IMG/VR virus record: IMGVR_UViG_3300045995_000065
Coordinates: 8,237 to 72,236 of that record
Strand: one strand, 5' to 3'
DNA length: 64,000 bases
DNA from: a virus
Under the pieces are notes generated by a model. The model made no database searches. It was not told where the DNA came from and saw only the letters and a list, made by a program, of their open reading frames with translations. The translations under genes were made by a program, and so were the position numbers. Positions 1 through 64,000 of this stretch are shown in pieces. How positions within the stretch are numbered: position 1 is the first letter of the stretch; each line of letters begins with the position of its first letter.

Positions 1-407
1 GATGCCAGCGCACCAATTCGGTTTAAGTAATGCATTTTTCCAGTTAAGAACAATGCTTTGTCAGCATTGCGATTCCACTCAGTGTCTGGTGGGTTAGACA
101 ACACCTTGACAAACATTGCCCAGTAACTAATATAAACGATGTCTATACCTTCCCACAGGTGCGAAAATTGCTTGTACTGATCGTCAGCGATGACTGTTAG
201 TTTCTTGTTTTTATTTTTGGCCAATTCACGTATGCATGTGAGTGTTTCTATTACCTCTGGGGTACCAGGAAAGAACTCGTAAATTAAAAAAGCTATAACA
301 TGGTCTGCCTCACTGTTGGAGTCAAACCATGCTTCTAGCTCAATGCTTAATAGTTTTGGGTGGGCGAAACACATAAAAGAATGTAATTCCAGCAATGACG
401 TTATCAT
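1..407 (-). CDS. Hypothetical protein, partial (runs off the left edge); possibly related to the 5709..6857 family
   Basis: Manual translation from ATG 407 (MITSLLELHSF...KALFLTGKMHYLNRIG) is open to position 1; TAAATA lies 4 nt upstream; absent from the ORF track. Confidence 0.6.
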   Translation of the reverse strand, partial: MITSLLELHSFMCFAHPKLLSIELEAWFDSNSEADHVIAFLIYEFFPGTPEVIETLTCIRELAKNKNKKLTVIADDQYKQFSHLWEGIDIVYISYWAMFVKVLSNPPDTEWNRNADKALFLTGKMHYLNRIGALA

Positions 408-437
408 GCTGTATTTATTTTCGCCACTATACCCGTA

Positions 438-683
438 TTATTTTGCAGTCTTAAAATACTTAGCAAAGTCTTGGTTCACAAACTTTTGCGATGCTGTCAC
501 GGTTTCGGAATACAAAGACGTACCAACATCAGTGAAAGCCTTTACAGCTTCCTTAGTGTAAGTTGCTTGCGTGTCGACAAACTTGTTCATTGCCTTTGCA
601 GCCGCTTCATTCTTGACGAATGTAGTAACGAATTGCTTCTTGGACTTAACGACGGAATTGATGAAATCTTCTGGTGTAAACAT
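438..683 (-). CDS. Phasin-like (PHA granule-associated) small helical protein
   Basis: 81 aa amphipathic Ala/Lys/Thr-rich helix (MFTPEDFINSVVKSKKQFV...QATYTKEAVKAF); SD AAGGAG before ATG 683; PhaR-type palindrome upstream. Confidence 0.55.
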   Translation of the reverse strand: MFTPEDFINSVVKSKKQFVTTFVKNEAAAKAMNKFVDTQATYTKEAVKAFTDVGTSLYSETVTASQKFVNQDFAKYFKTAK

Positions 684-712
684 AATATTCTCCTTAGACG
701 AATGTTTAATAC

Positions 713-742
713 TATGCAGCCCACGGAATGTAGCACTGCACA
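713..742 (-). promoter_or_regulatory. 5'-leader hairpin with bulged G, shared with hsp20 leader
   Basis: Minus strand UGUGCAGU-G-CUAC-AUUCC-GUGG-GCUGCAUA directly after TAAATA (746-751). Confidence 0.6.
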
Positions 743-757
743 AAGTATTTATGTATT

Positions 758-774
758 ATGCTGCATTGCAGCAT
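758..774. promoter_or_regulatory. Perfect palindrome ATGCTGCA-T-TGCAGCAT, PhaR-type operator
   Basis: 17-bp inverted repeat containing CTGC-N3-GCAG, just upstream of the phasin-like gene promoter. Confidence 0.6.
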
Positions 775-842
775 TTTTAGCAAGTATTCTGGCTAAATTG
801 CTTTGCGCTAAATACTTGCTACATCATTTAAGGAGAATATAG

Positions 843-1109
843 ATGTTTAAGAAAATTATTGACGCTACAGTTGCGTTTTTCAAAGGACCACAAATTGCGC
901 CAGTTGTTCCTGAAGCACCTTACAAATTGGAGGCACCAGTTGTTGTAGAAACTCCTATGGTAAATCCAGTACCCGAAGTAGCACCAGTGGTTGAGGCAGT
1001 TAAAAAGCCACGCAAGCCAAGAGCACCTAAAGTCGAAGTTAAACCAGTCGCAAAAAAGCCAGCTGCTAAAAAAGCGCCGGCTAAGAAAACTACTAAGCCT
1101 AAAGCTTAA
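843..1109 (+). CDS. Small Pro/Val-rich protein with histone H1-like Lys/Ala/Pro tail
   Basis: C-terminus KPVAKKPAAKKAPAKKTTKPKA; SD AAGGAG; TAAATA at 809-814. Confidence 0.65.
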   Translation: MFKKIIDATVAFFKGPQIAPVVPEAPYKLEAPVVVETPMVNPVPEVAPVVEAVKKPRKPRAPKVEVKPVAKKPAAKKAPAKKTTKPKA

Positions 1110-2062
1110 TCTAGTATCCCAAAGTTTGCCCAATTAGCGGCACCCAGACAAACCCAACCCATTGGTCCGCCCAAGGTTGGGTTTGTGTTGAATACAATGT
1201 GACCTTTTGTGCTGGTGTATGATGGCGGCTGATTTGCCGCACTCAGCTTAACACTGCCTATACGCAAGTCGGATATTTCAGTTGTGCCATCAGTATTCAA
1301 TGTGATGTTATGTTTGTTGTTGGAAGATAATACCACAGCTTGTGCACGTGGTGTACCAATCTTAGCAACGCCCTCTTTATCCTTAGACACAGTGACTTCT
1401 ACTTCTTGATCCCAAATACTGAGTGCAGCAGATGGCTCTAAAGTATTGATGCCCACTCGTTTCTTCGTTACGTACAGTGTATTGGCAAGCACTGATTCTC
1501 CGTCTACTTGTAATTCACGCAACGCTCCTACTTTTTGCAAAAAGCTTTCGGTAATATCAAAGCCAAGCATCTTGCCTTCAATTACCGTAACACCATCAAT
1601 AGTAATCTTCTTTAAGTCGATTCCGTCTGCTTTGATAGTGTCGGTTACTTTTTGCGTGAAGCCTGCAAACATGTCAGCTTCCAATGATGCTTGAACATTA
1701 GCAGTAACCGTTGATGACAATTGTTTGTAAAACACAGAATCTTCTGGTACCGGGCCTTCAACAATGAACTTGCCCTTGACAGTTAAGTCCTTGGTAAGCA
1801 AATTGTTTTCCACGACGGTAACATCGTCCATCAGTGTAAGTACGCATTCAGATGCACGATCGTCTATACCAGTAGAAGAGAAGTTAGCAATGATGCCGCC
1901 TTGAATCTGCTCGCCAGTAATCGTGATCTCGCGCTGTCTAACCGCTACAGCAGGAATGCTTGCAGTTGGATATTTTTCGCGCTTAAGGAGTTTTGCTGTA
2001 ACAAAATCCTCGATGTATTGTTTAATCTCGTCTGTCAGTTCTGTTTGTGTTGAATCGGTCAT
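1106..2062 (-). CDS. Putative virion structural protein (beta-rich, fibre-like)
   Basis: VGINTLEPSAALSI segment and C-terminal GWVCL..W..FG, as seen in phage fibre proteins. Confidence 0.45.
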   Translation of the reverse strand: MTDSTQTELTDEIKQYIEDFVTAKLLKREKYPTASIPAVAVRQREITITGEQIQGGIIANFSSTGIDDRASECVLTLMDDVTVVENNLLTKDLTVKGKFIVEGPVPEDSVFYKQLSSTVTANVQASLEADMFAGFTQKVTDTIKADGIDLKKITIDGVTVIEGKMLGFDITESFLQKVGALRELQVDGESVLANTLYVTKKRVGINTLEPSAALSIWDQEVEVTVSKDKEGVAKIGTPRAQAVVLSSNNKHNITLNTDGTTEISDLRIGSVKLSAANQPPSYTSTKGHIVFNTNPTLGGPMGWVCLGAANWANFGILD

Positions 2063-2798
2063 AGGTCTCGTCGAATTTAATGCTAACTACGTGTTCGTAA
2101 TTCTTCTTGATAGGGCTCTTGTACATCAAATTCTTGTGTACAATGAAGTCGTCTGCGCCTGCGTCCATACTAAACTTTGCTAACTGTTTGAAGTACATTG
2201 TGTGGCGTTTGAATGAGCCATACACTGTCAACGAATCAGTCGCATTGTTAATCTCGTATACTTTGGATTCCCATTGTGTACGACTTGTTGTCGTCCAATT
2301 ATGGAACTCATTGAATACCAAACTGTCTGCACCGTTACGGATAACTGCTGGTGTCGAAAACTCTCTATCTTTGAAATCTTGATTTTTGTAATCGCGTAAT
2401 GTACTTATCACAAATTCTTTAGCCAAAGAACAAATCTTGCTCACTTTGTCAATTTGAGTTTGTGAATTGGTGGCATAGGTGAAATACTCATCAGCAGCCA
2501 CGACGACATCATAAGACTTTTCAATCGCAGCCAATTGTATGTAGGTGTACTTGACTTTTTTCTCGTCTAAATAAGCACGGGCAGCATCACTTATCTCAGT
2601 GACGAATATTTCCTGCTTTACATTACTGCTAATAATTGCTGGATTAAATCCGCAAAAAAGCACAGTACCAGGAATGAAATTGTAGTAGTCATAAACACCG
2701 TCTAGTATAGCTTGTTTTTTAAGTATGATCTCGGCTGCTTTGCTCGAAGCCTTTAATGCGGATAAGTTAGCGTCAGTATAGTTTGTAAAATCAGTCAT
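2022..2798 (-). CDS. Hypothetical protein, possible degenerate methyltransferase-like fold
   Basis: 258-aa ORF; 'TVLFCG', 'YDVVVAADEYFTY'; TAAATA upstream at 2824-2829. Confidence 0.4.
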   Translation of the reverse strand: MTDFTNYTDANLSALKASSKAAEIILKKQAILDGVYDYYNFIPGTVLFCGFNPAIISSNVKQEIFVTEISDAARAYLDEKKVKYTYIQLAAIEKSYDVVVAADEYFTYATNSQTQIDKVSKICSLAKEFVISTLRDYKNQDFKDREFSTPAVIRNGADSLVFNEFHNWTTTSRTQWESKVYEINNATDSLTVYGSFKRHTMYFKQLAKFSMDAGADDFIVHKNLMYKSPIKKNYEHVVSIKFDETYDRFNTNRTDRRD

Positions 2799-2826
2799 GC
2801 CATTATTGTAATAGTTGTGTAACTAT

Positions 2827-3744
2827 TTATGGCGAGCGCACTAAATCTAACGTAACGCAATGGAAGCCACCGCCCAACGTGCGTGAATGACGCAATTCAA
2901 GGGGAATAGATTCAATTTTGTACTTCTTTAGTGTTTGCATTAACGATGATTGTTTTTTATCTACTATTACCAAATTAGGATTGACCACTAGCATGTTCAT
3001 GGCAATCCATTTGCTTGCGTAAGGATACTCGTAAAATTGTTGCGGGACTACATCAGAATGTGACACCCAAATCTTTTCCCAATTTTCAAAAGCCTTAGGA
3101 ACAGTTGTTGGATGCACACGGGATGCATTGAGCATTACGAGACCTTCACGTAGCGGCACTATAGTAGAGTCAATATGTACGCCGCTGTAAAAGTTACAAG
3201 TTTCTATTGTAACATGGGGGAGGATGCTTTGCAACCAGTCAGCAGCCGCTTTGTTGCCACTTGCGCTTTCCAGCACGACATAGGTGTCATTTAGTCTGCA
3301 TACGTTAGCAGCATCAAGAACCATACCTTTGTTGCGCGGCATTTCGTAAACTACGCCACGCTTAGTGACATCTTTGAGTGCTCTGGTTTCCATGTCCCTG
3401 CATGGATACATCATTACTGGGTCAATGATCTTTGTGCCCGCAATGAGCAGCCTGTCTCGCGGACAGTAATTGTACATACCACCTTCATAACCAAAGTCCA
3501 TTTCTGCGGGACGCAGGACTTCTACGCCAAGGTTGCGAAGTGTGGTTGAGAGGGTTTCTAAGTCCTCGTTTGATTCGTCAACAACGTGCTTAGGTACACG
3601 ACCAGACGGAACAGGAGTTTCGTGCCAGGTTGTTTTATATTTTTCTTCAGCAAAGACTGGATCTTTGGTGGGCCAATGTGCGTGGGTGGCATCACCTACT
3701 ACGCAAACTTTAAGAGGGTCCCATTCGTTGTGTGAGTGTATCAT
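2827..3744 (-). CDS. Amidinotransferase (glycine/inosamine-phosphate amidinotransferase family)
   Basis: N-terminal EWDPLK..VVG, CPRD, DAAN, HIDST and C-terminal GGGFHCVT catalytic Cys motif. Confidence 0.9.
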   Translation of the reverse strand: MIHSHNEWDPLKVCVVGDATHAHWPTKDPVFAEEKYKTTWHETPVPSGRVPKHVVDESNEDLETLSTTLRNLGVEVLRPAEMDFGYEGGMYNYCPRDRLLIAGTKIIDPVMMYPCRDMETRALKDVTKRGVVYEMPRNKGMVLDAANVCRLNDTYVVLESASGNKAAADWLQSILPHVTIETCNFYSGVHIDSTIVPLREGLVMLNASRVHPTTVPKAFENWEKIWVSHSDVVPQQFYEYPYASKWIAMNMLVVNPNLVIVDKKQSSLMQTLKKYKIESIPLELRHSRTLGGGFHCVTLDLVRSP

Positions 3745-3986
3745 TCGTATTTCAACTTTGCCCAGAGGCGGTGAGTTTCGTTTGGTATATGGAAGCTTGC
3801 ACAGTTTCCCTTTTCGTCGGTCCAGTGGTTAAAGAACTCTGCTTGCACTTTTTGCATTTCGCACCAATGGTGAAATTCATCAAACCATGCTGTAATGCCA
3901 TCACGATCGCAGTTCATTTTAGCCACTATTATTTCGTGAGTGGGAACATTTAGTCGAAGCTCAAATGGCGTTAATGTCATCGCCAA
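3741..3986 (-). CDS. Small hypothetical protein (W-C...F..E...LK[YW] family)
   Basis: Overlapping start/stop with both neighbours; shared C-terminal pattern. Confidence 0.55.
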   Translation of the reverse strand: MAMTLTPFELRLNVPTHEIIVAKMNCDRDGITAWFDEFHHWCEMQKVQAEFFNHWTDEKGNCASFHIPNETHRLWAKLKYE

Positions 3987-4495
3987 CCTGTAATTTGCAG
4001 TGTGTAGCGATCTTCTTCGCCTAAGTTAGCCGCAGCATGTGGTGTGTCGTATTCCCACCACGCAGTTTGTCCAGCTTTCCAATCAACGATTGGTTTGCCA
4101 TTTACTTCGGAGTAATGACCGCTTTTCCAATCTTCTAGGAATACCACGGCACGATTGATTCTGTGTTCGGCTCCAGCGAGACTATGTAGTTGAATATATT
4201 TGACATATAGATCAGAGTGATTTGGCATGACGGTGCCAGTGGCCATACGGTAATAAGAAGTCCCAACATTTTTCCATCCCATTGCTTCAAAGATTTTAAT
4301 AAACTTTTTGTTCCAACTTGGCTGCTCTGAGCGCATATCGCACATAGCACCTGTGATTTTGTCGCTGTAACCCATTGCGAGCCACCTGCGTACACTCTCC
4401 TGGTCGTTAAACGGCTCGTGTATGTAATCTAAAGATTTAAATTCGTCGTCCCAAAATTTTGGGAGCATGAATTTATTTGATACGTGTGTTGCCAT
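3977..4495 (-). CDS. 2OG-Fe(II) oxygenase
   Basis: HxD (NHSD), distal H (PHAAAN) and R (RYTLQITG) of the double-stranded beta-helix dioxygenases. Confidence 0.75.
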   Translation of the reverse strand: MATHVSNKFMLPKFWDDEFKSLDYIHEPFNDQESVRRWLAMGYSDKITGAMCDMRSEQPSWNKKFIKIFEAMGWKNVGTSYYRMATGTVMPNHSDLYVKYIQLHSLAGAEHRINRAVVFLEDWKSGHYSEVNGKPIVDWKAGQTAWWEYDTPHAAANLGEEDRYTLQITGWR

Positions 4496-5708
4496 AATGG
4501 ATCACCTTAATGTTTTTGTTTGTGGATGTATAAGTACGCCACGGATCAACCACAATGCTTCCGTCGTGTATGTCACAGTAGACACCTTGCTTTTGTCCAC
4601 CTGCGTAACCGTAAGTTACGTTGGCATTATGCGCCAATAAAACTACACCAACTACTGGCTCAGTAGCGATATCGTTTGTTAACGGATCAACATAGAATGG
4701 CTTTGTGCCTGTTAACTGCTCTATGTAATGTCCTACTAGCAAGCTATACGACCCATCAGTGTACGACACGTTAGGCTTGTATGCTTTGCCGTGTATGAAG
4801 ATAGGCAAGTCATTGAATGCTGCTTTTTTAACCAGGAACAAAGCAAGGTTCTCTGCTTGAATTTCTCTGGCATGCATAATTGCGTCAAAGAGATCGTAAC
4901 CTAAATTCAACTGCTCTGCTAAATGCCTTAGTGCAATGTTGTCACGTGGGTGGCAGGGCCCGGCATCTCCCATCCCTGCGGTCATGTACTTGGGACCCAT
5001 TATCCGCATCGTACTTTTTGCGAGCGCTGTGGTAACTACATCTACATTAATGTTACCTTGTTTGATGGCCACATCTTGAATCATGTTGGCTAAACCAATC
5101 TTCGCGCTTATATAAGTGTTGTAGAACACCTTAATGCACTCTGCTTCGTCCCACGTTCCAACCTCGTAGCGAGGATCGTTTTGCATGATGGGCTTATAGA
5201 AGTCAATAAGCGTCTTAGCATCACCAGTCAACGATCCATCCTCTGTTCCTATGATGACCATTTCTGGATTAACCATATCCCACGCAACTGATCCCATTGC
5301 GATTAGGTATGGATTGTAAATAAACTTTGCATTATAAATGAGTGGTTGCAACTCACGGCGAACTGTACCTGGTAGCACAGTGGAAATGAGCACTACTAAC
5401 TGATGCGACAGTGCAACTTTGTTGATTTCGAATAAAACATCTTTAACTGTCGCGTAATCAAAGTCTTTGTTTGGTAAATGGGCAATTGGTGCTGAGCCAT
5501 CGTAAGCAGGATCGTGCGGCGTTTGCACTGCGACAAAAATGATATCTTGCCCCAAAACGGCTTTGTGCAGTTTGTTAACGATATTAATCTTGTCACTTGT
5601 CTTGGGGTAAATATCGTAACCAGTAACATTATAGTGCTCGCCCATTGCTTCTGCACATGGCATGCCTAACTTACCAATTCCAATAAACCCTACATTTTTG
5701 ATTTCCAT
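4473..5708 (-). CDS. UDP-glucose/GDP-mannose dehydrogenase family protein
   Basis: GFIGIGKLG Rossmann motif, AVQTP, STVLPGT, KVFYN, AGPCHPRD catalytic Cys, GKAYKPN. Confidence 0.9.
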   Translation of the reverse strand: MEIKNVGFIGIGKLGMPCAEAMGEHYNVTGYDIYPKTSDKINIVNKLHKAVLGQDIIFVAVQTPHDPAYDGSAPIAHLPNKDFDYATVKDVLFEINKVALSHQLVVLISTVLPGTVRRELQPLIYNAKFIYNPYLIAMGSVAWDMVNPEMVIIGTEDGSLTGDAKTLIDFYKPIMQNDPRYEVGTWDEAECIKVFYNTYISAKIGLANMIQDVAIKQGNINVDVVTTALAKSTMRIMGPKYMTAGMGDAGPCHPRDNIALRHLAEQLNLGYDLFDAIMHAREIQAENLALFLVKKAAFNDLPIFIHGKAYKPNVSYTDGSYSLLVGHYIEQLTGTKPFYVDPLTNDIATEPVVGVVLLAHNANVTYGYAGGQKQGVYCDIHDGSIVVDPWRTYTSTNKNIKVIHYGNTRIK

Positions 5709-6857
5709 ATGATTCCTGTTGATAACTTTTATAATGTATTGTACGCTAATCTATTTAACAAGTCTATGGACCCTCGGTTCATATATTTCCTAAATTTTAC
5801 TACCAATGTTACCACATCAGATTTATTTTTGTCGTGGACTCCGATGCCCAGCGTAAACGTGTTGTCTAAAAATGACATAACTTTGTTTTACGACCAAGAA
5901 CCAATTTTCTTAGAATCAACCAAGCAAGTGTTGAATTTAGTAATGACTCTGGATGAATGGCAAGAGCATTCTGGAAATATGATCCTGGGAAATTCGGAAT
6001 ATTCCGACGTAAAAACTAAACTGTGCGCTGAGCATAACTTCAATGATTGGTATTACTTTTACCATGGATTTGCAGCACTAGATTGGTACCGGGATTACAA
6101 ATATTTCCCTAAGAGCAAATTTAAATTTGATAAAGTATTTATGTCTCTTAATCATTTGATGACAACTGACAGATCATATCGCTTAACTTTGGTTGCCAAC
6201 TACATGCAAGAAGGATTAATGGGCAAGGGCATAGTAAGTTTGCCGTTACGTGACAAGAATAGAACAATCAATGAAGAGCTATTTTCGCAGGACTCAAAGC
6301 TGTCCAAAGCAGCAAAGCGATTAGTGTTTGAATACCTTTCCCCGCTAACACAACCATTTATCGCTGATACTGAATACCCAGATGGTTATATGAGCGCAGC
6401 TACAGATTTTGATTTCCAACGCACAGCATTTTGGCATGTAGTAGCAGAGACTGTGTTCTACCACAAGAAGCTGCATTTGACTGAGAAGATATTCAAGCCT
6501 ATTATTGCTCGCCGTCCGTTCCTGTTAGTAGCAGCGCCAGGTAACCTAGCATACTTAAAGAGCTATGGGTTCAAAACGTTCTATAAATGGGTAGACGAAT
6601 CGTACGACAACGAGCAAGATGATGACAAGCGCATTGCTATGGTCGTCGCACAGCTAAAGAAGTTGTGCGCAATGAACAAGGACGACTTGTATGAGATGCA
6701 GCAAGAGATGGACGACATACTGGACTACAACTTCAATCACTTCTACGGCAATTTTAAGCAGATTATTGTTACTGAAATGCTTGATAACTTCAAGAAACTA
6801 CCTATTAACCACGGAGACATTAACTTCACAGAAGTATACGATCGCCTAATGCGCTAA
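5709..6857 (+). CDS. Conserved phage protein, glycosyltransferase-like C-terminus
   Basis: VVAETVFY..LTEKIFKPI..RPFLLV..G.L..LKSYGFKTF motif; head-to-head with the sugar dehydrogenase. Confidence 0.5.
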   Translation: MIPVDNFYNVLYANLFNKSMDPRFIYFLNFTTNVTTSDLFLSWTPMPSVNVLSKNDITLFYDQEPIFLESTKQVLNLVMTLDEWQEHSGNMILGNSEYSDVKTKLCAEHNFNDWYYFYHGFAALDWYRDYKYFPKSKFKFDKVFMSLNHLMTTDRSYRLTLVANYMQEGLMGKGIVSLPLRDKNRTINEELFSQDSKLSKAAKRLVFEYLSPLTQPFIADTEYPDGYMSAATDFDFQRTAFWHVVAETVFYHKKLHLTEKIFKPIIARRPFLLVAAPGNLAYLKSYGFKTFYKWVDESYDNEQDDDKRIAMVVAQLKKLCAMNKDDLYEMQQEMDDILDYNFNHFYGNFKQIIVTEMLDNFKKLPINHGDINFTEVYDRLMR

Positions 6858-6864
6858 ATACTGT

Positions 6865-7779
6865 ATGAAAATAAATGAGATCATCTGCGAAGACGTGTCA
6901 CAAGGCGACTTTGCTCAAATAGAGCGATTTGCTGATGCGCTATGGGGCAGGCTTGGCATTGACGTAAAATTTACTTGGCACTTCATGCAACGTGTAAACG
7001 ATGTGCGCAACGGTAAGCCTATCACCACGGCTGAGCTTATTCGTATGTTCAAGAAGGAATATATGAAGTACGGCAAAGATGTGTCTAGCATGGACAACTC
7101 AGTAGAAGCAGTCTTCAAAGATGCGATGACTGCTATCAACTTGCCATTCGTTATCAAAGACACCCCGCAAGGTAAAGAGCTTATCGCCAAGACTACGATG
7201 CGTAAGCCTAACTTTAAGACTCGTCCCGGCCAACCAACGTATGTCATTGACGATGTTAACTTGCCTAAAGATCAGTGGGAGACATTGATCTCTACTGCTG
7301 ACAAAGAGGAGGTTGGTGACAACCTTGTGCAGTTAGTGCAGCAAGCATATAACGCTACACCTGAAGGTAGCTTTGTAAACAGTATGAAAGACGTCATCCC
7401 GTCTGACTGGGAAGTAATTGACTGGGACGGCGACCAAAGTATCAATGCCACAGTATTCTTCCGCAAGCCACGTGGCAATGAAAACTGGCAAGGCTATAAG
7501 ATACAAGGGTTGGGTCACGATGGCCAACGTGCGTCTAAGGATCGCGCTATCAAGAAGATGATACAGATGCTTGAGACTCGTGGTTATTGGTTAGAAGGAT
7601 CAGACGCAATGCGGGCAGTGCTTAAACGTTACCAAGTCATTGCAGTGTCAAACGAGCAATTCCTGCAGCGTCTGTTCAATGACTCACAGCTACGCATGGT
7701 GAACCACGACACATACCAACGTAAACTAAGCAACCGTGTCATCACTGAATCTGTCTTTGGAAGGCCTATTCTGCGATGA
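6865..7779 (+). CDS. Two-domain putative internal virion protein (MKINEII leader; C-terminal GNAT-like domain)
   Basis: Leader MKINEIICE; TAAATA 4 nt upstream; second domain KIQGLGHDG...YWLEGS. Confidence 0.5.
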   Translation: MKINEIICEDVSQGDFAQIERFADALWGRLGIDVKFTWHFMQRVNDVRNGKPITTAELIRMFKKEYMKYGKDVSSMDNSVEAVFKDAMTAINLPFVIKDTPQGKELIAKTTMRKPNFKTRPGQPTYVIDDVNLPKDQWETLISTADKEEVGDNLVQLVQQAYNATPEGSFVNSMKDVIPSDWEVIDWDGDQSINATVFFRKPRGNENWQGYKIQGLGHDGQRASKDRAIKKMIQMLETRGYWLEGSDAMRAVLKRYQVIAVSNEQFLQRLFNDSQLRMVNHDTYQRKLSNRVITESVFGRPILR

Positions 7780-8606
7780 AGATAAACGAGATCATTACTG
7801 AATTGCGCAAAGCAAAACCTCGCGAACCAAAAGCAGGTGATACAACTCCGCACGATTACAATCCTGGGTGGGAGACACTAAACTACCTTAAAGAGCAAGC
7901 ATTCAAACAAGGTCAGCGTTTAGCTGAAAGCTATCAGTTATTCATGCCACGTAGAAACAATGGTGCGCAGCCAGCTCGTGATCGCAGGATGGCAAATATA
8001 GGAAACAAATGGGCCTGGGACGAAACTGATCCTACACAGCTTAAGCCGCAGTACGCAAGGTGGGAGCAGGGACAAAAGGATCTAAGTCCCAATGGTATGC
8101 AAGATGACGAAGTGACGGAAGCAGCACCAATACTAAAACCAGGTAAGGCAGAGTCTCCCCCTGGCAATAACAAACCACACGCTGACCTATGGACAAGCAC
8201 TGCTAAACGTGGTGGTGATGGCGCTTACACAAGTGATTGGGTACGCTATGTCAATGATGCAGGGCACGATTGGATGGCACCAAAAGGTTACCTATACAAA
8301 GTCAAACCTGGTGCATTGATACTAGAATTAAACAGCGACCACGATGCTGAACGTATCTATCAAGCATTTGAAAGTTTAGGCACAGCACAACCTATTGACT
8401 ACAGTAGTTCATACGGTAGATTAACAAAAGCATTTCCGTGGGATCAAGTTGTAAAACATTTTGATGGTGTGCGCCACGGGGGATACAATAGTCGTGACGA
8501 TTTTATATACGGTTGGGATTGTGAATCAACTGCATGGTTTAACACTAGCTTCTTAACATTGGTAGCGGAGGTTCCTATCTCCCGCTACAGGGAAGACGAA
8601 TACTAA
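7776..8606 (+). CDS. Putative internal virion protein; C-terminal ART-like domain
   Basis: Leader MKINEIITE; internal VTE/AAP junction; LWTS...FDGV...WDCES motifs. Confidence 0.45.
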   Translation: MKINEIITELRKAKPREPKAGDTTPHDYNPGWETLNYLKEQAFKQGQRLAESYQLFMPRRNNGAQPARDRRMANIGNKWAWDETDPTQLKPQYARWEQGQKDLSPNGMQDDEVTEAAPILKPGKAESPPGNNKPHADLWTSTAKRGGDGAYTSDWVRYVNDAGHDWMAPKGYLYKVKPGALILELNSDHDAERIYQAFESLGTAQPIDYSSSYGRLTKAFPWDQVVKHFDGVRHGGYNSRDDFIYGWDCESTAWFNTSFLTLVAEVPISRYREDEY

Positions 8607-8607
8607 A

Positions 8608-9537
8608 ATGAAGATAAACGAGATCTTAACAGAAGAAGAGGCGCCGATCCTTCCCAAGCGAGTAACTGACAAGGAGTTGGTTGCGCTATTGGGTAAGGGT
8701 AAGACCAATGCTATGCTTCGTCACCCTTGGTTCCAACGCTACTCCAACTATCAAAAGGCATACCGCTATGCAAAAGACAAATGGGGCTTTGTCACTGTTG
8801 ACATGTTCCCTTTCTTTGTAGAGCACAATAGAACTCCTGATGGCGGCATTCGTCCTACCATCTATGTGTCGTTCATCTTCTCTTACTCTGGTACCAAGGT
8901 AGTGCAAGCACATCAGTTTACACGCCCATTGGTGCCTGATGAGTTTGAATTGAATAACAAGATTACTGGTGGGTGGCAGCACGGCACGACTTGGAAGGTA
9001 GACAAAGTAAAAGAAGATACTTACCAACCACCAGAGCTACACACTGGTGACAAGATTCTCAAGGGCAAGTTTAAGAACAGTCCCGCCACGATTAAAGGCT
9101 TCTCTAAAGACAAACACAACCAGCCAGTGCTAAAGACTGACAAAGGTGCAGTGCAATTGTTCAAGCCCCGTGTCACGAAGTTGATGACAAACGAATCAGT
9201 GATGCCTGGTACTTACGTGCACGAAACATCTCCAGAGAAGGCTGCGCAAATTGCAAAGATGGGGTTCAAGCCATCGTACGAAGGCATCTTCTTTAACCGC
9301 GACGGTACAGGTTACTCGGGTGGTGGTTACGGTGGCGCATTGATAACAGTGCAGCTAAACATCACTAAGTTACTTGACATGGACGGTGACGCAGAAATGC
9401 CAGAGGACTTAGACGAGTTTGCTGATGGTGAAGAGATTGCCCAGTACGCACGTAGTCACGGTTACCAAGCTTGGGCTGATGACTTACAAATCGCTGTACT
9501 TGACCCACGTTGCATCAAAATCGTGAGCATTAAATGA
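8608..9537 (+). CDS. Three-domain putative internal virion protein; C-terminal ADP-ribosyltransferase-like domain
   Basis: Leader MKINEILTEE; C-terminal HETS...I...GF...GIFF...YG...GY...QIAVLDP..IKI pattern. Confidence 0.5.
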   Translation: MKINEILTEEEAPILPKRVTDKELVALLGKGKTNAMLRHPWFQRYSNYQKAYRYAKDKWGFVTVDMFPFFVEHNRTPDGGIRPTIYVSFIFSYSGTKVVQAHQFTRPLVPDEFELNNKITGGWQHGTTWKVDKVKEDTYQPPELHTGDKILKGKFKNSPATIKGFSKDKHNQPVLKTDKGAVQLFKPRVTKLMTNESVMPGTYVHETSPEKAAQIAKMGFKPSYEGIFFNRDGTGYSGGGYGGALITVQLNITKLLDMDGDAEMPEDLDEFADGEEIAQYARSHGYQAWADDLQIAVLDPRCIKIVSIK

Positions 9538-10403
9538 ACCTGTACGACTTATTTGAAGGCGCGACAGACGTCTTGTATCACTATACCGGTATTCGCCCGG
9601 CTCTTAAAGTTTTGCAAAGTGGAATGTTTGAGCTAAGTCGTTCTACAGGTAATAAGTCTGAAGAGAACTATGCACCAGCAGGTTACGATTACTTCTTCTC
9701 CACTACACGCTCCAAGACTGGCGACTACCATCGCATGGTTGGCAATGGTGCAGTTATGTTCGTCTTAGACGGGCAGTGGTTTGGCCAACGTTACAAAGTA
9801 AAGCCTATTGATTATTGGGATCGCTCTTGGTTGCAAACTCACGACCGGACTCGCGAAGCTGAAGATAGGGTATTCTCTAAAACACCTGCAATTCCAATTG
9901 GCGGAGTCCGTGCTATACATGCATTTATCAATGAGCATAACGAGTGGCGCTCTCCTGAGTTACGCACTATGCTATTGCAGGCTAAGAAACTTGGGTTGCC
10001 CATTTTTATGTATAATAATGAAGAGGCGTGGCGCTTGCAAGATACACGCAAGGCATTGACAGTGCAACAGATGGCACCATTGCTTAAGGGTGTTATGCCA
10101 GTGGCACACCAGTACAGACCAAGTACAGACTACATTAAGCCATGGCTGGAATTGATCCATAAGAAGAGCAAAGCAGACTTAAGCCCAGAAGGTGAAAAGT
10201 TGCGCTATAACTTGGTATACTACGGATCACGTTACGAGAACGAAGATAGCGGATTGGGCAATGCATTGGCTAACGAGCGTAAGCCAGGTAACACTGGGTA
10301 TGACTCTGCAACCAAGCTGATACAAGCGATGCGCCAATCTAAGTTAAACTCACCACTTGCACTGAAAAATGCGTTGTGCCAGAAGTGGGAAAATATTAAA
10401 TGA
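9534..10403 (+). CDS. ADP-ribosyltransferase-fold putative internal virion protein
   Basis: Leader MNLYDLFE; LYHYT, FSTTRS and EAEDR motifs (H / S-T-S-like / ExE). Confidence 0.5.
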   Translation: MNLYDLFEGATDVLYHYTGIRPALKVLQSGMFELSRSTGNKSEENYAPAGYDYFFSTTRSKTGDYHRMVGNGAVMFVLDGQWFGQRYKVKPIDYWDRSWLQTHDRTREAEDRVFSKTPAIPIGGVRAIHAFINEHNEWRSPELRTMLLQAKKLGLPIFMYNNEEAWRLQDTRKALTVQQMAPLLKGVMPVAHQYRPSTDYIKPWLELIHKKSKADLSPEGEKLRYNLVYYGSRYENEDSGLGNALANERKPGNTGYDSATKLIQAMRQSKLNSPLALKNALCQKWENIK

Positions 10404-11143
10404 TCACAATAGAACCCTACTTAGAGTTCTACATCACCAACGTTTGTAACTTAGCTTGTAAGGGCTGTAATAGATTCAACAATTACAAGTTTAAAGGACA
10501 TCAAACGTGGGCAGACCACGAGGCAGAGTATGCTAAGTGGTCTAAACGTATAACTGCTCCCTTCATTACTATCATTGGGGGCGAGCCTACATTGAATCCC
10601 GACTTGGAAAACTTTGCTGCTGGTATACGTAAGCTATGGCCCGATAGCGAGGTGATGATTCAGACCAATGGCACGTATCAACGCCCACGGCATATCAAAT
10701 TTTGGAAGAATTACAAAGTGGGATACGGTGTGTCATTGCATGACCCAGCTACTGCTGATGACATTAAGAAAACATGGAAGGACCATGGTGGGACATTTGA
10801 CGCTTACGACTTTCATCAAGCAGCATTGATAGAGGATGGTGATAAGTTTTTACTTCATGACAGCGTACCGATTACTGCATTTGAGTTTTGCGATATGAAG
10901 CACGATCGCACGATGTTTAACGGAAAGCTATTCAAGTGCCCGTCAATGGCAACGATACCCGAGTTTAGAAAACAGTTTGATGTTGTGCTGTCACAGGATG
11001 ATGAGACACTACTAACCTCTTACCAACCACTAAGTGCAGATTGCACTGAAGAAGAATTGCAGACATTTTTTATGGACAGGGATAAACCTATTCTGCAATG
11101 TAAGTTTTGCCCGCAAAACTTAGTGTGGGCTAAAGCTCTTTAA
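10400..11143 (+). CDS. Radical SAM protein
   Basis: CNLACKGC (CxxxCxxC), GGEP, TNG; C-terminal Cys set (C..C..CKFC). Confidence 0.9.
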   Translation: MITIEPYLEFYITNVCNLACKGCNRFNNYKFKGHQTWADHEAEYAKWSKRITAPFITIIGGEPTLNPDLENFAAGIRKLWPDSEVMIQTNGTYQRPRHIKFWKNYKVGYGVSLHDPATADDIKKTWKDHGGTFDAYDFHQAALIEDGDKFLLHDSVPITAFEFCDMKHDRTMFNGKLFKCPSMATIPEFRKQFDVVLSQDDETLLTSYQPLSADCTEEELQTFFMDRDKPILQCKFCPQNLVWAKAL

Positions 11144-11306
11144 CAACGTCTGCTAGGTGCGGATAAAATTTGCGACCAGCATATCCATTATCGTCACCTA
11201 GCTTTGCTGCTAGTTTTTCTTTAATGTCTGCTTGTGCGGCCTCCCAACATTCACGAAGCAATTGAGAATCACTGTTGTGCTTAGTAGTCCACTGGTCATA
11301 CGTCAT
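11130..11306 (-). CDS. Small hypothetical protein (58 aa, not in ORF track)
   Basis: Manual translation MTYDQWTTKHNSDSQLLRECWEAAQADIKEKL...; overlaps upstream gene end. Confidence 0.5.
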   Translation of the reverse strand: MTYDQWTTKHNSDSQLLRECWEAAQADIKEKLAAKLGDDNGYAGRKFYPHLADVVKEL

Positions 11307-11631
11307 GTTTGTCCTCTAGATTCAAATTTGCACGAGATACAATCTCGCTGTAAAAACTATCTAACTCACCACCAAAACTTCCACGCATTATATTGTAATA
11401 CGCAATGATTGAATCCCATTGTGAATTACGCAATGCATTTAAAAACACCTGGTGGTTTGCTTTTTGTTCTTGTAGCTTGTCTAAGTCCATGAATGCAAGC
11501 TTCTCAACAGGTACTACACAGAACGCAGTTAGTGGCACGTCAGACCCAGGCACATCAAAAGTTTCTAGCTCAACTAGTGTGTACCGTTGGCGTATTTCTT
11601 CTACACTCTCGGGATTAAAGACGATTTGCAT
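11296..11631 (-). CDS. Hypothetical protein resembling the C-terminal part of class III adenylate cyclases
   Basis: YTLVELETF..V....H..FL...R...W...L.G.F.GELDSFY....R; likely start MQIVF at 11631. Confidence 0.4.
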   Translation of the reverse strand: MQIVFNPESVEEIRQRYTLVELETFDVPGSDVPLTAFCVVPVEKLAFMDLDKLQEQKANHQVFLNALRNSQWDSIIAYYNIMRGSFGGELDSFYSEIVSRANLNLEDKHDV

Positions 11632-12157
11632 ACTTGGATAAATCCAACTGCTTGAATAATAGTTGAACACCCTTGGCTTGCGACTTACAATCCTCTACAG
11701 CATTGTGCAGTGTCTTAGATGTCTTGTCGCGTGGGTCTCCCAAAATACTAAACAATGTACGTGAGTCCATCACTTGCCAGAAGTCCCAGTTACGTGGCAA
11801 CTCGTACATTTTAAACAATGTCTCAAGGATCGTAATGTCAAAGTGAGGACCTTGGCACCAAATCTTGTCTACTCCTACTAGGAATTTGTTCAATGCAACC
11901 AGTGTGTCGTATACACTGTGGCGGTCATCGGGTGACAAGGCTTCTTCCATAATAGCAGGATCTTGCTTGCCCCACCATTCCATTGTGTCCTCAGATACTT
12001 CACGACCACGCTCAATTTGATCGTCAATGTCCAATCGCATGTACAGTTCTTCGAACGGTTCCTGCAAAGTGAATGCATTGAATTTAACTGCGCCCAATGT
12101 AAGCACTACAGCGTCGTGTCCTGCTGATAGTGTTTCTAAGTCTAACATACAATCCAT
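11615..12157 (-). CDS. 3'-5' exoribonuclease (DEDDh, Rv2179c/DUF5051-like)
   Basis: DLETL, WCQGPHFD, DSRT, HNAVED motifs. Confidence 0.85.
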   Translation of the reverse strand: MDCMLDLETLSAGHDAVVLTLGAVKFNAFTLQEPFEELYMRLDIDDQIERGREVSEDTMEWWGKQDPAIMEEALSPDDRHSVYDTLVALNKFLVGVDKIWCQGPHFDITILETLFKMYELPRNWDFWQVMDSRTLFSILGDPRDKTSKTLHNAVEDCKSQAKGVQLLFKQLDLSKYANRL

Positions 12158-12200
12158 TATTTTCTCCTAAATTAGATAAATAAACATAACGGGATCAATT

Positions 12201-12851
12201 ATGTTCATTAAAAACAAATATTCTAAATGGTATTATAGCATAATAGCTAATGCAACTACAAGAAATTTGAGTACTTCTGTAAAAACTGAAAAGCATCATA
12301 TTTTACCCAAATCCATCGGTGGCAATAATGAGCAATCTAACTTAGTCAAATTGACTTTGCGCGAACATTTTATATGTCATAGATTACTGCCTAAAATGAC
12401 TACTGGTGTAGCAAGAACCAAAATGATGTACGCAATATGGAAAATGTGTCATTCATCTGGTACTAAGAAACTTGCGTTCAAATTAAATGCTCGCACATAT
12501 AGCGCAATTAAAGAAATGATGCGATCAGTTAGAAAGTCTGAGGATTTTACTCCAGAATGGCGGGCGAAATTATCTAAATCAAGACTTGGAAAAGGCACAT
12601 GGAACAAGGGAATTGGGCGCACAAACGAAGAGAAAGAGAAAATGTCAGCGACACGGAAAGCAAGATCTTCAGACCCGACATGGAATTTACGTCCTCCGTG
12701 CAGCGAGGAAAAAGCAGCGAAAATACAAAAAGCCAACTTAGGAAAAAAGTGGGCACACCATAAAGAAAGTCTCCAGCGAAAATATTTGTCACCAAATGAC
12801 TTTCTTTCCTATATTACAAACGGATGGGAACCTGGTTTAGGAAAATTTTAA
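12201..12851 (+). mobile_element. Free-standing HNH homing endonuclease with NUMOD3-like repeats
   Basis: EKHHILPKSIGG..N...NLVKLTLREHFICH; basic C-terminal repeats; AT-rich; opposite strand to neighbours; own TAAATA at 12177-12182. Confidence 0.85.
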
Positions 12852-13168
12852 TCTTCTTCCAAAAGTTCTTCGAGTTCAGGCTTCGTAACAAACTTACCAC
12901 CAAGATCAGGGAACCATGTTGTATGGTACTCCTTGCCACCTAGCTTGTAATAGTCTGTCATTGAGTGCTGGTTGTTTGTTGATTTGAACGGGTCGATCAT
13001 CTTGAGCAAAAGCATAATGTCTGTGTACTCTTGCCCTTCAATCTTGCGCATAGGAGGACCCATTACACTGCGCAAAAACGCTTTGGCCTTAGCCGGGTCA
13101 TCGCGCATTTCTTTACGGTGTCTCGCGAGACCTTCTTTGAGTAGAGTTAACTCGCTCTTTTTAGACAT
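12848..13168 (-). CDS. Hypothetical protein
   Basis: Likely start MSKKSEL overlapping the clpS stop. Confidence 0.55.
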   Translation of the reverse strand: MSKKSELTLLKEGLARHRKEMRDDPAKAKAFLRSVMGPPMRKIEGQEYTDIMLLLKMIDPFKSTNNQHSMTDYYKLGGKEYHTTWFPDLGGKFVTKPELEELLEED

Positions 13169-13478
13169 CAGCTTCAAGCTTGATAGCGAGAGGGAAACCG
13201 TTGTTACGTGCAAGCAATGTTACTTCCACGCCTTTTTGTTCTGCCAATTCGTATGGCAATGTTGCGGCAACTGCGGCGCCGTCTTCATGCACCTTTGTCA
13301 TAATGTGCTCTGCCGTAACATCATCGTGGCCAAATACTGCCTTCAATGTTTCAATAACGAACTCCATTGTGGTCACATTGTCATTGACATAAATGACATT
13401 GAACAATGGTGGCGGTTGCACATCAGTGCGAGGTTGAATACGAACTTGATTTTGGATTTTGGTTGATGTAGAGGACAT
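13161..13478 (-). CDS. clpS: ATP-dependent Clp protease adaptor ClpS
   Basis: VIYVNDNVTTMEFVI...VHEDGAA...AEQK...FPL: full ClpS signature. Confidence 0.93.
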   Translation of the reverse strand: MSSTSTKIQNQVRIQPRTDVQPPPLFNVIYVNDNVTTMEFVIETLKAVFGHDDVTAEHIMTKVHEDGAAVAATLPYELAEQKGVEVTLLARNNGFPLAIKLEADV

Positions 13479-13493
13479 ATTTGAATCTTAAAT

Positions 13494-13514
13494 GGGGAGG
13501 AAAAGTCCCTCCCC
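13494..13514 (-). terminator. Hairpin after hsp20
   Basis: GGGGAGG/CCTCCCC stem; weak U tract. Confidence 0.5.
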
Positions 13515-13532
13515 TTGTTGCATTATAGCGTT

Positions 13533-13982
13533 TTACTTGTTAAAAGTCAACGCGATTTTGCGTGGCTTCTTCTCTTCTGGTACTACGAGTTCCAGAGCAA
13601 TAGCCAAAATGCCATTTGTGACATTAGCGCCACGAATTTCTACGTGTTCCGAAAGATTGAACACACGTTCGAAATTACGAGTGGAAATGCCTTTGTGAGC
13701 ATAAGTAAGTTTTTCCTTATCCTCTGTGGCCTTTTTGCCGCTTACGTGCAAAGTGCCGTCCTTCAATTCTACGTCGAGTTCGTGCTCACCAAAACCAGCG
13801 ACTGCAACTTCAATAACTGTGTTCGTCTCATCGATGTTTACAATGTTGTATGGTGGGTAGTTCTCGTTCGACTTGGCGGAATTGGCGAATGTACGATTTA
13901 GCTCATTGAACATTCGGTCAAAGCCGATAGCTGTACGATGAATTTCAGGTAGGTTAAGGGTGTGAATAGAAAAGTTTGTCAT
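13533..13982 (-). CDS. Small heat-shock protein Hsp20/IbpA
   Basis: IGFDRMF, YPPYNI, AVAGF, HKGISTRNFER.F.L, NGIL, VPEEKKPRKI. Confidence 0.95.
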   Translation of the reverse strand: MTNFSIHTLNLPEIHRTAIGFDRMFNELNRTFANSAKSNENYPPYNIVNIDETNTVIEVAVAGFGEHELDVELKDGTLHVSGKKATEDKEKLTYAHKGISTRNFERVFNLSEHVEIRGANVTNGILAIALELVVPEEKKPRKIALTFNK

Positions 13983-14014
13983 GTTGTTCTCCTGTTAAGC
14001 AAGTATGACTTTAA

Positions 14015-14042
14015 ATGCAGCCCGATTATTCGGCACTGCACA
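14015..14042 (-). promoter_or_regulatory. hsp20 5'-leader hairpin with bulged G
   Basis: GUGCAGU-G-CCGA-AUAA-UCGG-GCUGCAU right after TAAATA (14045-14050). Confidence 0.6.
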
Positions 14043-14086
14043 AATATTTATTTTACACTCTTTTGCATTATATGCAACTATTATGG

Positions 14087-14311
14087 CTATTTTACTACTG
14101 TAAACTTTTCAGTAAGTTTTGGTGGGTTCATAATGAAGAACGACAAATCTACAGGATTCGAAAAATGGTAATTAAGCTCGTAACCAGCAAGGTCAACTTC
14201 AAATTTGATTTCGTAATACGTTAGCCATGTAAGCATTTCACTTAGTACCATCATGCGCTTTGCCTTCCGCATTGACCCGTTTGGAATAATGAATTGAATA
14301 TAGTCCATCAA
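14087..14311 (-). CDS. Small hypothetical protein
   Basis: Coupled to the clpX stop. Confidence 0.5.
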   Translation of the reverse strand: MMDYIQFIIPNGSMRKAKRMMVLSEMLTWLTYYEIKFEVDLAGYELNYHFSNPVDLSFFIMNPPKLTEKFTVVK

Positions 14312-15498
14312 TGTGCATCGCGTACAGTTTGTTCCGTGATCTCTAAGGCAGCGATTCCTTGCGCTTTCATCTCAGTTAAAGCGTACATATAGGGCATTAA
14401 CGTGCGTTCCAGGATGCTTTTCAGCCCTCTTGCGCCCGTGCCCTGCTCGTGTGCTAACTCTGCACAAGCTTGTATTGCACCGTCTGTGAATTTTAATTCT
14501 ACGTCGTCAGACTCAAAGTAGAACTTCATCTGTGCGAGTAAGTTGTTGCTTGGTTCCTTAAGAACACGAACAAAGTCTTCTACTGTTAGCGCATCAATTG
14601 GTACTGCAATAGGGAAACGACCAGTGAACTCTGGGATCATACCAAACTTGATAAAGTCATCAGGAATGAATGCAGCCGTGTTTACTTTGGTCGCAGTGTT
14701 ACCAAATCCAATAGCAGAACCTTTTTGTCTACGTTCCACGATCTTGTCAAGGTCAGAAAATGCGCCGCCCGCAATGAATAAGATCTTGCTTGTGTCAATC
14801 TCAACCTGATCCATGGCAGGATGCTTCTTACTGCCGCCCACGCTTACTTTGCATATAGTGCCTTCTACCAATTTTAGTAATGCTTGCTGGACACCTTCGC
14901 CAGACACATCACGGGAGATACTTGCGCTCTCAGACTTCCTGCCAATCTTATCAACTTCGTCTAAGAAGACGATTCCGTGTTGGCATCGTTCTACATCATT
15001 ATCTGCTGCACTTAGTAGGCTGCTAACGACACTTTCAACATCGTCGCCCACATACCCTGCTTCAGTTAGTGTAGTCGCATCTGCTACGACGAAAGGAACA
15101 TTGAGGTAACGTGCGATTGTCTTAGCAAGCAATGTTTTGCCTGAACCTGTTGGCCCAAAGATAAGGATGTTAGACTTCTCTAACTCAACAGGGGACTCGA
15201 AGTAAATGCGCTTATAGTGATTCACCACGCCCACAGCGATAGCAATCTTTGCTGCATCCTGTCCGATAACGTACTGGTCAAGATAGGCTTTGATCTTCAT
15301 CGGATCTAAAGCCTTCGTGATCTTTTTATCTTTGCGTAGAGCATCGTTGTGCTCTTTGTTTAGTATGCTTGCACATAGTTCAATGCACTCGTTACAAATT
15401 CCCGCATCATTTGCGACAATAAGTTTGTCAACGTCTGAGCGGGACTTCCCGCAGAAGTTACAGTGAACTAATGGTGTCAGTGACAGATTTGAGTTCAT
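14308..15498 (-). CDS. clpX: ATP-dependent Clp protease ATP-binding subunit ClpX
   Basis: N-terminal C4 zinc finger, GPTGSGKT, TEAGYVG, DEVDK, RDVSGEGVQQALLK, IGF loop, GARGL. Confidence 0.96.
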   Translation of the reverse strand: MNSNLSLTPLVHCNFCGKSRSDVDKLIVANDAGICNECIELCASILNKEHNDALRKDKKITKALDPMKIKAYLDQYVIGQDAAKIAIAVGVVNHYKRIYFESPVELEKSNILIFGPTGSGKTLLAKTIARYLNVPFVVADATTLTEAGYVGDDVESVVSSLLSAADNDVERCQHGIVFLDEVDKIGRKSESASISRDVSGEGVQQALLKLVEGTICKVSVGGSKKHPAMDQVEIDTSKILFIAGGAFSDLDKIVERRQKGSAIGFGNTATKVNTAAFIPDDFIKFGMIPEFTGRFPIAVPIDALTVEDFVRVLKEPSNNLLAQMKFYFESDDVELKFTDGAIQACAELAHEQGTGARGLKSILERTLMPYMYALTEMKAQGIAALEITEQTVRDAH

Positions 15499-15850
15499 TT
15501 GCGCGATTTACGAAGTAGTCCAACACTGTTTGATGTTTGCGCTCGTTACCTAAATCTCTTGGGCCATAGTGGTATGCAATTTTACTTGTTGCATAAAATT
15601 CTTTAATACCACTAATGCCGTTAGTAACAGTGTTTATGATGATTGCATCTGCTTTGTCAACAGCTTCTTCAAGCCATGGCAAGTTATTAAGGTCTTCTTT
15701 GTATAAGTATACGTTAAAGGACTCGTTGTGGCTGCCGCACAAAAACGCCAGCGTTTCGACATCGACTGGATCTACGTCAATTAGTAAAATTGTATGATTA
15801 GGTTCGTCAACGAAGTCCGGAGGTGTAATAAAGTTTGTAGTGTTACTCAT
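15458..15850 (-). CDS. Hypothetical protein
   Basis: Operon-coupled ORF, N-terminal ITPPD. Confidence 0.6.
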   Translation of the reverse strand: MSNTTNFITPPDFVDEPNHTILLIDVDPVDVETLAFLCGSHNESFNVYLYKEDLNNLPWLEEAVDKADAIIINTVTNGISGIKEFYATSKIAYHYGPRDLGNERKHQTVLDYFVNRANELKSVTDTISSL

Positions 15851-17726
15851 TTTTGTTTAGGTATTCTGCTATTTGATCTTGTTCAGGTTGGGTTAAATCA
15901 TCCAACGAATATTCGCCGGATTCAATCTTCTCTATTAAGTATTTAACATATTCTTCATTGTACGTATAAGAATCCGATGCAGTTTTTTCTACGTGCATCC
16001 AAGTATTTCCGTTAAACTTAAACAGTCTTGTTGGTAAGTAATCAACTCGTAAATACATATCACCCTTGTTTGCAATGGCAGGGAATGTTGTCCCAAAATC
16101 TGCAGAAACTTGGGCATTACCTTCTAAGTTGTCTGCCTCAATAGGAGCAGGGACCCACTCTTGTCTAGACGTTTTAATACGTGTATTTGGGTCAACATGA
16201 TCAACTGTGACTTGTACTAACTCAGGCGGTGCATCAATGTGCTCTACTGCAACTTGAACTATTTCTGGTAATGCTTCGTCAGTAATGTTCAATATGTCAG
16301 GAATTGGTGGAATAGGCTCTAAGCTGCCCATTGCAGTAATAATATCCTCTTCGGGGTCAACTTCTAATGTGGGAATCTCGTCCGGTAATTCAAAATGCTC
16401 GCTGTCAACAAAGTCTATTAACTCGTTGCGTTGTAACGCAGCAGGCATTGTATCCAAATTTGGCAGCGGCTCGTTGTACATATCTTCAGATACACGCTCT
16501 GCAATAATCTCGTCTGCCAATGCAATCATCTCTGGTGTAAACTCATCAGGGGTCGGTTCGTTGTTATAATTGCGAATACCCTCGTCAATTTTTGCAGATA
16601 ACTCGTCAACCTTTTCCATTACCGCCAATTCAGCTTGTGTCAATTCTGGTACATCCAATAATGATTCCTCAATCGCCGGAGGCGTATCACTAAATGCATG
16701 GCGGCTGTCATCCCACTCAGATGACATTTCAAATACTTCTTCTACTGCGTCATCTTCCTCTTCGCCAGGAATTGGGTCGGGATCTGTGTATGTCGTTGTA
16801 GTTGTCCAGTGAATTGGTCCTGGTGTTCCGTGAATATATGGATCGTAAGGCTCAAGGGGCCCGACGCTTGGTATAAATGCAGGGACAGGAGGAACTCGTT
16901 CGTCTGGAACTTCAGGTAACCCATGCTCTGCAACAACCTCGGGCTCATCGTGCACATAGCCGCCCTTACCATGCCTTGCCCATTCAAACTGCAATGATGC
17001 AGCAAGGATTAAGCACAACGCAAGTGGATCAAACACCATAACGATAAGAACAATAACCCAGCGCACCGCTCGCTCAAGCAAGTTGGAATCAGGATTATCC
17101 CCGTATATCAAGGCAGCAATGTACTTGATAGGTCCAACTTCAGCTTCAATCTTGCGGGACTGTGCTGCAAGCGGCGCCCTTTGCTCTTGCAGTTTAGCTA
17201 TCTCAGTTTGAGCCTTGCCAATCTCGTCCTGTAACCCTGCTCGTTCCTTTTGCTGCCTTTTACGCAATTGAGACGCAATTTGCACACTTCCCACATCAGT
17301 GCTTCGAGTGATGGTTTGATCCACCGTTGCATCCATTTGCTTAAGAGCTAACCGTGCAGAGGCAATGTTGTCTTTTTGTGTGGCGATCTTCTCGTCAAAC
17401 AGTGATACCTGCGCAGTGGAGTCACCTGTTAGTGATGCTTGTTCTAAGTGGGCCTTGGACAAGTATCCAAAAATACCCATAGAGGTCAGGAACATTAAGA
17501 AGATGATAGCGGGCACGAGATACGTTTTAAACGTCCAGGGTATACGCTTCCAATTATTATGCAACCACACTGTGGCAACCACTTTGCCTAAACCAAGTGA
17601 TGCGCCCATAACGATAACTGGCACCACAGCCGCAGCGAAAATGGCTGTCAATCCCATAATGGAATAGTATTCAGCTGTTAAAGAAAGAATGAGGGCCGTA
17701 GCCAGAATGATGATTCCGTATAGCAT
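15843..17726 (-). CDS. Membrane protein with TM helices, coiled coil and long acidic linker
   Basis: Three N-terminal hydrophobic helices, GIFGYLSKAH, coiled coil, EVGPIKYIA, further TM (VFDPLA), D/E/P-rich tail. Confidence 0.7.
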   Translation of the reverse strand: MLYGIIILATALILSLTAEYYSIMGLTAIFAAAVVPVIVMGASLGLGKVVATVWLHNNWKRIPWTFKTYLVPAIIFLMFLTSMGIFGYLSKAHLEQASLTGDSTAQVSLFDEKIATQKDNIASARLALKQMDATVDQTITRSTDVGSVQIASQLRKRQQKERAGLQDEIGKAQTEIAKLQEQRAPLAAQSRKIEAEVGPIKYIAALIYGDNPDSNLLERAVRWVIVLIVMVFDPLALCLILAASLQFEWARHGKGGYVHDEPEVVAEHGLPEVPDERVPPVPAFIPSVGPLEPYDPYIHGTPGPIHWTTTTTYTDPDPIPGEEEDDAVEEVFEMSSEWDDSRHAFSDTPPAIEESLLDVPELTQAELAVMEKVDELSAKIDEGIRNYNNEPTPDEFTPEMIALADEIIAERVSEDMYNEPLPNLDTMPAALQRNELIDFVDSEHFELPDEIPTLEVDPEEDIITAMGSLEPIPPIPDILNITDEALPEIVQVAVEHIDAPPELVQVTVDHVDPNTRIKTSRQEWVPAPIEADNLEGNAQVSADFGTTFPAIANKGDMYLRVDYLPTRLFKFNGNTWMHVEKTASDSYTYNEEYVKYLIEKIESGEYSLDDLTQPEQDQIAEYLNKNE

Positions 17727-17793
17727 AGTATGTATTTAGCGATGTTTGTACCGCTACTTTACACTAATGTATTAGGAAATGCAAGCTTAACGG

Positions 17794-17979
17794 TTATTTC
17801 CAGGGACGACCTGGGTTTAATGGAGTAGGACGGGGAGGATCTACCTGCGGATTGTCAATAGTGTGCAGTGCACGATAACCCACGGTTCCGGTTGCTGCTC
17901 GTTTTGCTTGAGCAGCGGCAAGTTTAGCGGCTACACGAGCCGCTTTTGTTGGTAATGTAGAGATGCCGTTTTGCGCCAT
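17794..17979 (-). CDS. Small basic protein, possibly virion-associated
   Basis: MAQNGISTL...GRPWK; TAAATA 4 nt upstream. Confidence 0.55.
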   Translation of the reverse strand: MAQNGISTLPTKAARVAAKLAAAQAKRAATGTVGYRALHTIDNPQVDPPRPTPLNPGRPWK

Positions 17980-19020
17980 CAAGTATTTAGCTTAATGGAT
18001 CAAATCGTCGTCACTAATGTCATTCAGTTCAAGGTTTGCTTCTTCAACCAAACGCAAAATTGCTTTTCCTAAATCGGCAAACTTGTCTCCGCTTGAAGCC
18101 CAATGTTCGGCCAAAATTTGATAGTCACGCAGCACTTGTTCCTGATCTTCGTCGGACAAGTCCTCTACATTCACTAACCCTGCGTGGATCTGCTGGATTA
18201 GTGGAATGTCTTTTTGCTTGTGTTTCTTCTTACCCATTACAGTGCCATAATACGCTTTAGGACCTTACGTGCATCCTTGAGCCCGGTGCCCATCAACATC
18301 TCGTCAGCAGCTTCCGCTTGGAAGTCATTGAAGTCCTTCATGAATGCATCCAACGCACCACCCACAAATTCGACCTTGTATGTGGCATTTTGCGCTTGGC
18401 AAAAACGTGCAAGTTCTTCTGGGGTCATTTTATCGTGGCTCATATAATTCTCACTTTCTGTGGATTAGCTCTATCGCTAAAATATTTAGTGCCTTTTTCA
18501 CGGATTAAATCTACCATGTATTGTGCAGCACCTTCGTCGAACATCTCCCTGATTTCCTCTTCAGTAATGCCGGCCGGCATACCAATGGAGTATACTTCGT
18601 AATGCCGCTGTGGGTTAGCTCGCGCACGAAGCAAAATGCTGTGCATCAAACTGTTCAACTCATCACCAGCAGTTACCCCTTTCTTCACATTCTCTGGATC
18701 AGGAGCAGAAAGTGTATCCCACATTGCCTGCTTATCTTGATCCAGTTGACGAGATTGGTACTCGTCAATGTTGATTACAGCCTCGATGCCATCAGAGCAC
18801 CAAGACAGTAGCCAAGTGGAATGCTTACTCTTGCGCATGTTGCAGCACAGCCTTGTACTCGTGTTTCACTGGAGCATTGTCGGAGTGCAGCAAAAACTTC
18901 GAGCCCATTGCAGCTTTAACTTCTGCAAGGCGTGCCTCATTACGTGCACGGAGGTCAGCGTTCTTAGCGTCGACTTCGCGCAGTGCAAATATTTCGTCTG
19001 ATGTTAGTTCAGGGCGCATT

Positions 19021-19152
19021 TTATTGTCCAGTCTTAGATTGAATCCATGTACCAGCAGCGGTCAGGTCCTTGCCTGCACCAGCTACGGCGCCACCAACTG
19101 TGCCACATGCTGCGAGCATGGACACAAGAATGAGTGTTACGATTGTTTTCAT
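19021..19152 (-). CDS. Entericidin EcnA/B-like small lipoprotein (43 aa, not in ORF track)
   Basis: MKTIVTLILVSMLAA-CGTVGGAVAGAGKDL: lipobox LAAC plus GAGKD motif; SD AAGGAG. Confidence 0.7.
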   Translation of the reverse strand: MKTIVTLILVSMLAACGTVGGAVAGAGKDLTAAGTWIQSKTGQ

Positions 19153-19504
19153 GATTTACTCCTTAACGTAAATAGAAATTGGGCGAATCCAGAATTGATA
19201 CCACTTGGGCTCAGAGTAGCCAAGTTCATTGGCACGTTGCATCAATTCAGTGTGGGTAATGTCGTAATATGTCATTGCTGTTGCAACTTTACCACTTACG
19301 AACCGAGCATGAACGGCATCGTAAAAATCTTGTTGTACCCGTTTCATGATTTCTTCTTTCCTGTGAGTTTAATAAACATCCTGATAGGGAACATCAAAAA
19401 CGCATTGGGAGATGTTGGCCCAAATGCATAAGTTAAAACGTAGACCACACTGACAAAGCAGTACATGACCAGCGCAATCATAAGCAGTATAAAGTAAAAT
19501 AACA

Positions 19505-20071
19505 TTATGCCATCTCAGCGTAAGCACGGGCGACTTCCTTGCGGAGGTCTTCAATGCGGGTGGTTAAGTGTACAATGCGCTCTGCAATGCCGCGAGTCAT
19601 TTTCTCGTCGTCAGCGTCCAGTGTGTCATTGAACTCGTATTGGGCAATGGAGAGTTGCTCTTCCAGCACCATCAATTCTTCTTGCATGTTGCCAACGTCG
19701 CCAACAGGACCAGCGCACTTGTCAGCAATCGCAGCAACCTTAGGAGCAAGGACTGCCTTTGTAGCGGCCTTGGCCTGCGCAACAATCAGCAGTTGACCTG
19801 CATAGATCTCAATGCGCATCTTGCCAGTGCGATCCAGCTTGCGCCAGTAGGCGACTTGCTTGGGGGAGAGGTAGCCAAAGCGGGAGAAGAAGTTGGCCAT
19901 GGACGTTCCCATCCGTGCATGGCAAGGACGGAAGCCTTCACCATTGCGGGAGATAACAGTCTCTTGCACTTGCTCAGAAGCAGTTTGGCGCTCGTTAAGG
20001 GCAACCAACGCACGGGCAATAGCCTTGTCGTTTGTCTTGAGCAACGTAACAATTTCTGCTTTGGTGACCAT
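19505..20071 (-). CDS. Early hypothetical protein
   Basis: First gene after promoter 20104-20132; RAL..L..RQT..EQ...NG.GF...LSPKQ. Confidence 0.7.
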   Translation of the reverse strand: MVTKAEIVTLLKTNDKAIARALVALNERQTASEQVQETVISRNGEGFRPCHARMGTSMANFFSRFGYLSPKQVAYWRKLDRTGKMRIEIYAGQLLIVAQAKAATKAVLAPKVAAIADKCAGPVGDVGNMQEELMVLEEQLSIAQYEFNDTLDADDEKMTRGIAERIVHLTTRIEDLRKEVARAYAEMA

Positions 20072-20077
20072 TTTGAA

Positions 20078-20132
20078 CTCCGTTAATTACTTACTAAGCC
20101 ACTATTGTACAATAAATGGCTTTTTTAGTCAA
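20078..20132 (-). promoter_or_regulatory. Early promoter cassette 1
   Basis: TTGACT-17-TACAAT-AGTGGCTTAGTAAGTAATTAACGGAG. Confidence 0.9.
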
Positions 20133-20428
20133 ATTAGGCAGTTACGCAGGTACCGCGGATGTAAGGGCCGTGTTGGTAGCAGCCGCTATTTTGGGGGCCG
20201 TCTTGAGTAACGCGGGTATTGGCAGTGAGGCCTTGAGCTTGCAGGAGACGCTCTACTGCGGCAACGACAGTTGCGGAAGCGGAGGGCATAGCAAAACCTA
20301 CAGTGCGGCGATCTCCGCTATTGCGGTTGCTGTTAGTGTAGCTGTCGTAAATGCTGAAACCGTTGGCACGGGCAATGTAACGAACTGCGGCGCGGAACTG
20401 AAGGGTGGTAGCTACTTGCATTTGGAAA

Positions 20429-20483
20429 CTCCGTTAATTACTTACTAAGCCACTATTGTACAATAAAACCATTTAATGGTCAA
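20429..20483 (-). promoter_or_regulatory. Early promoter cassette 2
   Basis: TTGACC-17-TACAAT-AGTGGCTTAGTAAGTAATTAACGGAG. Confidence 0.9.
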
Positions 20484-20730
20484 ATCATGCAAAGTTGTCA
20501 AAAGCGTCGTGGCCTACGTCAAAACCGTGTTTCTTGCAGAATACGCTCCAAGCGGGCAGCGACTTCATGTCATTGTAAGTGTCAACCCAATTGTACATGC
20601 GGGTGGACATGGAATAGCCTTTTGCGGCGGTGTTATAATACGCATTTTGGTTCTTGACCAAAAGCAGTTGGAGACGCTCAAGTTCTGCTACTTGCTTTTC
20701 CATGTCCGTTTTACGCTTTGCCATTTTCAA

Positions 20731-20785
20731 CTCCATTAACTACTTACTAAGCCATAATTGTACATTAAATGGATTATTCAGTCAA
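20731..20785 (-). promoter_or_regulatory. Early promoter cassette 3
   Basis: TTGACT-17-TACAAT-TATGGCTTAGTAAGTAGTTAATGGAG. Confidence 0.9.
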
Positions 20786-21021
20786 CCCAAGGTCCACGCC
20801 GTTTTAGCCCTTTGATCTCAGAATGCTTGCATCGCAGTATGTTGATTTTCTCTTTGCCCACTTTCATGGGTAGGTCAAGGTGGATAATGTACACTGGCCC
20901 TTCTTCTGTGGAGATGAGTGTGTCGTTTCCCACGCTTCCAACGAAGGGAATGTTCTTGTACTTGCCCTCAACGCGGGCCATGAACTCGTACTTTGCTTTG
21001 TATCCGTTCTTCTCAAACCAT

Positions 21022-21183
21022 TCAGTCTGTGTCGCCATTTTGGTCATCCCTTCGCAATTGAATGGCTTCCTCAATGCCTTCCCAGTTGTCTACACCAGCA
21101 TCTTCGAGACATTGAAGCCAAAACTGGTCTTTACAAAGTTGGTCGTACTCTGCTTTAGTGATAGTAATCATTTCTTGTTCCAT
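21022..21183 (-). CDS. Small acidic protein with GVDNW motif (T7-like gp5.9/RecBCD-inhibitor-like; 53 aa, not in ORF track)
   Basis: MEQEMITITKAEYDQLCKDQFWLQCLEDAGVDNWEGIEEAIQL... Confidence 0.5.
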   Translation of the reverse strand: MEQEMITITKAEYDQLCKDQFWLQCLEDAGVDNWEGIEEAIQLRRDDQNGDTD

Positions 21184-21902
21184 TATCTTTCCCTATTTAA
21201 GTATTCAGTTGCATCTTTTGGGTTACCCACACCTTCAATGTCCCAGCGCAGTGCTTGCAGAATATCAAAAAGGAGCTCTCCGGCAGCTTGGTCTGACGAA
21301 GTGTGGGTTGCGACGATTTCTTCAATTTCAGCGAGTTGGCTCATTATTTGATTCCTATTAGGTTGCGAAGTTCTTCCATTGCGCTTCCGCGGCCGTGTTC
21401 ATACGCTGCATTAAGTAGAGCAGCGATCTTCCATGCGTCTACTTTTACAAGTTCGTCCGCTTCTAAGACACGGGTGCAAACACCAGGGTCATTGTAGTGC
21501 ATAAGCAGGACGCGATCGTTACCATCTTCGTCCTCTTTAACTATCCATTGTAGTAGTCGTGCCATAATTAAAACGCGATGTCGTCGTCCATGTCTGCAAA
21601 GTAGACGGGTTCCCATACCGGCCCAACATACTTAGGATTGTCGAAGCTGTTAAACACTGTCTGATAATCCCAGACACTGTCTCCGCGCAGTCTATCTTGT
21701 TCTTCAGTGAGAATTTTTATTCCTGCCCCGACTGGCGTGTCGTCATCGTCGTTCCCGCGTATTACGCGGATGTCGCCGTTTGTATATGTGCCGTCCCATC
21801 CGCCGTTGATTACACGGAAACTAAAGTTCGCAGGATCAAAGTCGTCCTTGACTGTGACCAGCAGACTGGGCCTGCCGTCGCTATCACCAAGCATTAGTCT
21901 CA

Positions 21903-22343
21903 TTACAGGCAAGCCTTTACAACCTTGGATGCCATGCCGCCGTCATACTTGCCAGCGTGTTTTGCCTTGAGCGCAGCCATAACTTGGCCCATGTTAGCAC
22001 CAACACCAAGCTCGTTAAGGATTGCACGTACTGCAATAGTAAGCACGTATTCGTCCATTTGTTGTGGCATGTAAGGTGCTAGGATAGCGGCTTCGCCACG
22101 CAGCATTACAAGTGCTTCGACGTTCTTTGCAGCTTCCATGTACTTGATGGATTCGTTGATACCGTCAAGGAACTTCTTGACGAGCTTAACCACGTCAGCG
22201 TCAGTGACCTCACGGTTGCCATCGTTTTTGCCAATGGCGGTTAGCTCACCAATTAGTGTGGTAAGCAGAGTTGCAGAGAGACCCATCTTTGCCTTGCGGG
22301 CAGTAAGTTGGTCAGCTTTGATTTGTGCAAATAGTGTCATCAT
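21903..22343 (-). CDS. GatB/YqeY domain protein
   Basis: IKADQLTARKA...L..E...L..YMPQQM...MGQVMAALK...YDG..AS. Confidence 0.88.
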   Translation of the reverse strand: MMTLFAQIKADQLTARKAKMGLSATLLTTLIGELTAIGKNDGNREVTDADVVKLVKKFLDGINESIKYMEAAKNVEALVMLRGEAAILAPYMPQQMDEYVLTIAVRAILNELGVGANMGQVMAALKAKHAGKYDGGMASKVVKACL

Positions 22344-23872
22344 CTTTCCTTAAAAATCGTTGTCATCAATATCCCGCGGCTCAGGCAGCGGTTGTCTCTC
22401 GGGTATCTTCCCTTCGTACATTTCAGTCCACTGCACATACACATCCATCGCAGTAGAATGCGACAATGCGTGAGCAGCAAGGTGCACCATCATGTGGTTC
22501 ACGATCATATCAGCGAACTTCTCGTGATCGAAAGTTTCGATGTCAATGGTGCACTGCTCGGCAAATTCTACGAACTTTGGATGCATAGTTCAACCCCATA
22601 AAATGTCGCAGCATATGCAACTCGCGCTGGACTTGCGGCGTGCGTGTCCATGAGATCGTATGCGAACTTTTCAATCAGCAACTTAGTAAGACGATCAGTA
22701 TATTGGTCAATACCGCGCTCACCATTGGCGTCACATTCTTTCAATGCTTCGTCAGCAAGTTTCTTAATACGTTCGTTCATTCTTTGCCCCTTAGCAGAGT
22801 GATTGTCGGGATGTCAGTTATGTCAAGGTGCGTGATTGCCGTGATAACCATATAAACAAGAAACACGACATTTACCACTGGAACAATAGACGCCATAGTA
22901 AACATCAACAGATCGCCAAACGACAGATCCATTTTCTCATACCAGTTTATAAAAAGGTTCCCCACCAAGCATACCACGACGGTGACTGTGTATACGTTTT
23001 CCATCACTAAACTCCAAAATACGCTTCGAGCGATTCTGCAAATTCGGGACCGCCCACATCACGCAGGTGCTGGCATGATTCCTTAACAACCAACTCAGCA
23101 AGAGTGGATGCCATTATAGCAGTCCAAGCGGTATCGTTGCTTTCAACTTTAATGTCATGCTTTTTGCACATCTCATAGGCAGTTGCGCCTGCTTGCTCAA
23201 ACAATTTTATTGCACGGCTGTTCATTTGTTATACCTTTTAGTTGTCTTCATCGTCATTTTCGACAAAATGGGCAACTTTGTCGCCATTTTTAATCTCACC
23301 AGGCGGATTAAACTTTTTCACAAATGCCCGTGCAGCAGCTTCGGTTCGAAACTCTTTAACATCTTCTAGAAAATCGCCATGATACATATTGGCTTCAAAA
23401 ATCTCTACATAGTATTTCATTCTTCTTCCTCACCCTTGAAAAAGTCCCATCCTTTGCCGCCGAGCTTTTTCCAGTTTTCGTATTTCTGCACTTCTTCTTG
23501 ACAGCGTCTGGGTTGTCCCACGCTACCAATAACTGCACCGCAATCAAGGCAGCGGTAACCGTATCCTGCACCTTCGTCAAATATTGCTACTCCGCCACAC
23601 GGCGAGTAGATTTGCTTGGGGTTTATGCTGTCGTTCATCACATCTCGTCAATCTGTACGCTCATGTCGCACCAGTTGCCGCAAAGGCCCACAGCGCTCTT
23701 CATGCTTGCATTCATACTCTCGAGCGAGCGCAAAGCAGCGGCTACGGCGGCGTTAGTGGCAAGTTGATCGCCAAGTTGCCAGCGGATTTGCTTTGCAGTA
23801 GTGTATACAGACACGCCCTTAACGATGACGCGAAACTTCTGCGATTGTTTGTACTTGAATGTCTTAGCCATT

Positions 23873-24034
23873 TTATGCCTTAAAGATTTCGAATGCACGG
23901 GCAAAGCCGCAAGAGAAAGGAACAGGGTGATTGACACCTTGTTGGGCGCATTTGCCGTTAGTACCAGATGGGCAACGAGCGCGGAACGGACAGTCCGTAA
24001 ACGCGGGGATTTTGCCTTGTACTAACTGTTTCAT
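23873..24034 (-). CDS. Small Cys-containing protein (53 aa, not in ORF track)
   Basis: MKQLVQGKIPAFTDCPFRARC...KC...FSCGFARAF; first gene after promoter cassette 4. Confidence 0.6.
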   Translation of the reverse strand: MKQLVQGKIPAFTDCPFRARCPSGTNGKCAQQGVNHPVPFSCGFARAFEIFKA

Positions 24035-24040
24035 CGCTTA

Positions 24041-24092
24041 CTCCATTAACTTACTAAGCCACTATTGTACATTAAAACGATTAATGGGTCAA
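24041..24092 (-). promoter_or_regulatory. Early promoter cassette 4
   Basis: TTGACC-17-TACAAT-AGTGGCTTAGTAAGTTAATGGAG. Confidence 0.9.
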
Positions 24093-25258
24093 TTCTGAAG
24101 AATGTCCCAAACATTTAGCTTTTCCTCTGCCGCTTTGCGCAGTCTCTGCTCGCGGTCCAAACTTTGCCGTGCGTCTGCTGCTTGTGCTTTTGCCAGTATT
24201 AGTTTCTGCTCTTGATCAGCGAGCAACTCAATCACTGTGCGAGTTGTTAGCCGCTTGATTTCTTCATCCTGCTCTTTGATCATTTCTTCAGCTGAACGGA
24301 GGTCACAAGTCACATTGTCGAGTGCTTGGTGAATCTCAGCGGGAGTGTCAAAATCTTCAAACACATCTTGCCACGCTTGCTTATTTTCGATGATTTTCAG
24401 TAAACGCTGCACAACGGGGTCAAGTGTGCCAGAGAGGTAAACATAGTTGATAAAATCTTTGTCAACTGCAAGTTGCGCGGCAATGTGTAAATGGTTCATT
24501 GTGTGTACTTAAGTGCGGCCATTGTAAATGCAGCATCAGCTTCATCGTATTTCCAGAAGAACCAAGTAAAGTCTCGCGGCTGCTTTTTGGCACCTTTTGT
24601 TTCGAAAATCATTGCGAGATCGTCAGTGACCCCTTTTATTTCTTCCCAAGTATTTGCGCCAGTGGACCATTCGCTAAAGTGAATCTCAAACCAAGTCTTT
24701 TTGCCAGGCCGCTCTTGCCGCACGAACTCAAACTGTTTCGTTTTCTTTATTACTGTGCGCTTTTTAACATTTGTCATTTTCTTCTCTTTCGAGCCAGGCG
24801 TTGTCAAATTCTTCGCGAGTCATTAGCTCAGGATAAGTTAGCTTCAGGTATGTCGCCATTGACTCATCCCAAAACTTAAATGCAACGTAATTGTCAGTGT
24901 CATCAGCAAAGGTGCCATCCCATGTGTTAAGGTAATTTGTCTTACCAAACCGTTCCTCACAGAACTTCCATATCACTATCATCTTGTCAAACTCTGTATG
25001 TCCCTTACGGCGCATGATAAGATCAACTGACATTAACCCACTCCCACTTAAGGATGAACATACTTGCATCCTTTTCTTCCTTGAATGCAAATACAGTATT
25101 ACCAAACGTGCAGTGGATAACCCAAAGTTTAGTGCCCATGCCACTCCAGTCTTTGGGTGTTTCGTAAGTCCATCCGCCATAGCCAATATTCGCAGTGCAC
25201 CAATCAGTCATCTCAAGATGTTGGTGGTAGCGGTCCTTGCCAAAGCGAACTTCAAAGG

Positions 25259-25930
25259 TCATGCAAACTCTCGCTCGACTTTACCGTCGGTTAGTACGCC
25301 CCACATTTTCATCTTGGAACGCATGTCTGCCATTGCAGGGAAATCAGCAGCATACAGTTTCATGTCGTATTGGCACTTGCTGCCGCCAGACCCACTACCA
25401 GTGTTGATGCCAGTGTCCTTGAAGTAATCAGAGCCGTAGCCGTCACATTCACGAGGGACCTTGTGATCAGTGGAGCCAGCGTTTACCGTGTAGTAGATAT
25501 GTCCTTGCCAACCTGGGTAACCTTTGGGTAGGTGTGCATTTTCAGGACGGCTTTGGTTCCAATTTTGTACACCGTCACGTGGGCAAGAGTGAGTGTTGGA
25601 TACAGAGTCGCTCCATCGCATGTTTTCAAACCTGACACTGACCAGTGTATGCTTGTTCTTTGGCTTCTTGTCAAGGTGCCACAGTGAATGTTTCATGCCG
25701 TTAGCGAAGAACCAGTCCCAGTTTTTAGCGATAAATTCTTCAAGCTCTTTGATGCTTGTAACAGTTGCGCCCATGCGCTTGATAAACGATTCGCGCTCTG
25801 CTTCCATCTGCCCAATCTTGCGAGCTTGGTTGCGTTGACGAGCGAGTCCACGCAGGTGACTTGTGTATTTGTTTTTGTCTTCAAAAAGCTTGCCGTCAGC
25901 ATCGCTTTTCCATACGAGAATTTGACTCAT
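25259..25930 (-). CDS. Conserved hypothetical phage protein
   Basis: 223 aa; VSNTHSCP..G..NW...GYPGW.G...GINTGSG motifs. Confidence 0.65.
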   Translation of the reverse strand: MSQILVWKSDADGKLFEDKNKYTSHLRGLARQRNQARKIGQMEAERESFIKRMGATVTSIKELEEFIAKNWDWFFANGMKHSLWHLDKKPKNKHTLVSVRFENMRWSDSVSNTHSCPRDGVQNWNQSRPENAHLPKGYPGWQGHIYYTVNAGSTDHKVPRECDGYGSDYFKDTGINTGSGSGGSKCQYDMKLYAADFPAMADMRSKMKMWGVLTDGKVEREFA

Positions 25931-26331
25931 TGGAATTGTCCTTCACGTTCAGCGCACTTAACAATGCCAGGGTTGGTGAATCCACCAAAGCCTTCGCACG
26001 GTTCGTCGATGTAAATGCTCTTGGGTGTAAAGCCGTAATTGCGTTGGCAGTATTCGTTGATCTCAGACTCAGTGGGAGTCACGCCGTCAAAAACGAGTGT
26101 AACCCAACCTTCGAGGTAATTTTTGCTGGAATCGTAAATCATTACAGTTTCCTCGATTCGTCAATGTACGTTTGCATACGTTCCAGCTCAGTTTGGGTGC
26201 GCCAGAGATTGTAATTGACCTCAGCCGTATCTTTGTTTTGTTCCATAGCGGCGATAGCCTTGACCAAAAAGGACATAGCTTGATACGCTATCTGAAGTTT
26301 TTGCTTATCTACCATGTTATCACCATTAGCT

Positions 26332-26373
26332 TTACTAAGCCACAAGTATACATTAAGATGATTTATGGGTCAA
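26332..26373 (-). promoter_or_regulatory. Early promoter cassette 5
   Basis: TTGACC-17-TATACT-TGTGGCTTAGTAA. Confidence 0.85.
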
Positions 26374-27948
26374 ATCAAATCTTCAGTGGATTCTCCAGCG
26401 TAAACTGCACGGCGATTCCGGTCGCAGCCACAGTTAAACCACGTGGCAAAGTCTTCAGCCTCTTGCTTGGTGCTGAACTTTTGCTGGTTAAGGACCTTGT
26501 AAACATCCTTGGCAAGTTCGTGCCGCGACTTGGCTACGTGGACTTCAACAATGTGTGTCATTGATAAGACCTTTCTTGCCCAACTTTTTGCACAGTAGTA
26601 GGCAGTTGCCTTATAAGGTTTTGTGACTCTTCAACCTTCCAGCCGCAGATTGGACTCTCGGGGAAAATTGCACGGGCTTGCTCGATGTCGTCTACTTCAT
26701 AGTAGCCGTGAAGGTAATAATCAACATTGCCACAAAAGTCTGCGAACCGTGCGTAAACTGCGACAATCATTTTAACTCCGGAATGTAAGGCGCAATGCTT
26801 CCAGATAGTCATCTGTTCCCATTTGCGTGTTGCCATTATCTATTGCATCGTAAATACCCGCACACTCACTAACTATTAACTGTGCGAACTTTTCGATGTC
26901 ATTTTCCCAAAGTACATACGGATCTCTGCGACCATAATGCAGGCTTGTTTTCTGCATCCCTGCCGCTAAAGCAAGTTTCTCGATTTGTTCGTTCATATGC
27001 AGTAATCCATCTCTTGTTTAATCATTGCGAACGGAATCAACCATCCGTTGTTCATTGCTTCCAAGATGTAGTTCTGATGCTTTAGCGGGCAATTGGGATG
27101 AATTTCAATTCCCGCAATGTTACACTGTGCAATGCCATCAGTCATTATGAACCGCGGATCATTGTACGGGATTTTAACAAAGGCTGATGGTTTAGATGTA
27201 ATAGTCATTATTCTTTACTCCAGTATGTACAAAATTTATCGCCAGGTTTCATTGTTGCTTGGTTGACATTTCTCTTAGATCCGTCTGACAGCAAGACAAC
27301 CGCGTCTCGATAACGCAACTCCAAAATCTGTGTCACGGTTTCTTCATGCTTGCATACATCTGGGTGTTCGGCTTCATTCATTGCCAATCCAAGGCATATT
27401 AGAATTATGCTGCCAATAAGAATGATTGTCACCAGTGGTGCAACTATTGAAGGTTTGTGGGGGGTCATTTGTAACGCTCCAGTAATTCTTTGTGGCGGGT
27501 TTCGATATCCTTCATGTGCACATCAAGTTTCTTTTGTGCGCCATTCCGGTCCTTGGTTTCCTTTTGCCAAGCTTCCCACAGTTCCAGCGCAGTGCTGCCC
27601 TTTGCGAGACCAAGGCCCTTGTATACTACTTGCTTGCTCATATCTTAACTCCAGTTAGTTCTTCCTTCTGCATACTTCAAAAGGAAAAATTCCAATTGTT
27701 CGTCAGATTTTACAAAGAACGAATGTTGCCCACTATTTTTTTCCAGCTGGTAAGACCACGGAATATTAGTTCTTAAAATGTTCCGGGTATCAACATCATA
27801 ACTCGGCCCAAACGTTGATGTAAAGAAATCATGCAATTCCCTGAACGAATCTTTGTTTGCTGCCCATGCGTCAGCTAAAGTAATTTTTTTACGGAATATC
27901 CCCGAGGCAACGGAATTACCGTGAATGTCTGAGAGTACGTAGTGCATC

Positions 27949-28260
27949 TTAGTTACTTAGTAATGCCCACACGGCAGTCTTTTCCAAATCGTCTCGGAAC
28001 TCTGGATACACGGTGTGCAGCTTGCTTTCTTCGATCTTAGTGTAGGTCTTTTCCTTCTTTTCCCACACCTTACGCATTTGGAAACGATTTATGTCGTAAA
28101 TCTTAGTAGACAGCTTCTTGCCGCGGCGTCCCCAAAATGAAACATATTTGCCTGGGTCCCAGGCGAACTCATCGTCGGGCTCGCTAATGCAAATTACGCC
28201 CCACACCTTGTCGACGTTTTCCTTCTCGTCGCGTTCCCAGCCGATGAACTCGTATTTCAT
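27949..28260 (-). CDS. WGR-domain-like protein
   Basis: DKVWG...VSFWGRRG...K.K.Y pattern. Confidence 0.55.
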   Translation of the reverse strand: MKYEFIGWERDEKENVDKVWGVICISEPDDEFAWDPGKYVSFWGRRGKKLSTKIYDINRFQMRKVWEKKEKTYTKIEESKLHTVYPEFRDDLEKTAVWALLSN

Positions 28261-29772
28261 TTAGATGTCCTCTTGACATTGACGTGTTGCTTCCTCGTCG
28301 CAATGGCAAAGAGTAGTGTAGTCGCCGTGAATATCTTCAGCGTAAGGGCAAGTGTGGCCTTCATCTTTGCATTCCACTTTTTGCAGTGACTCAATGAGTT
28401 CAACTCGCGACACTAAGCGCCAGCTATCAGCAAACCCAACCTCTACCCAATTTACTGGGGCGAGCCAACGGTCGCCATTAGGACCTTGCCCAACTGCGGC
28501 AAGTGAACTTCCGCCACTCTTCCAGAACAGGCGATACAAACCCAATGCCAACTTCTTTGCTTCAACTTTGGTCATACGTTTAGAACCCAAAAAATTACTG
28601 CGCCCAGCAAACACCCTGATAGGACGACGACCCAGGCACCTGAAATGTCGTCGTCGGGTAACGGACGGGAGATCATTTACTTTGCTCCGAACTTTGCTTG
28701 CAACCGCTCAAACTCGCGACGGTCACGGTCTTCAGCCATTGCTGCATAACGTTCTTCTTGCTCGATGCGGTACTGCATTTCAGCGTCAGTCTCGGGCTCG
28801 TCAACAAACACCCGCAGGTATTTCTGGTCAGAGTCTGAGTATTGTTCGCAAGTTGAATCCAGCGTAGCATAAAAGCCGTAGGTGTCTAGCAACTTCTTCA
28901 GTCGCTCAACTGCTTCCACCAAGGTGCAGCAATCCAGATCAACAGTTTCCTTTTCACGTGCTCGCAGTATGCGCTCACGGTTTACTTTTAGTGCCATTAT
29001 GAGTTCCCTTCAAATTCGTCAGCGTATTCGTCCATGTCCTCTTGCATCTCGCGCACAACAGTGACAGGCAGTTCAAACTCCTTTGCAACGGCAGTCACAG
29101 ACTTGCCCTCACGCAGCATCTCTTGAACATTGTAATACAGATCTTTCATTGCAGCCATTAGCTTTCTTCCTTAACATTAATCACGACAACTACCATGCCC
29201 TTGACGGGATCGTAGTACCAATCTTTGGAAATCATTTCCACCTTAGGGTCAGTGAGAGAGTAATCTTTCAACCACTCCCGCATTATAATGTCTATTGAGA
29301 CTGTGCTTACCAGTTGTTTGTATTCAGTTGTCATTTCATTGCCTTAAATTGTGCGAACTGTTCTTCTTGCAGAGCGTCATAAACAGTGCCAGCATCAATT
29401 GCTACCTGTTTAGTTGGCACTTCGTAAATGAACGCGATGAGTTCAAAATCCACTTGCTGCCACGGCGCATAGCTGCCACTCATGTAAGTATCAAGTGCCT
29501 GCTTTGCTGCAAGCTTGATAACTTCTGCGTAGGATTTCATGCGTACTGCCCCTTCGTGTTACGGACACGGTTTTGGTAAAGATCACGGTAGCTTTGGATA
29601 CGCGGCTGGTAAACACCAATGTTACGCTTTTCCAGTTTGAATTTTTCGTAAACAAAGTTGCAGCACTCGCCTAGGCTGTTGCTTTCAAACAACACCTCAG
29701 CGTCATCATCGTGTGCCAGCTTCATTGCTGGATTGAGATAAAAGCACTGATATTCCATGTCGCTTGCCTTTG

Positions 29773-29818
29773 TTACTTACTAAGCCACTATTGTACATTA
29801 AAGTGAATATTCAGTCAA
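29773..29818 (-). promoter_or_regulatory. Early promoter cassette 6
   Basis: TTGACT-17-TACAAT-AGTGGCTTAGTAAGTAA. Confidence 0.9.
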
Positions 29819-29842
29819 AAAGAAGGGGCCTGGCAAGACCCC
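29817..29842 (-). terminator. Rho-independent terminator insulating the early region
   Basis: GGGGTCT-TGCC-AGGCCCC followed by TTCTTTTT, running into the -35 box. Confidence 0.75.
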
Positions 29843-29863
29843 AACTTTAACGGTGTATACTGT

Positions 29864-30196
29864 TTACTTGAACAGAATAAACGCCAGTGCTGTAGCTTGT
29901 GCGATGAATCCAGCGCCGTTTGTTACGACATTGAACATGTTCTTTAGCAGAACTGCGCGAGCAAACATAAGCAGTAGTCCAGTCCAAACGAACAGTACCA
30001 TGTCAAGTGATGGAGCACGGTCTGTTAGACCAGCCATCATTGCCATCATAGTAGGAACTGTTACGCAGTGCAGCACCACAATTGCCAACCATTCAAGCGT
30101 ATCCGCTGTGATCTTTGGGAAGTGATTGAATGCAAAGTTCAAAACTTTTTGGGTCATTGGTACCACAGTGGTACCTGCGTCATTAACTTCGTCCAT
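29864..30196 (-). CDS. Small membrane protein (3 TM)
   Basis: Hydrophobic helices; directly downstream of the cell-wall hydrolase. Confidence 0.6.
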   Translation of the reverse strand: MDEVNDAGTTVVPMTQKVLNFAFNHFPKITADTLEWLAIVVLHCVTVPTMMAMMAGLTDRAPSLDMVLFVWTGLLLMFARAVLLKNMFNVVTNGAGFIAQATALAFILFK

Positions 30197-30205
30197 TTTG
30201 ATTCC

Positions 30206-30769
30206 TTACTTGTAAAAGATGTGGTGGCCAATTTGTGTAAGCTTTGGCTTACCCCAACCTGGGTTGATGTAGTCTGCGTGATAGAACATTGCTTCAGTCA
30301 GACCAGGCAGTCTAAATTCTTCCAACAATACTTTCTTTGCTACGGCTTCGCTTTCGGCGTAATCCGCCGTGTGAATTGGTTTGACGCGAGACTTAGTGTC
30401 GCATACCCAGCTAAACTGGCATATAACCTTTTCGTAAATTTTGTTCTTTTGGTAAATGACGCCGCATACGCCGTTACCGAACTTTCCAGACGCTACTCTG
30501 TTCATAGTCACTTGCGCGACTGCTACTTTACCTTCGAAGGGTTCATGGCCTGCTTCGTTGTAAATATTTTGCGAGAGGCAATCTAATTGCGCTTCACGCT
30601 CTGCTGCTGTTACTACTGCTGTACCCGAATTGATACCGCGTAGGCTGTCTAGTTTCAAATGTGTAACATGTGCCAAAATGTACATCACTAAAACGAATCC
30701 AAGCAATGCTAGTGCATTACGTGTGACCTTTGTCCAGTTGACCTGGATTGGGTTTTCCGTTGCTGTCAT
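30206..30769 (-). CDS. Cell wall hydrolase SleB/Hydrolase_2 with N-terminal TM
   Basis: CLSQNIYNEAGHEP..GKVAVAQVTMNRV...CQFSW...FYHADY..PGW...IGHHIFY. Confidence 0.92.
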   Translation of the reverse strand: MTATENPIQVNWTKVTRNALALLGFVLVMYILAHVTHLKLDSLRGINSGTAVVTAAEREAQLDCLSQNIYNEAGHEPFEGKVAVAQVTMNRVASGKFGNGVCGVIYQKNKIYEKVICQFSWVCDTKSRVKPIHTADYAESEAVAKKVLLEEFRLPGLTEAMFYHADYINPGWGKPKLTQIGHHIFYK

Positions 30770-30927
30770 TGTATATCTCCTTTTCGTGTGTAAAACGCCC
30801 TGAAAATTTCGAGGCGTACTTTATATAGCAGTATGAATCCTAAGATAAACACTGCTATAAGCTTATATAGTAGCATAAAACTACTAAATCGTGGAATGAA
30901 ACGGCTAGATTTGCCGTTTTGTGTTGT

Positions 30928-31236
30928 TTATCCGCAAATAACGTCCGGACTTCCGCCCGCTAACGCATCACCATCGCTGGTTGCGTCACCAATTCTGGCC
31001 AATGGTTGGCCATTTACGAACACGGTTGCAGAGCCTGCTGCTTGTGTGTTTAATCCGCTAGGTGGGTTGTCATCGTGGCCCGAATTGTCGACGTGAGTAG
31101 GCCAATGATCACCTACTCTAAGTGCAGGTGACCCATTGATGATGACATCTCCGCTACCTTCCACTGCACCTGGGCGTGGTGGAAAACTTGCATGTCCTGT
31201 GCTAGGATCTACTCCTGCTCTTCCTGCTGCTGGCAT
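30928..31236 (-). CDS. PAAR-repeat tail spike tip protein
   Basis: PAAGR, PALRVGD, PLARIGD repeats; GS..V.ING. Confidence 0.92.
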   Translation of the reverse strand: MPAAGRAGVDPSTGHASFPPRPGAVEGSGDVIINGSPALRVGDHWPTHVDNSGHDDNPPSGLNTQAAGSATVFVNGQPLARIGDATSDGDALAGGSPDVICG

Positions 31237-31730
31237 TAAAATATTCCTTTCGGTACTGCGGCTTGCAATGCGTCTTTGCCAGCCGTGTAATCGTTTGTCA
31301 CTGTCTGCGAGATTGTTCCAGCAAACACATTGCTTTGTGCGCCAGCGCCACTCTCAGATGTTGCATTGCCTGTTGTGTCGGCATAGACAAAATACTGTGC
31401 ATTTACAGACGAAGATTGCGATGCAGTGTAGTTGGTAAGTAGGAAAAACTTTTCAGGTAAGTCCTCAAACTTAGAGACAGTCTGCGCAACACGGTCAACG
31501 TCTAAGTAAGTAATAGATTTTGGAAATACGCTTGAGTATGCTCCATTAATGCTTATGCTACTACCGTTGATGGTAATGTTTGTACCTGTTGCATACTGCC
31601 CGCGAAAAACTCGCACAGATGTTACACTACCGTCAATCGATGCATTGGCAGTAACAGTCGCAGTAATGTTCACCCCTGAAACATATTCATTGAAGGGAAT
31701 AGAATTGCCGCTAACTGTTAGTCCTGGCAT
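31236..31730 (-). CDS. Beta-rich hypothetical protein, probably baseplate-associated
   Basis: S/T/N-rich beta pattern; coupled to PAAR. Confidence 0.5.
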   Translation of the reverse strand: MPGLTVSGNSIPFNEYVSGVNITATVTANASIDGSVTSVRVFRGQYATGTNITINGSSISINGAYSSVFPKSITYLDVDRVAQTVSKFEDLPEKFFLLTNYTASQSSSVNAQYFVYADTTGNATSESGAGAQSNVFAGTISQTVTNDYTAGKDALQAAVPKGIF

Positions 31731-32029
31731 TACGTCTTAATAAGTTGGATACCAGACGTGGTAGACAAGTAATGCTTTACCATTTCTTCCACTGCTGGTG
31801 CTGCCATCATTACGTGCGCTTTAGCGACAGTGATGATGTGGTCGTCCTTTGCAGTAAAGAGCGCAGGCATTAAGCCCATACCCTTTGCGCTTGGCACGAC
31901 TGTTTGCGGCTTCTTGACACGATAGTCAGACGCCGCATCCTCGATGATCTCTGTTACGATCTCATCACCGTTTACCATTTTGAAGACGACGATGTCGCCC
32001 TTGTCGAATTTTGAATTGTTGATTAGCAT
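31730..32029 (-). CDS. Sm-like/beta-barrel conserved phage protein
   Basis: GDIVVFKMVNGDEIV...Y...TSGI pattern. Confidence 0.5.
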   Translation of the reverse strand: MLINNSKFDKGDIVVFKMVNGDEIVTEIIEDAASDYRVKKPQTVVPSAKGMGLMPALFTAKDDHIITVAKAHVMMAAPAVEEMVKHYLSTTSGIQLIKT

Positions 32030-32038
32030 TTTGTTTCC

Positions 32039-32689
32039 TTATAACATTCTTGGATTAAGTTCTCGCATTCTACGAGTATTGAAAAATGAGCGTGTTTCAG
32101 CATATGATGCAGACTCAGAAATAACATATTGCCACTGTTGAAAATTAATATTGTCATCTTGGAAGTACTGAAGTAGCTCTTCCTCGGAAGTAATTTCAAT
32201 GAATGATTGCCCAGGCTCTTTATTATTGTACACTGAAATTTTGTGGCCCTGAGCCAATAATCGTTGCCATATTTTGATGCCATCGTCACTAAGTTGCCTG
32301 TCACTCATCAACCGAATAGAATTTACTGACCCTGCAATATTTTTCCTGTCAGCCAATACTGCATCGTACAAATCAGTGGCAAACGGTGGCCGACCTTTAT
32401 TAAATTTACCTACGGCATTCACTATTAATGCTTGCGGCCCTTTAGTAAATTCGATAGCTAACAGTATATTGCCATTTTTTTCATACCAATAGTATACAGT
32501 TTGAACACCTTCTATCTTCATCAGCCCATTACCTAAATTTACAGGAACAGACCCGTGCTTAATTCGATCTTTTATCCCGTATGCGACAGTATCAGCCAAT
32601 TCAAAAGATCCGATTCCCTCGGGCATTTCAGTTAGCCAAGTGGACTCAAAATCAGCTCTACTGTTTCTAACGACCTCAGTGATTTTCAT
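32039..32689 (-). CDS. GNAT-like protein with MKITEV leader
   Basis: ATDLYDA...LMSDRQLSDDGIKIWQRL; AT-rich. Confidence 0.5.
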   Translation of the reverse strand: MKITEVVRNSRADFESTWLTEMPEGIGSFELADTVAYGIKDRIKHGSVPVNLGNGLMKIEGVQTVYYWYEKNGNILLAIEFTKGPQALIVNAVGKFNKGRPPFATDLYDAVLADRKNIAGSVNSIRLMSDRQLSDDGIKIWQRLLAQGHKISVYNNKEPGQSFIEITSEEELLQYFQDDNINFQQWQYVISESASYAETRSFFNTRRMRELNPRML

Positions 32690-32928
32690 TAGTCTGCCAT
32701 TAGTTCGGCTTCGTTGAGAGAGCGTAGACCTTGAAATCCGCCCTTAACAAATAGCTTGCCGTCCTTGTAAATTTGCGGCACAGTACGATGCCCTTCGCTC
32801 ACGATAAACTCACGTGCTGATTGATCTTCGTCAATGCGAACTTCCGTGAATGGAATGTCTTTGCTCTTTAGTAGAGCTTTAGCTTGGTCGCAGTATGTGC
32901 ATTGTGCTTTAGAGTAAATTGTCAACAT
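32689..32928 (-). CDS. Glutaredoxin
   Basis: CTYC active site, TVPQI, GGF. Confidence 0.95.
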   Translation of the reverse strand: MLTIYSKAQCTYCDQAKALLKSKDIPFTEVRIDEDQSAREFIVSEGHRTVPQIYKDGKLFVKGGFQGLRSLNEAELMAD

Positions 32929-32939
32929 TGTTTTTCCTT

Positions 32940-34040
32940 TTATAAATCTGGCAGCTCGTCGTAATTGAGATCGGAACTCATCACGCCAAGCACGTAATTG
33001 GTGCTTTCGCTTTCTTGTAGCGCAGTTTGCTTCTTGTCAATTTGCGTATGCTTAGTAAACCATGGAATTGGTGTATTACGCGGTGCAGGTGCACGGTACT
33101 TAATGCCGATGATCTTCAATGCATCAGCCGCAGTGTAGTCAACGAAGTCCTTGAGAATGCCGGCATTAAGACCAATGACAGGGCCCTTCTTGAAGAGGTA
33201 ATCTGCCCATAGTTTTTCTTCGCGGATGACATCAGCGTACATCGCGTAAACTTCTTCTTCACATTCGGCCTTAATAGCTGCGAACCTTGGATCTTCCTTG
33301 ATAACAGTGTTAAGCAAGTACGCAGTCCAATCCTTATGATTCAATTCGTCTTGAAGAATAAGGGAGATAACGTTTCCGTTACCTATGAAGATCTTATTCT
33401 CAACCATTGCCAACGATGTGGCAAAGGAAACCATGAAGCGAAACGCTTCAAGGCCATAACTTGCGTGTAGTGCTAACCAAATCGCTTTGATGTGTTCAGT
33501 CTCACTGACCGGCAACCCGCATTCCTTTTTGCAGTTAAGCAGGTGCAGGTCGTCGTAATACTTACCAATAGTCGATGCCATGTCGATAATTTCTTGCGTG
33601 TCATGGATAGTATTAAACACATCCTTCGGCACCGAATAGATGTTTCGAATAATATGACTATATGACTTGCTATGAATGTTTGATTCAAAGAAGCCCCAGT
33701 TAAAGCATAGGACTTCCAGTTCAGGCAACGAGACAACTGGAGTAAAAACTTGTGCAGGGCCACGGCCCTGGATACTATCTAACGCTGTTTGGCGTAGTAG
33801 GTTACTTGTAAAGATGTGCTTGATGGATTCAGATGCTTCCTTAAAGTCATTAGCATCTTTAGTGAGACTAATTTCTTCTGGTTGCCAAAAGAAGCCACGA
33901 GCAGTTTCTTCATATTGCGCAATGCGAGGATATTTTACTTCCTCGAATCGCTGCACAGTAACAGGCCCTGCCGGGTCAAGAAACATCTTGCGCGACAGGT
34001 AATTTGTTTTGGTTTGTAAATTATACGATTGAATTGACAT
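32940..34040 (-). CDS. nrdB: Ribonucleotide reductase class Ia beta subunit
   Basis: FWQPEE, LDSIQGR, ESNIHS.SY, LEAFRF, DELNH. Confidence 0.97.
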   Translation of the reverse strand: MSIQSYNLQTKTNYLSRKMFLDPAGPVTVQRFEEVKYPRIAQYEETARGFFWQPEEISLTKDANDFKEASESIKHIFTSNLLRQTALDSIQGRGPAQVFTPVVSLPELEVLCFNWGFFESNIHSKSYSHIIRNIYSVPKDVFNTIHDTQEIIDMASTIGKYYDDLHLLNCKKECGLPVSETEHIKAIWLALHASYGLEAFRFMVSFATSLAMVENKIFIGNGNVISLILQDELNHKDWTAYLLNTVIKEDPRFAAIKAECEEEVYAMYADVIREEKLWADYLFKKGPVIGLNAGILKDFVDYTAADALKIIGIKYRAPAPRNTPIPWFTKHTQIDKKQTALQESESTNYVLGVMSSDLNYDELPDL

Positions 34041-34045
34041 AAATG

Positions 34046-34074
34046 ATTATACTTAAAGTTTGCAAGCTTCGCAA
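34046..34074 (-). promoter_or_regulatory. sigma70-type promoter 5 nt upstream of the nrdB ATG
   Basis: TTGCGA-17-TATAAT-CATTT-ATG. Confidence 0.65.
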
Positions 34075-36383
34075 TCTTCTTGATCGTCGAAGTCGATAGG
34101 TTCCAGCGCCGCTGGTGCATGTTCTGTATCTTCGCCCTTTGCACCTTTCTTGTTGATCAAGCTGTAGTAGAATGTCTTAATACCCCACTTGTGCGCTTGC
34201 ATCAAGTTCTTTGCAATCAATGTAGTTGGTACTTTACGGTTTGGGAAGTGAGCTGGATTGTAGAACGTATTTGTCGAAATACTTTGATCCATGTATGCAG
34301 CAATAACGGCTGCGGTCTTCAAGTAACCAGTGCAATCCTTTTGGTCCCACATCAATTGATAGTTCTTGCGTACTTTCAAATTTTGATATTCAGGCACAAC
34401 TTGCGTAAACGATCCTGCTTTGCTTTCCTTAACGGTAATCAGCGACATAGGCATTTCAATACCGTTTGTACTGTTGATTGCCACAGAGGAAGATTCAACT
34501 GGTGCTACTGCACCGTTAGTCGCATTGCGTACACCGTATTCCTTCATATTGCCACGTAGCGGTTCCCAATCAAGTTCAGGCGTGAAGTCTGTCAACTCGT
34601 TTGCACCCTCTGCACGTAGTTCCCAAGGGAATGTGCCTTGTCCGTAACGTGTTAAATGCGAGTGTTTGCAAGCACCGCGTTCCTTAGCAAGCTCAACGCT
34701 CATCTCAGTGAGATAAAACATCTGGTGCTCTGTCCAGCTCTTAACTTCTGCAAGTGCATCCTTCTCACCGTACTTAAGACCACGCTTGGCGTGCCAGTAT
34801 GCAAGGTTAGTAATACCAATGCCAAGCGGACGGATTTCGTCGTTGCTCAACTTGGATTGAATGCTTAGAAAATCCTGATAGTCAAGAATGTTATTAAGAG
34901 AGCGATGCAGAATACGGCAAGCCCTTCGCATATCTTCCGGATTCCTAAAGGCGCCCCAGTTGAGGCTGCCAAGAGTACAGAGCGCGATACGTCCCTCTTC
35001 GTCGTCAAGTCGCTTGAATGATTTAGTCGGTAATAAGATTTCACAGCACAAGTTACTCTGGTAGATTGTGTGTATCTCGGGATTGAATGGACCTTGATCC
35101 ATTACGTTATCTACGTACACAAGATAGATACGCCCAGTATCTGTACGCTCCTTCAGGATGCCGCCTTGGAATACTTCTTCAGCTGACATTGTCTTCTTGC
35201 GAAGTCCTGCCTGCTTTTCGTATTTAACATACAGCTCTTCAAATAAAGCTGTGTTAGAATAAAATGCTTGATAGAGATCAGGCACTTCATTAGGGTCAAA
35301 GAACGTTATGTTCTTTTTGTCTTTGAATCGTTTCCAGAAGAAGGCGTTGAGCACGACGCCGTAGTCCATTTGTCGGACACGAGTTTCTTCTGTGCCTTGA
35401 TTGTTCTTAATAACGATAAGGTCATCAAACTGGTGATGCCAAATAGGATAGAAAATTGTAGCAGATGCATTGCGGATACCTCCTTGTGAGCATGAACGTA
35501 AGTCCCTGTACCACTTGTGCAGGAACGGAAGCATACCAGTGTGCATGATCTCGCCGCCACGAATAGGAGAACCCAATGGGCGCAGACGACCAATCTCAAG
35601 ACCAATGCCAGCACGTTTGCTGGCATACTTTGCCATCATTTCACCCGATGCAAATATACTATCAAGATCATCGTCAGAGCGTATAAGAACACAAGAGCTA
35701 AACTGCTTGGTAGGAGTCCCCAGGCCAGCAAGTACAGGAGTAGCAAGGGTAAACAATCCGTCAGAAGCTGCATTATAGTATTCTTTAATATAACGTAGTC
35801 TTGCTGTGTTGGGCTCTTCTTTATGAAATACAGTAGCGGCCGCAACCATATAGCGAACTTGTGGTGTCTCATAGATTTCCTTTGTGGCACGATTGCGAAC
35901 AAGATATTTCTCAATTAGCTGTTCAATAGCAGCATAGCCATACAGCTCGTCTTTGGAGTGGTCGATGAACGTGTCCATCTTGTTCCAGTCCTCTTCAGTG
36001 TACCAGTCTAGTAGTTCACTTGTGTACAGACCTGTTGCTACATTCTTCTTAACAATGCTGTACAACGATGGCGGAACAAACGTACCATATACGTCTTTAC
36101 GCAACATAGACAAACGTTGCTTGCCTGCTGCATACTGATAGTTAGAATGACCAATACCAGGATTACTCTCTGTATCAATCAAGTCCACTAATGCACGTAA
36201 TGTTAAGTTGTCTACCTCTCTGGTAGTCATGCCGTCATAAAAATGAGGCGATGCTTTAATCTCAATCATAGACTGACTGATGTCAGCTACTCCCCTACAA
36301 ACCTTCTCCACTTGTGCTTGCCATTTAACAATGTCGAGCAATTCTTTCTTCCCACTTCTCTTAACGAGCTGTATTTGACTCAT
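34053..36383 (-). CDS. nrdA: Ribonucleotide reductase class Ia alpha subunit
   Basis: ATP-cone (VKRSG), FSSCVL, SNLCCEI, CTLG, TFYY, C-terminal CEAC; no intein or intron. Confidence 0.97.
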   Translation of the reverse strand: MSQIQLVKRSGKKELLDIVKWQAQVEKVCRGVADISQSMIEIKASPHFYDGMTTREVDNLTLRALVDLIDTESNPGIGHSNYQYAAGKQRLSMLRKDVYGTFVPPSLYSIVKKNVATGLYTSELLDWYTEEDWNKMDTFIDHSKDELYGYAAIEQLIEKYLVRNRATKEIYETPQVRYMVAAATVFHKEEPNTARLRYIKEYYNAASDGLFTLATPVLAGLGTPTKQFSSCVLIRSDDDLDSIFASGEMMAKYASKRAGIGLEIGRLRPLGSPIRGGEIMHTGMLPFLHKWYRDLRSCSQGGIRNASATIFYPIWHHQFDDLIVIKNNQGTEETRVRQMDYGVVLNAFFWKRFKDKKNITFFDPNEVPDLYQAFYSNTALFEELYVKYEKQAGLRKKTMSAEEVFQGGILKERTDTGRIYLVYVDNVMDQGPFNPEIHTIYQSNLCCEILLPTKSFKRLDDEEGRIALCTLGSLNWGAFRNPEDMRRACRILHRSLNNILDYQDFLSIQSKLSNDEIRPLGIGITNLAYWHAKRGLKYGEKDALAEVKSWTEHQMFYLTEMSVELAKERGACKHSHLTRYGQGTFPWELRAEGANELTDFTPELDWEPLRGNMKEYGVRNATNGAVAPVESSSVAINSTNGIEMPMSLITVKESKAGSFTQVVPEYQNLKVRKNYQLMWDQKDCTGYLKTAAVIAAYMDQSISTNTFYNPAHFPNRKVPTTLIAKNLMQAHKWGIKTFYYSLINKKGAKGEDTEHAPAALEPIDFDDQEDCEACKL

Positions 36384-36415
36384 CCTGACCTCTATGTAAA
36401 AATTCTTGTTGTATG

Positions 36416-36859
36416 TTAATAGTTATCTAACTTTAGATCTGCTTCTTGGAAACTTTGCTTCAGTTTCCAATCTTTGTCGATTAGTGTTTTATTTACGACC
36501 TCATCATCCTCTAAATTAAGCACATATTTCCCGTCGGCGATCCAGACTAAATTGTAGTCGTAATTTGTGGTTGGGTCGTGATAGATTCGAAATTCGACAA
36601 GGGGATTATGCTTGGTATACTTAATAGTATACAGCATTCCTAATGCTTTTGCAACATCGCAATACCAATTTTCAGTCAAAAGAGTCCATGGATCGGGCCA
36701 GGACTTTGGGTCGGCGGCATCTAAATAGTATGGAGAAAATGGGCAGTGAGTCCAAAGCTCGTTGGTAGCTTTGACTGCTTCATCTAAGGTTAATGTATCC
36801 AACTGTTTTCGAAAGGCACGCCAACGAACAAGACGCTCGTCAGCAGGTAATTTAAACAT
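36416..36859 (-). CDS. Conserved hypothetical protein (transglutaminase-like?)
   Basis: RL..WR.FR...WPDPW.L...YC..ALGM.YT. Confidence 0.55.
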   Translation of the reverse strand: MFKLPADERLVRWRAFRKQLDTLTLDEAVKATNELWTHCPFSPYYLDAADPKSWPDPWTLLTENWYCDVAKALGMLYTIKYTKHNPLVEFRIYHDPTTNYDYNLVWIADGKYVLNLEDDEVVNKTLIDKDWKLKQSFQEADLKLDNY

Positions 36860-36869
36860 AGTTTAAAAA

Positions 36870-38429
36870 TTAAATGTGGTTGATACTGAAACTAAGCACA
36901 CCAGTTACTGGTGTATTGCATGTTACTATGCCGCTATTTACTGATATAGCAAAGGTGTCAAACACGGCATCAGACGCAAATGTATCTTGGTATGATTCAG
37001 GAGTAAACACCACTGTACCAGTCCTGTAATTCGTACCATCAGTTACTTGATATGTCATTGCACCCGCTGTAATATTGTCAGCAGTAAACGTTGACAAACC
37101 TATAGGTAAGGTGTAGTAATCACCCATCCCGTATACTGCCTGTCCCAATCGAATCCCTGAATTTGACTCAATTTGGATATTACGCACTCTACTGAACGAT
37201 ACTTGCAAAATTGTGCCAGCCGCTCTGTCAAAAGAATCATTGATGCTGTAATTACCAGTACCACGGAATGTTATAAAAGGAACAACTGGTGACAGTGGTC
37301 CGTTTAAATTATTGCCACAGTTGTAAAAACTGTTTCCACTGCTAATGATACCAGAAACTCCAGCATAACAATCAATAGCAACGTTACCAATTCTCCTAAA
37401 TACAGAATTGGTAATCCTGAAATTAGTCGGCTTATTAGGATTACTTGTTTGTCCCAATCTGAACGCAGACCACATATTCTCAAATAAGCAGTTATTAAAC
37501 CGCACGTTTTTAGCATCAACGGCTGCAATAACGGCATACTTTAATTGCTTAAACTTACACGATTCAAAAGTGATGTTGTCAGGTGACACTTTAGACGAAG
37601 CAAAAGTAACTGCGCCGTTAGCCTCGGTTGGGAGTGGTGAATCAACAATGGACCCAATAAATTGCACTGCGGTAAAATGTAAATTGATGGCATTATCAAT
37701 ATACACTATATCTTTATTGCTACTGTGTGCCAATGAAAGCTGCTCGATACTAACATCAGTTGGCATTACTGCCCACGGAGTAGTTCCAATATTAGTTTGA
37801 TCATATACAAAGGCAGTGTCACTGAATCGAATCACACAATCAGTGTTACCTGGTACCATTGGGTTGTAAACGCTATTACCAATAATATGTGTGTTGTCAA
37901 TTCCATCACCTACAATACGGCACCATGGTGGGATAACCAATACACCATATGTATGCTCGGTACTTGGTGCGACACGATATGTTCCAGCTGGAAAATATAT
38001 TGTCCTACGTGCACGACTGTTATTTACTACTTCTGACGACTTATAAATTTCAGTCAACGCACGATAGATAGCATCAATATCGTTTGTCACTCCGTCACCT
38101 ACTGCACCAAAATCACGTACCGACACAAAATCATCAAACTTGTTCTGTAATGTACGAACAGTGGGTGCCGAAATCGTCGGCCCAGTCTGAGAAATAAATC
38201 CGCCCTCATGACCCTTAAACGTGTACCATTTAATAACATCAACTAAGTCAGTGTGTTGAGTTAAAATTTCAGTGACGCCTTGAATAGGTGCACCCTCGCC
38301 CAATAAACCGTTACCGATAAACAACCTGCGTTGGTCAATGCTCCAGCCTAACTCAGCTGATGCAAGTTGTGGTAAGTCTTGTTGTAAGCCTCTGCGCTGT
38401 TGAATGCGGCTAATTTGTAATACGGCCAT
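36870..38429 (-). CDS. Tail/baseplate protein with pectate-lyase-like beta-helix
   Basis: N-terminal IQQRRG..LPQLASAELGW..D.RRLFIGNG; VSVRDFGAVGDG; YFPAGTY; beta-helix repeats. Confidence 0.8.
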   Translation of the reverse strand: MAVLQISRIQQRRGLQQDLPQLASAELGWSIDQRRLFIGNGLLGEGAPIQGVTEILTQHTDLVDVIKWYTFKGHEGGFISQTGPTISAPTVRTLQNKFDDFVSVRDFGAVGDGVTNDIDAIYRALTEIYKSSEVVNNSRARRTIYFPAGTYRVAPSTEHTYGVLVIPPWCRIVGDGIDNTHIIGNSVYNPMVPGNTDCVIRFSDTAFVYDQTNIGTTPWAVMPTDVSIEQLSLAHSSNKDIVYIDNAINLHFTAVQFIGSIVDSPLPTEANGAVTFASSKVSPDNITFESCKFKQLKYAVIAAVDAKNVRFNNCLFENMWSAFRLGQTSNPNKPTNFRITNSVFRRIGNVAIDCYAGVSGIISSGNSFYNCGNNLNGPLSPVVPFITFRGTGNYSINDSFDRAAGTILQVSFSRVRNIQIESNSGIRLGQAVYGMGDYYTLPIGLSTFTADNITAGAMTYQVTDGTNYRTGTVVFTPESYQDTFASDAVFDTFAISVNSGIVTCNTPVTGVLSFSINHI

Positions 38430-38454
38430 GTCTAAAATCCTGTGTATCAGGTAT

Positions 38455-39135
38455 TTAGCTTAGTTTGTAATACTGTTCTACTCGTTTCAGCCATTCCTCA
38501 GTCCAATGATCAAACTCTGCACCCTCGATTACGAACTCTAAGTACTCGTAATCCTTAGTGCACATCAAAATAACACCAGTTTTGATGTCTGTTCCGTGCA
38601 TCTCGTTATGTGCTAGGGCGTATGCCGCAAGCTGTACGAAGTAGTCGTCAATCCATTCCTTCTTCTTGACCTTGTTAGACTGCTTAAAATCCATGATAGC
38701 TGGCTTGCCCTTCCAAGCGCCTACTAAGTCAGTTGTGCCTGCATACAGTCCAGAGAAGTAAAGCGGGACTTCTGTACCCCAGAACTCAGTGCAGTGCACC
38801 AGGCCATTCTCAATGATTTTAGCTGCCATGTCCCAGCTTTGCTTGGAATAGGGATTAGTACCTGGTAGCTTAACCGTCTCACAAAGCACATAATCTTCAA
38901 GCCATTTGTGCATTCTAGTGCCACGACCAGCTGCTTCTGTGGTGATTTCTTGCGCTTTTTGTGCCCCTACATTTTTCCGCCAGTTAGCTAGTGCGGCACG
39001 TGATTCTTCAGATTTAGTTTTGTCTAGGATGGTTGTAACAGATGGAACTTTTGAACCGTCTGGTAATACGTAGTGCCGTTTACCTTCGATTGTTTCTCTG
39101 TCACATGGGGTGTAGTTGAATTTTTTGATGAGCAT
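38455..39135 (-). CDS. PD-(D/E)xK exonuclease (Cas4/MGME1-like)
   Basis: PSVTTIL, RGTRMH, E..L...YAGTTD, DFK, QLAAY; promoter TTGCGA-17-TATACT at 39141-39169. Confidence 0.88.
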   Translation of the reverse strand: MLIKKFNYTPCDRETIEGKRHYVLPDGSKVPSVTTILDKTKSEESRAALANWRKNVGAQKAQEITTEAAGRGTRMHKWLEDYVLCETVKLPGTNPYSKQSWDMAAKIIENGLVHCTEFWGTEVPLYFSGLYAGTTDLVGAWKGKPAIMDFKQSNKVKKKEWIDDYFVQLAAYALAHNEMHGTDIKTGVILMCTKDYEYLEFVIEGAEFDHWTEEWLKRVEQYYKLS

Positions 39136-39202
39136 AGATTAGTATAGCACAGTCGTAGAAAAATCGCAATAGCTTGCACCATTGCGATTCTTCATTTATT
39201 GT

Positions 39203-39646
39203 TTAACCGCCAGCAGCTCTTGATGCCATTTGGTCAACTGTATTTTGGCTCTTAACTGCATCAGCGTCTGCACCAGGTGCTCCGCCCATGCTGTCAACTG
39301 AATCATCATCAGTAGTCAAATATACATACTTAACGCCGTTCTCGTCGTCCTTGATATCAGCGATAAGGTTCTTGATCGTTTCGTTGCTCTTGCGGGAATC
39401 TTCTAATGCCGCAGCATTGAACATTTCACCACCAGGTAAACGCTTGACTAGATTAACTAATGCGTCTGCACGTACACGTGGAACGGAATGTCCCTTAGCA
39501 CGATTGCGCAACTCTTCTAGTGCTGTAGCCAAAACCATGTCACCACGAGTTTCGGCTTCGTCCTCAATCATGTCGTCCATACCGTCGCCACCCATTTCGG
39601 ACCGACCGTCGAACTCATCTTCTTTGATAATTTCGGACCAACGCAT
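39203..39646 (-). CDS. Putative head-associated protein
   Basis: Start MRWSEIIKE; acidic; C-terminal TVDQMASRA. Confidence 0.55.
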   Translation of the reverse strand: MRWSEIIKEDEFDGRSEMGGDGMDDMIEDEAETRGDMVLATALEELRNRAKGHSVPRVRADALVNLVKRLPGGEMFNAAALEDSRKSNETIKNLIADIKDDENGVKYVYLTTDDDSVDSMGGAPGADADAVKSQNTVDQMASRAAGG

Positions 39647-39647
39647 G

Positions 39648-40346
39648 TTAGCGCATCTCGCGGCCAAGTTCAGCAGTACCGCCGCCAGCAGCGTCAGTAG
39701 CACCAAGGTCGTCGCCCATATCTAAGTCGGACGATACATCACCGCCCATACCAGGACCTAGGTCAGGAGCAGCGCCCATACCACCTTCCATGCCGCCCAT
39801 GTCCATTGGCTGGTCAACTTGCTCGCCAGCTAAACCACGTGCTGCGCTGTCTGCTGTTTCGCGACCAGCACCAAGAGTTTGTGTCAACTCTTGTAGCAAT
39901 GGGGAAACTGCGCTCTTGTAGCTTTCAGCTTGCTCTGTGCTTAGTTGGTCACGGATTGTGTCTAACAAAGCTGGTAGCTGTTCGTTTTGCATCTTGGATA
40001 CTTTTTCCAACATGTCTTGAATGGAGTCAACCATGTCTTTAGCTGCAAGGATAGCTTGCGACTTAGCCATTTCGGACTCAGCAATGAATTGCTCTTTGTT
40101 ATCACGCATCCAGCTGTGTAACGATTCACGAACCATGAACATTTCCATGTACTTAGGGTTTTGTTCAACGCTATGTGCGCCGTGTGTACGCTTAACACGA
40201 TCAAGACTTTCGCTAATAGCGCGAGCCATTGTGTAAGCCTTCTTCAAAGTAAGATTATTGTAATCTACTGCAAAACCAAAACGGCTTTCCATTACTTTGT
40301 TCATTTGCTTGGAGGTAGGCTTTGCGCCCATTTCAGATAATCTCAT
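39648..40346 (-). CDS. Putative prohead core/scaffold-like protein
   Basis: MRLSE leader; helical core; Gly/Met/Asp-rich tail ending LGREMR; TAAATA at 40374-40379. Confidence 0.5.
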   Translation of the reverse strand: MRLSEMGAKPTSKQMNKVMESRFGFAVDYNNLTLKKAYTMARAISESLDRVKRTHGAHSVEQNPKYMEMFMVRESLHSWMRDNKEQFIAESEMAKSQAILAAKDMVDSIQDMLEKVSKMQNEQLPALLDTIRDQLSTEQAESYKSAVSPLLQELTQTLGAGRETADSAARGLAGEQVDQPMDMGGMEGGMGAAPDLGPGMGGDVSSDLDMGDDLGATDAAGGGTAELGREMR

Positions 40347-40900
40347 AGTGGTTGTTCCCAGATGCCTTTAAGGTATTTAGCTTTAATTAATGTTTTCTCA
40401 AGATCTTGCTCTGCAAGGTTAAGTAAACTGTCCACTTCAGACATTCTAGCGTCCAAAACATCCATAACCAGCGAATCTTTAGACTTCGCTGCTTTTACTT
40501 TCCTACTTGCGTAATAAGTTTTATCTTGTTGTAATTTACTTATCCTAGTGTCTTGACGGCGTATTTCGGACGCCATTGTGAACCTATTAGTATGCTCTAG
40601 GATGCAGTACGTGACTGCACTTTGCTTGCAGGTGAATACATCAACCAACTCTTCAAAGTTGTTGAATACATGCCAGTCTTTGCCCTTGGCTTTGCAAGCA
40701 TACTTGCCCACTTGCATACCCCACTTTGTAGGCAGAATGACAAGCTCGTCCTTAACCATTTTTTGGGCTTCTGTTCGTGCCCAGTGCTGTACGTATTGCT
40801 GCGCTAAGTCAGTGATACTTGCAACATCTTTAACCGATGGTGCGTCTTTTGCGGGTTTTTTCTTTTTAGGTTTAGCGTTTGGAATATACGATTTGGCCAT
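40343..40900 (-). CDS. Hypothetical protein
   Basis: Coupled ORF with C-terminal coiled coil. Confidence 0.6.
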   Translation of the reverse strand: MAKSYIPNAKPKKKKPAKDAPSVKDVASITDLAQQYVQHWARTEAQKMVKDELVILPTKWGMQVGKYACKAKGKDWHVFNNFEELVDVFTCKQSAVTYCILEHTNRFTMASEIRRQDTRISKLQQDKTYYASRKVKAAKSKDSLVMDVLDARMSEVDSLLNLAEQDLEKTLIKAKYLKGIWEQPL

Positions 40901-41075
40901 CTTGATTTTTTCTTAAGAGCACATTCTTGTTGACTAATTGGTTAGCCACGTATGCTTCTCGTTCGTTGAATTCTTTCTTTTGGACAGTAGATTGGTCATG
41001 AAAGCGGCCTAATACATCCGCTTCTTCGTTTGTGATTTGCAATTGCAAACCTTGCATTATTTCTACTATTTTCAT
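40872..41075 (-). CDS. Small winged-helix-like protein
   Basis: ITNEE..L...ERE..VANQLVNKNVL.R; TATAAATA 4 nt upstream. Confidence 0.55.
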   Translation of the reverse strand: MKIVEIMQGLQLQITNEEADVLGRFHDQSTVQKKEFNEREAYVANQLVNKNVLLRKNQDGQIVYSKR

Positions 41076-41087
41076 ATTGTATTTATA

Positions 41088-41537
41088 TTACTTCAACTTG
41101 TCAAGATTAATGGCACCAGGAATGAAGTGGATATTCTTGATAGCGCCGTACGGATGAAAAATTGGTAGCATGAAGCGAGCTGTCTCGTCTAGTCCATTTA
41201 CAATAGGTACTTGCTCAAAGTCTTTCTCAAGCAATGCGCGATCTTGCCCGTTTGCTAAGAAAATATCTTCGCGATCCACTGCCCAAGTCCACACCCAAAC
41301 TTTGTGCACACCTTGATACATCTCACCAAATTCTTGGTATTCAGACATGTTTTCTTCTGTGCATACTGGTCCGTTGATATGCAGGGGTTGAGTGCGCAAA
41401 CCTATAACTTGCAATACAGTTTCCCAATTGCGTTGTTGGTTGCGTTCAAACTCTACCTCGGGCCTAAAGCGAGTAACCCCAGTGGGGGTAATATCCACTA
41501 GGGTCATGCCTGTATAAAAGTGTAATCCATCGCTCAT
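41088..41537 (-). CDS. Conserved hypothetical protein
   Basis: TLVDIT.TG...RNQQRNWET..Q...LRTQP. Confidence 0.6.
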   Translation of the reverse strand: MSDGLHFYTGMTLVDITPTGVTRFRPEVEFERNQQRNWETVLQVIGLRTQPLHINGPVCTEENMSEYQEFGEMYQGVHKVWVWTWAVDREDIFLANGQDRALLEKDFEQVPIVNGLDETARFMLPIFHPYGAIKNIHFIPGAINLDKLK

Positions 41538-41558
41538 GCTAATATTTAGCAGAGCAGT

Positions 41559-42005
41559 TTATGCTAGTTTGAATCCGTTAACCGAAGATACAGTAGCGCC
41601 AGTTGTAGATGTGTTTCCGTACACGCCCTGCGCAGCACCAATGTTAGCACGAATGTATGCTTGTAAATCAGCATCGGTCCAAGCGGACCCTTCTACTAAC
41701 ACAGACATCTGCCCAGTGCTAGATTCAATTTGATACATTGCGACGGTGTTGCGTTGTTGAATAACATCAAGAATACGTGCAACTACACCTACGTTGCCAT
41801 TGGAACGATTAATACCGCTCTCCACTGTTAAGTTGCTTGCACCGTAGCCAGTGATACCGGTAATCTTGTATGCTGTTGGGTGACCGCCTAAACCTGTTGC
41901 AATGATGCCAGTAGCTACACGGGCTGCATTGTCTGCATTACCCTCAATATCAAACCCTGCTACTGCTGTACTATCACCGTTAACTTTAATTGCGCCTAAT
42001 GCCAT
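41559..42005 (-). CDS. Putative virion structural protein (paralogue A)
   Basis: MALGAIKVNG; Gly/Ala/Thr-rich; own TAAATA and SD. Confidence 0.6.
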   Translation of the reverse strand: MALGAIKVNGDSTAVAGFDIEGNADNAARVATGIIATGLGGHPTAYKITGITGYGASNLTVESGINRSNGNVGVVARILDVIQQRNTVAMYQIESSTGQMSVLVEGSAWTDADLQAYIRANIGAAQGVYGNTSTTGATVSSVNGFKLA

Positions 42006-42047
42006 GATGTAAATCTCCTAGTATAGTATTTAGCTTGTTTCAGTCAC

Positions 42048-42070
42048 AAAAAAGCCCTATTGCTAGGGCT
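42048..42070 (-). terminator. Rho-independent terminator
   Basis: AGCCCTA-GCAA-TAGGGCT-TTTTT. Confidence 0.85.
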
Positions 42071-42092
42071 CTTTGTTACTTACTATTGCTTA

Positions 42093-42434
42093 TTAAGCGA
42101 ATGTAAATGTACCGTCACCGTTCAATACAGACGATGTTGTTACAGTTGCACCTTGAGCTGCGAAAGCTGCTGTTAAGCCAACGATGTTTGCAGAAGCGCC
42201 GTCAACGATAACGCAGAAGCTGTCGTCGTTTTGTGCGCCCATGAATACGATGGAAGCGAATTGCATAACTGTCAACATAGCGTGCTCGTAACCGCCGAAT
42301 ACTAATTCAGCTGGAGCGCCACCAGTGGAAGCTGTGAATTGACCTGTGTGAGCTACCTTAACGATAAGTGGTTGGTAACCGTATACTGTTGTGAACGATG
42401 CTTTGCCGTTAACACGAATTTGTCCTAATGCCAT
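42093..42434 (-). CDS. Putative abundant virion structural protein (paralogue B)
   Basis: MALGQIRVNG; monocistronic unit with TAAATA, leader hairpin and terminator. Confidence 0.6.
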   Translation of the reverse strand: MALGQIRVNGKASFTTVYGYQPLIVKVAHTGQFTASTGGAPAELVFGGYEHAMLTVMQFASIVFMGAQNDDSFCVIVDGASANIVGLTAAFAAQGATVTTSSVLNGDGTFTFA

Positions 42435-42513
42435 GATAATTTCCTTTATTAATATGGGCCGCGAAGGGCCTCATGTAAATATTTATGCAGACTGCAAAAA
42501 TACTACGAGTTTA

Positions 42514-43635
42514 CTAATCGTTTTTAGCGAAGTTCGCAGCACTAAAGCTTGCTCTGTCCACTAGTTTGATAAGACCTTGAGAGGTGTTAAACACATATCC
42601 TTCACCCCCAGCTTTACCGTTGATACTACTTTGTATTGTGTGCTGTTGCGCATCTAGTTGCTGAATCAAGTTTGCCTTGATTAGTACCATGCCCTTAAAG
42701 ATGTCAAATACTGCTGCTACTGCTGGGCCTTGTACAGTGATAGCGCCACCAGGACCAATCAGATTGTCTAGCTTTGCTGCTGTTACGTTAGTCTTAAGCC
42801 ATGTAGGGAAATCACCAGAAAAACCTTTAACACGGGCGTTGACGTAAGTTTTCATCAATGCGCCTAAGTTACTGATCTTAGCTGCGGCAAGTAAATCGCT
42901 GTGGAACAAGTCCTCAATGATAGGTGCATTCTTACGAATCATGCCTGATACTTGCTGTATAGCTGCCACTGGACTCTTCAAGTTAACTTGGTCCTGCATA
43001 TTAGGAGTCATGATTGTTAACGGACCAGATACGTCTAATCCGCCCAAGTCTTTAATCACGACTGGCTCTTGGTCAAAGTCCGGAAAATATTGGTGTACTA
43101 CGATGCCACCAATGCTGTGTCCTATACGTTGGCCCAATGCTGTGTTAGTTGCTACAGAGTAAGTTACAGTGTTAGGCTTGAACATGTACTTGCCGTTAGA
43201 CGGCGATAGTTTACCTGCCCATAGTAAGTCGCCCCACCAGTAACCTTTAGAGCCGCTTGGTACAGCTTCTTCAAAAGCAGGCCAAAGAACTTTTAACTTA
43301 GCATATAAATCACCACGATTAGCACCACGATTAACGTCATACTGTACAAATGCCTCTACTGATGTAACACGACCTGAGCCGTCTTTCTTTGTGAACATGT
43401 GCTTGTCTGCTACTACTAACTGTCCGTCGTGATTGCGGCCAAACACCATTGCGGGAAAGCCGTCAAACTTAACTGATAGATTGTGTGGCTCTGCAGCTAC
43501 TTCTGCTAATGCTTTGAGTGCACGACTCGCGCCTTGAATCCCCTCGTCAAAGATTAAATCTTCAGGGTGATCAATACGTGCGCCTTCTGTAAGGATACGA
43601 TTAGTAGGCAGACTGTTGATGAACTCTAATAGCAT
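42514..43635 (-). CDS. ATP-dependent ligase-fold protein (DUF6267-like)
   Basis: Motif I SVKFDG, III WGDLLW, IV GEGYV, V IKLVDR. Confidence 0.7.
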   Translation of the reverse strand: MLLEFINSLPTNRILTEGARIDHPEDLIFDEGIQGASRALKALAEVAAEPHNLSVKFDGFPAMVFGRNHDGQLVVADKHMFTKKDGSGRVTSVEAFVQYDVNRGANRGDLYAKLKVLWPAFEEAVPSGSKGYWWGDLLWAGKLSPSNGKYMFKPNTVTYSVATNTALGQRIGHSIGGIVVHQYFPDFDQEPVVIKDLGGLDVSGPLTIMTPNMQDQVNLKSPVAAIQQVSGMIRKNAPIIEDLFHSDLLAAAKISNLGALMKTYVNARVKGFSGDFPTWLKTNVTAAKLDNLIGPGGAITVQGPAVAAVFDIFKGMVLIKANLIQQLDAQQHTIQSSINGKAGGEGYVFNTSQGLIKLVDRASFSAANFAKND

Positions 43636-44393
43636 TATAGTTTACTTTGAATACTTCTAAACCAACCCGCTGTACCTGGGTGATGATCTTCCGGCAATGT
43701 CATTAAGCCCTTGGCTACGTCTTGACGTGCTTGTGCAAGCTTGCCTTCTTTGTCTGGGTCAGTGCGCAACTTAGCCATGACAGCTTTAATACTGTCTAAA
43801 TCTGATTCTTTTGCAGTTGGACCAAGCAATAGCTTTGCTGCTTTCTTGCGTGTGTCAGCGACTACTTCGTTGTTATCTCTGCGCATAACAGTACCAGCAA
43901 AGCCGTCTACCTTTAGCCCAAGGAACTTGCCAATGCTGTTGTATAACATGAACAACTGGCCGCCCTTGAACTGTGGGTCATCGTACATGCCACGTGGCCC
44001 ATGCTGATGCCAAGGTGCAACCTTAACTGCATTCTTGATAACCATCAAGTCAACTTGCACAATATGCTTGCCGTCTTTAGCCATGTAAGGCGCACCGACG
44101 TGCACGTTACGACCAATGATCTTAACAGGATAGCCCTTAGCTTGCATGAACTGTGCCAGTGCTTTCTTTGCGCTGACTTCGTCCTGCACACCAAACTTAG
44201 CTGCAAGCTGATCGTAGTCAATAAACATGTCCATGTCGCCGCTCGCTACTTTGTAGCCTGCAGAACCAATGTCAGGAATAGCTTTGATTCCTGATGGTAA
44301 ATCTAGTTGAATGTTGTTGACAACGCCTGCAACGTATTCTTTAGGAATATCACCGTCGCCAAATACATTGCCGCCTTCGTATAAGTGCATCAT
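43635..44393 (-). CDS. Pol-beta-type nucleotidyltransferase
   Basis: IGSAG...SGDMD (hG[GS]..DxD) plus third Asp in VQVDLM. Confidence 0.8.
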   Translation of the reverse strand: MMHLYEGGNVFGDGDIPKEYVAGVVNNIQLDLPSGIKAIPDIGSAGYKVASGDMDMFIDYDQLAAKFGVQDEVSAKKALAQFMQAKGYPVKIIGRNVHVGAPYMAKDGKHIVQVDLMVIKNAVKVAPWHQHGPRGMYDDPQFKGGQLFMLYNSIGKFLGLKVDGFAGTVMRRDNNEVVADTRKKAAKLLLGPTAKESDLDSIKAVMAKLRTDPDKEGKLAQARQDVAKGLMTLPEDHHPGTAGWFRSIQSKL

Positions 44394-45139
44394 TATCGTT
44401 GAATGCTTTCTGTTGGAATTGCACCACCAGTACCATCTAACTTACTTTTTAAGTTTTCAAGTGCAGTGATCTGGTCTATGTTACCTACTGCTATTGGTGC
44501 GGCGGCCGCATTTGCTTTTAACGTCCAGCCTGTCGTTGTCTTGGAAAATATTCTACCGTCAGGTGCCTCAATTGCCCCATATCTTGGATCGGCCGCGGAT
44601 GGTGACCACTTACTCTTCGGTGTTGGTGCCGCCGTAGGCGCGGCTACATTATTTGTGCGATTAGCAAAATGCTGTGCAATCGAGCGTGTAATAAACGGCT
44701 TGTATTTTGCAGGATCAACCACATCCGTGTCAGCAGGGAAATCAGCGTCAGATGGTGGATTTAGTGACGACGCCTCCTTCTTCATAAAGGCAATGAAGTT
44801 TTGTTTTGTGACTGGTGCGCCAGCAGTTTGCAAAGTTTTAATTTGTACTGCCCAGGCGTTTAATACTGCATTGGTGATTTTACCAATTTGGCCTGAAGTT
44901 TTTTCTGCTTCTGCGTTATTTGCACGATTTGTACGTGCCGTTTGAATGCCAGCTTTTGCAGTTTGATAACTTTGTATTGGGTGCTTGGCGATTTGCTTAC
45001 CAGCTTGATATGCACCAGCAGCCTTTTGCTTAACCCAATCCACAGGGCCTTCATTGATTTGCGACTCACGTTGAAGCCTACGCTGGGCCATCTCAGCGAT
45101 AATTTTTGCTGTTTTTTGTTCCGCTGCCTTAGACTTCAT
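44393..45139 (-). CDS. Hypothetical Ala/Lys/Thr-rich protein, putative internal virion protein
   Basis: INE/G junction near N-terminus; coupled to the NTase gene. Confidence 0.55.
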   Translation of the reverse strand: MKSKAAEQKTAKIIAEMAQRRLQRESQINEGPVDWVKQKAAGAYQAGKQIAKHPIQSYQTAKAGIQTARTNRANNAEAEKTSGQIGKITNAVLNAWAVQIKTLQTAGAPVTKQNFIAFMKKEASSLNPPSDADFPADTDVVDPAKYKPFITRSIAQHFANRTNNVAAPTAAPTPKSKWSPSAADPRYGAIEAPDGRIFSKTTTGWTLKANAAAAPIAVGNIDQITALENLKSKLDGTGGAIPTESIQR

Positions 45140-45380
45140 TACTCTTAGCTTTCTTTATTCCTCTGGAAAATTTGCTAGGATCTTGTGCCCGGATGCTATT
45201 CAATAAGCGGCGTTCAAGTTCAGCGGAAACCTCTGCGTCATAATTCTCGCGAATATAGTTGATAAGATTGATCGCTCCTGCGATTACATTGCTTGCACGG
45301 GATTCTACGAGATTCTCACGATCTCTAGTAACGCTCATGTTTGCGAGTTCATCAAGAATACTGCGGGTGCGTTTTTGCAA
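45129..45380 (-). CDS. Conserved small phage protein
   Basis: KRTRSILDEL...ESRA.N.I..AINL...RRLLNSIR..D..KF.RG; TAAATA at 45403-45408. Confidence 0.65.
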   Translation of the reverse strand: MQKRTRSILDELANMSVTRDRENLVESRASNVIAGAINLINYIRENYDAEVSAELERRLLNSIRAQDPSKFSRGIKKAKSNEV

Positions 45381-45417
45381 AAGATTGCTCCAGTTATTAG
45401 TGTATTTAGTTGAGTTA

Positions 45418-46896
45418 TTAGTCTTTGCTCTTTAGGCCAGCGAGCATACCCTTGAGGATTGTACTTTGTGCTTCGCCCTTAGGTGGCGCCCCACCAGTCC
45501 CTGCAAACTTCTTAGTGATGTCAAAGCCTTCCTTGGATTGTGGCTTCTCCCACTTGTCTTTAGCTTGCCCACTACCACTACCACTACCAGCATGTGATGC
45601 TGCGCCACCGCTCTTGATTCGATCCATGATGCTGCTAACTTGATTGCCGTTGCTACTACCGCCAGAATCACCACCTGCGTCTGTAATACGCATTGTGTCG
45701 ATGTTGTACTCAAGTTCAATCTTTTGTCCCACGCCTGTAGAGCTACGTGATTTCATACATTGAATTTGATACTTGCCACGCTCACGCATAGTACGTGATG
45801 TAAAGATACCAAACACATTGTCAGCAGTGTTAATCTTAGAGATACCACCTGAGATGTGCGAGTGATCAAACTCTACTTCTTCAACCGCAGAACGATTCAA
45901 TTGCGAGGCAGTAACAAATAATACACCAAGTTCCTTTGCCAAGTTACGCAATTCTTCCGACACATACTTGTCCTTGACGAACAAGTCGTTAGGGTTAACC
46001 TTAGCGGATACAGGCATCAACAAGTCCAAATAGTCGACCATCACAAAGTCGATCTTAATACCCTTCTTGATTTGGAACTCTTTGATGTACGCACGTATGT
46101 CATTGATGTTGCTTTGTGCTGGCAGCGACTTAATCTGATACTTACCAAACTTCTTGCCATGCATTGCAACCTTAAGTGCAGTGTCGTCAATGCTCTTGCG
46201 AATGTCCTTTGTGGAAGCAGACGTCAACATCGCATCAGTACGCAATGAGGTCAGTTCTTCCGACAATTCTAGTGTAATGTATATGCCGTTTAATCCAGCT
46301 TCCAGCCAGCTCAGTGCGATATTCATCATCACAAGTGACTTACCTGAACCAGACCCACCTGCAAAAATATTCAATTCACCACGTGAGAATCCGCCGTACA
46401 GTAGCCTGTCCATTTGCGGCCAGCCCGTACTAACTTGTCCACCTGCTGTAAAGTATTTGTTTAGTCGTCCTGCAGGGTCAGCAAAGTAATCAGTACCCAT
46501 GTCCTTAGTAAGACTGATTTGTACTGCATCCTTGATAAGCTTTTCAACCGGATCGTAGTCTCCATCTTCAAGTAAGTCTGCTGCTTTAAGAATTGCTCGC
46601 TCTAGTTCCTTCCGTCGAGTAAAGCTTTCAAACTCGTTTAAAAACCACTCTGAATGTCCCTCGTCCCATTCAGGGATAGGCTTTAAGTCTGCACCCGTTA
46701 ATGCTTTGATCTGCTCGTACCGCGGCAATATGCTGTACTCTTCAGAGTGCGTCTTTAAGAACCTTGCTGTTTCCTGAAGGCTGCGATCAAAATTCTCGGG
46801 GTTGTAAATGTTCTGAACGCGAATGAAGTTCTCCGCATTGTGCAACATTACTTCTAGAAAAAACTTTTGTATGTCAGTGCTATAATCTTTTGCCAT
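45418..46896 (-). CDS. DnaB-like replicative helicase (T4 gp41-like)
   Basis: GGSGSGKS, TLELSE, VDYLDL, TASQLNR, KSR; Gly/Ser-rich tail. Confidence 0.95.
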   Translation of the reverse strand: MAKDYSTDIQKFFLEVMLHNAENFIRVQNIYNPENFDRSLQETARFLKTHSEEYSILPRYEQIKALTGADLKPIPEWDEGHSEWFLNEFESFTRRKELERAILKAADLLEDGDYDPVEKLIKDAVQISLTKDMGTDYFADPAGRLNKYFTAGGQVSTGWPQMDRLLYGGFSRGELNIFAGGSGSGKSLVMMNIALSWLEAGLNGIYITLELSEELTSLRTDAMLTSASTKDIRKSIDDTALKVAMHGKKFGKYQIKSLPAQSNINDIRAYIKEFQIKKGIKIDFVMVDYLDLLMPVSAKVNPNDLFVKDKYVSEELRNLAKELGVLFVTASQLNRSAVEEVEFDHSHISGGISKINTADNVFGIFTSRTMRERGKYQIQCMKSRSSTGVGQKIELEYNIDTMRITDAGGDSGGSSNGNQVSSIMDRIKSGGAASHAGSGSGSGQAKDKWEKPQSKEGFDITKKFAGTGGAPPKGEAQSTILKGMLAGLKSKD

Positions 46897-46911
46897 GTAT
46901 TTCCTTATATC

Positions 46912-47979
46912 TTAGTTAGTATGTATGCGTTTCTTCATCAGCTCAATTTTTAGCTTGCTCGTTTCAACCCCCTCAAGGATTGACTTCATTGTGTACAGCT
47001 TGCCATACATTTCAACTGCCTTACTAACATCTTTGTATTTGTCTTTCCAAATTGGAAAGCTAACATGCCACCCATATTCAATTGCAAGGTCAACTAATCG
47101 CTCACCAGTCCATACCATCTTGCCACGTACTTCTTTTAGGTCAAAGTCTGGTACAACAATTACTTCCTTGCCGAGACTTTCGATTAAGTCTACTTGCACT
47201 TCGGAAATGTGATCGCCCAATGTAGCGACGCCGTCTACTGCCATTGCATCAAACGGGCCCTCCATTACTAGCACAAACTTTGAATCACGTTTCTGTATGT
47301 CCATGTTGAAAACAACATTCGCCTCATAGCTATTGTAATACTTGGGCTTAACATTGTCTACTATTGCTCTGCCAGTATAGCCTATCACTTGCCCTTTCCA
47401 GTAGAAGGGCACGATGACACGCTTATGCAAATTGGATTGGGTCTCTGGAGTGATATAGAATTGATACTTTTCCATATCAACCTTACGACTAGTCAAATAC
47501 TCCACAGTGTTTACAAGTTGCTCGTAATCTTCCTGCTTTACCGTGTCCTCAGTATTCAATGCCAAAAATGTCATCAACTCAGCAATGCTTATTGCTTCTT
47601 CTGGTAATGAACGAGGTTTGACTACAAACTCTTCTTTTACCTTTTCGATTATCTCTGGCGCAATCGTATCTTTGATGCGCAGTGCTTCGAATACTAATCG
47701 TTTTATCGTATTCTCGTCTGTGCCAAACCATTGCAATAGTTTTCGAAACTTGTACGATATGTGCCTACCAGGTTCCCACCCAGTAATGAATTGGCAATTG
47801 AAACAATGGTACGCTACACCGCCTGTAGGTGTGAGCATTAGTCCACCGCGACCTCGTGTGTCCGCACTCTCGCCATTATGATGACAACAAGGCGCATTAA
47901 ACGAAATCCAATTATTCGGACTCGTTTTGCGCTTACCAGGAAGTATTGTTGTTACAGTGTCTTGAATTGAATTGCTCAC
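46912..47979 (-). CDS. DNA primase
   Basis: N-terminal zinc finger (CC...HCFNC), GYTGR, KY.N, TOPRIM EGPFD, PDFD, KD; promoter TTGAAT-17-TACAAT at 47985-48013. Confidence 0.92.
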   Translation of the reverse strand: MSNSIQDTVTTILPGKRKTSPNNWISFNAPCCHHNGESADTRGRGGLMLTPTGGVAYHCFNCQFITGWEPGRHISYKFRKLLQWFGTDENTIKRLVFEALRIKDTIAPEIIEKVKEEFVVKPRSLPEEAISIAELMTFLALNTEDTVKQEDYEQLVNTVEYLTSRKVDMEKYQFYITPETQSNLHKRVIVPFYWKGQVIGYTGRAIVDNVKPKYYNSYEANVVFNMDIQKRDSKFVLVMEGPFDAMAVDGVATLGDHISEVQVDLIESLGKEVIVVPDFDLKEVRGKMVWTGERLVDLAIEYGWHVSFPIWKDKYKDVSKAVEMYGKLYTMKSILEGVETSKLKIELMKKRIHTN

Positions 47980-48022
47980 TAGCTATTGTAGCAGTTTGCA
48001 ACTACAAATTCAAGACTTTAGA

Positions 48023-49393
48023 TTACCATACATTGGGTAATGCTATGCGTCTCCAAATGGGTGTGGAGCCATCGTATACAGTGGTGCAGACATACAAATA
48101 AATCGAATCCGCTGCAATCATCCCAGCCGTATCTCCAACTTTACCATATTTTGTTGTCGGAACGGGTTGTACCCCGGACGGTCCTTGCGGTCCAGGAACT
48201 GTACTATCAGCACCAGCCGGGCCTTGTAGGCCAATATTACCTTGAATACCTTGCGGACCTGTTGGACCAGCAACTATACTATCTGCACCTGCTGGTCCAA
48301 TGTTACCTTGAATGCCCTGCGGACCAGGAACTGTACTAGCAGCACCAGCCGGGCCTTGTGGGCCAGTAGGTCCTACTAAAGATTGAAGCCAATCTATATT
48401 TGTACCGACAAATCCATTGATTGCTGCAACTTGATAAGCAGACAAACCATCATTGCCTGTGGGACCTGGAATGCCTTGTATGCCCTGGGGACCTTGAATA
48501 CCCTGTGTGCCTTGTGGACCTAAATCGCCCTGAATGCCCTGAATGCCTTGTGGACCTAAATCGCCTTGTACGCCTTGTGGGCCCAACGGACCAATATTAC
48601 CTTGAATGCCTTGCGGGCCTATCGGTCCGATATTACCTTGAATGCCCTGTAAACCCTGAATGCCTTGCGGGCCCAAACTGCCTTGAATACCTTGTGGCCC
48701 TTGTAAACCTTGTGGGCCAACAATTTTACCAACGTCAACCCAAGCTGAGCCTGACCATGTGTATAAATTGCCGTCAGCTTCAACAATGTATGCATCACCG
48801 ACAACGTTGATAAACATAGGAAGGTCAGCAACCTGTAACACAGACCCCTTAAGATGAACTCCTGCACCAGCTTCGCCAGTATCACCTTTAGGACCAGCAA
48901 TTCCCTGTAGTCCTTGTGGGCCAGTTAGACCTTGAATACCTTGCGATCCTTGTGGGCCAGCAACTATACTATCTGCGCCAGTAAGCCCTTGGATACCCTG
49001 TGGTCCCATCGGACCAATATTACCTTGGATGCCTTGAGTGCCTTGTGGTCCTTCAATTCCTTGCAATCCTGTAGGGCCAGCAACACCCATTGGGCCCTGC
49101 GTGCCTTGAACACCTTGCGGTCCGGCTGGGCCTTGTGGCCCAGCCGGGCCTGTGGGCCCAACTGCTGTGCCAGCAGGACCTTCAGGTCCTATAGGCCCAG
49201 CTGGCCCTGTGGCGCCAACTGATGCAAGTGGGTATGGCAGATCTGTCCAACGTGAAATTCCGTTACCGTACTTCACTCTTGAGGTATCTAGTTCTAGACC
49301 AGGTTCACCCAAAGCTAAGATAGGATTACGAGCCGTCCAATTAATTGCTAAATCACGTCTAAATTTAATCTGTACTGTCATATTATGCTCCAC
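48023..49393 (-). CDS. Collagen-like fibre protein with Mtd-type N-terminal domain
   Basis: RRD...W...NPIL..GE.G.E.DT...K.GNG...W..LPY; long Gly-X-Y runs; C-terminal YLYVC...WRRIAL. Confidence 0.9.
   Translation of the reverse strand: MEHNMTVQIKFRRDLAINWTARNPILALGEPGLELDTSRVKYGNGISRWTDLPYPLASVGATGPAGPIGPEGPAGTAVGPTGPAGPQGPAGPQGVQGTQGPMGVAGPTGLQGIEGPQGTQGIQGNIGPMGPQGIQGLTGADSIVAGPQGSQGIQGLTGPQGLQGIAGPKGDTGEAGAGVHLKGSVLQVADLPMFINVVGDAYIVEADGNLYTWSGSAWVDVGKIVGPQGLQGPQGIQGSLGPQGIQGLQGIQGNIGPIGPQGIQGNIGPLGPQGVQGDLGPQGIQGIQGDLGPQGTQGIQGPQGIQGIPGPTGNDGLSAYQVAAINGFVGTNIDWLQSLVGPTGPQGPAGAASTVPGPQGIQGNIGPAGADSIVAGPTGPQGIQGNIGLQGPAGADSTVPGPQGPSGVQPVPTTKYGKVGDTAGMIAADSIYLYVCTTVYDGSTPIWRRIALPNVW
48170..49215 (-). 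repeat. Gly-X-Y coding repeats with duplicated blocks
   Basis: GPQGIQG repeats; GADSIVAGP twice, GA[AD]STVPGP twice, GNIGP five times. Confidence 0.85.
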
Positions 49394-49892
49394 CGCCGTC
49401 TAAGACGACATCTCCTGCGTTTATGTTATATATTGTATCTGCGTTGCCCACTTCACCGTTGTAGTATGCTGGTAGTACCTTCAAGTCCAGTGGTACATCA
49501 TAGTCTGCATCTACGTAAATTGGCTGCTCTAAGCTTGTTACTGTGTTTATTGTGCGAAATGTTAGCTTGTAAAAGCGTTGCTCTAATTCGTCGATTGTTG
49601 CCCTGTCAATCACAAAATTGCCTTGCCCTAGCGTTACGTTAGCCCAAGTAATAGGAAATGTAGCTACTGCTACTTTGTTGCTTGGGTCTTGTATCTCTGC
49701 GACCATAATGTAGTTCGTTACGTTGACATACTTCTGATCTTGGTTCTTGACAAGCACCTGCATAGGGTTATCAATACCTTGGTAAACTGTTACTGGTCGT
49801 GAATACACTACTCTGTTCCTTGTTGTGAAGATTGAGGGGTCAACTATTTGAGCCACAACTTTATTGCTGTATAAATAAGTTTGGATGATCAT
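49383..49892 (-). CDS. Ig-like virion structural protein (BppU-like)
   Basis: VYQGIDN...VKNQDQK beta pattern; C-terminal LDGG; adjacent to fibre gene. Confidence 0.5.
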   Translation of the reverse strand: MIIQTYLYSNKVVAQIVDPSIFTTRNRVVYSRPVTVYQGIDNPMQVLVKNQDQKYVNVTNYIMVAEIQDPSNKVAVATFPITWANVTLGQGNFVIDRATIDELEQRFYKLTFRTINTVTSLEQPIYVDADYDVPLDLKVLPAYYNGEVGNADTIYNINAGDVVLDGGGA

Positions 49893-49929
49893 TTTAATAG
49901 CGTCCCATTTACATATTTAGCAAGAGAAC

Positions 49930-50301
49930 GTGGAAGAAATCAAACAACTATTAGAGAAATACCCCTTCCTATCGTACCTTGTGTATGGCGGGAACGACTA
50001 CATAGGTATAATTCAAAACGCAGATGAACAGATCACGACGATCTACGACTTTTGCAGCATTAAAACGCCAGACCAACGTCAGAGATTCTTAGTATTTGGG
50101 GAGCAATGGTGGTGGGAAAGCAATCGCTTGATCCCTATCAACGTGTTTCTGAAAGCAGACTGGTCTGAATTCAAGCCTTGCGTTAAGACTATGAACTCAA
50201 AAGATGTTGAAGTAAAAGTTGGCCCAGCCACGAGCCTAAAAGAAATGGCCCAGAAGCGCAGCAAGCGCCGTAGTATTACACTGATTAGACGATTACCTTA
50301 A
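49930..50301 (+). CDS. Conserved hypothetical phage protein
   Basis: YPFLS...Y.GIIQN...WWWESNR.IPIN.FL; TATAAATA at 49870-49877. Confidence 0.7.
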   Translation: MEEIKQLLEKYPFLSYLVYGGNDYIGIIQNADEQITTIYDFCSIKTPDQRQRFLVFGEQWWWESNRLIPINVFLKADWSEFKPCVKTMNSKDVEVKVGPATSLKEMAQKRSKRRSITLIRRLP

Positions 50302-50497
50302 GCAGTAGCGCAGTATAGTCCTCGTCAGATATTCCAATATGCTCAATGATTCCTGCGCTGTAAATATGCAGTCCATGGGTATCAAGCGCCCACTTATCAA
50401 ACACCGAACCAAACTTGTTTTGGGGACTCATTGTCTTAAGCTTCATTAGGAGCCTAAATCTTGTTTCCTGGGTAAGTTGCTCGCAAAGGTCAATCAT
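50285..50497 (-). CDS. Small hypothetical protein
   Basis: Coupled ORF. Confidence 0.45.
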   Translation of the reverse strand: MIDLCEQLTQETRFRLLMKLKTMSPQNKFGSVFDKWALDTHGLHIYSAGIIEHIGISDEDYTALLLKVIV

Positions 50498-51113
50498 CTA
50501 TTAATCCTAATAACTGATCAACAGTTAAACTACTCTTAGCACCTTTTCTACTGTTTTCCTTTGCCTCAAGTATTTGTAAGTTAGCAGGGTGATTAACAAT
50601 TTCAATTGCAAGGTTTGCGTGCCATGCATCAAGGATACATAACTTGTGGTCAACATGAAGTGTCTGCTGTCCTAATATATAACCTTGTTCCTTAGCCCAT
50701 CGCTGAGCACCCGCTCTAATTCTTCGTGCGTAAGCTCTGTAACTCTTTATATCCCCGGGAGTTATCAACCCAGTCTTTTTACGCTTTGTTTCTCTCATCT
50801 TATCAATTGTCTCAGTGTTATGCAGACGACGGATCAAATCTTTCTTAGTTTCATTTTTTCGAAGTTCTGCATTCTGCCAACTTGCCTTAGATCTATTAGA
50901 TAATTGAGAAATATATGCCGGGCAATTTTGGTATTGCGACTGGCATACATATTTCCCGCCAGTGTTTTTAGCAATAGCGATGTTGCCGCAACCAAAATGA
51001 CAGTAAGTTCCGACAGGTACAGCATCATGAGTTTGCTTGTGGTAGTGAAACATAGATGGATTGTTTGCGGTGTAATCACAATGCAAACATTTTCTTGGAT
51101 AGATAATACTCAT
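50490..51113 (-). mobile_element. HNH homing endonuclease with N-terminal Cys/His zinc-binding motifs
   Basis: CLHC...H...H, CHFGCG; LHVDH...HPANL....EN..KG; own TAAATA; next to the polymerase gene. Confidence 0.8.
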
Positions 51114-51138
51114 CAAGTATTTATGCTATTTTAAAAAA

Positions 51139-51723
51139 CTACACGCCGTCCTGTTCACACAATAAATTCATATGAACTGCTATCAATGTTGAGTACGAAA
51201 TTGAATGGCTCTTCTTAAAATAGTAGGAATTGTCAGTGGGCTTGTCCCATATAGTCTTAGCTACATTGGCCCACTTTAGCCCTATTAGGTGGCGTTTTGC
51301 AGGGCGAATCGCAGCGATAAACATAGCTAATCGTGGGATACTTGTTACTGCCTCTGGAAACTGTATCAGCGTATCGTAATGCCCATTGACGTGCATTAAC
51401 TTGTTACAAAACTCTTCGTCGTACAGCTTTGCCCAGTCTGGCTCCTTGGCCATCAATGCATCTAAATGTGCCTCGTCCTTTATCTGCGTATATAATGATA
51501 CGTTCAAAAAGTCCAGCTTCATGTACCCACGTTCTTCAGCATCCTTGTGATCAATGCTCGCGCATCCCACGATTGGGTCATTGGGAATGTCAGTAACGTA
51601 AACCCCTGAGTTATGTTTTACTAACTCACCATTACGCATAATGCCCGCAGGATTATGTCGCAGGTAGGATAACGCTTTGTTTCTATCACCAAAGTCGAGG
51701 TCAATGTCTGATTTAAATTTCAT
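51139..51723 (-). CDS. Miniature DNA polymerase III alpha (DnaE) palm/fingers core
   Basis: SDIDLDF, HNSGVY, GYMKLDFL, AAIRP, FKKSHSISY in 194 aa. Confidence 0.85.
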   Translation of the reverse strand: MKFKSDIDLDFGDRNKALSYLRHNPAGIMRNGELVKHNSGVYVTDIPNDPIVGCASIDHKDAEERGYMKLDFLNVSLYTQIKDEAHLDALMAKEPDWAKLYDEEFCNKLMHVNGHYDTLIQFPEAVTSIPRLAMFIAAIRPAKRHLIGLKWANVAKTIWDKPTDNSYYFKKSHSISYSTLIAVHMNLLCEQDGV

Positions 51724-52013
51724 AGAAACTTTAGGCGAAACAGTAAGTATTTCTGATCGTCCACTATCTTCAATCCTTTTATACAATGCATCTCCATATC
51801 GTATTCATATTTGACTCCCCAGGTGTTCTCAAACCAGTCTACTAGTCTTTCTTCAATTTTGCTAGTGGTATGGTAAGCCGCAGCCTTCTTTAGGATGACT
51901 GCCAACTCTTTCATTTCCTTGCTGTACTGCGTGTCCTTGATAAACCCTCTGAGTTGAGATTCTTCTAACTCAGTTACTGGATCGTGCACAAACGGTTCAT
52001 AGTCCATATGCAA
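51720..52013 (-). CDS. Small hypothetical protein
   Basis: Ends IVDDQKYLLFRLKF. Confidence 0.55.
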   Translation of the reverse strand: MHMDYEPFVHDPVTELEESQLRGFIKDTQYSKEMKELAVILKKAAAYHTTSKIEERLVDWFENTWGVKYEYDMEMHCIKGLKIVDDQKYLLFRLKFL

Positions 52014-52731
52014 TAAATTCCCTGCCAGTAATTGAATTTGGTACGATGTTCCACTCCCATAAATTTTCTGGCAATTTTGGTAAAGTATGAGTGTCTACGA
52101 ATCTGGTATTTACTGCACCAATAACAAAACGTTGATGCATAGCACGAGAATCATGATAGAAAGCTTTGTAAAATACCGTTTGCCATCCATACAATTCCAA
52201 AATAATATTAACCCAAGGAAAGTTAGGGACACCAGCCAATATAGATGCATAGCCGTTAAACCCTGCTTTGTCCCAATCAGTCGTTTCAACATACCAATCC
52301 ATATTAGGGGTTGAACATTCCGGACCAAATTCAGATTCTAAAATCAAATGCTTGACTTGACTATTGCATATGGTTTTTAAAAAAAGATGATGATCAGCTA
52401 TGTGATAAAACATACCAAAATTAGTAACTGTATCTTTTCCTTCGAGCAGTGCTGTCAAGCTATTTGCATCTGTCGCATCACCTTTAACAAATGACACCGA
52501 GTCCAAGCTATTCAATCGAATAAGATCTTGAGCAATTTCAATTGACTCTGTCCTTGGTTCTAGCCCCACCACGGATCGCGCCCCCATACACTTAATACTT
52601 GCGCTACTTTTACCAGTATACGATGCTATATCAAGCACATCACAGTCTTTAATAAAGAAATTTAATGCTTCTGGAATAAAATACTCCATCCCCTGCACCC
52701 TAAACCTCGTTGATGAATTCGTCATAGCCAC
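51997..52731 (-). CDS. Class I SAM-dependent methyltransferase
   Basis: VLDIASYTG, GA..VVGLEPR, GDA, FGMFYH; AT-rich. Confidence 0.8.
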   Translation of the reverse strand: MAMTNSSTRFRVQGMEYFIPEALNFFIKDCDVLDIASYTGKSSASIKCMGARSVVGLEPRTESIEIAQDLIRLNSLDSVSFVKGDATDANSLTALLEGKDTVTNFGMFYHIADHHLFLKTICNSQVKHLILESEFGPECSTPNMDWYVETTDWDKAGFNGYASILAGVPNFPWVNIILELYGWQTVFYKAFYHDSRAMHQRFVIGAVNTRFVDTHTLPKLPENLWEWNIVPNSITGREFIAYGL

Positions 52732-52937
52732 CTCATTAGTAATACTGATTCCATTGATTCGTTATGCTCTTCATGAAATTTAAAGTGCACTTCATTCTCC
52801 TTAGACATAAAGAACCAATCAAAATCTTTACCCACAGCAAGCCCACAATCGCGTTGCAGCCAATTACTAATAGCCAATGCTTTGCCTGCACGGTTTGACA
52901 GTGTTACAGCGGTTAACGGTAGCTTAACGATGTTCAT
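52722..52937 (-). CDS. Small hypothetical protein
   Basis: Coupled ORF. Confidence 0.5.
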   Translation of the reverse strand: MNIVKLPLTAVTLSNRAGKALAISNWLQRDCGLAVGKDFDWFFMSKENEVHFKFHEEHNESMESVLLMRWL

Positions 52938-53653
52938 AAGTTTGCTGCCTTCAATACTTCTTTAACCCAATCAGCATCGTCATCGTAGTCTTTAAACTTA
53001 CGGTTCCAGTATGCAGGATCAATGAATGGCATTACGAGTTCAAGTTGTGCCTCATCGAGCTTACTAAGGAAGTCAACGCCTGAATCACAATTGAAAACGA
53101 CCCAAGGACTAATACGGGATGTTGCAATGTGATGTATGATACGATTAACATTGCCGTACCTAAAATAATCGACAAAACCGTTCTTGAGTTCTGGATGATC
53201 TGCTGCATATTGTTGCATCTCCTTCAGTCCACGTTCCAACGCATCTTGGACTGCTTCTTTTTTAATGTACTCTGTTACCCACTCAGTGTAAAGCTTGTCT
53301 GAGCACCAGTAGTCAAGCTTCTTGTTATTTGTCAGTAGCCACGTTGTAAACTGTATGAAATTAACGCATCGTATATCCACGCAATAGCGGCCAAACTTAA
53401 CGAATGCAATGTAGTACAGTGATGACGCAAACTCTTCATAAGACTTTGCCTTCTTCCCGCCTTGTGTTATCTCGTAAAAACGTAAGTAAGCTTGGAGGCC
53501 CAGCTGAACGCCTTTTTCGCCTTGCTGGTTGTGCCTGCGCTTAGGTTCGCACTGATGCGAAATAAGACTGTTTTCTCTTGCGAACGACCTATTACAGAAT
53601 TTGCAGGTGTGCTCATTAGAGTTCTTTTTTAATTCGTTCTTTTGTCCAGCCAT
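52934..53653 (-). CDS. C2H2-like zinc-finger protein, replication module
   Basis: CKFC.RSF..E..L..H.CE; start uncertain (MAGQK or upstream at 53719). Confidence 0.65.
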   Translation of the reverse strand: MAGQKNELKKNSNEHTCKFCNRSFARENSLISHQCEPKRRHNQQGEKGVQLGLQAYLRFYEITQGGKKAKSYEEFASSLYYIAFVKFGRYCVDIRCVNFIQFTTWLLTNNKKLDYWCSDKLYTEWVTEYIKKEAVQDALERGLKEMQQYAADHPELKNGFVDYFRYGNVNRIIHHIATSRISPWVVFNCDSGVDFLSKLDEAQLELVMPFIDPAYWNRKFKDYDDDADWVKEVLKAANL

Positions 53654-54092
53654 GCTGTTCAGCCAAGTGCTTAAGATCGTCTTTACCGTTGAGTCGTCTG
53701 AGGAGGTCAAGTTCATCATCTTTTAAATGGGGGTAAATTTCTTTAAGGAATTTGGTTGCTTTATTATCAGTGGCTTCTTTTTTGCTTGCTGCTAACCAGT
53801 TATGTCGCTGTTTACCCATTCCAGGACTAACTGTAGATGCAAGTAACCATTGCAACTTCTTATGTTGGGTGCCGCTAATGTCGAAGTAATGCTTGTTGAG
53901 CCTTTCGTTAACGCTCATCAAGTAGTACGATTGCATCTCTGCACCGCCTTCTACTACAGAGCCCCAACGTATCATAAGGAAAGGAGAAAACTTCTTCTTC
54001 TCTTCATCACTTAGCTCGTCAAAGAAGGCCCTGTTCTTGAGATCAAGCTGGGCCATCTCGTTACCTATGTATAGCTTATCAGTCGTTGCCAT
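53616..54092 (-). CDS. Clamp-loader small subunit-like (T4 gp62-like)
   Basis: KKFSPFLMIRW...VN...H..LQW.L...GK.RH.W...KK...YP pattern. Confidence 0.55.
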   Translation of the reverse strand: MATTDKLYIGNEMAQLDLKNRAFFDELSDEEKKKFSPFLMIRWGSVVEGGAEMQSYYLMSVNERLNKHYFDISGTQHKKLQWLLASTVSPGMGKQRHNWLAASKKEATDNKATKFLKEIYPHLKDDELDLLRRLNGKDDLKHLAEQHGWTKERIKKEL

Positions 54093-54243
54093 CTTCAGTC
54101 CATACTTTAGGTTCCGTGGGCTCAGTGGGCTCAGTGGGCTCTACAAGTATGCCATCTTCCATGTACAGTGTCTTTTCAGACTCACCAAACTCACGTGCGT
54201 AAACTGTCTTGCCCTTATCGGGACTTTCAAAAATCTTCGTCAT
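54079..54243 (-). CDS. Small protein with EPT tandem repeat
   Basis: IFESPDKGKTVYAREFG; 9-bp repeat encoding EPTEPTEPTEP. Confidence 0.6.
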   Translation of the reverse strand: MTKIFESPDKGKTVYAREFGESEKTLYMEDGILVEPTEPTEPTEPKVWTEDGND

Positions 54244-54541
54244 TTGATGCTCCGTTGCTTCGTGTATTGCGCACATGCTCAATGTCTTGCATCATACGCT
54301 TTTCTTGTTGCGTTACTTCACCGTGATTGCGTGGGTTACCGCACAGATAACATTGCGGATTACCACAATCCATTGCATGGCGTTTAGCTAGACGATGTGA
54401 TTGTTTAATGATCAAATCGCTATCAGTGAAACCACTGTTATTAGTGCTACCCTGCTTTGCAATTTTAACTTGCTTCTTAATCGCATTGTCATCCTTGAGC
54501 AACCGCTTAGAATGTTTGAACTTGTCTTCTTCTGTACTCAC
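54227..54541 (-). CDS. Basic protein with Cys motif
   Basis: HAMDCGNPQCYLCGNPR. Confidence 0.65.
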   Translation of the reverse strand: MSTEEDKFKHSKRLLKDDNAIKKQVKIAKQGSTNNSGFTDSDLIIKQSHRLAKRHAMDCGNPQCYLCGNPRNHGEVTQQEKRMMQDIEHVRNTRSNGASNDEDF

Positions 54542-55048
54542 TTAGAATGCCTTTCCAAAATCTACGACCTCACTTTGTCGCGAAATGTCTTTTACAAAAT
54601 ATGCGCAGAGTGGTTTCTCTACGCCTGCTTCCAATGGAACTGCCAACATTTGCCCAGGCTTCAACTTGGGAAAATACCATTTAACGTCTTGATAAATGTC
54701 CACGATCTCTATTAGACCAAACGATGGCTTAAAGCTGGAGATAGGGTTAAAGCAAAATGCACTAAATCCTCTATCGTTAATGCTTGTAAGCGGGACAACC
54801 TCTAGGTCACCTAAATCATTTTCGCCAATCAGTATTTGCCAATCCACTGGCATACGGATTATGCTGTTACCGATCTTTAATACAAGTGCTGGTGCGTTAA
54901 AGCTCTCCAAAAAGATTAATGGTATATAAAAGTAGTCTGGGTTCTTGCTATCCGAATTGTCTAGCACTGCAAAACGCAAATCTCCAACTTCGTCGGGAAT
55001 TTCGTTTAGCTCATATGCTGCATTTGTGTCGAGGTCTAATATACGCAC
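54542..55048 (-). CDS. Conserved beta-rich phage protein
   Basis: GTG start with SD; promoter TTGACT-17-TATAAT at 55070-55098. Confidence 0.65.
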   Translation of the reverse strand: MRILDLDTNAAYELNEIPDEVGDLRFAVLDNSDSKNPDYFYIPLIFLESFNAPALVLKIGNSIIRMPVDWQILIGENDLGDLEVVPLTSINDRGFSAFCFNPISSFKPSFGLIEIVDIYQDVKWYFPKLKPGQMLAVPLEAGVEKPLCAYFVKDISRQSEVVDFGKAF

Positions 55049-55094
55049 TGGTTATCCTTATTATAGTTTATTATAGCTTAAGACTATAATTTAG

Positions 55095-55295
55095 TCAACA
55101 CCAAGCTAGTCTGAACATGGTGAACTCATCTTCGTTTTTAAACGAAATGGCGTAAGTGTTTACCATTTTGCCACATTCACGGTCCTTGCACCATTGAGTC
55201 AACTCATTCAATTCAGATCTGGACATGCTACCTAACCGCACGTAAGTATACGTATGACGTTTCTCAATTTCTCGAATGCTAATCTTCATTGCCAT
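55095..55295 (-). CDS. Small hypothetical protein (WC...F.NE..F..F.L.W family)
   Basis: QWCK...ISFKNEDEFTMFRLAW. Confidence 0.55.
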   Translation of the reverse strand: MAMKISIREIEKRHTYTYVRLGSMSRSELNELTQWCKDRECGKMVNTYAISFKNEDEFTMFRLAWC

Positions 55296-56773
55296 ACCGC
55301 CTTCTCAATCGTAAACGGATACTGTGCGCTAGTGTAAAACTTCTTACGTGCAGTAAGATGTCGCTTGGAAAACTTGCAAGTAGACGTAATATCCCAAATG
55401 TTTACAGCGTCTTTGTCTTGTGCTTTGCGGAGTCCTCGCCCAATACTCTGGATAACTCGAACAAAACTCTTGCCCGGTTCAAATAACACAAGATTAAAAA
55501 TGCGGGGAACGTTAATGCCAACAGCAGCAACACCATAAGTTGCGATAGTGATTTTAGATGTAGACGAAGCCATTGAATCATATTCTTCCTTCCGTGTCTT
55601 GCCCTTCATTGATCCAGACACAAACGTAATGTCAGGTTTATCGCCAAGCAAGCTAAACAAACTGCTCAACTCTGCTTGCAATAGCTTTCCAGTAGCAATA
55701 CGATCCACAAGGATCAGTGTATTGCCTGTCTTAGCCACCCGTTCTGCTAGTCGTGCCACGTATGCCACTCGCTCTGTGTTCTCTGTTAAGTATTTAAGCT
55801 CTGCTTGGTACTCTTTAAACTCAACATGGTCCACCATCTGCACAATGTTAACGTGACAGTTAGCAAGGTGACCCGCATCTTGCAGTTCCTTTGCAGACAA
55901 CTTGCCTACCATGTTACCAATGCTGCAATATAAAGACAGTTCACCAATCTTGTCCAACGGAATTGTACCAGTCAAACCCCACCGGATAGGCACATTACCA
56001 AAAATGCCACCAAGCATCTGCATCAGTACATCAGCTTTAGCCATATGCGCCTCGTCAACAATGACACAAATAACGTCGTCAGTGATATCAGTAATGTGTA
56101 CATCACCATTCGTACCTTCTTCGCTATTCTTCATCAAGATATTAAGGCTCTGCCATGTGCATATAGTATGCTTGCGACCAACTTCCTTGCGATCGCCGTA
56201 ATAAACACCAACATCAAGGCCAAGGTTACGGTAATCTTCTTCTGTCTGCACAATCAAACTCTTGTTTGGCACAATCACCACACTTCGCCCATACTGCTCA
56301 ACCAACAAACTCATGCCAGCAGTCATCAATGTCTTACCTGCGCCTGTAGCAACCTCTTGGATGCTCTGCAAATCAGTGACATAGTTCTTGAGAATCTCAA
56401 TTTGGTAGTCACGGAACATGACAGGCTGCCCTGCTTGTGGGTGGTTCTTGGGCCACACACGATCCGCAAACATATCCTCTTTGATCTCAGGGAATACGAA
56501 CTGTGGCTTAGGTGACCTATTGTCAATCAAGCTGATGTCGCAATGCATGTTATCAAGTTCAGTAAGAATCTCTGGCAGCAATGCTTGGTATGTTAGACCA
56601 CCAAGAGAAAAGAAGCTCTTCTTGCCGTCCCATCGACCAAGACGCACAGATGGCTGATACCGGGCTCCCGGTATCTCAAACTTAAACTTCTCGTGAAGCT
56701 TCTTGCGTGTAGGAAGATCCAGTCCATTGATTTGGACTGTTACTTCATTGTCTAATACTAGTTTTGCTTCCAT
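55286..56773 (-). CDS. SF2 helicase, UvsW-like
   Basis: WDG, RDYQ, TGAGKT, DEAH, GLTGT, QSIGRGLR. Confidence 0.93.
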   Translation of the reverse strand: MEAKLVLDNEVTVQINGLDLPTRKKLHEKFKFEIPGARYQPSVRLGRWDGKKSFFSLGGLTYQALLPEILTELDNMHCDISLIDNRSPKPQFVFPEIKEDMFADRVWPKNHPQAGQPVMFRDYQIEILKNYVTDLQSIQEVATGAGKTLMTAGMSLLVEQYGRSVVIVPNKSLIVQTEEDYRNLGLDVGVYYGDRKEVGRKHTICTWQSLNILMKNSEEGTNGDVHITDITDDVICVIVDEAHMAKADVLMQMLGGIFGNVPIRWGLTGTIPLDKIGELSLYCSIGNMVGKLSAKELQDAGHLANCHVNIVQMVDHVEFKEYQAELKYLTENTERVAYVARLAERVAKTGNTLILVDRIATGKLLQAELSSLFSLLGDKPDITFVSGSMKGKTRKEEYDSMASSTSKITIATYGVAAVGINVPRIFNLVLFEPGKSFVRVIQSIGRGLRKAQDKDAVNIWDITSTCKFSKRHLTARKKFYTSAQYPFTIEKAVWQ

Positions 56774-57951
56774 TAGAAATCTAAATTCTCTATGTTGTCT
56801 GTTGATTGTTCTTTGCGGTACACTTCTGGCGTTAAGTACACAACCTTACCCGCACGTTGGAACATGATTTGCTTGTCACTTCCGTAAATCATACCAGCAG
56901 TGCTTACTAGGAATGGAATGTACTCTAACGAGCGTAGTGTCTTTGTAGTATGCACGAAATCTGCGTCAGGGTCAATTTCCATGCTACCTTTAGCACTGGC
57001 AAGAACTTGTATGTGCTTACCTGGATAGCATTCCATTAGCATGTTAAACAGTTTGTTGGATTGGTCTGGCTCAAAAACTACAATTGGCTTGCGGCCTACT
57101 TTGAGTGCGTAGTCTATTACTTGCTTAAACTTGTCTGCATACACGTTTTGGAATTTTGCTTCCCTAGTCTGTGCAAGCTTAACGAACAATGTACTGTATT
57201 CGTTGGTAAGTGCAATTGCAAGGCTGTCTCTGATTGTGTATCCCAACTCACCTGCGTGGTCTGCAAGTTTCTCTAGATTTTCGAAACCAAACCCACCCAT
57301 TGTAGTCTCAATGTGCTCGCGTAAACCTGCTGGGCAGTTAGTAATATTTAGTGTGTCACCATCAACGTAGAGTTCGATCTTAAACGGTACCTTCTCTGCG
57401 TCAGTCATCTGTGCAATGAGTAGTGTGATCTCGTCGTCAACCTCAAACCCGTTAAGCTTTGCAATGGAGTGCGTCCAGTTTAGGTTGTACTCTGTCATAC
57501 CAAACTTCCACACCTTTTCGTCTACAATGAACTCGCACTCACCTTGACTGTCCTTCTTGAATGCACGAATCGATTCGATTAGCTGTGTGCTATAGGGAAA
57601 CTTTGCGTACAGCTTATCGTCCTTGATGTAGAGTGACTTACGGTAATCCATTGTGCGTGGCTTGACGCGGAAGACTGGCTCTTCCTCGATGGGTGCGATG
57701 TCGATTCCCTTTTGCGCCAATTGCTTCTTGTACTTGAGAATGATTTTGATCGCAAGCTCACCTTGTCGTTCAGTCAATGCTTTCGAACTGAGTGACGCTT
57801 GCGCCATCGAATCGATTACACTGGTATCATACCGTGCCAAACTTATGATGGGCGAAAAGCTGAACACCATTGGATTTCGAATACCAGAAGCGATATCCCT
57901 GTAACCAGCAATGAGTTCCAAATATTCTTCGACGTTAGTGAATTGTTTCAT
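56773..57951 (-). CDS. Hypothetical protein, replication module
   Basis: Start MKQFTNVEE 6 nt after TATAAT; LTERQ..L...I..KY, FPY motifs. Confidence 0.65.
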   Translation of the reverse strand: MKQFTNVEEYLELIAGYRDIASGIRNPMVFSFSPIISLARYDTSVIDSMAQASLSSKALTERQGELAIKIILKYKKQLAQKGIDIAPIEEEPVFRVKPRTMDYRKSLYIKDDKLYAKFPYSTQLIESIRAFKKDSQGECEFIVDEKVWKFGMTEYNLNWTHSIAKLNGFEVDDEITLLIAQMTDAEKVPFKIELYVDGDTLNITNCPAGLREHIETTMGGFGFENLEKLADHAGELGYTIRDSLAIALTNEYSTLFVKLAQTREAKFQNVYADKFKQVIDYALKVGRKPIVVFEPDQSNKLFNMLMECYPGKHIQVLASAKGSMEIDPDADFVHTTKTLRSLEYIPFLVSTAGMIYGSDKQIMFQRAGKVVYLTPEVYRKEQSTDNIENLDF

Positions 57952-58172
57952 ACTGCTATTATAGCATTTTACGCATATAAAGTACACGGAAATGGTGTAG
58001 CAAACACAGTAGTTTACTGGTGAGCAATGCCATATAAGTATTTACACGTACTACTCAAAAGTAAAGGCGCAAAAAGGCGCCCTTACCCCTTTGGTTGTAG
58101 TGCTTGGGCTTGTATTCTATTTCACTTCTTAATTTTAGTAGAATGCAAAGTTACAACAAAGGAAACTTATTG

Positions 58173-58661
58173 ATGAAAAAACTATCACTATTATTTATTG
58201 CCGTTTTAATGGCAAGCGGCGTTTATGCTGCGAACACAAACGGTGAATTGAAATTTAACGGCAATCTAGCCGAAGCTTGCAACTTACAGAACTTCGTCGA
58301 CGGTACGATTACTGCTGACATTTCGGAAACAATCTTAAGCACATCTCAACTTGGTGGTATCGCTGCTACGGTTGGCATTCGTGCTAACGCGAAGAAGTAT
58401 TCGTTAGTATTGGGCACACCAGTAATGGCAGGCCCAAATGGTAACGAAACTGACGTTACATTTGCGTTAGATCCAATCGGTACTGGCACCGACTTGAAGG
58501 GTGTACCAAAGGCAAGTTTTGGTGCTGTAAGTGGCGTTATGAACTTTGACGCTGGCATTTACACAATCACAGTCAATGGCACTGCAACCAAGAACATTGG
58601 TGCATTTGAAGCAGGTACTTATACTCTACGTGTTCCAGTAACATGCGTAAAAGCACCTTAA
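58173..58661 (+). CDS. Secreted fimbrial-subunit-like protein
   Basis: Signal peptide MKKLSLL...VYA; F.G.L...C N-terminal strand; C-terminal AGTY...V..TC. Confidence 0.65.
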   Translation: MKKLSLLFIAVLMASGVYAANTNGELKFNGNLAEACNLQNFVDGTITADISETILSTSQLGGIAATVGIRANAKKYSLVLGTPVMAGPNGNETDVTFALDPIGTGTDLKGVPKASFGAVSGVMNFDAGIYTITVNGTATKNIGAFEAGTYTLRVPVTCVKAP

Positions 58662-59008
58662 TTGGCATTTGCTTGATGGGAATGGTGGCGTCTGCGCAAG
58701 CGGTTTCCATCTTTCCTAATCGTGTCACTGTAGAGGGTGTCGTCGGTGAGAGGGCATCCATACAGTTTAGAATTTACGGGCATCCTGAAAATGCATCAGT
58801 CGAGTTTGTAAAGGCAGAAGATCTGAGGTCAGAAAAAGACACAGTCCTTACTTCCTTTGAACTTGGTCAAGAGCAACAAAGAATTGTACCAGTCGATATA
58901 GTAGTTAATAGAACACAGGAATTTTACTTATGCGCAGTCTTAAAAAAATCACAATCTATGCGCTTGCGGGTTTGCTCTGCGGTGCGTGTTATAGTCAGTC
59001 CACGATGA
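58643..59008 (+). CDS. Secreted PapD/Ig-like chaperone-like protein
   Basis: Signal peptide ...ASAQA; SIFPNRV; F.LG..Q.R.V.V; LC...RVCS. Confidence 0.55.
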   Translation: MRKSTLIGICLMGMVASAQAVSIFPNRVTVEGVVGERASIQFRIYGHPENASVEFVKAEDLRSEKDTVLTSFELGQEQQRIVPVDIVVNRTQEFYLCAVLKKSQSMRLRVCSAVRVIVSPR

Positions 59009-59325
59009 TGCCATCCACCACCCAGTCAACTGTGGGTGGTGATGAAGTTAGGGCAAGGGACGGAACAACATGTAAGCAAGGTACCTACAATGGGCCTACG
59101 TTTGACACGGGCGTTAGCTCTGGCAGTGCAGGCACAGTTACGCTACCTGGATACACGACCACGCCTGGTTCTAATCAGACGCTGTATGCACGTATCGTTA
59201 TTCCATTCGGCAAAACGCCAGACCGTTTAGATTGCACCCGTCTGTATTCACTCGAGATTGAGCGTTTACAGTTAGAGATTGACAAACTAAAACAATCTGG
59301 CTCAGCGTCTATTACGATTAATTAG
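58930..59325 (+). CDS. Secreted protein with C-terminal coiled coil
   Basis: Signal peptide; D..RA.DG..C.Q; YARIVIP.G...R.DC..LY.LE. Confidence 0.6.
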   Translation: MRSLKKITIYALAGLLCGACYSQSTMMPSTTQSTVGGDEVRARDGTTCKQGTYNGPTFDTGVSSGSAGTVTLPGYTTTPGSNQTLYARIVIPFGKTPDRLDCTRLYSLEIERLQLEIDKLKQSGSASITIN

Positions 59326-59640
59326 GCCAGTCTCTGTACAGTGCGTGTTGGATAGTACCTGACACAAACTGGTTGAAGCTTTTGTGTTTGCTTTCCAATT
59401 CACCCTCCAAAGGTGCAACTCTATCAAATGCTGCATCAAGCTGTGCCATGTTATTGAACTCCATCATGATGTGCCATTCCGGAACATCCATACTACGGAA
59501 GCCCATCTTACATCGCGTAATGCGATACGATACCATTTTGCTTTCGGATACTAAATGATCCAAAAAGCCCTTCATATTGTTTACCCAATCTAAATCGGAT
59601 ATTTCGCCTTCTTTGTCTGCCCAAATATGATAGATGTCCA
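59318..59640 (-). CDS. Small ferredoxin-fold-like protein (DUF6614-like)
   Basis: DIYHIWA...RITR.K.GF...EWHIMMEF...QLD.AF...ALYRDWP. Confidence 0.55.
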
Positions 59641-60558
59641 TTATTGTCCTAATATTTTGTTAAATTCTGGTTCAATTATACCAGCGATCAATTGATGCCC
59701 ATACTCAGTGGGATGGTGGCTATAAGGGTTCAGTATTTTTCTGCCCACCAAAAAGTCAACCCTATTAGTGTCACTAATCCAGGACGACTTATGTGGAGTG
59801 GTATCGAAAGTTTCCATACCATTCAATATTGCTAACTTTGAAAGTAAGTCTCTTGGGTTTTCATTTTTAAAAAGTAAGTTATTGATGGTTGGACGACCGT
59901 CATAAATTTTTGTTGTGTCTGATTGGATGAATAAGTCAGCAGCATCCTCTACTACCACCCCGCTGACGAAATCTTCATATGACGGCCAATCAGTGCCAGC
60001 CAATTGCAAATATTTCTGCCTACTGGACCATAATGAATGTTGTTGATATTCATGGTGGTCAAACGTGTCAAACCACATATTTTTTATATTCTTGGCTTGG
60101 AAGTATTCATTCCAGTGCAAGATCTCAGTTGCCAACTCATCAATAGCAACATCTCTGTCGTAATGAAACTTAGTGTAGATTTTTGCAATTCCATCTTTGT
60201 CGTGCAAATAAGCAGTATCATACAAACTAGTTTGCAAGTTATACACTTCTATTCGTGCTGTGGTTGTTATTCCCCACATTACAATAATATTGGAAAATTC
60301 TGCCTGTAATTTGGCAAATTCATTGGATACAAAGAAATTTCGAGCAATACGAAATTGCATTTGATTGCTACAACCACCCGCTGCCAAATTTTTGTTGACC
60401 ATCCCAAATTTGGAAGCAATCAATGCACTAAAAGTAACATGAGCAAAATTTGGTGACCATGCTATTTTTTTATATTGACTTTCAGTCATACCATCTTTGT
60501 AACCTGCACCAACCCCCACAGTCCAACTGCACCCAAATGTTATAAGTAAGGTGCTCAT
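59641..60558 (-). CDS. SGNH-hydrolase-like protein
   Basis: FGCSWT.G, NLA..GCSN, HHP..GH; AT-rich. Confidence 0.7.
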   Translation of the reverse strand: MSTLLITFGCSWTVGVGAGYKDGMTESQYKKIAWSPNFAHVTFSALIASKFGMVNKNLAAGGCSNQMQFRIARNFFVSNEFAKLQAEFSNIIVMWGITTTARIEVYNLQTSLYDTAYLHDKDGIAKIYTKFHYDRDVAIDELATEILHWNEYFQAKNIKNMWFDTFDHHEYQQHSLWSSRQKYLQLAGTDWPSYEDFVSGVVVEDAADLFIQSDTTKIYDGRPTINNLLFKNENPRDLLSKLAILNGMETFDTTPHKSSWISDTNRVDFLVGRKILNPYSHHPTEYGHQLIAGIIEPEFNKILGQ

Positions 60559-61682
60559 TTGGGAAAATAGTTTTTCTTCGTGCCTTCGCGGTGGATGTCA
60601 CTAGTAATACAATGCAACCCACCATCCCAGAAATAGCGATGCCTAAAATTAAGAACATGAGGAGTTATCCCGCGTTTTTCAAACGCATCAAATACTTCTT
60701 TATTGTAATTATTGCAAACAACATTTTTCTCGTCAATGACTAGCATGTTTACATCAAAGACCGTTTCTTCAACATAACCAACCCAGTGTGATAGCCATTG
60801 CTCTACGTAATCAGTAAAGTCGTCGTTTAGTTCCTCACCAGGAACCCACCACTTGCCACGATTTTTATTCTTGAGACCCAAAAATGATCCAACTTTGGCC
60901 CAGCTTTGCCCAGGCAAATATATGACCTCCCATCCCGGGAATGTTTCAGCGTAAGTTTGTATGTCATGTAAGCTTACAATCAACCCAGGTACAACTGGAC
61001 AAAAACTTCCATCAGTATGTCCGGCAGTTTTCACAATGTGATTGGTATACTCCCCACAATACATATTAACTTCGAGTTCATTTGCACATTCTAACTCGTC
61101 TGTCCCGTGAAATAAATCGTTGCCGACTCTACATGACATGGCAGAATTCAATGAGCTTCCAATTATTGAGTTTCCATGCTGTTTAATGTCAGTCAACATT
61201 TTTTCCCAGAATAGCTTCTTTGCAGTCATGCTTGCCATGAAGTCAATATCCCAGTTAAGCGTACCAATCATTTCATTTTTAACGGCCGTTGGCAATGATA
61301 ACCATTCGTCCATCGTAGTTGGGCACTCTGGCCAATCACTACCGTAGCATTCATTAAATCTTTTGTTGGGTATGTCAAACTCAGTGTGGAACACATTCCC
61401 TAGCATTATAGTGCTATCACGTGGGCACATCGGAGGTGTCATCATTTTACCAGATGGTAACATGGTCTGATCTAGCCGTATGTCAGGTCTGTATGTAGTA
61501 ACCCCAAAACTATTGAGTAATTTTACTAGTTTCTGATAATCTTCCTCTGTCTCAATTGCGACACGTTCCAGTACATTGCGCACCTTAGCGTTGGTAATAT
61601 AACTATAAAACTCAGGAGGATAGCTTGCACCCACTGCACATACTTTAAGTGGGTCCCAGTGCTGATAGACATTATACATCAT
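60555..61682 (-). CDS. Amidinotransferase (second paralogue)
   Basis: HWDPLKVC.VG, PRD, GHTDG, FDVN, WDGGLHCIT. Confidence 0.88.
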   Translation of the reverse strand: MMYNVYQHWDPLKVCAVGASYPPEFYSYITNAKVRNVLERVAIETEEDYQKLVKLLNSFGVTTYRPDIRLDQTMLPSGKMMTPPMCPRDSTIMLGNVFHTEFDIPNKRFNECYGSDWPECPTTMDEWLSLPTAVKNEMIGTLNWDIDFMASMTAKKLFWEKMLTDIKQHGNSIIGSSLNSAMSCRVGNDLFHGTDELECANELEVNMYCGEYTNHIVKTAGHTDGSFCPVVPGLIVSLHDIQTYAETFPGWEVIYLPGQSWAKVGSFLGLKNKNRGKWWVPGEELNDDFTDYVEQWLSHWVGYVEETVFDVNMLVIDEKNVVCNNYNKEVFDAFEKRGITPHVLNFRHRYFWDGGLHCITSDIHREGTKKNYFPK

Positions 61683-62106
61683 TCATTCCTAATTCTTCAT
61701 ATCCGTCAAATTTGGTTTTGTATTCTTCTGAGAACCCCAAGTACAAATACTTGTAGCCCAAGTGCTTATAAACTGAACATTCAGTCTCTATACTTTTAAT
61801 ACCTAGTCTTAGCTTGGGCTCTTTGTAGTCCCACGCGAACTGTAGACTTTCCACATTCTCATTATCGTATGCACGAAGCAAACTAAATGCAACCAGTTCG
61901 CCTGCATCATTGCAATACCCTAGTACATTGTTTGCTGGGTCAGTATATTGACTGTCAAATATAGGCATCACACCGTCAAAGTTTTTGTGTGCGCAGTACG
62001 CCTTAAAAATTCTCTTGAGATGCTCGACTGGCCTACCTTCTAACTCTACAAAATGCTTTGACAGGTGGTAGTTAGTCTTAGCTAGATTGATCCTGCAATA
62101 CTTCAT
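61672..62106 (-). CDS. Arginyl/leucyl-tRNA-protein transferase (ATE/Bpt) C-terminal-like GNAT
   Basis: LVAFS...QFAWDY..P.L.LG..S...E......GYKYLYLG....YK..F.G. Confidence 0.7.
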   Translation of the reverse strand: MKYCRINLAKTNYHLSKHFVELEGRPVEHLKRIFKAYCAHKNFDGVMPIFDSQYTDPANNVLGYCNDAGELVAFSLLRAYDNENVESLQFAWDYKEPKLRLGIKSIETECSVYKHLGYKYLYLGFSEEYKTKFDGYEELGMNDV

Positions 62107-62605
62107 TTTCTCTCCATTTGACTACCCATTCTAGATTCTTTTCGGACCATACATCGTAGTAGCCCTTGTCTTTCAACTTAGCTGATGCTTCATTGAGTTG
62201 GGTCAAGTATTGCACGAGCAACAATCCACAGTGATTGAAATTCATGCGTACACCAGCAATATACTCTTGGTAACCAGGGTGATCTTCTAGTACCACATAG
62301 TTACGTGGCATCAGTTCTGCATTAAACTTTTGCATTCTGCTTTCCAACTCTTCGGGTGTAATCTTTGTGTGATCAAAGCATACAGCGAATGCTTCTACTG
62401 CATTTTCACCTTCGAGTCTTGACAGCGCAAGTTCAACCTGATTCTCTAAATCGGCTGCTTCTGCGAACAGAATGATAATCTTGTTTTCGATTCTAGCTTT
62501 ACGTGCATACGGGCAAGGTGCCCAATTACCTAGCTGTGGGTTTGGCTTTTCAACAAAGTTGATCATCCAATCGTGCAATTGTTGTTTGATAAGTTCTTGA
62601 TCCAT
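62078..62605 (-). CDS. DUF1415-like protein
   Basis: W...FVE....PCPYA, DHP, L.L.Q; TAAGTA 4 nt upstream. Confidence 0.55.
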   Translation of the reverse strand: MDQELIKQQLHDWMINFVEKPNPQLGNWAPCPYARKARIENKIIILFAEAADLENQVELALSRLEGENAVEAFAVCFDHTKITPEELESRMQKFNAELMPRNYVVLEDHPGYQEYIAGVRMNFNHCGLLLVQYLTQLNEASAKLKDKGYYDVWSEKNLEWVVKWRENEVLQDQSS

Positions 62606-62616
62606 ACTGTACTTAT

Positions 62617-62642
62617 AACAAAACCCCTTGCGGGGTTTTGTT
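62617..62642 (-). terminator. Rho-independent terminator after NAMPT
   Basis: AACAAAACCCC-GCAA-GGGGTTTTGTT. Confidence 0.85.
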
Positions 62643-62659
62643 TTGTTGCCGTTTAGTGC

Positions 62660-64000
62660 TTACTTGTTACTGTTAGCACGTACTTCGTCGAATGTTTGGG
62701 TGAACTTTACTTCACCATCTTCGAAGTATGTTTCCAATGCTTCCTTCCAACCATCAGTACCTTTGTCGGTCCAACGGGTAAGAGGGTAAACCGCAGTCTC
62801 ATACTCACCACCGCTTTCCCAAAGAGTAACACGGCCCTTCTTAGAAGTCTTGCCTGGGTCAGTGATAGGGTCCTTATAAACACTGCGCCATTCGCCTCCA
62901 AAGCCATCGTCATTTTCTTCGCCAGTACGAATACCAATTGCACTGCACTTCATAGCGAACTTCAAGGTGTCGCGATCAAGTTGTTGAAGCAATCCACCAC
63001 CCATACCGAATGCAATGTTGTCAGCAGAGTAACCACATACATCCACGAAGACACGAAGGATGCTGCTTAGTGCAACGGAGTTGATCCCGTCTCCCCAGAT
63101 AATTCGGACATTATTGAGGACCTTGTAGCCTTTCTTATTTTCGACCGATCCGAAATGTTCCTCAAGGATTCGGGCCATCTTTGGAAGTACTTCAAGCGGA
63201 TCACCGCTATCCGGCCGCACAACAACAACAGAATTAGAATTGACCACATCATCTTTTAGCTCCGTCCCCCACATTTTGCAGGCGTTATAAATGTCGTAAC
63301 TATCAGAGACTACTGCAAGAACCTTGCCGTCTCCACCGAATTGCTTAACCATATTGCGGTAAGCATCTACTTCGTTTTCACGGCCCCAGGAAGTGATTGT
63401 GCTGTGTTCTGCGGCTGGGATACTGTATCCGCAGACGTCGCCGCCATAGGTATCCATAACATGCAGCACACCAGACATAGTATCCGTACCCATAAAGTTG
63501 ACAAGGTGCGCTGCTCCACCAATGCCGGCAGAATCCAAACTGCTGACACCGCGAGCACCAAAATCATGCAGCTTAAAAGATATTGTTGAAGGATCACCGC
63601 TCTTTTCCAAGTAGTTTAGGATTTCTTGCTTAATGTGCCACGAAGTAGTTCCGACAGTGGTGGGATACCAGATTGCGCGGAGCGCCGCTGTTTCCACCCA
63701 AGTGGTGAGCCAAAAACATTTTGGGTCCGTATTTTCAATTGTGCAGAGGACATTTTTAGTAGGTATGATGCAACCTTCTTTGGCGGCGCAAATCCGCAAA
63801 GGTAGCTTGCCATTGTGTACATCAAGAATATATTGCCAACCTTCGCGGTTGAAAGGCTCTCCATGTAGAGTCCAGATTTTCTCCGCATAATCAATTTGTT
63901 CTTGCGTGATTGGTGTTGCGAGATACTTCGCGAGCGCTTGGACTCCGAGAAATTCTGTTCGATCATATTTTCCACCTCTTGATTCGATATAAGAGTAAAC
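62660..64000 (-). CDS. nadV: Nicotinamide phosphoribosyltransferase (partial, start beyond window)
   Basis: YIESRGG, LHDFGARG, GTD, SIPAAEHS, VSDSYD, RPDSG, GDG, FGMGG, KDPITD.GK.SKKG; frame open to 64000. Confidence 0.96.
   Translation of the reverse strand, partial: VYSYIESRGGKYDRTEFLGVQALAKYLATPITQEQIDYAEKIWTLHGEPFNREGWQYILDVHNGKLPLRICAAKEGCIIPTKNVLCTIENTDPKCFWLTTWVETAALRAIWYPTTVGTTSWHIKQEILNYLEKSGDPSTISFKLHDFGARGVSSLDSAGIGGAAHLVNFMGTDTMSGVLHVMDTYGGDVCGYSIPAAEHSTITSWGRENEVDAYRNMVKQFGGDGKVLAVVSDSYDIYNACKMWGTELKDDVVNSNSVVVVRPDSGDPLEVLPKMARILEEHFGSVENKKGYKVLNNVRIIWGDGINSVALSSILRVFVDVCGYSADNIAFGMGGGLLQQLDRDTLKFAMKCSAIGIRTGEENDDGFGGEWRSVYKDPITDPGKTSKKGRVTLWESGGEYETAVYPLTRWTDKGTDGWKEALETYFEDGEVKFTQTFDEVRANSNK

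Follow-up and report, generated by a model that had tools for sequence, protein, structure and literature searches.

A phasin-like protein family of phages with a PhaR-type dyad in its promoter and a ROSE-like leader

The window analysed here is a stretch of 64,000 nucleotides (64 kb) that forms part of a 72-kb IMG/VR virus record, for which CheckV estimates a completeness of 20%. Its GC content is 42-47%, and it encodes a ribonucleotide reductase, a DnaB-like helicase, a UvsW-like helicase and ClpX, as well as collagen/Mtd_N and beta-helix fibre proteins. ClpX forms a cluster with sHSP and ClpS at 13161-15498. No match to bases 1-6000 was found by megablast in 50,697 cultured phage records. 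Near-identical DNA is present in ten DNA runs, these are riverine, wetland, pond and freshwater-sediment metagenomes, and no RNA run is listed as carrying bases 1-3000. Contigs from four sequencing runs show no differences from the window, their cover of it being incomplete. As a clue to the host, ClpX offers matches of just 45-58%, in assorted MAGs, and the OMP-like protein of a relative, the complete 338-kb phage genome G001, has a match in one of 401 Pseudomonadota genomes. The features discussed below are as follows.

438..683, minus strand: phasin-like gene, an open reading frame with an ATG start that encodes 81 amino acids plus the stop codon
681..749, minus strand: 5' UTR, a ROSE-like leader with two predicted hairpins that runs up to the start codon (covariance model R1, 55.2 bits, E 2.5e-11; included in the training alignment)
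690..695, minus strand: Shine-Dalgarno (SD) sequence AAGGAG, 6 nt upstream of the ATG, with AGGAG invariant or nearly so in alignments A5 and A6
712..743, minus strand: hairpin I of the leader in the MFE fold, with an outer stem, a UG/G internal loop and an inner stem of 4 bp
726-746: site B, a weaker PhaR-like site whose core TGCAGTGCT has one mismatch; it lies 30 nt from site A and overlaps the 5' arm of hairpin I
746-751, minus strand: TAAATA box, a phage-type promoter-like element
755..783, minus strand: sigma-70-like promoter TTGCTA-17-CATAAT, from a consensus scan (9 of 12 positions match), with no mapped start
756-776: site A, a PhaR-type operator in the promoter spacer that overlaps the -10 hexamer, identified as a dyad and without binding data
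758-774: perfect 8-1-8 palindrome ATGCTGCATTGCAGCAT, which ends 6 nt before the TAAATA box on the gene strand
843..1109, plus strand: divergent neighbour encoding an 88-aa Lys/Ala/Pro-rich protein
13161..13478: ClpS gene (ClpS by Pfam), the next gene after the sHSP gene
13533..13982, minus strand: sHSP gene (HSP20 by Pfam)
13980..14049, minus strand: second copy of the leader, 5' of the phage sHSP gene (R1, 51.7 bits; included in the training alignment)

The phasin-like gene and its divergent neighbour are separated by 160 nt, and the intergenic region with its operator is common to both genes. The neighbour has a TAAATAC of its own at 809, and its protein has no Pfam family. Among 75 representative loci of the phasin-like family, homologues of this neighbour form a cluster of 12 members, the window copy included; they are the first upstream gene in ten cases and the second in two, always on the opposite strand. 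No conserved regulator gene was seen among the neighbours of the family gene in the 75 loci.

PHA serves environmental bacteria as a major store of carbon and energy, and its intracellular sensor is PhaR. The original prediction, made from the letters of the window alone, was that the phage expresses a phasin-like, granule-binding protein only when its host holds PHA, by way of a PhaR site upstream of the gene. The predicted protein belongs to a large, unnamed family found only in phages. An exhaustive profile search gave 434 representative clusters at E<=1e-3, and members from the best 150 of these are 56-161 aa in length. A word-indexed search returned four close relatives and a second indexed search 593 proteins; among the 120 listed of these 593 relatives, none has a Pfam domain or a meaningful name. 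The family had no match in cultured phages (tblastn with three members against 50,697 phage records), was not found in PHROGs, and a scan of 185,579 species genomes with alignment A2 identified no relative. As it was not found in the species genomes, direct evidence that it was captured from a host is lacking.

The 81-aa protein itself has no phasin match in Pfam or NCBIfam, and no match to Phasin_2 (PF09361) even at E<=10. Phasin_2 is the sole Pfam family that recurs among 150 members of its family, being matched by ten of them at E<=0.01 (best E 1.2e-4), all other Pfam families are singletons, and the single weak matches include Perilipin and ApoLp-III. One relative scores 16.3 bits against Phasin_2, for which the curated HMM cut-off is 24.9 bits. 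Among the NCBIfam models, TIGR01841 is matched by four of the 150 members, TIGR01985 by two and phaP_Bmeg by one.

A set of bacterial phasins was assembled for comparison, it comprises 30 Phasin_2 genes from 201 sampled Pseudomonadota genomes, 99 of which had the family. Alignment with hhalign of the phage family profile to the 19 short phasins of 109-123 aa gave a probability of 80.5% and an E of 1.3e-5 over 55 columns, in which phage residues 14-68 correspond to positions 38-94 of the short phasins. The controls were far weaker, with E values of 0.074 for the reversed phasin alignment, 0.066 for the best of 30 column shuffles and 0.026 for the reversed family. Against all 30 bacterial phasins the similarity was weaker (E 7.4e-4, probability 25.7%), and comparisons with a single PhaP2 and with 56 Cupriavidus PhaP2 relatives gave nothing. 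The named clusters that lie closest in the protein atlas are Phasin_2 (0.88) and PHB_acc (0.86), a result which we treat only as a lead.

The AF2 model of the protein consists of two helices (residues 4-22 and 26-78, pLDDT 73.9), this predicted fold is a generic helical hairpin. A Foldseek search of the model against the PDB found nothing at E<=0.001. In the VIA wide search the phasin PhaP (5ip0_A) ranked 24th with a Z of 6.7 and an rmsd of 1.6 over 69 residues, values in the range that is common for helical models. Searching the PDB by sequence profile produced just CD81, designed bundles and BAR domains, all at an E of at least 0.02. The open reading frame of the original prediction is real, and its likeness to a phasin is borne out by the profile comparison with short Phasin_2 phasins (E 1.3e-5, controls at least 0.026); the window protein itself lacks a Pfam match and the structure searches are uninformative. 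Judged by sequence comparison, the family appears to be a remote homologue of part of the phasin domain, a relationship that we consider real but remote.

The perfect palindrome that had been noted 6 bp upstream of the TAAATA element was confirmed at 758-774. The PhaR consensus invoked for it is also real in the literature: PMC6201568 prints it as TGCRNYGCASMA, PMC12542648 gives the motifs CTGCNNNGCAG and WNWDDNYGCRNYGCRNHHWNW, and PMC12849132 gives YTKNTGCRNYGCANMAR. TGCATTGCAGCA (762-773) fits TGCRNYGCASMA at 12 of 12 positions (PMC6201568). Site A also fits CTGCNNNGCAG and the 21-nt Sinorhizobium meliloti motif (PMC12542648), and it agrees with the R. eutropha 17-mer at 15 of 17 positions, both mismatches falling at the outermost ones (PMC12849132). 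Site A thus agrees with published PhaR motifs of four species. Site B contains the R. eutropha 17-mer with two mismatches at 728-744. The spacing of 30 nt between sites A and B falls within one class of bacterial spacings, that of 29-34 nt.

Within the window such a sequence is not rare. The palindrome pattern with up to three mismatches has one match where 0.60 are expected in 64 kb, which is not beyond chance. There are seven perfect palindromes with an arm of at least 8 and a loop of no more than 3, simulated sequences contain 4.4 and 13% of simulations reach seven. The core TGCRNYGCA occurs nine times (8.75 expected), and the R. eutropha 17-mer with up to two mismatches 18 times (14.2 expected). 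The significance of the palindrome rests therefore on its conservation across homologues and not on its rarity in the window.

Conservation was examined in 93 loci, which are the best 80 of 228 viral relatives, 12 earlier loci and the window. Loci on the same contigs or with identical upstream regions were left out (L002-L009, L011, L016, L026 and L032-L034), as was L025, which has just 76 nt upstream. The remaining loci, each represented by the 120 nt immediately 5' of the family gene, gave 75 distinct sequences. A perfect TGCRNYGCA is present in 38 of these 75 upstream regions. In the rest of the same loci the core occurs at 27 sites over 351,766 nt (0.0092 per 120 nt). The enrichment has a binomial P of about 1e-56, which is uncorrected for relatedness, and the counts are phylogenetically non-independent. 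The logo of 39 phage sites reads WTGTTGCRNYGCAACAT (W-T-G-T-T-G-C-R-N-Y-G-C-A-A-C-A-T), and the consensus dyad is ATGTTGC-N3-GCAACAT around the TGCRNYGCA core. This dyad is matched at 10 or more of its 14 fixed positions in 56 of the 75 regions. The form in the window, ATGCTGC-AAT-GCAGCAT, is one variant of the conserved element. Conservation of the palindrome upstream of homologues had been set beforehand as a check on the original prediction, which passed it with the 38 perfect cores. A first impression from 17 loci that the palindrome is not conserved in distant homologues was overturned by the 80 further loci.

The two arms of the dyad mostly do not vary together. The right-arm variants GCAGCAT, GCCGCAT and GCAAGGT are mostly found opposite an unchanged left arm ATGTTGC, and one asymmetric variant is seen facing either way with respect to the family gene; these uncompensated changes and the variant in both orientations fit the site of a dimeric protein and not a hairpin. 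The palindrome might otherwise be a nucleic-acid structure, whether a hairpin, an opposite-strand terminator or, for the divergent gene, a 5' element. On the plus strand TTTTT comes after it, the closest relative (L002) carries a change from CA/TG to CG/CG on both arms, and Rfam freshwater-2 aligns weakly over its full length, with 18.7 bits (gathering score 49.9) and an E of 0.74. On the plus strand freshwater-2 and the LcrF thermometer are, however, far below threshold, a loop would be just 1-3 nt, arm changes across loci are mostly uncompensated and no plus-strand gene ends at the palindrome. Sites identical to it also precede bacterial phasin genes, and we consider a structural role very improbable.

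In the bacterial comparison set, 26 of the 30 Phasin_2 genes carry a perfect core in the 200 nt that precede them, usually as a pair of sites, with flanks similar to those of the phage element; examples that resemble the phage flanks are ATGTTGCAGTGCAGCAT, ATGCTGCACTGCAACAT and ATGCTGCAATGCAATAT. A symmetrised weight matrix was built from 47 bacterial phasin-promoter sites alone. The top score of this matrix in the whole window is at 756-776 (20.6 bits), followed by 17858 (18.0 bits, apparently coding), 14026 (16.6 bits, in the sHSP leader) and, in fourth place, site B at 726 (13.2 bits). Because any match of this matrix has to contain the core, the test is in the main a ranking of the nine core sites of the window by their flanks. 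In 50 of 74 loci (mean 4.95 kb), the matrix has its best match no more than 150 nt 5' of the family gene. A site of at least 8 bits is present in 51 of the 75 phage upstream regions and absent by this matrix from the other 24. Two sites are found in seven of the 75 phage promoters, including that of the window, compared with 23 bacterial ones. Table 2 of PMC6201568 assigns the 12-mers TGCATTGCAACA and TGCACCGCAACA to PhaR-repressed genes, and both are present verbatim in phage sites.

The palindrome fills the spacer of the predicted TTGCTA-17-CATAAT promoter, and the TAAATA box is closely followed by site B. The TTG and the A/T positions of the -10 element are invariant in the 3-way alignment A3. 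The dyad of relatives coincides in part with a -35-like TTGC that stands 17 nt 5' of TACAAT or TATAAT; these elements were identified by reading and are consensus matches. The TAAATA box presumably resembles T4 late promoters; TAAATAC occurs 21 times in the window, 5 times on the plus strand and 16 times on the minus strand, and several copies lie just 5' of the starts of open reading frames. The dyad was also considered as a -35 or MotA-box-like element, and this was rejected on its symmetry and on the one variant found in both orientations. The CIRCE, HAIR and sigma-32 motifs did not fit by eye.

The PhaR DNA-binding domain (PF07879) is absent from four phage records, which are the record of the window, the complete G001 and two more. 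It is present in four of five arbitrary, unrelated bacterial genomes. Since the four phage records show no trace of this domain, the factor that binds the dyad is probably that of the host. A host factor is the simplest candidate, the host being unknown and binding data lacking.

Sites of this type are not confined to the phasin-like gene. In G001 the core stands beside TAAATA boxes at a DUF1127-like gene (two tandem sites), an OMP-like gene and a gene for a small coiled-coil membrane protein. In another relative, the 222,775-bp record L122, an isocitrate lyase gene (PF00463, E 1.4e-108) follows the strongest PhaR-type site (23.2 bits) at a distance of about 30 nt; this association is not general, as isocitrate lyase was found in one of five phage records searched.

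Such a distribution is also what might be expected if the dyad were the operator of a phage-encoded or other non-PhaR dimeric regulator with TGC-N3-GCA specificity, governing a phage-internal regulon with the DUF1127-like, OMP-like and small membrane protein genes of G001. That genome has the core beside TAAATA boxes at four promoters, the distance between dyad and TAWWTA is fixed at 3 nt in many loci, and the phage sites are usually single where the bacterial sites are paired. Broad regulons are, however, also reported for bacterial PhaR (PMC12542648 and PMC6201568). A regulator of the phage's own would have to be reconciled with the four records that lack a PhaR-type domain and with the absence of a conserved regulator neighbour. 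It would also leave two resemblances to be explained, as the flanks beyond the core are like those of bacterial phasin-promoter sites and the controlled gene is itself phasin-like. We regard a non-PhaR regulator as unlikely, and PhaR remains our preferred candidate.

The approximately 65 nt from the promoter to the start codon are also conserved across the family loci. This leader, which the gene has in common with the phage sHSP gene, is a second layer of control that the original prediction had missed; it is a layer in terms of structure, and its function is inferred. The outer stem of hairpin I varies and its loop is AUAGG-like; after the hairpin come ACUCGCUUAA and AAGGAG. Over 36 distinct rows, 95.8% of the cells of hairpin I are paired, compared with 80.4% in shuffled and 30-49% in slid controls, and compensatory changes are seen at eight of its ten pairs. 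Of 74 loci, 54 have the leader 5' of the family gene according to the covariance model R1, whose training set included 35 of these 54; the model has two other matches (L013:9-75 and L014:165-230). Outside the training set, R1 also finds the leader 5' of the sHSP-ClpS operon of G001 (46.6 bits, E 5e-9). At the 30 bacterial phasin loci no leader was found, save for one R1 match at an E of 0.18.

The short ROSE-like ibpA thermometers of Pseudomonas comprise two hairpins, the second of which contains the SD facing U(U/C)GCU (PMC3669281). In most rows of the phage alignment, and in the sHSP leader, the SD comes after UCGCU or UUGCU; the phasin-like leader of the window reads UUCGUC at this point. 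The SD helix is short and is only partly formed in MFE folds. Rfam ROSE_3 (RF02523), whose gathering score is 43, aligns over its full length to the sHSP leader of the window with 28 bits (E 1.8e-4), and to the leader of the family gene at six of 12 related loci with 25.8-31.1 bits, all of these being below the gathering score. For the phasin-like gene's own leader Rfam ROSE gave no match at E<=10, and there is no gathering-level ROSE_3 match anywhere in the window. As the layout resembles that of the ibpA thermometers but the scores are below 43, we describe the leader as ROSE-like and not as a member of ROSE_3. Because it is common to the phage's own sHSP gene, translation of the phasin-like gene is probably also tuned by temperature or stress; a temperature response is inferred here.

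Both the ROSE-like leader and its connection with the sHSP gene hint at a stress role for which no PHA would be needed, and they count against gating by PhaR. The protein could accordingly be a stress or proteostasis factor, such as a holdase helper or an inclusion-body coat, that acts with sHSP, ClpS and ClpX, its likeness to phasins being a matter of shared amphipathic helices only. The same leader is found 5' of the sHSP gene in two phages, the ClpX, sHSP and ClpS genes are clustered at 13161-15498, and both the generic fold and the single weak matches to Perilipin and ApoLp-III are compatible with helices of no specific kinship. Such a role would leave the conserved PhaR-type dyad unexplained, and the profile similarity to phasins survives the reversed and shuffled controls. 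The bacterial phasin loci lack the leader, which suggests that it is an addition made in phages and does not define the function of the protein. A chaperone-like action of phasins has been reported, which also fits a role in stress, and so has a link between phasins, heat tolerance and the presence of IbpA on PHA granules (PMC6201568 and PMC10646324); this link makes the pairing of a phasin-like gene with an sHSP gene less odd. A proteostasis factor without a tie to PHA has in our judgement only a small chance of being the right account.

On balance we favour the hypothesis that the host PHA sensor PhaR gates a phage homologue of the Phasin_2 phasins. This is a moderately probable inference from sequence data; neither PhaR binding nor granule binding has been shown, and the host is unknown. 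In a host without PHA, free PhaR would occupy the dyad and block RNA polymerase. In a PHA-loaded host, PhaR would be titrated onto the polymer and the phage gene would be transcribed. The start of the mRNA would then present the covarying hairpin followed by an anti-SD of the U(U/C)GCU type, which may tune translation by temperature or stress. The two-helix amphipathic product may coat granules or similar hydrophobic surfaces, and this coating could alter the granule surface, the distribution of PhaR or the mobilisation of PHA, to the benefit of the phage. As regards the circuit that was originally proposed, the phasin similarity and the conservation of the dyad support it, and neither of the computational outcomes that would have refuted it (no phasin similarity, no conservation of the palindrome) was met; what concerns PhaR binding and the host is inferred.

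A wider hypothesis is that freshwater T4-like large phages run a small PhaR regulon. The host PhaR would act as a gauge of carbon storage and the ROSE-like leader as a gauge of temperature or stress, and the response would be a granule-remodelling minimal phasin plus other cargo, namely isocitrate lyase in one relative. We put this forward only tentatively, and somewhat doubt it as it stands. Were it true, stored PHB would be a resource that is sensed and tapped during infection.

The phaP-PhaR circuit itself is already known. What appears to be new is its presence in phages, on an unnamed minimal phasin-like family and with a thermometer-like leader; among the titles and abstract openings seen in the literature, none described a phage phasin. 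If phages do put a granule-coat gene under PhaR, the outcome of infection would depend on the storage state of the host, and freshwater phage ecology would be tied to carbon storage. It would also be a clear case of a virus that uses a host transcription factor as a metabolic gauge, in addition to an RNA thermometer-like leader. The family is large (434 clusters) and unannotated, so an assigned function would annotate hundreds of phage genes. Minimal phasin-like proteins of 67-100 aa could, moreover, serve as small PHA-binding tags.

Three known systems are comparable to the phage locus. The ROSE-like element of Pseudomonas ibpA (ROSE_3, RF02523) is a comparable leader, likewise 5' of an sHSP gene and about 65 nt long, with the same GAUGCCG...CGGGUC signature in hairpin I; its two hairpins, with the SD facing U(U/C)GCU (PMC3669281), have a predicted and less firmly supported counterpart in the phage leader. 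The phage leader differs in that it also drives a phasin-like gene.

The bacterial phaP-PhaR circuit, in Cupriavidus necator, Paracoccus, Rhodobacter, Bradyrhizobium and Sinorhizobium, has the same TGCRNYGCA dyad with similar flanks over the promoter of a phasin-type gene. The window resembles it further in having two sites 30 nt apart, like one of the bacterial spacing classes, whereas most phage promoters have a single site. The proposed circuit is located in a phage genome, and no PhaR gene is present in the four phage records. The phage protein has 67-100 aa and is below Pfam thresholds, bacterial phasins have 109-188 aa. In phages a TAAATA-type promoter and the ROSE-like leader are added, the latter being absent at the 30 bacterial phasin loci.

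Cyanophage phosphate genes carry host Pho boxes, which places auxiliary genes of the phage under host regulators. The phage phasin-like gene would follow the same idea, as a host-metabolism gene that apparently reads the state of the host through the site of a host factor. The sensor would in this case be PhaR, and the cargo a granule-coat protein.

PhaR-like sites are also found at other phage genes. In G001, a complete 338-kb related phage, the TAAATA box of a DUF1127-like gene is flanked by PhaR-like cores, giving two tandem sites, and a PhaR-like core lies beside the TAAATA box of both an OMP-like 215-aa gene and a gene for a small coiled-coil membrane protein. An isocitrate lyase gene has the strongest PhaR-type site of its locus (23.2 bits) approximately 30 nt upstream and is separated from the phasin-like gene by 1.6 kb; isocitrate lyase was present in one of the five records searched.

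PhaR-like cores at TAAATA boxes and the isocitrate lyase gene
L035:570-615; L036:1975-2000; G001 19710, PhaR-like cores at the three G001 genes
L122:837-2167, isocitrate lyase gene (PF00463, E 1.4e-108) of a 222,775-bp phage record

Downstream of the phasin-like gene at another viral locus, at a distance of 1.1 kb, a PhaR-type site of 19.1 bits (L138:3603-3623) occurs approximately 30 nt before an 88-aa ORF that has no Pfam family. In the window, the second-best match of the weight matrix built from bacterial PhaR-type sites (17858-17878, ATAGTGTGCAGTGCACGATAA, 18.0 bits) looks to be within coding sequence.

In one subfamily (L010, L027, L025, L013, L014, L029 and L128-L136) the phasin-like ORF follows a short ORF starting MWPYT or MQPYT, or forms an in-frame fusion with it. 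Here a TATAAATA box is bracketed by two PhaR-like sites, 20 nt apart, and the ROSE-like leader is absent from these loci. Among bacterial phasin loci, the covariance model of the phage leader has a single match, L146:1825-1892 (-), immediately upstream of a phasin gene; at 16.3 bits (E 0.18) it is too weak to be interpretable. The Rfam model freshwater-2 aligns weakly over its full length to window 758-845 (+) (18.7 bits vs 49.9), with the palindrome in place of the first hairpin, which is probably a chance alignment.

The phage also carries a proteostasis cluster at window 13161-15498 (-). The sHSP-ClpS pair is found again, with the same leader, in G001 (L059:9113-9991).

Proteostasis genes of the window
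14308..15498 (-), ClpX
13533..13982 (-), Hsp20/IbpA-like sHSP
13161..13478 (-), ClpS

The GCTAAATAC motif recurs in the window a short distance upstream of ORF starts, and motifs of this type adjoin the gp23-like capsid gene of G001. It is probably the phage's own promoter class, which we assume to be T4-late-like.

Examples of the GCTAAATAC motif
Window 809, 6855, 17738, 17989, 38457, 40379, 42032

The gene block at window 2827-11143 encodes UDP-glucose/GDP-mannose dehydrogenase-like and radical SAM proteins, among others, and contains five ORFs of 276–382 aa without a Pfam family. Its role may be in modifying sugars or nucleotides.

Divergent from the phasin-like gene is a gene for a small protein.

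Divergent neighbour
Window 843-1109 (+), 88-aa protein with a Lys/Ala/Pro-rich tail

Across the 75 representative loci, the window copy and its homologues make up a neighbour cluster of 12 members, and 10 other loci encode a membrane-anchored protein whose tail is similar. We take the tail of the 88-aa protein to be reminiscent of the histone-H1-like tails that some granule-associated proteins carry.

Follow-up and report, generated by a model that had tools for sequence, protein, structure and literature searches.

The two genes under study lie on the minus strand of the 64,000-nucleotide stretch analysed here, hereafter the window (positions 8,237 to 72,236 of IMG/VR record IMGVR_UViG_3300045995_000065), which comes from a giant, T4-related phage of the PA5oct / Atu_ph07 group. 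The upstream gene (43635..44393) encodes a polymerase-like protein of 252 amino acids and the downstream gene (42514..43635) encodes a protein of 373 amino acids that contains a DUF6267 domain; both begin with ATG in the list of open reading frames. At their junction, which reads ...CTATAATGCTA... on the minus strand, the TAA stop codon of the former and the ATG of the latter have one base in common (TAATG, 43633..43637), as read from the sequence, and this confirmed the translational coupling proposed in an earlier sequence-only reading of this DNA. The start of the 252-aa gene is in turn overlapped, again as TAATG, by the stop codon of a 248-aa gene (44393..45139, minus strand), indicating that at least three genes are coupled. 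The 248-aa product is rich in Ala, Gln and Lys and belongs to no known family; searches of Pfam and PHROG gave no match, and tblastn against the related loci found a homologue only in the closest of them (L004). It was also compared with the N-terminal extensions of longer homologues of the pair, and this candidate relationship was rejected, as none of 150 representatives was matched by phmmer at E ≤ 10 and the single pairwise BLAST match (24 residues, E 0.001) was too weak.

The block that holds these genes was described in the sequence-only reading as a virion gene block, a description that stands in part. The primase and DnaB helicase genes are located directly upstream of the block, whereas the stretch from DnaB to an exonuclease gene is syntenic with gp259-gp245 of PA5oct, and 11 of those 15 PA5oct genes carry an ESI-MS/MS note in the GenBank record. 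The first gene after DnaB (83 aa; 45129..45380, minus strand) matches phrog_11854 ('virion structural protein') with an E-value of 1.3e-16 and is homologous to PA5oct gp259; this family occurs in 43 phage records, and of the 80 related loci, 64 have a homologue upstream of the polymerase-like gene. A terminator scan revealed no minus-strand terminator after the DUF6267 gene, and the T4 late-promoter motif TATAAATA was matched twice, against 2.6 matches expected.

The 252-aa protein was modelled with high confidence (pLDDT 90.9) as a palm, a thumb and a helical tail. The pol-beta-family motifs noticed earlier (GS...DxD...D) were present: alignment of homologues defined a triphosphate- and metal-binding signature in which G43-S44 is followed, after eight residues, by D53-M-D55 (44229..44267, minus strand), and a third catalytic aspartate, D115, within a QVD tripeptide (44049..44051, minus strand). 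The family signature applied, hG[GS]x(9-13)DhDh with a third acidic residue on a later strand, was found in the protein. Moreover, D53, D55, Q113 and D115 were invariant in 42 aligned homologues (25-84% identity), and G43 and S44 were conserved in at least 90% of them. Sequence comparison gave little: the protein matched no Pfam family at E ≤ 0.1, a PDB sequence search and PHROGs returned nothing, tblastn against 50,697 phage records gave no match, and the Pfam family DNA_pol_B_palm was touched by only 3 of the 42 family members, with a best E-value of 0.016 that lies below the threshold. The family profile aligned the GS...DxD motif to Tailor TUTase (E 4e-4) and to Pol lambda (E 0.5), and relatives of the protein were visible to profile and fold methods only.

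Structural comparison placed the 252-aa model among the family X polymerases. Foldseek returned 323 PDB matches at E ≤ 1e-3, headed by Pol lambda (E 1.7e-7, TM 0.51), and the best eight matches of VIA-align were all family X enzymes (Z 9.4-10.6), aligned over 154-175 residues across palm and thumb (model residues 11-203). These included the palm-thumb part of Pol beta (Z 10.6, 170 aa), TdT (Z 10.2), African swine fever virus (ASFV) Pol X (Z 10.2, 154 aa, rmsd 3.0), Pol lambda (Z 9.8) and Thermus PolX (Z 9.4). In contrast, TUTases and CD-NTases were aligned over about 90-115 residues of the palm only, and CD-NTases and alarmone synthetases, likewise confined to the palm, scored Z 7.9 or less. 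The alignments begin at the palm (Pol beta residues 145-335), the 8-kDa dRP-lyase domain and the fingers being absent, and only a six-residue leader precedes the palm in the phage protein. Family X polymerases hold primer and template with the thumb, and the thumb is conserved in the phage family. Judged from its model, the 252-aa protein can be classed as a minimal nucleotidyltransferase of the family X polymerase-like kind, with a predicted activity; the pol-beta-type fold proposed earlier was upheld and narrowed to a family X palm and thumb, as distinct from a CCA-adding enzyme or a CD-NTase. The match over both palm and thumb favours gap filling over signal synthesis.

The 373-aa protein is a member of Pfam DUF6267 (PF19782; E 1.1e-33, 117.6 bits against a cut-off of 27), its residues 21-371 covering positions 4-374 of the 376 in the Pfam model, and its AlphaFold model has a pLDDT of 91.3. 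The ligase motifs named in the sequence-only reading (KxDG, GD, EGY and KLV) were all present, and their key residues were invariant in 38 homologues (37-77% identity). Candidate motif I, K56-F-D-G59 (43459..43470, minus strand), contains the putative adenylated lysine and is invariant at K56, D58 and G59. Candidate motifs III to V, assigned from sequence only, follow in the expected order and are likewise invariant, comprising D136 in G135-D136, then F152/P154/N155, then E345-G346 and K357; the last two belong to motifs IV and V, E345-G346-Y ... K357-L-V (42565..42603, minus strand), and the E345-K357 stretch aligns to PA5oct gp256. Between candidate motifs IIIa and IV, the secondary structure of the model shows a helical insert of about 105 residues (approximately residues 223-329; 42649..42969, minus strand) that holds the invariant K320 and Q326. 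DNA ligases encircle DNA with an OB domain. As proposed earlier, no such domain is apparent here, as only a helix (361-371) follows the motif V strand (354-358) in the model.

Comparison of the 373-aa model with 48,161 chains by VIA-align agreed with the earlier proposal of a ligase/capping-type fold, in that the best 16 matches were all RNA or DNA ligases, with scores (Z 5.7-7.5) in a range, below 8, that is common with this method. The top three were NgrRnl (Z 7.5, 187 aa), TbREL1 (Z 7.2) and T4 Rnl2 (Z 6.6), aligned over 173-187 residues; DNA ligases scored Z 5.7-6.4 and T4 Rnl1 scored Z 6.2, differences of about one Z unit counting as ties. Foldseek found nothing in the PDB at E ≤ 1e-3, and in BFVD its matches were relatives of DUF6267 and, at weaker scores, phage RNA ligases (the Atu_ph07 RNA ligase, E 1e-3), which were the only annotated enzymes among the matches. 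None of the 38 DUF6267 members matched a ligase or capping Pfam model at E ≤ 1, sequence searches of the PDB with the single protein and with the profile returned chance matches only and no ligase, and the library searched contained no paper that mentions DUF6267. From these weak structural matches, the 373-aa protein probably has a ligase-type nucleotidyltransferase fold without an OB domain, and a ligase-like activity is predicted for it. Since the best of the matching ligases are RNA ligases, its substrate may be RNA. DUF6267 resembles NgrRnl of Naegleria (Rnl5), Trypanosoma REL1 and T4 Rnl2 in its KxDG-type motif I and in having no DNA-ligase OB domain, and differs from them in the helical insert and in the lack of accessory domains. 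It also has an invariant N-terminal H-P-E-D motif that, to our knowledge, is not found in those three families.

The two genes remain together in related phages, as the sequence-only reading had expected. In 70 of the 80 related loci, the polymerase-like gene has a DUF6267 gene downstream of it on its own strand, and the other 10 are truncated, with 1076 nt or less of downstream DNA. These loci were collected with a narrower alignment (54-89% identity), a first and more diverse alignment being too variable for a locus search; because the 80 loci are close relatives, the linkage partly reflects shared descent. In addition, 15 of the 38 longer representatives scanned are fusions of the two domains, the polymerase domain being first in 11 and second in 4, and one fusion of 628 aa matches both window proteins (E 4e-18 and 1e-71). 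A predicted complex of the 252-aa and 373-aa proteins scored 0.00, a value obtained without controls and uninformative either way. The conserved gene order and the fusions in both orders indicate that the polymerase-like gene and the DUF6267 gene are functionally linked and form one module. The genes upstream of DUF6267 in cyanophage C48C1 and Vibrio phage 2.275.O were also considered as candidate polymerase-like partners and were found not to be polymerase-like.

A canonical ATP-dependent DNA ligase is encoded in all five large relatives that carry the pair, and also in PA5oct and Vibrio phage 2.275.O; none was found in the 72-kb contig, a fragment of about 20% of the genome. The idea that the DUF6267 protein is the replicative ligase in the clade of the window phage was weakened because these relatives encode a canonical ligase too, and for the same reason the role of the pair appears to be accessory rather than replicative.

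Both proteins begin with a leader that ends in Glu, as noticed in the earlier reading (LYE/GG and LTE/GA). In the 252-aa protein, the six residues MMHLYE (44376..44393, minus strand) precede a conserved GGN, with a candidate prohead-protease site after Glu6; in the 373-aa protein, the 17 residues MLLEFINSLPTNRILTE (43585..43635, minus strand) resemble a T4 head-targeting tag, with candidate cleavage after Glu17. Residues 1-6 and 1-18 of the respective models have a pLDDT below 50. Conservation of the leaders was extensive: a hydrophobic-x-Glu tripeptide stands directly before Gly in 118 of 132 aligned polymerase-like representatives and a further 10 begin at Met and Gly, so that the rule covers 128 of 132, while the tripeptide lies within 14 residues upstream of the HxED motif in 116 of 120 DUF6267 homologues, with a spacing from Glu to HxED of 2 to 10 residues. 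The rule extends even to the internal domain junctions of fusions. The motif [LIVMF]xE[GAS] by itself occurs in the first 40 residues of 16 of the 109 open reading frames in the window, against about 15% expected, and is not enriched; the leaders carry weight because they are conserved across homologues.

The T4 prohead protease gp21 cuts the leaders of the internal proteins IPII and IPIII, which are short and end in hydrophobic-x-Glu, as do those of both window proteins. Furthermore, the DUF6267 leaders MLLEFI...LTE (window) and MKAFEFLTE (homologue P0187) resemble the T4 leader MKTYQEFIAE (read from NC_000866). Passages of one source describe how the first 10 residues of IPIII direct the protein to the T4 head and how cleavage follows Glu (PMC9026906). 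The T4 capsid targeting sequence has 10 residues, whereas the leader of the polymerase-like protein has only 6, and IPII and IPIII are small and basic, whereas the putative cargo here would consist of nucleic-acid repair enzymes. A gp21-type prohead protease (Peptidase_S77) was detected in two of three near-complete relatives with the pair, in PA5oct and in T4 as a control; none was present in the 72-kb contig, which represents about 20% of the genome.

Virion proteomes gave mixed evidence for packaging. PA5oct gp253 (EST35_0231) belongs with the polymerase-like family (hhalign 98.9%, E 2.7e-17) and was detected in PA5oct virions by mass spectrometry, with 6 peptides and 57% coverage (Lood et al. 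2020, Table S5). It starts with Met-Ser-Gly-Asn, without a leader, so that the leader is not needed there. The DUF6267 relative PA5oct gp256 (EST35_0228), however, is not listed in the virion proteome of Table S5, and another relative, S-SZBM1_141, was not among the 30 virion proteins found for its phage. The injection proposed in the sequence-only reading thus has a virion-borne homologue in its favour for the polymerase-like protein but gains no support for DUF6267, whose relatives are missing from both virion proteomes. Because a T4-type prohead protease would cut after the leader Glu, the polymerase-like enzyme, at least, is probably loaded into the head.

The explanation that we favour, at about even chances, is that the two proteins constitute a repair pair of the fill-and-seal type, comparable to ASFV Pol X and its ligase, and that this pair is probably in part head-borne. 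The 252-aa protein would extend a 3'-OH at a gap or an end by one or a few nucleotides, and the DUF6267 protein, once adenylated on Lys56, would seal the remaining nick; the breaks filled and sealed by the pair would most likely be in DNA. Both proteins would be made with Glu-ending leaders that a T4-type prohead protease cuts after Glu, and at least the polymerase-like enzyme would be packaged in the head and delivered with the genome. Here we infer the activities and the substrate of the 252-aa and 373-aa proteins, as well as the cleavage of their leaders and their packaging.

The sequence-only reading knew of no characterised system of such make-up, but analogous viral pairs exist. ASFV Pol X and the virus-encoded ligase are both present in ASFV virions. 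ASFV Pol X (O174L) likewise consists of a palm and a thumb only, and 154 of the 176 residues of its structure (5hr9) were aligned in the comparison given above, although no sequence similarity to the 252-aa protein was detectable beyond GS...DxD. Passages of one study describe gap filling and sealing in base excision repair by ASFV Pol X and the DNA ligase NP419L (PMC8450572). The ASFV partner is a canonical ligase with an OB domain and the phage partner is a DUF6267 protein; moreover, the phage genes are translationally coupled, and fused in relatives, unlike those of ASFV, and no AP endonuclease gene adjoins them. A second analogue is PgVPolX of Phaeocystis globosa virus, in which a PolX core is joined to an NAD+-dependent DNA ligase and for which biochemical work has shown the filling and sealing of intermediates of base excision repair (PMC5537341). 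This viral polymerase X is joined to a ligase, as in the fused relatives of the window pair. PgVPolX has a full Pol-beta-like core with lyase activity, however, whereas the 252-aa protein has neither the 8-kDa nor the fingers part, and its ligase is of the NAD+ type, whereas DUF6267 has an ATP-type KxDG fold with a helical insert.

An RNA repair kit would account for several of the results but is an unlikely reading. In such a kit, the polymerase-like enzyme would trim or extend the 3' ends of broken RNA, such as tRNA cut by anticodon nucleases, and the DUF6267 protein would act as an RNA ligase that rejoins them. In structure, DUF6267 is matched best by three nick-sealing RNA ligases, phage RNA ligases are its only annotated matches in BFVD, and it has no OB domain; in addition, some family X enzymes (Pol mu and TdT) accept rNTPs. 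However, the scores of DNA and RNA ligases differ by only about one Z unit, which amounts to a tie, and whereas the match of the polymerase-like protein to DNA polymerases spans palm and thumb, that to RNA-specific TUTases is limited to the palm. T4 Pnkp and Rnl1 form a two-enzyme, heal-and-seal counter-defence that repairs tRNA after cleavage by the anticodon nuclease PrrC. Pnkp heals ends by kinase and phosphatase activities, whereas the window pair has a polymerase-type nucleotidyltransferase instead, Pfam and PHROG searches found no kinase/phosphatase end-healing gene beside the pair, and T4 Rnl1 matches DUF6267 no better than DNA ligases do.

It is similarly improbable that the pair comprises ordinary cytoplasmic fill-and-seal enzymes of replication, recombination or repair, neither of them packaged, with a Glu-Gly junction that is structural or catalytic. 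Such a role would suit the position of the pair directly downstream of the primase and DnaB helicase genes, the absence of DUF6267 relatives from both virion proteomes and the common occurrence of leaderless DUF6267 forms in cyanophages. Moreover, neither of the two cyanophage genomes tested has a canonical ligase, so that DUF6267 might be their working ligase. These points are countered by the presence of PA5oct gp253 in purified virions and by the synteny of the block with a PA5oct block of mostly virion proteins. The leaders themselves also argue against it, since the fold can do without the Glu (10 representatives start with Met and Gly), its spacing to HxED is variable and both leaders are disordered in the models.

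Far less probable is a non-polynucleotide system in which the two enzymes produce or alter a nucleotide or a small molecule or protein linked to one (a nucleotide signal, NAD-related chemistry or AMPylation), together with cytidylyltransferase-like and ADP-ribosyltransferase domains, for although both domains of the pair are found fused to CTP_transf_like, ART-PolyVal, Amidoligase_2, GNAT and NT5C domains and also to Cu/Zn superoxide dismutase, and although cyanophage DUF6267 is beside or fused to a cytidylyltransferase-like gene whose product is virion-associated in S-SZBM1, similarity to CD-NTases and alarmone synthetases is confined to the palm, the primer/template-holding thumb is conserved and the structural relatives of DUF6267 all join or cap polynucleotides.

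The fill-and-seal pair can also be taken further, although we put this extended version forward only tentatively and consider it rather doubtful. In giant T4-related phages, the palm-thumb polymerase and an OB-less ligase of a new family would form a pre-made repair kit, loaded into the head by means of T4-like leaders that the prohead protease takes off and ejected with the genome, which would mend the incoming chromosome, for instance where host nucleases have nicked it, before phage genes are expressed. DUF6267 would then be a genuine polynucleotide ligase and the one missing from T4-like cyanophages that lack a canonical ligase. If the enzymes are head cargo, ejected proteins would include a new type, a set of repair enzymes as opposed to inhibitors or RNA polymerases, with a bearing on the survival of giant phages in the face of host nucleases.

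In the relevant passages of a review of phage DNA polymerases, the ASFV enzyme is the only viral family X polymerase named (PMC8775771). With several hundred phage proteins of a family X fold, phage biology would gain a class of polymerase. Assigning DUF6267 a ligase fold and a lysine to test would open a very common 'unknown' gene to direct assay, and both enzymes are small and could serve as reagents. DUF6267 occurs in 463 phage records, mostly of marine cyanophages; it is also found without the polymerase, often beside a cytidylyltransferase-like gene, which means that it has a role independent of the polymerase.

The 252-aa polymerase-like protein (43635-44393, minus strand) and the 373-aa DUF6267 protein (42514-43635, minus strand) belong together, as comparison of related sequences shows. 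The sequence-only reading had placed two genes here joined by a TAATG overlap, and both open reading frames were recovered exactly at these positions, with stop and start codons sharing one base. That reading had also counted on linkage in related phages, which was found among the 80 best loci, out of 195 on viral contigs, with a relative of the polymerase-like protein (54-89% identity): a DUF6267 gene lay downstream on the same strand in 70, and the other 10, where no more than 1076 nt of sequence follows the gene, were uninformative. In the 70 linked loci, the distance was at most 60 nt in 29, 61-500 nt in 4, 1.0-1.4 kb in 34 and 1.5-2.4 kb in 3. The frequent 1-kb spacer is a gene for a protein of approximately 340 aa starting with MKIxEIxxE-GGWDT (related loci L011:4756-5772, L018, L052, L080 and approximately 30 others), whose profile was partly similar to that of the polymerase-like family (hhalign E 2.8e-5, 74%). 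Since this gene was not found in the window's contig, the window holds the two-gene form of a trio seen elsewhere. In other loci, the two genes were separated by a 450-aa GNAT-like gene or by a response-regulator receiver. Because the 80 loci are close kin, fusions are more independent evidence of linkage. Both proteins were fused in 15 of the 38 longer representatives scanned (polymerase first in 11, second in 4), and a 628-aa fusion protein matched both window proteins. Other fusions brought in domains of the cytidylyltransferase-like, ART-PolyVal, Amidoligase_2, GNAT, NT5C, sigma-70 region 4 and Cu/Zn superoxide dismutase types; in an archaeal cluster the partner was a PD-(D/E)XK nuclease.

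The nucleotidyltransferase motifs proposed earlier for the first protein (GS...DxD...D) were present and conserved: in 42 homologues, D53, D55, Q113 and D115 were invariant, and G43 and S44 were nearly so. No match was found in Pfam, PHROG, the PDB by sequence or phage records by tblastn; one metagenomic search returned 522 homologues, and a second gave 214 representatives. Through the GS...DxD motif, the family profile was linked to the Tailor uridylyltransferase (E 4e-4) and, at E 0.5, to Pol lambda. With the confident AlphaFold model (pLDDT 90.9), the expected pol-beta-type fold was confirmed by Foldseek, which returned 323 PDB chains at E <= 1e-3, headed by Pol lambda (E 1.7e-7, TM 0.51). 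Moreover, the eight best matches in an exhaustive VIA-align comparison with 48,161 chains were all family X polymerases, aligned over 154-175 residues of palm and thumb: the Pol beta palm-thumb scored Z 10.6, TdT 10.2, ASFV Pol X 10.2 (rmsd 3.0, 154/176 residues aligned), Pol lambda and Leishmania Pol beta 9.8 each and Thermus PolX 9.4. Behind them came uridylyltransferases, poly(A) polymerases and CD-NTases, aligned over approximately 90-115 residues, the palm alone. On these alignments the protein is nearest in build to ASFV Pol X, and it has neither an 8-kDa domain nor fingers. Judged from the model, the protein is a minimal family X polymerase-like enzyme; it is called PolX-like, short of a proven member, because the Pfam PolX models stayed below threshold, with 3 of 42 members touching the palm model (best E 0.016).

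The second protein matched Pfam PF19782 (DUF6267; E 1.1e-33). Its ligase motifs noted earlier (KxDG, GD, EGY, KLV) were likewise present and conserved, with K56, D58, G59, D136, E345, G346 and K357 invariant in 38 homologues, in which Pfam ligase models gave zero matches. The AlphaFold model (pLDDT 91.3) was confident except for residues 1-18. In the search for the anticipated ligase fold, Foldseek returned no PDB chain at E <= 1e-3, although ligases were common among the weaker matches. In the exhaustive alignment, all of the first 16 places were taken by ligases: NgrRnl (Z 7.5, 187 residues), TbREL1 (7.2), T4 Rnl2 (6.6), T4 Rnl1 (6.2), archaeal and human DNA ligases (5.7-6.4) and fungal tRNA ligase (6.0), these scores of 5.7-7.5 lying in the range that the aligner calls common. 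The basis for predicting a ligase-type fold is that ligases alone fill these places and that the KxDG, EG and K residues are invariant and stand in the expected order. Among predicted viral structures, the model matched DUF6267 relatives, among them one of 446 aa in PA5oct (E 9e-7) and one of 591 aa in S-PM2 that has a cytidylyltransferase-like domain as well, followed by phage RNA ligases from E 1e-3. The model contained no OB domain, as the sequence-only reading had supposed, and had a helical insert of approximately 105 residues between candidate motifs IIIa and IV. Invariant residues outside the canonical ligase motifs were H23, E25, D26, D77-K78, H181, K320, Q326 and R361; some of these belong to an H-P-E-D motif near the N-terminus, and two lie within the helical insert.

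In the proposed mechanism, the polymerase-like enzyme would fill a gap or extend a 3' end, and DUF6267, adenylated on Lys56, would then seal the nick. The two closest worked examples are viral base excision repair by ASFV Pol X and the ASFV ligase (PMC8450572), and the PolX-ligase fusion of Phaeocystis globosa virus, which fills and seals in vitro (PMC5537341). DNA is the favoured substrate because the modelled thumb matches DNA polymerases. The pair may instead act on RNA, as the nearest ligase folds of DUF6267 are RNA ligases and its model has no OB domain. In the window's clade, the pair appears to be an accessory system and DUF6267 not the replicative ligase, because a canonical ATP-dependent DNA ligase (PF01068) is encoded as well: it was found in 5/5 large relatives carrying the pair, and also in PA5oct, Vibrio phage 2.275.O and the T4 control. 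DUF6267 occurred in 463 phage records, mostly cyanophages, and in T4-like cyanophages a leaderless DUF6267 adjoins or is fused to a cytidylyltransferase-like gene (loci L002 of P-RSM6, L001 of C48C1 and L089 of S-SZBM1; fusion proteins P0363 and P0369). In both cyanophage genomes tested (C48C1 and P-RSM6), no ATP-type or NAD-type canonical ligase was found; together with the spread of DUF6267 among cyanophages, this is a lead rather than a result. Both folds fall within known superfamilies, and filling followed by sealing has known analogues. The new elements are an OB-less ligase architecture, a minimal PolX in phages, the fusion and coupling of both, and possible head delivery. No mention of DUF6267 was found in the literature searched, and a review of phage DNA polymerases names ASFV alone among viral family X enzymes (PMC8775771).

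Delivery of the pair in the phage head is possible. The Glu-ending leaders described earlier, both disordered in the AlphaFold models, were conserved as hydrophobic-x-Glu across homologues of both proteins. Among 150 polymerase-like representatives, 132 aligned at the first Gly of a conserved GGN, and the motif directly preceded that Gly in 118 (79 near the N-terminus, 39 at internal domain junctions); in 10 others Gly directly follows the initial Met, and the remaining 4 are exceptions. In 116 of 120 DUF6267 homologues (88 N-terminal, 28 internal), it lay no more than 14 residues upstream of the HxED motif, at a spacing of 2-10 residues. Against head delivery, a bare Glu motif at N-termini was no rarer than chance in the window. 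The DUF6267 leaders (MLLEFI...LTE in the window, MKAFEFLTE in the homologue P0187) resemble the T4 IPII/IPIII leader MKTYQEFIAE (from the T4 record), a 10-residue leader that targets proteins to the head and is cleaved after Glu (PMC9026906).

The virion evidence is mixed. PA5oct shares its gene order with the window (primase, DnaB, 83-aa gene ... exonuclease), and 11 of the 15 PA5oct genes from gp259 to gp245 carry an ESI-MS/MS note. PA5oct gp253 (237 aa) matched the polymerase-like family (98.9% probability, E 2.7e-17) and, as EST35_0231, appears with 57% coverage from 6 peptides in virion Table S5 of Lood et al. 2020 (PMC7318152), yet it has no leader, which counts against the head-cargo reading. 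The DUF6267 relative gp256 (EST35_0228) is absent from that virion table (PMC7318152). SSZBM1_141 of S-SZBM1 is a DUF6267 protein (Pfam E 3.7e-130); it is not among the 30 virion proteins named in the article on that phage, which include its two downstream neighbours, cytidylyltransferase-like 140 and 457-aa 139 (PMC9146016). A Peptidase_S77 protease was encoded in 2/3 near-complete relatives and PA5oct; no prohead protease gene was found in the 72-kb contig, a genome fragment.

Elsewhere in the window, three consecutive genes of no known family (6865-9537, plus strand; 304, 276 and 309 aa) start with MKINEI[IL][CT]E, closely resembling the head-targeting leader of T4 IPII/IPIII. Three others on the minus strand (32039-32689, 40872-41075 and 39648-40346) start with M[KR][IL]x[E]-hydrophobic, and two of them fall in PHROGs annotated 'virion structural protein'. 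These six genes encode candidate members of a head-cargo set with one shared tag.

The 72-kb contig, of which the window covers 64 kb, was approximately 20% complete by CheckV. Its DnaB helicase shared 52% identity with that of Pseudomonas jumbo phage PA5oct and 50-51% with those of Agrobacterium phage Atu_ph07 and Sinorhizobium phage Phosso, and further genes encode a primase, ribonucleotide reductase, collagen-like tail fibre, PAAR protein, endolysin and nicotinamide phosphoribosyltransferase. These DnaB identities and this gene content mark the window as a piece of an uncultured giant T4-related myovirus. Upstream of the pair, a 248-aa gene is likewise coupled to the polymerase-like gene by a TAATG overlap and is itself overlapped by the 83-aa gene (phrog_11854, annotated 'virion structural protein'). 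The last gene of the block encodes a PD-(D/E)XK exonuclease (phrog_298; 38455-39135, minus strand), and homologues close the PA5oct block as well (gp244) and, in cyanophage C48C1, lie two genes upstream of DUF6267 (33% identity, E 1e-33); these positions are a loose hint of a cut-fill-seal set. A gene of the nicotinamide/nicotinate phosphoribosyltransferase family (62660-63799, minus strand; Pfam E 1.4e-55) suggests that the phage can salvage NAD, and near it lies a small protein (61672-62106, minus strand) whose match is Arg-tRNA-protein transferase C-terminal-like (E 6e-6). The window also encodes a ClpX-like AAA+ ATPase with a ClpX zinc finger (14308-15498, minus strand), a YqeY-like protein (21903-22343, minus strand), a radical SAM protein (10400-11143, plus strand) and a homing endonuclease (12201-12851, plus strand).

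Follow-up and report, generated by a model that had tools for sequence, protein, structure and literature searches.

A phage gene module pairing an ATE-type GNAT with a probable thiolate-haem oxygenase, and its possible place in arginine and guanidino chemistry

The 64-kb window (the whole stretch of viral DNA that we analysed) contains five overlapping minus-strand open reading frames of 175, 144, 375, 305, and 107 aa, which we call g1 to g5. These encode a DUF6875/DUF1415-like protein that is probably a thiolate-haem oxygenase (g1, 62078–62605), an ATE_C-only GNAT that is a probable aminoacyl-tRNA transferase (g2, 61672–62106), a divergent amidinotransferase (g3, 60555–61682), a protein recognised as SGNH/GDSL-like by its motifs (g4, 59641–60558), and a DUF6614 protein (g5, 59318–59641). 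From the coordinates, the overlaps are 29 nt (g1/g2), 11 nt (g2/g3), 4 nt (g3/g4), and 1 nt (g4/g5), confirming the five-gene overlapping block described in an earlier note on this DNA. We found no terminator-like site on the minus strand within the block; the two sites found there are both on the plus strand. Upstream lies a NAMPT gene (62660–64000, minus strand; Pfam NAPRTase 2.3e-55, NAMPT_N 5.6e-14) that is truncated by the window end and does not belong to the module. The intergenic region (62606–62659, minus strand) carries a terminator-like 11-bp hairpin trailing NAMPT (–18 kcal/mol, z –4.1, with equally good folds in 0 of 200 shuffles) and the box TATAAGTA (62610–62617, minus strand), which lies 5 nt ahead of the g1 ATG. 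The TAAGTA element noted earlier is present, but the box is only mildly enriched (six copies of TATAAGTA versus 2.1 ± 1.4 expected and 49 of TAAGTA versus 33.2 ± 5.7, the observed number being reached in 1 of 100 shuffles in each case), and we therefore treat it as a candidate promoter box.

To define the conserved set, we collected 80 viral loci via g1 and scored its partners. We found g2 in 76 of the 80 loci, g5 in 53, and g3 in 44, while g4 and NAMPT were found in none. The genes occur in 14 different orders and orientations, and their sequences have diverged to roughly 35% identity; a g1–g2 association that persists through this degree of rearrangement and divergence, together with that of g5, is hard to explain other than by selection for co-inheritance. 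In the 76 loci g1 and g2 are adjacent, mostly overlapping or separated by 0–21 nt, although g2 is opposite in orientation to g1 in 16 of the 80 loci and genes intervene in a few. The commonest gene orders place g5 directly after g2, and within the flanks covered g5 was not seen in 27 loci. When identical copies were removed from a set of 93 loci, 75 remained, comprising 25 with all four genes, 23 with g1, g2, and g5, 14 with g1, g2, and g3, and nine with g1 and g2. In some loci, radical-SAM and methyltransferase genes border the module or break it up; the remaining neighbours that recur are structural and replication genes, and we saw no consistent link to any glycosyltransferase or DNA-modifying gene. 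Cellular genomes yielded three matches among 185,579 species, and searches of 50,697 GenBank phage records with g2 and g5 yielded none. We conclude that the module is essentially restricted to phages, that it is widespread in environmental phages, and that its conserved core consists of g1 and g2, accompanied usually by g5 and often by g3. The linkage proposed earlier for the GNAT, DUF1415/DUF6875-like, amidinotransferase, and DUF6614 genes is therefore borne out across many viral contigs in shuffled orders; the amidinotransferase is linked but not strictly coupled, since 44 of the 80 loci have it adjacent.

The SGNH gene does not share in this conservation. g4 had no sequence match in Pfam, NCBIfam, PHROG, or the PDB, and among its 83 relatives PF00657 was matched by one. 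Their alignment nevertheless shows SGNH motifs (a TFG[CD]SW block I, a GGSSN block, and an HP..GH block); N65, D164, and H282 do not vary, and at least 90% of the sequences have S11. Membership of the conserved set is not supported: g4 was detected at 60 bits or more in 0 of 80 module loci, and its family profile found distant SGNH-like ORFs in five of 93 loci, including one that is itself a profile member. g4 is a local accessory gene outside the conserved module.

g2 matches Pfam ATE_C at 27.2 bits (cut-off 25). Its family comprises 126 representatives, including forms of 225–275 aa that carry ATE_C without ATE_N by Pfam, match PF13480 weakly as well, and have an N-terminal extension and a C-terminal tail missing from g2. 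The description of a 144-aa GNAT with only the C-terminal ATE half is thus upheld, whereas Ate1 (∼500 aa) and Bpt (∼235 aa) carry both ATE_N and ATE_C. The g2 family profile matches Kluyveromyces lactis Ate1 (7wfx, 8.6e-8), and residues S87, W92, S105, E109, L121, Y129, and K130 of g2 correspond to S255, W260, S273, E277, Y289, Y303, and K304 of Ate1 as described in PMC9351520. The catalytic Tyr-Lys pair and the Trp of the GNAT core are therefore shared, and conservation within the family is high for Y129 (31/31), K130 (29/31), and E109 (27/31). Three of the four arginine-pocket residues of Ate1 are kept, while the fourth, L121, is a Leu as in Bpt; Glu277 of Ate1 binds the Arg side chain, and its equivalent is Gln in the Leu-specific Bpt (PMC9351520). 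The same source places the acceptor pocket for acidic N-termini in ATE_N (Arg80, Tyr25, and Tyr87 in klAte1) and describes the functionally known family members, Ate1 and Bpt, as modifying proteins. Because g2 has no ATE_N, it lacks that pocket. We regard g2 as a probable aminoacyl-tRNA transferase, likely using Arg-tRNA.

g1 falls under the Pfam DUF6875 cut-off (21 bits versus 24.5), but 22 of 25 g1 relatives match DUF6875 weakly (E ≤ 1) and four match DUF1415. DUF6875 therefore fits better than the DUF1415 label given earlier, although the structural neighbours of g1 in the Atlas (TM 0.80–0.82) are DUF1415 as well as DUF6875 clusters. The AlphaFold2 model of g1 is confident (pLDDT 90), and AglA was the sole chain among 48,161 to match it at Z ≥ 5 (Z 7.1, 157 residues aligned); five AglA entries gave Z 7.1–7.8 over 149–157 residues, and the next match was 3.9–4.0. 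Aligned with hhalign to four bona fide DUF6875 proteins, a family that includes the cytochrome P422 tryptophan hydroxylases, the g1 family gave 82% probability (E 1.1e-5) over 39 columns covering the N-terminal helix, Cys-Pro loop, and first strand, and placed Cys31 on Cys46, the haem-ligand position according to bioRxiv 10.64898/2025.12.11.692455. C31, P32, D108, H109, and P110 are invariant across the g1 family. The resemblance is incomplete: the YqcI_YcgG profile did not match g1 at E ≤ 0.1, neither the Arg nor the Gly spacing of RxGxVCP, the haem motif of P422, is retained, and the P422 substrate-binding motifs named in that preprint were not detectable in g1. The protein is also some 50–70 residues shorter than AglA or P422 and may therefore be missing the substrate-gating part. 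We found no 2Fe-2S ferredoxin in the record containing the window or in any of four near-complete module-carrying genomes, so a redox partner for g1, if any, would be supplied by the host. In cultured cyanophages and Roseobacter phages, g1-like genes are found alone, with no g2. g1 is probably a thiolate-haem oxygenase of the AglA/P422 fold, with haem bound through Cys31.

g3 had no match in Pfam. Its similarity to the PDB chains of AGAT, HsvA, StrB1, and SxtG (phmmer, 3e-8 to 1e-6; AGAT 2.8e-8 to 1.3e-6) is limited to the last ∼65 residues, but it shares with these enzymes a C-terminal catalytic Cys, a His, and two Asp. Cys358, His222, and Asp224 fall on Cys407, His303, and Asp305 of AGAT, and each of R88, D89, H222, D224, H357, and C358 is retained by at least 95% of 44 family sequences. 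The second amidinotransferase that the earlier note called divergent is real (2827–3744), but g3 is the more divergent of the two; the second copy matches StrB1 at 1.2e-61, adjoins sugar-nucleotide dehydrogenase-like and cupin genes, and is the canonical StrB1-like enzyme, in what appears to be a separate sugar-related set. Both copies match phrog_25854 (2e-11 for g3). Related phage genomes carry several paralogues of the g3 family, and all five larger genomes without an adjacent g3 have g3-like genes elsewhere. For g5, the DUF6614-like label is confirmed (Pfam, 1e-23). It has relatives in 1124 clusters, none of the top 120 falling below 79% identity, and its median identity across loci is 75%, compared to 42–50% for its partners. 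Although its AlphaFold2 model is poorer (pLDDT 67.7, with residues 75–107 badly modelled), Foldseek matched dimeric ferredoxin-like proteins, OAC cyclase, MLMI, YgiN, and ABM (E 4.5e-3 to 0.1, probability 0.93–1.0), and the predicted fold is dimeric α+β-barrel-like. The protein contains an invariant basic loop. To our knowledge, characterised amidinotransferases and the catalytic α+β-barrel relatives of g5 act on small-molecule substrates.

The closest precedent is the argolaphos pair AglC and AglA of Streptomyces monomycini. As described in PMC12866846, AglC produces AMPn-Arg in a reaction supplied with Arg, ATP, ArgRS, and tRNA, and AglA, a YqcI/YcgG thiolate-haem enzyme, then N-hydroxylates the guanidine. 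By analogy, the phage module would likewise encode an aminoacyl-tRNA-dependent GNAT next to a non-P450 haem hydroxylase that is small and Cys-ligated, and would centre on arginine and its guanidino group. A YqcI/YcgG protein is also listed beside GNAT “peptide aminoacyl tRNA ligases” in the alp cluster (PMC8976061), and it is on the cluster table in that paper and the assay recipe in PMC12866846 that we base the placement of AglC among tRNA-dependent GNAT transferases. The parallel has limits. The alp protein is a 342-aa PF13480 member while g2 is of the 144-aa ATE_C type, g1 stands nearer to DUF6875/DUF1415 than to AglA's own family, and the phage module is phage-borne, adds an amidinotransferase and DUF6614, and lies in a record in which we found no phosphonate genes.

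We consider it unlikely that the module instead modifies a macromolecule, with g2 arginylating a host protein or g5 itself and g1 and g3 then altering guanidino or amino groups there. Protein substrates are the rule for known ATE-family members, and restriction to phages is easier to reconcile with host takeover than with the making of an antibiotic. The far greater conservation of g5 fits a scaffold, substrate, or binder of conserved host machinery, and its basic loop and its position after g2 point the same way. On the other hand, g2 lacks the domain holding the acidic-N-terminus pocket, g5 goes unseen in a third of the loci within the flanks covered, and the substrates that the sources describe for AglA and P422 are free amino acids or small derivatives. 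The g3 relatives known to us are similar in this respect.

The target could also be a nucleic acid, or a glycan of the virion or cell surface (tRNA, phage DNA, or an amino sugar, for example), in place of any free metabolite, but this seems to us improbable. In its favour, tRNA binding is required of g2, the StrB1-like gene of this phage lies in its sugar-related setting, amidinotransferase paralogues and radical-SAM or methyltransferase neighbours recur in related genomes, and a cyanophage amidinotransferase is reported in a virion proteome (PMC12801897). The recurrent neighbours, however, do not include a consistently linked glycosyltransferase or DNA-modifying gene. Nor are we aware of any ATE-type or AglA-type enzyme with a nucleic acid or glycan as its substrate. 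We give slightly less credence again to the suggestion, made in the earlier note, that g1 supplies the missing half of g2, as an acceptor-binding or structural subunit of an obligate complex rather than an oxygenase. The close pairing of the two genes and the absence from g2 of the extension and tail of its longer relatives would suit such a split transferase, and the invariant Cys-Pro and Asp-His-Pro of g1 could serve non-haem chemistry, but g1 has a complete fold of its own that matches AglA over at least 150 residues and no part of Ate1, its affinities by Pfam and hhalign are with DUF6875/DUF1415, its invariant Cys falls on the haem-ligand Cys, g2 may be inverted or separated from it, and g1-like genes occur without g2 in cultured phages. 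Finally, the five genes could be unrelated “moron” genes lying side by side: phage accessory regions are mosaics, g4 and NAMPT are not conserved neighbours, and g3 is separable. For g1, g2, and g5, however, the linkage largely refutes this reading, and we think it very improbable.

It is reasonable to read the block, as the earlier note did, as a pathway of tRNA-dependent aminoacylation. We tentatively favour, at a little under an even chance, a phage biosynthetic module that performs arginine and guanidino chemistry on a small amine-bearing acceptor. Several observations count against this reading: the conservation of g5 is atypical of a tailoring enzyme, near-absence from cellular genomes is unlike ordinary natural-product clusters, the functionally known ATE-family enzymes act on proteins and not on small molecules, and the assignment of g1 is weakened by its sub-cut-off DUF6875 score, lack of a YqcI_YcgG match, incomplete RxGxVCP, and 39-column alignment. 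The absence of a 2Fe-2S ferredoxin, the Bpt-like L121, and the lack in the record of acceptor-making genes such as PEP mutase count in the same direction. In the small-molecule pathway that we favour, g2, an ATE-type GNAT cut down to its aminoacyl-tRNA-binding catalytic domain, would form an amide between an amine acceptor and the residue carried by a basic aminoacyl-tRNA, for which host Arg-tRNA is the likeliest candidate; the acceptor would differ from the acidic protein N-terminus on which Ate1 and Bpt act. As a Cys-ligated haem protein, g1 would hydroxylate the product, with a guanidino nitrogen as the likeliest site, and g3 would take an amidino group from arginine and pass it to an amine, either making the acceptor or adding a second guanidino group. 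The small α+β-barrel protein g5 may be a tailoring enzyme or binding partner, and in this phage only, g4 may add or remove an acyl or ester group. We postulate that phages carrying the module would thereby make an arginyl or guanidino conjugate that is probably N-hydroxylated.

The five-gene block lies in a record of 72,236 bases that CheckV rates as 20% complete, in a window that also encodes a ribonucleotide reductase, a DnaB-like helicase, tail fibres, and a UvsW-like helicase and in which we found no tRNA genes. ORF listing and the overlaps between frames confirmed the block as the earlier note had described it, all on the minus strand: g1 (62078–62605, 175 aa), g2 (61672–62106, 144 aa), g3 (60555–61682, 375 aa), g4 (59641–60558, 305 aa), and g5 (59318–59641, 107 aa). 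From g1 to g5, successive genes overlap by 29, 11, 4, and 1 nt, and no terminator-like site was found on the minus strand within the block. Upstream of g1 stand, in order, a NAMPT gene, an 11-bp hairpin (–18 kcal/mol, z –4.1), and the box TATAAGTA, which stands 5 nt before the g1 start. Because enrichment in the window is mild (six observed versus 2.1 expected for TATAAGTA; 49 versus 33 for TAAGTA), we treat the box as a candidate promoter. Another TATAAGTA box, at 58033–58040, precedes the first of three overlapping plus-strand ORFs (58104–59325; 185, 121, and 131 aa) that converge on g5, the last of them overlapping the g5 3′ end by 8 nt. These three ORFs have signal-peptide-like N termini, no Pfam match, and one weak PHROG match only.

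The main correction to the earlier reading concerns g1, which we compared with two recently described haem enzymes. AglA is a YqcI/YcgG-family enzyme with a Cys44-ligated haem that N-hydroxylates the guanidine of aminomethylphosphonate-arginine (PMC12866846); in a preprint, DUF6875 proteins are renamed cytochrome P422 and presented as tryptophan hydroxylases with a Cys-ligated haem and an RxGxVCP motif (bioRxiv 10.64898/2025.12.11.692455). The AlphaFold model of g1 is confident (pLDDT 90), and a structural aligner matched it to five AglA entries at Z 7.1–7.8 (149–157 of 175 residues aligned, rmsd ~4 Å), the best non-AglA match reaching Z 3.9. By the same aligner, the model has the AglA-type sandwich fold, in which helices flank a sheet of four strands. 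When 48,161 representative chains were scanned independently, AglA was the sole match to g1 at Z of at least 5. The likeness comes solely from the aligner and this wide chain scan, not from Foldseek, which returned nothing for g1 in the PDB at E ≤0.001. The g1 family sequence profile likewise found no AglA chain in the PDB at E ≤10; its matches there, YbgC and mitofusin among them, were all at chance level. With the YqcI_YcgG profile, the record gave nothing at E ≤0.1, and three control genomes did give matches.

The relationship to DUF6875 is closer in sequence. The g1 protein itself scores 21 bits against the Pfam profile, below the gathering score of 24.5 and over profile positions 2–55 only, and among 25 family members 22 matched DUF6875 (best 5.9e-6) and four matched DUF1415 at E ≤1. 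Profile–profile comparison by hhalign with four cyanobacterial genes that are bona fide DUF6875 placed Cys31 on the motif Cys (82% probability, E 1.1e-5); the 39 columns aligned are N-terminal and leave the P422 substrate-binding motifs SBR1–3 outside the compared region. Within the motif, Cys-Pro is invariant and aligned with the ligand Cys; there is no Arg, and the Gly lies one residue out of place. Across the family, which numbers 593 relatives and is represented in 508 of 599 matched viral stretches, Cys31-Pro32 and an Asp-His-Pro are invariant. The nearest structural neighbours of g1 in the Atlas (TM 0.80–0.82) are DUF1415/DUF6875 clusters, so that the earlier label of DUF1415-like was not far off; the family counts favour DUF6875. 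The score below the Pfam cut-off, the lack of a YqcI_YcgG match, the missing motif Arg, and a length 50–70 residues short of AglA and the P422 enzymes all argue against full membership of g1 in either group. We infer that g1 binds haem.

The earlier note was correct that g2 has only the C-terminal half of an ATE-family transferase: ATE_C matches at 27.2 bits (Pfam cut-off 25), ATE_N gives no match, and the protein begins at the start of the ATE_C-side core. Searched against solved Ate1 arginyltransferases, the g2 family profile gave E values of 8.6e-8 to 2.4e-6, with klAte1 (7wfx) at 8.6e-8. Exhaustive search yielded 126 representative relatives, some of ~145 aa like g2 and others of 225–275 aa; alignment shows that g2 is without the N-terminal extension and the C-terminal tail of the longer ones. 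Of ten longer relatives scanned against Pfam, all match ATE_C (nine at or above cut-off), none matches ATE_N, and three have a weak PF13480 match. In the klAte1 structural study, catalytic roles are assigned to Lys304 and the adjacent Tyr303, the Arg-specific pocket is formed by Ser255, Ser273, Glu277, and Tyr289, with Glu277 binding the arginine side chain and replaced by Gln in the leucine-specific Bpt, and the ATE_N pocket that accepts acidic N termini is formed by Arg80, Tyr25, and Tyr87 (PMC9351520). We mapped the residues named there by the printed profile alignment, which places Ser255, Trp260, Ser273, Glu277, Tyr289, Tyr303, and Lys304 on g2 S87, W92, S105, E109, L121, Y129, and K130, respectively. 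Three of the four pocket positions are thus Ate1-like and one (L121) is Bpt-like, and among 31 family members Y129 is conserved in 31, W92 in 30, K130 in 29, and E109 in 27. We conclude that g2 is a predicted transferase that has retained the catalytic core together with a pocket mostly of the arginine type and that, in contrast to Ate1 and Bpt, is without the domain recognising acidic protein N termini. A 2955-aa repeat protein, P0142, also matches g2 residues 42–83 in ten stretches (E 6e-21), probably as a repeat artefact or an unrelated shared motif.

For g3, no Pfam or NCBIfam profile matched at E ≤1, and phmmer matched its last ~65 residues only to PDB chains of the amidinotransferases AGAT, HsvA, StrB1, and SxtG (3e-8 to 1e-6). 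Cys358 of g3 aligns with AGAT Cys407, and His222 and Asp224 with His303 and Asp305, the AGAT numbers resting on an offset derived from the PDB chain alignment; these are the catalytic Cys, His, and Asp. At least 95% of 44 family members share each of R88, D89, H222, D224, and C358, and g3 thus has both the Cys-His-Asp set and the substrate-binding Asp residues expected of an amidinotransferase. In five larger genomes of 182–374 kb that have no adjacent g3 (G202–G206, the genomes of loci L044, L083, L038, L069, and L087), g3-like genes occur elsewhere in all five, often as several paralogues, with one to three outside g1-g2-g5. The window holds a further set on the minus strand at 2827–5708, where a StrB1-like amidinotransferase (PDB 1bwd, 1.2e-61) adjoins a cupin Asp/Arg-hydroxylase-like ORF (3977–4495) and a UDP-glucose/GDP-mannose dehydrogenase-like ORF (4473–5708). 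This looks like a separate set that amidinates a sugar or aminocyclitol; a 61% identical copy lies 2 kb upstream of g1 in locus L025.

For g4 we found no Pfam, NCBIfam, PHROG, or PDB sequence match, and one of its 83 relatives carries PF00657. The four SGNH signature residues (block I Ser, II Gly, III Asn, V His) can be assigned to g4 from sequence: across its relatives S11 is conserved in at least 90%, and N65, within a GGSSN block, is invariant, as are H282 and P283. Most members have Cys where block I usually has Asp, and conservation does not extend to the Asp of block V. A database copy of g4, P0247, is called 13 codons shorter (292 aa); since that start would remove the conserved TFGCSW block, translation more likely begins at the ATG that overlaps the stop codon of g3 (ATGA). 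The g5 protein matches DUF6614 (PF20319) over its full length at 84 bits against a cut-off of 25 (E 1e-23). Its model, fair for residues 1–74 only, resembles dimeric ferredoxin-like alpha+beta-barrel proteins (E 4.5e-3 to 0.1, probability 0.93–1.0), among them cyclases, isomerases, and cofactor-free monooxygenases. DUF6614 clusters in the Atlas are almost wholly viral, and g5 has 1124 protein clusters, the best 120 of which are all at least 79% identical. Across loci L016–L095 g5 is much better conserved than the genes beside it: median identity to the window proteins is 42% for g1, 47% for g2, 50% for g3, and 75% for g5. The g5 protein (window 59318–59641) has an invariant basic loop (R40, R43, K45, and R49). 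We gave no weight to an "anti-Druantia" mention of DUF6614, which is a domain prediction for an ORF of another phage only (bioRxiv 10.1101/2024.04.14.589459).

Through g1 we found 80 viral loci, each taken with flanks of 6 kb. These contained g2 in 76, g5 in 53, and g3 in 44, in 14 different gene orders or orientations; g4 at 60 bits or more and NAMPT were found in none of the 80. Adding loci found through g2 and g3 gave 93 loci, 75 of them non-identical, with the gene sets g1g2g3g5 (25), g1g2g5 (23), g1g2g3 (14), g1g2 (9), g1g3 (2), g1g3g5 (1), and g2 alone (1), some absences being due to contig ends. These counts identify g1 and g2 as the core, usually with g5 and often with g3. A g4-family profile detected distant SGNH-like ORFs in five of the 93 loci, including one that had contributed to the profile itself. 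In the module, g4 is a local addition. Variable insertions occur in or beside the module (L010, 5138–5998; L012, 5105–6004 and 8479–10580; L004 and L097, downstream of g3). They include a methyltransferase-like ORF between g1 and g2 with weak Methyltransf_3 and PrmA matches, flanking ORFs with radical-SAM-type Cys motifs, and runs of ~200–245-aa paralogous ORFs, one without a Pfam match.

The module is real, widespread, and essentially confined to phages, its carriers including complete or nearly complete genomes of 316–374 kb. Scanning one genome for each of 185,579 cellular species with a g1 alignment gave three loci only, two on small MAG contigs and one in Oscillatoria sp. PCC 10802. The Oscillatoria chromosomal locus (L098, 5986–6700) has a lone g1 homologue of 37% identity and a 45-aa g2 remnant on the opposite strand, adjoined by panB-like and haemagglutinin-like repeat genes, and is probably a decayed phage-derived insertion. 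Among 50,697 GenBank phage records, tblastn found no match to g2 or g5, which is how the module escaped study, and megablast with the g1–g5 block found none in GenBank phages. Lone g1 relatives, 25–30% identical, occur there in 23 records (duplicate accessions included) of cyanophages and of Synechococcus, Prochlorococcus, and Roseobacter phages, beside hypothetical genes, a 2OG-Fe(II) oxygenase, and a methyltransferase. In one of them, the cultured Cyanophage S-RIM32 (L104), the g1-like frame at 4001–4396 of the locus is only partly covered by an annotated CDS (4202–4420) and may be mis-annotated or decayed. We found no description of the module in the literature; relatives from phages or of the DUF1415 type may already be listed in the supplements to the P422 preprint and the AglA paper.

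The best precedent for g2 with g1 is argolaphos biosynthesis, in which the tRNA-dependent ligase AglC is paired with AglA. There AglC makes AMPn-Arg from arginine with ATP, ArgRS, and tRNA, and this product is the one whose guanidine AglA hydroxylates (PMC12866846); a cluster table in another report places YqcI/YcgG beside GNAT "peptide aminoacyl tRNA ligases" (PMC8976061). The enzymes of the module belong to known superfamilies, as very divergent members, and its logic is that of a bacterial pathway already known. By this analogy, g2 would arginylate an amine acceptor with Arg-tRNA as donor, g1 would hydroxylate the product, g3 would supply or add a guanidino group, g5 would tailor or bind, and in this phage g4 might handle an acyl or ester group. 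Those relatives of g3 that have been characterised, and those of g5 that are catalytic, are known to act on small molecules. The substrates described for AglA and P422 are free amino acids or small derivatives (PMC12866846; bioRxiv 10.64898/2025.12.11.692455). Such relatives favour a metabolite over a protein target, and a metabolite is our leading reading of the product, held by analogy at a little below even confidence. Several points count against it: proteins are what the known ATE enzymes modify; the conservation of g5 is that of a protein under many constraints; neither the record nor any of four near-complete carrier genomes encodes a ferredoxin; the record has no PEP mutase profile match and acceptor-making genes are not evident; and the module is nearly absent from bacteria, unlike ordinary biosynthetic clusters. 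The D-cycloserine route suggested a product of the hydroxyurea type, which we considered and rejected: nothing arginase-like is linked, and the phage has its own class I ribonucleotide reductase.

The first two of those points count in favour of a protein-directed version of the module; set against the small-molecule relatives and the absence from g2 of the Ate1 domain for acidic N termini, we consider it unlikely. A nucleic-acid or glycan acceptor seems to us quite improbable. The earlier note had proposed a split enzyme in which g1 perhaps supplies the half missing from g2; that half is indeed missing, g1 instead resembles AglA, and the co-fold score of the pair (0.01 against a mark of 0.32) counts neither for nor against binding, and we give this idea even less credence. 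That genes so regularly linked have no common function is scarcely credible.

We tentatively propose, as a scheme that is doubtful when taken whole, that many uncultivated aquatic phages, including jumbo phages of 316–374 kb, divert host Arg-tRNA in the course of infection through a minimal transferase of the ATE type, together with thiolate-haem hydroxylases of a new phage clade, to form an N-hydroxyguanidine arginyl conjugate, free or on the highly conserved DUF6614 protein, for host takeover, counter-defence, or competitor killing. If true, this pathway would be the first of its kind encoded by a phage: tRNA-dependent, amide-forming, and non-ribosomal. The module offers natural minimal versions of two biochemically interesting enzyme types, an ATE core of 144 aa and an AglA-like protein of 175 aa, and gives a testable phage role to DUF6614, DUF1415, and DUF6875-like proteins. 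If our reading is right, a compact phage pathway uses charged host tRNA outside translation and couples that use to a recently recognised non-P450 class of haem hydroxylases.
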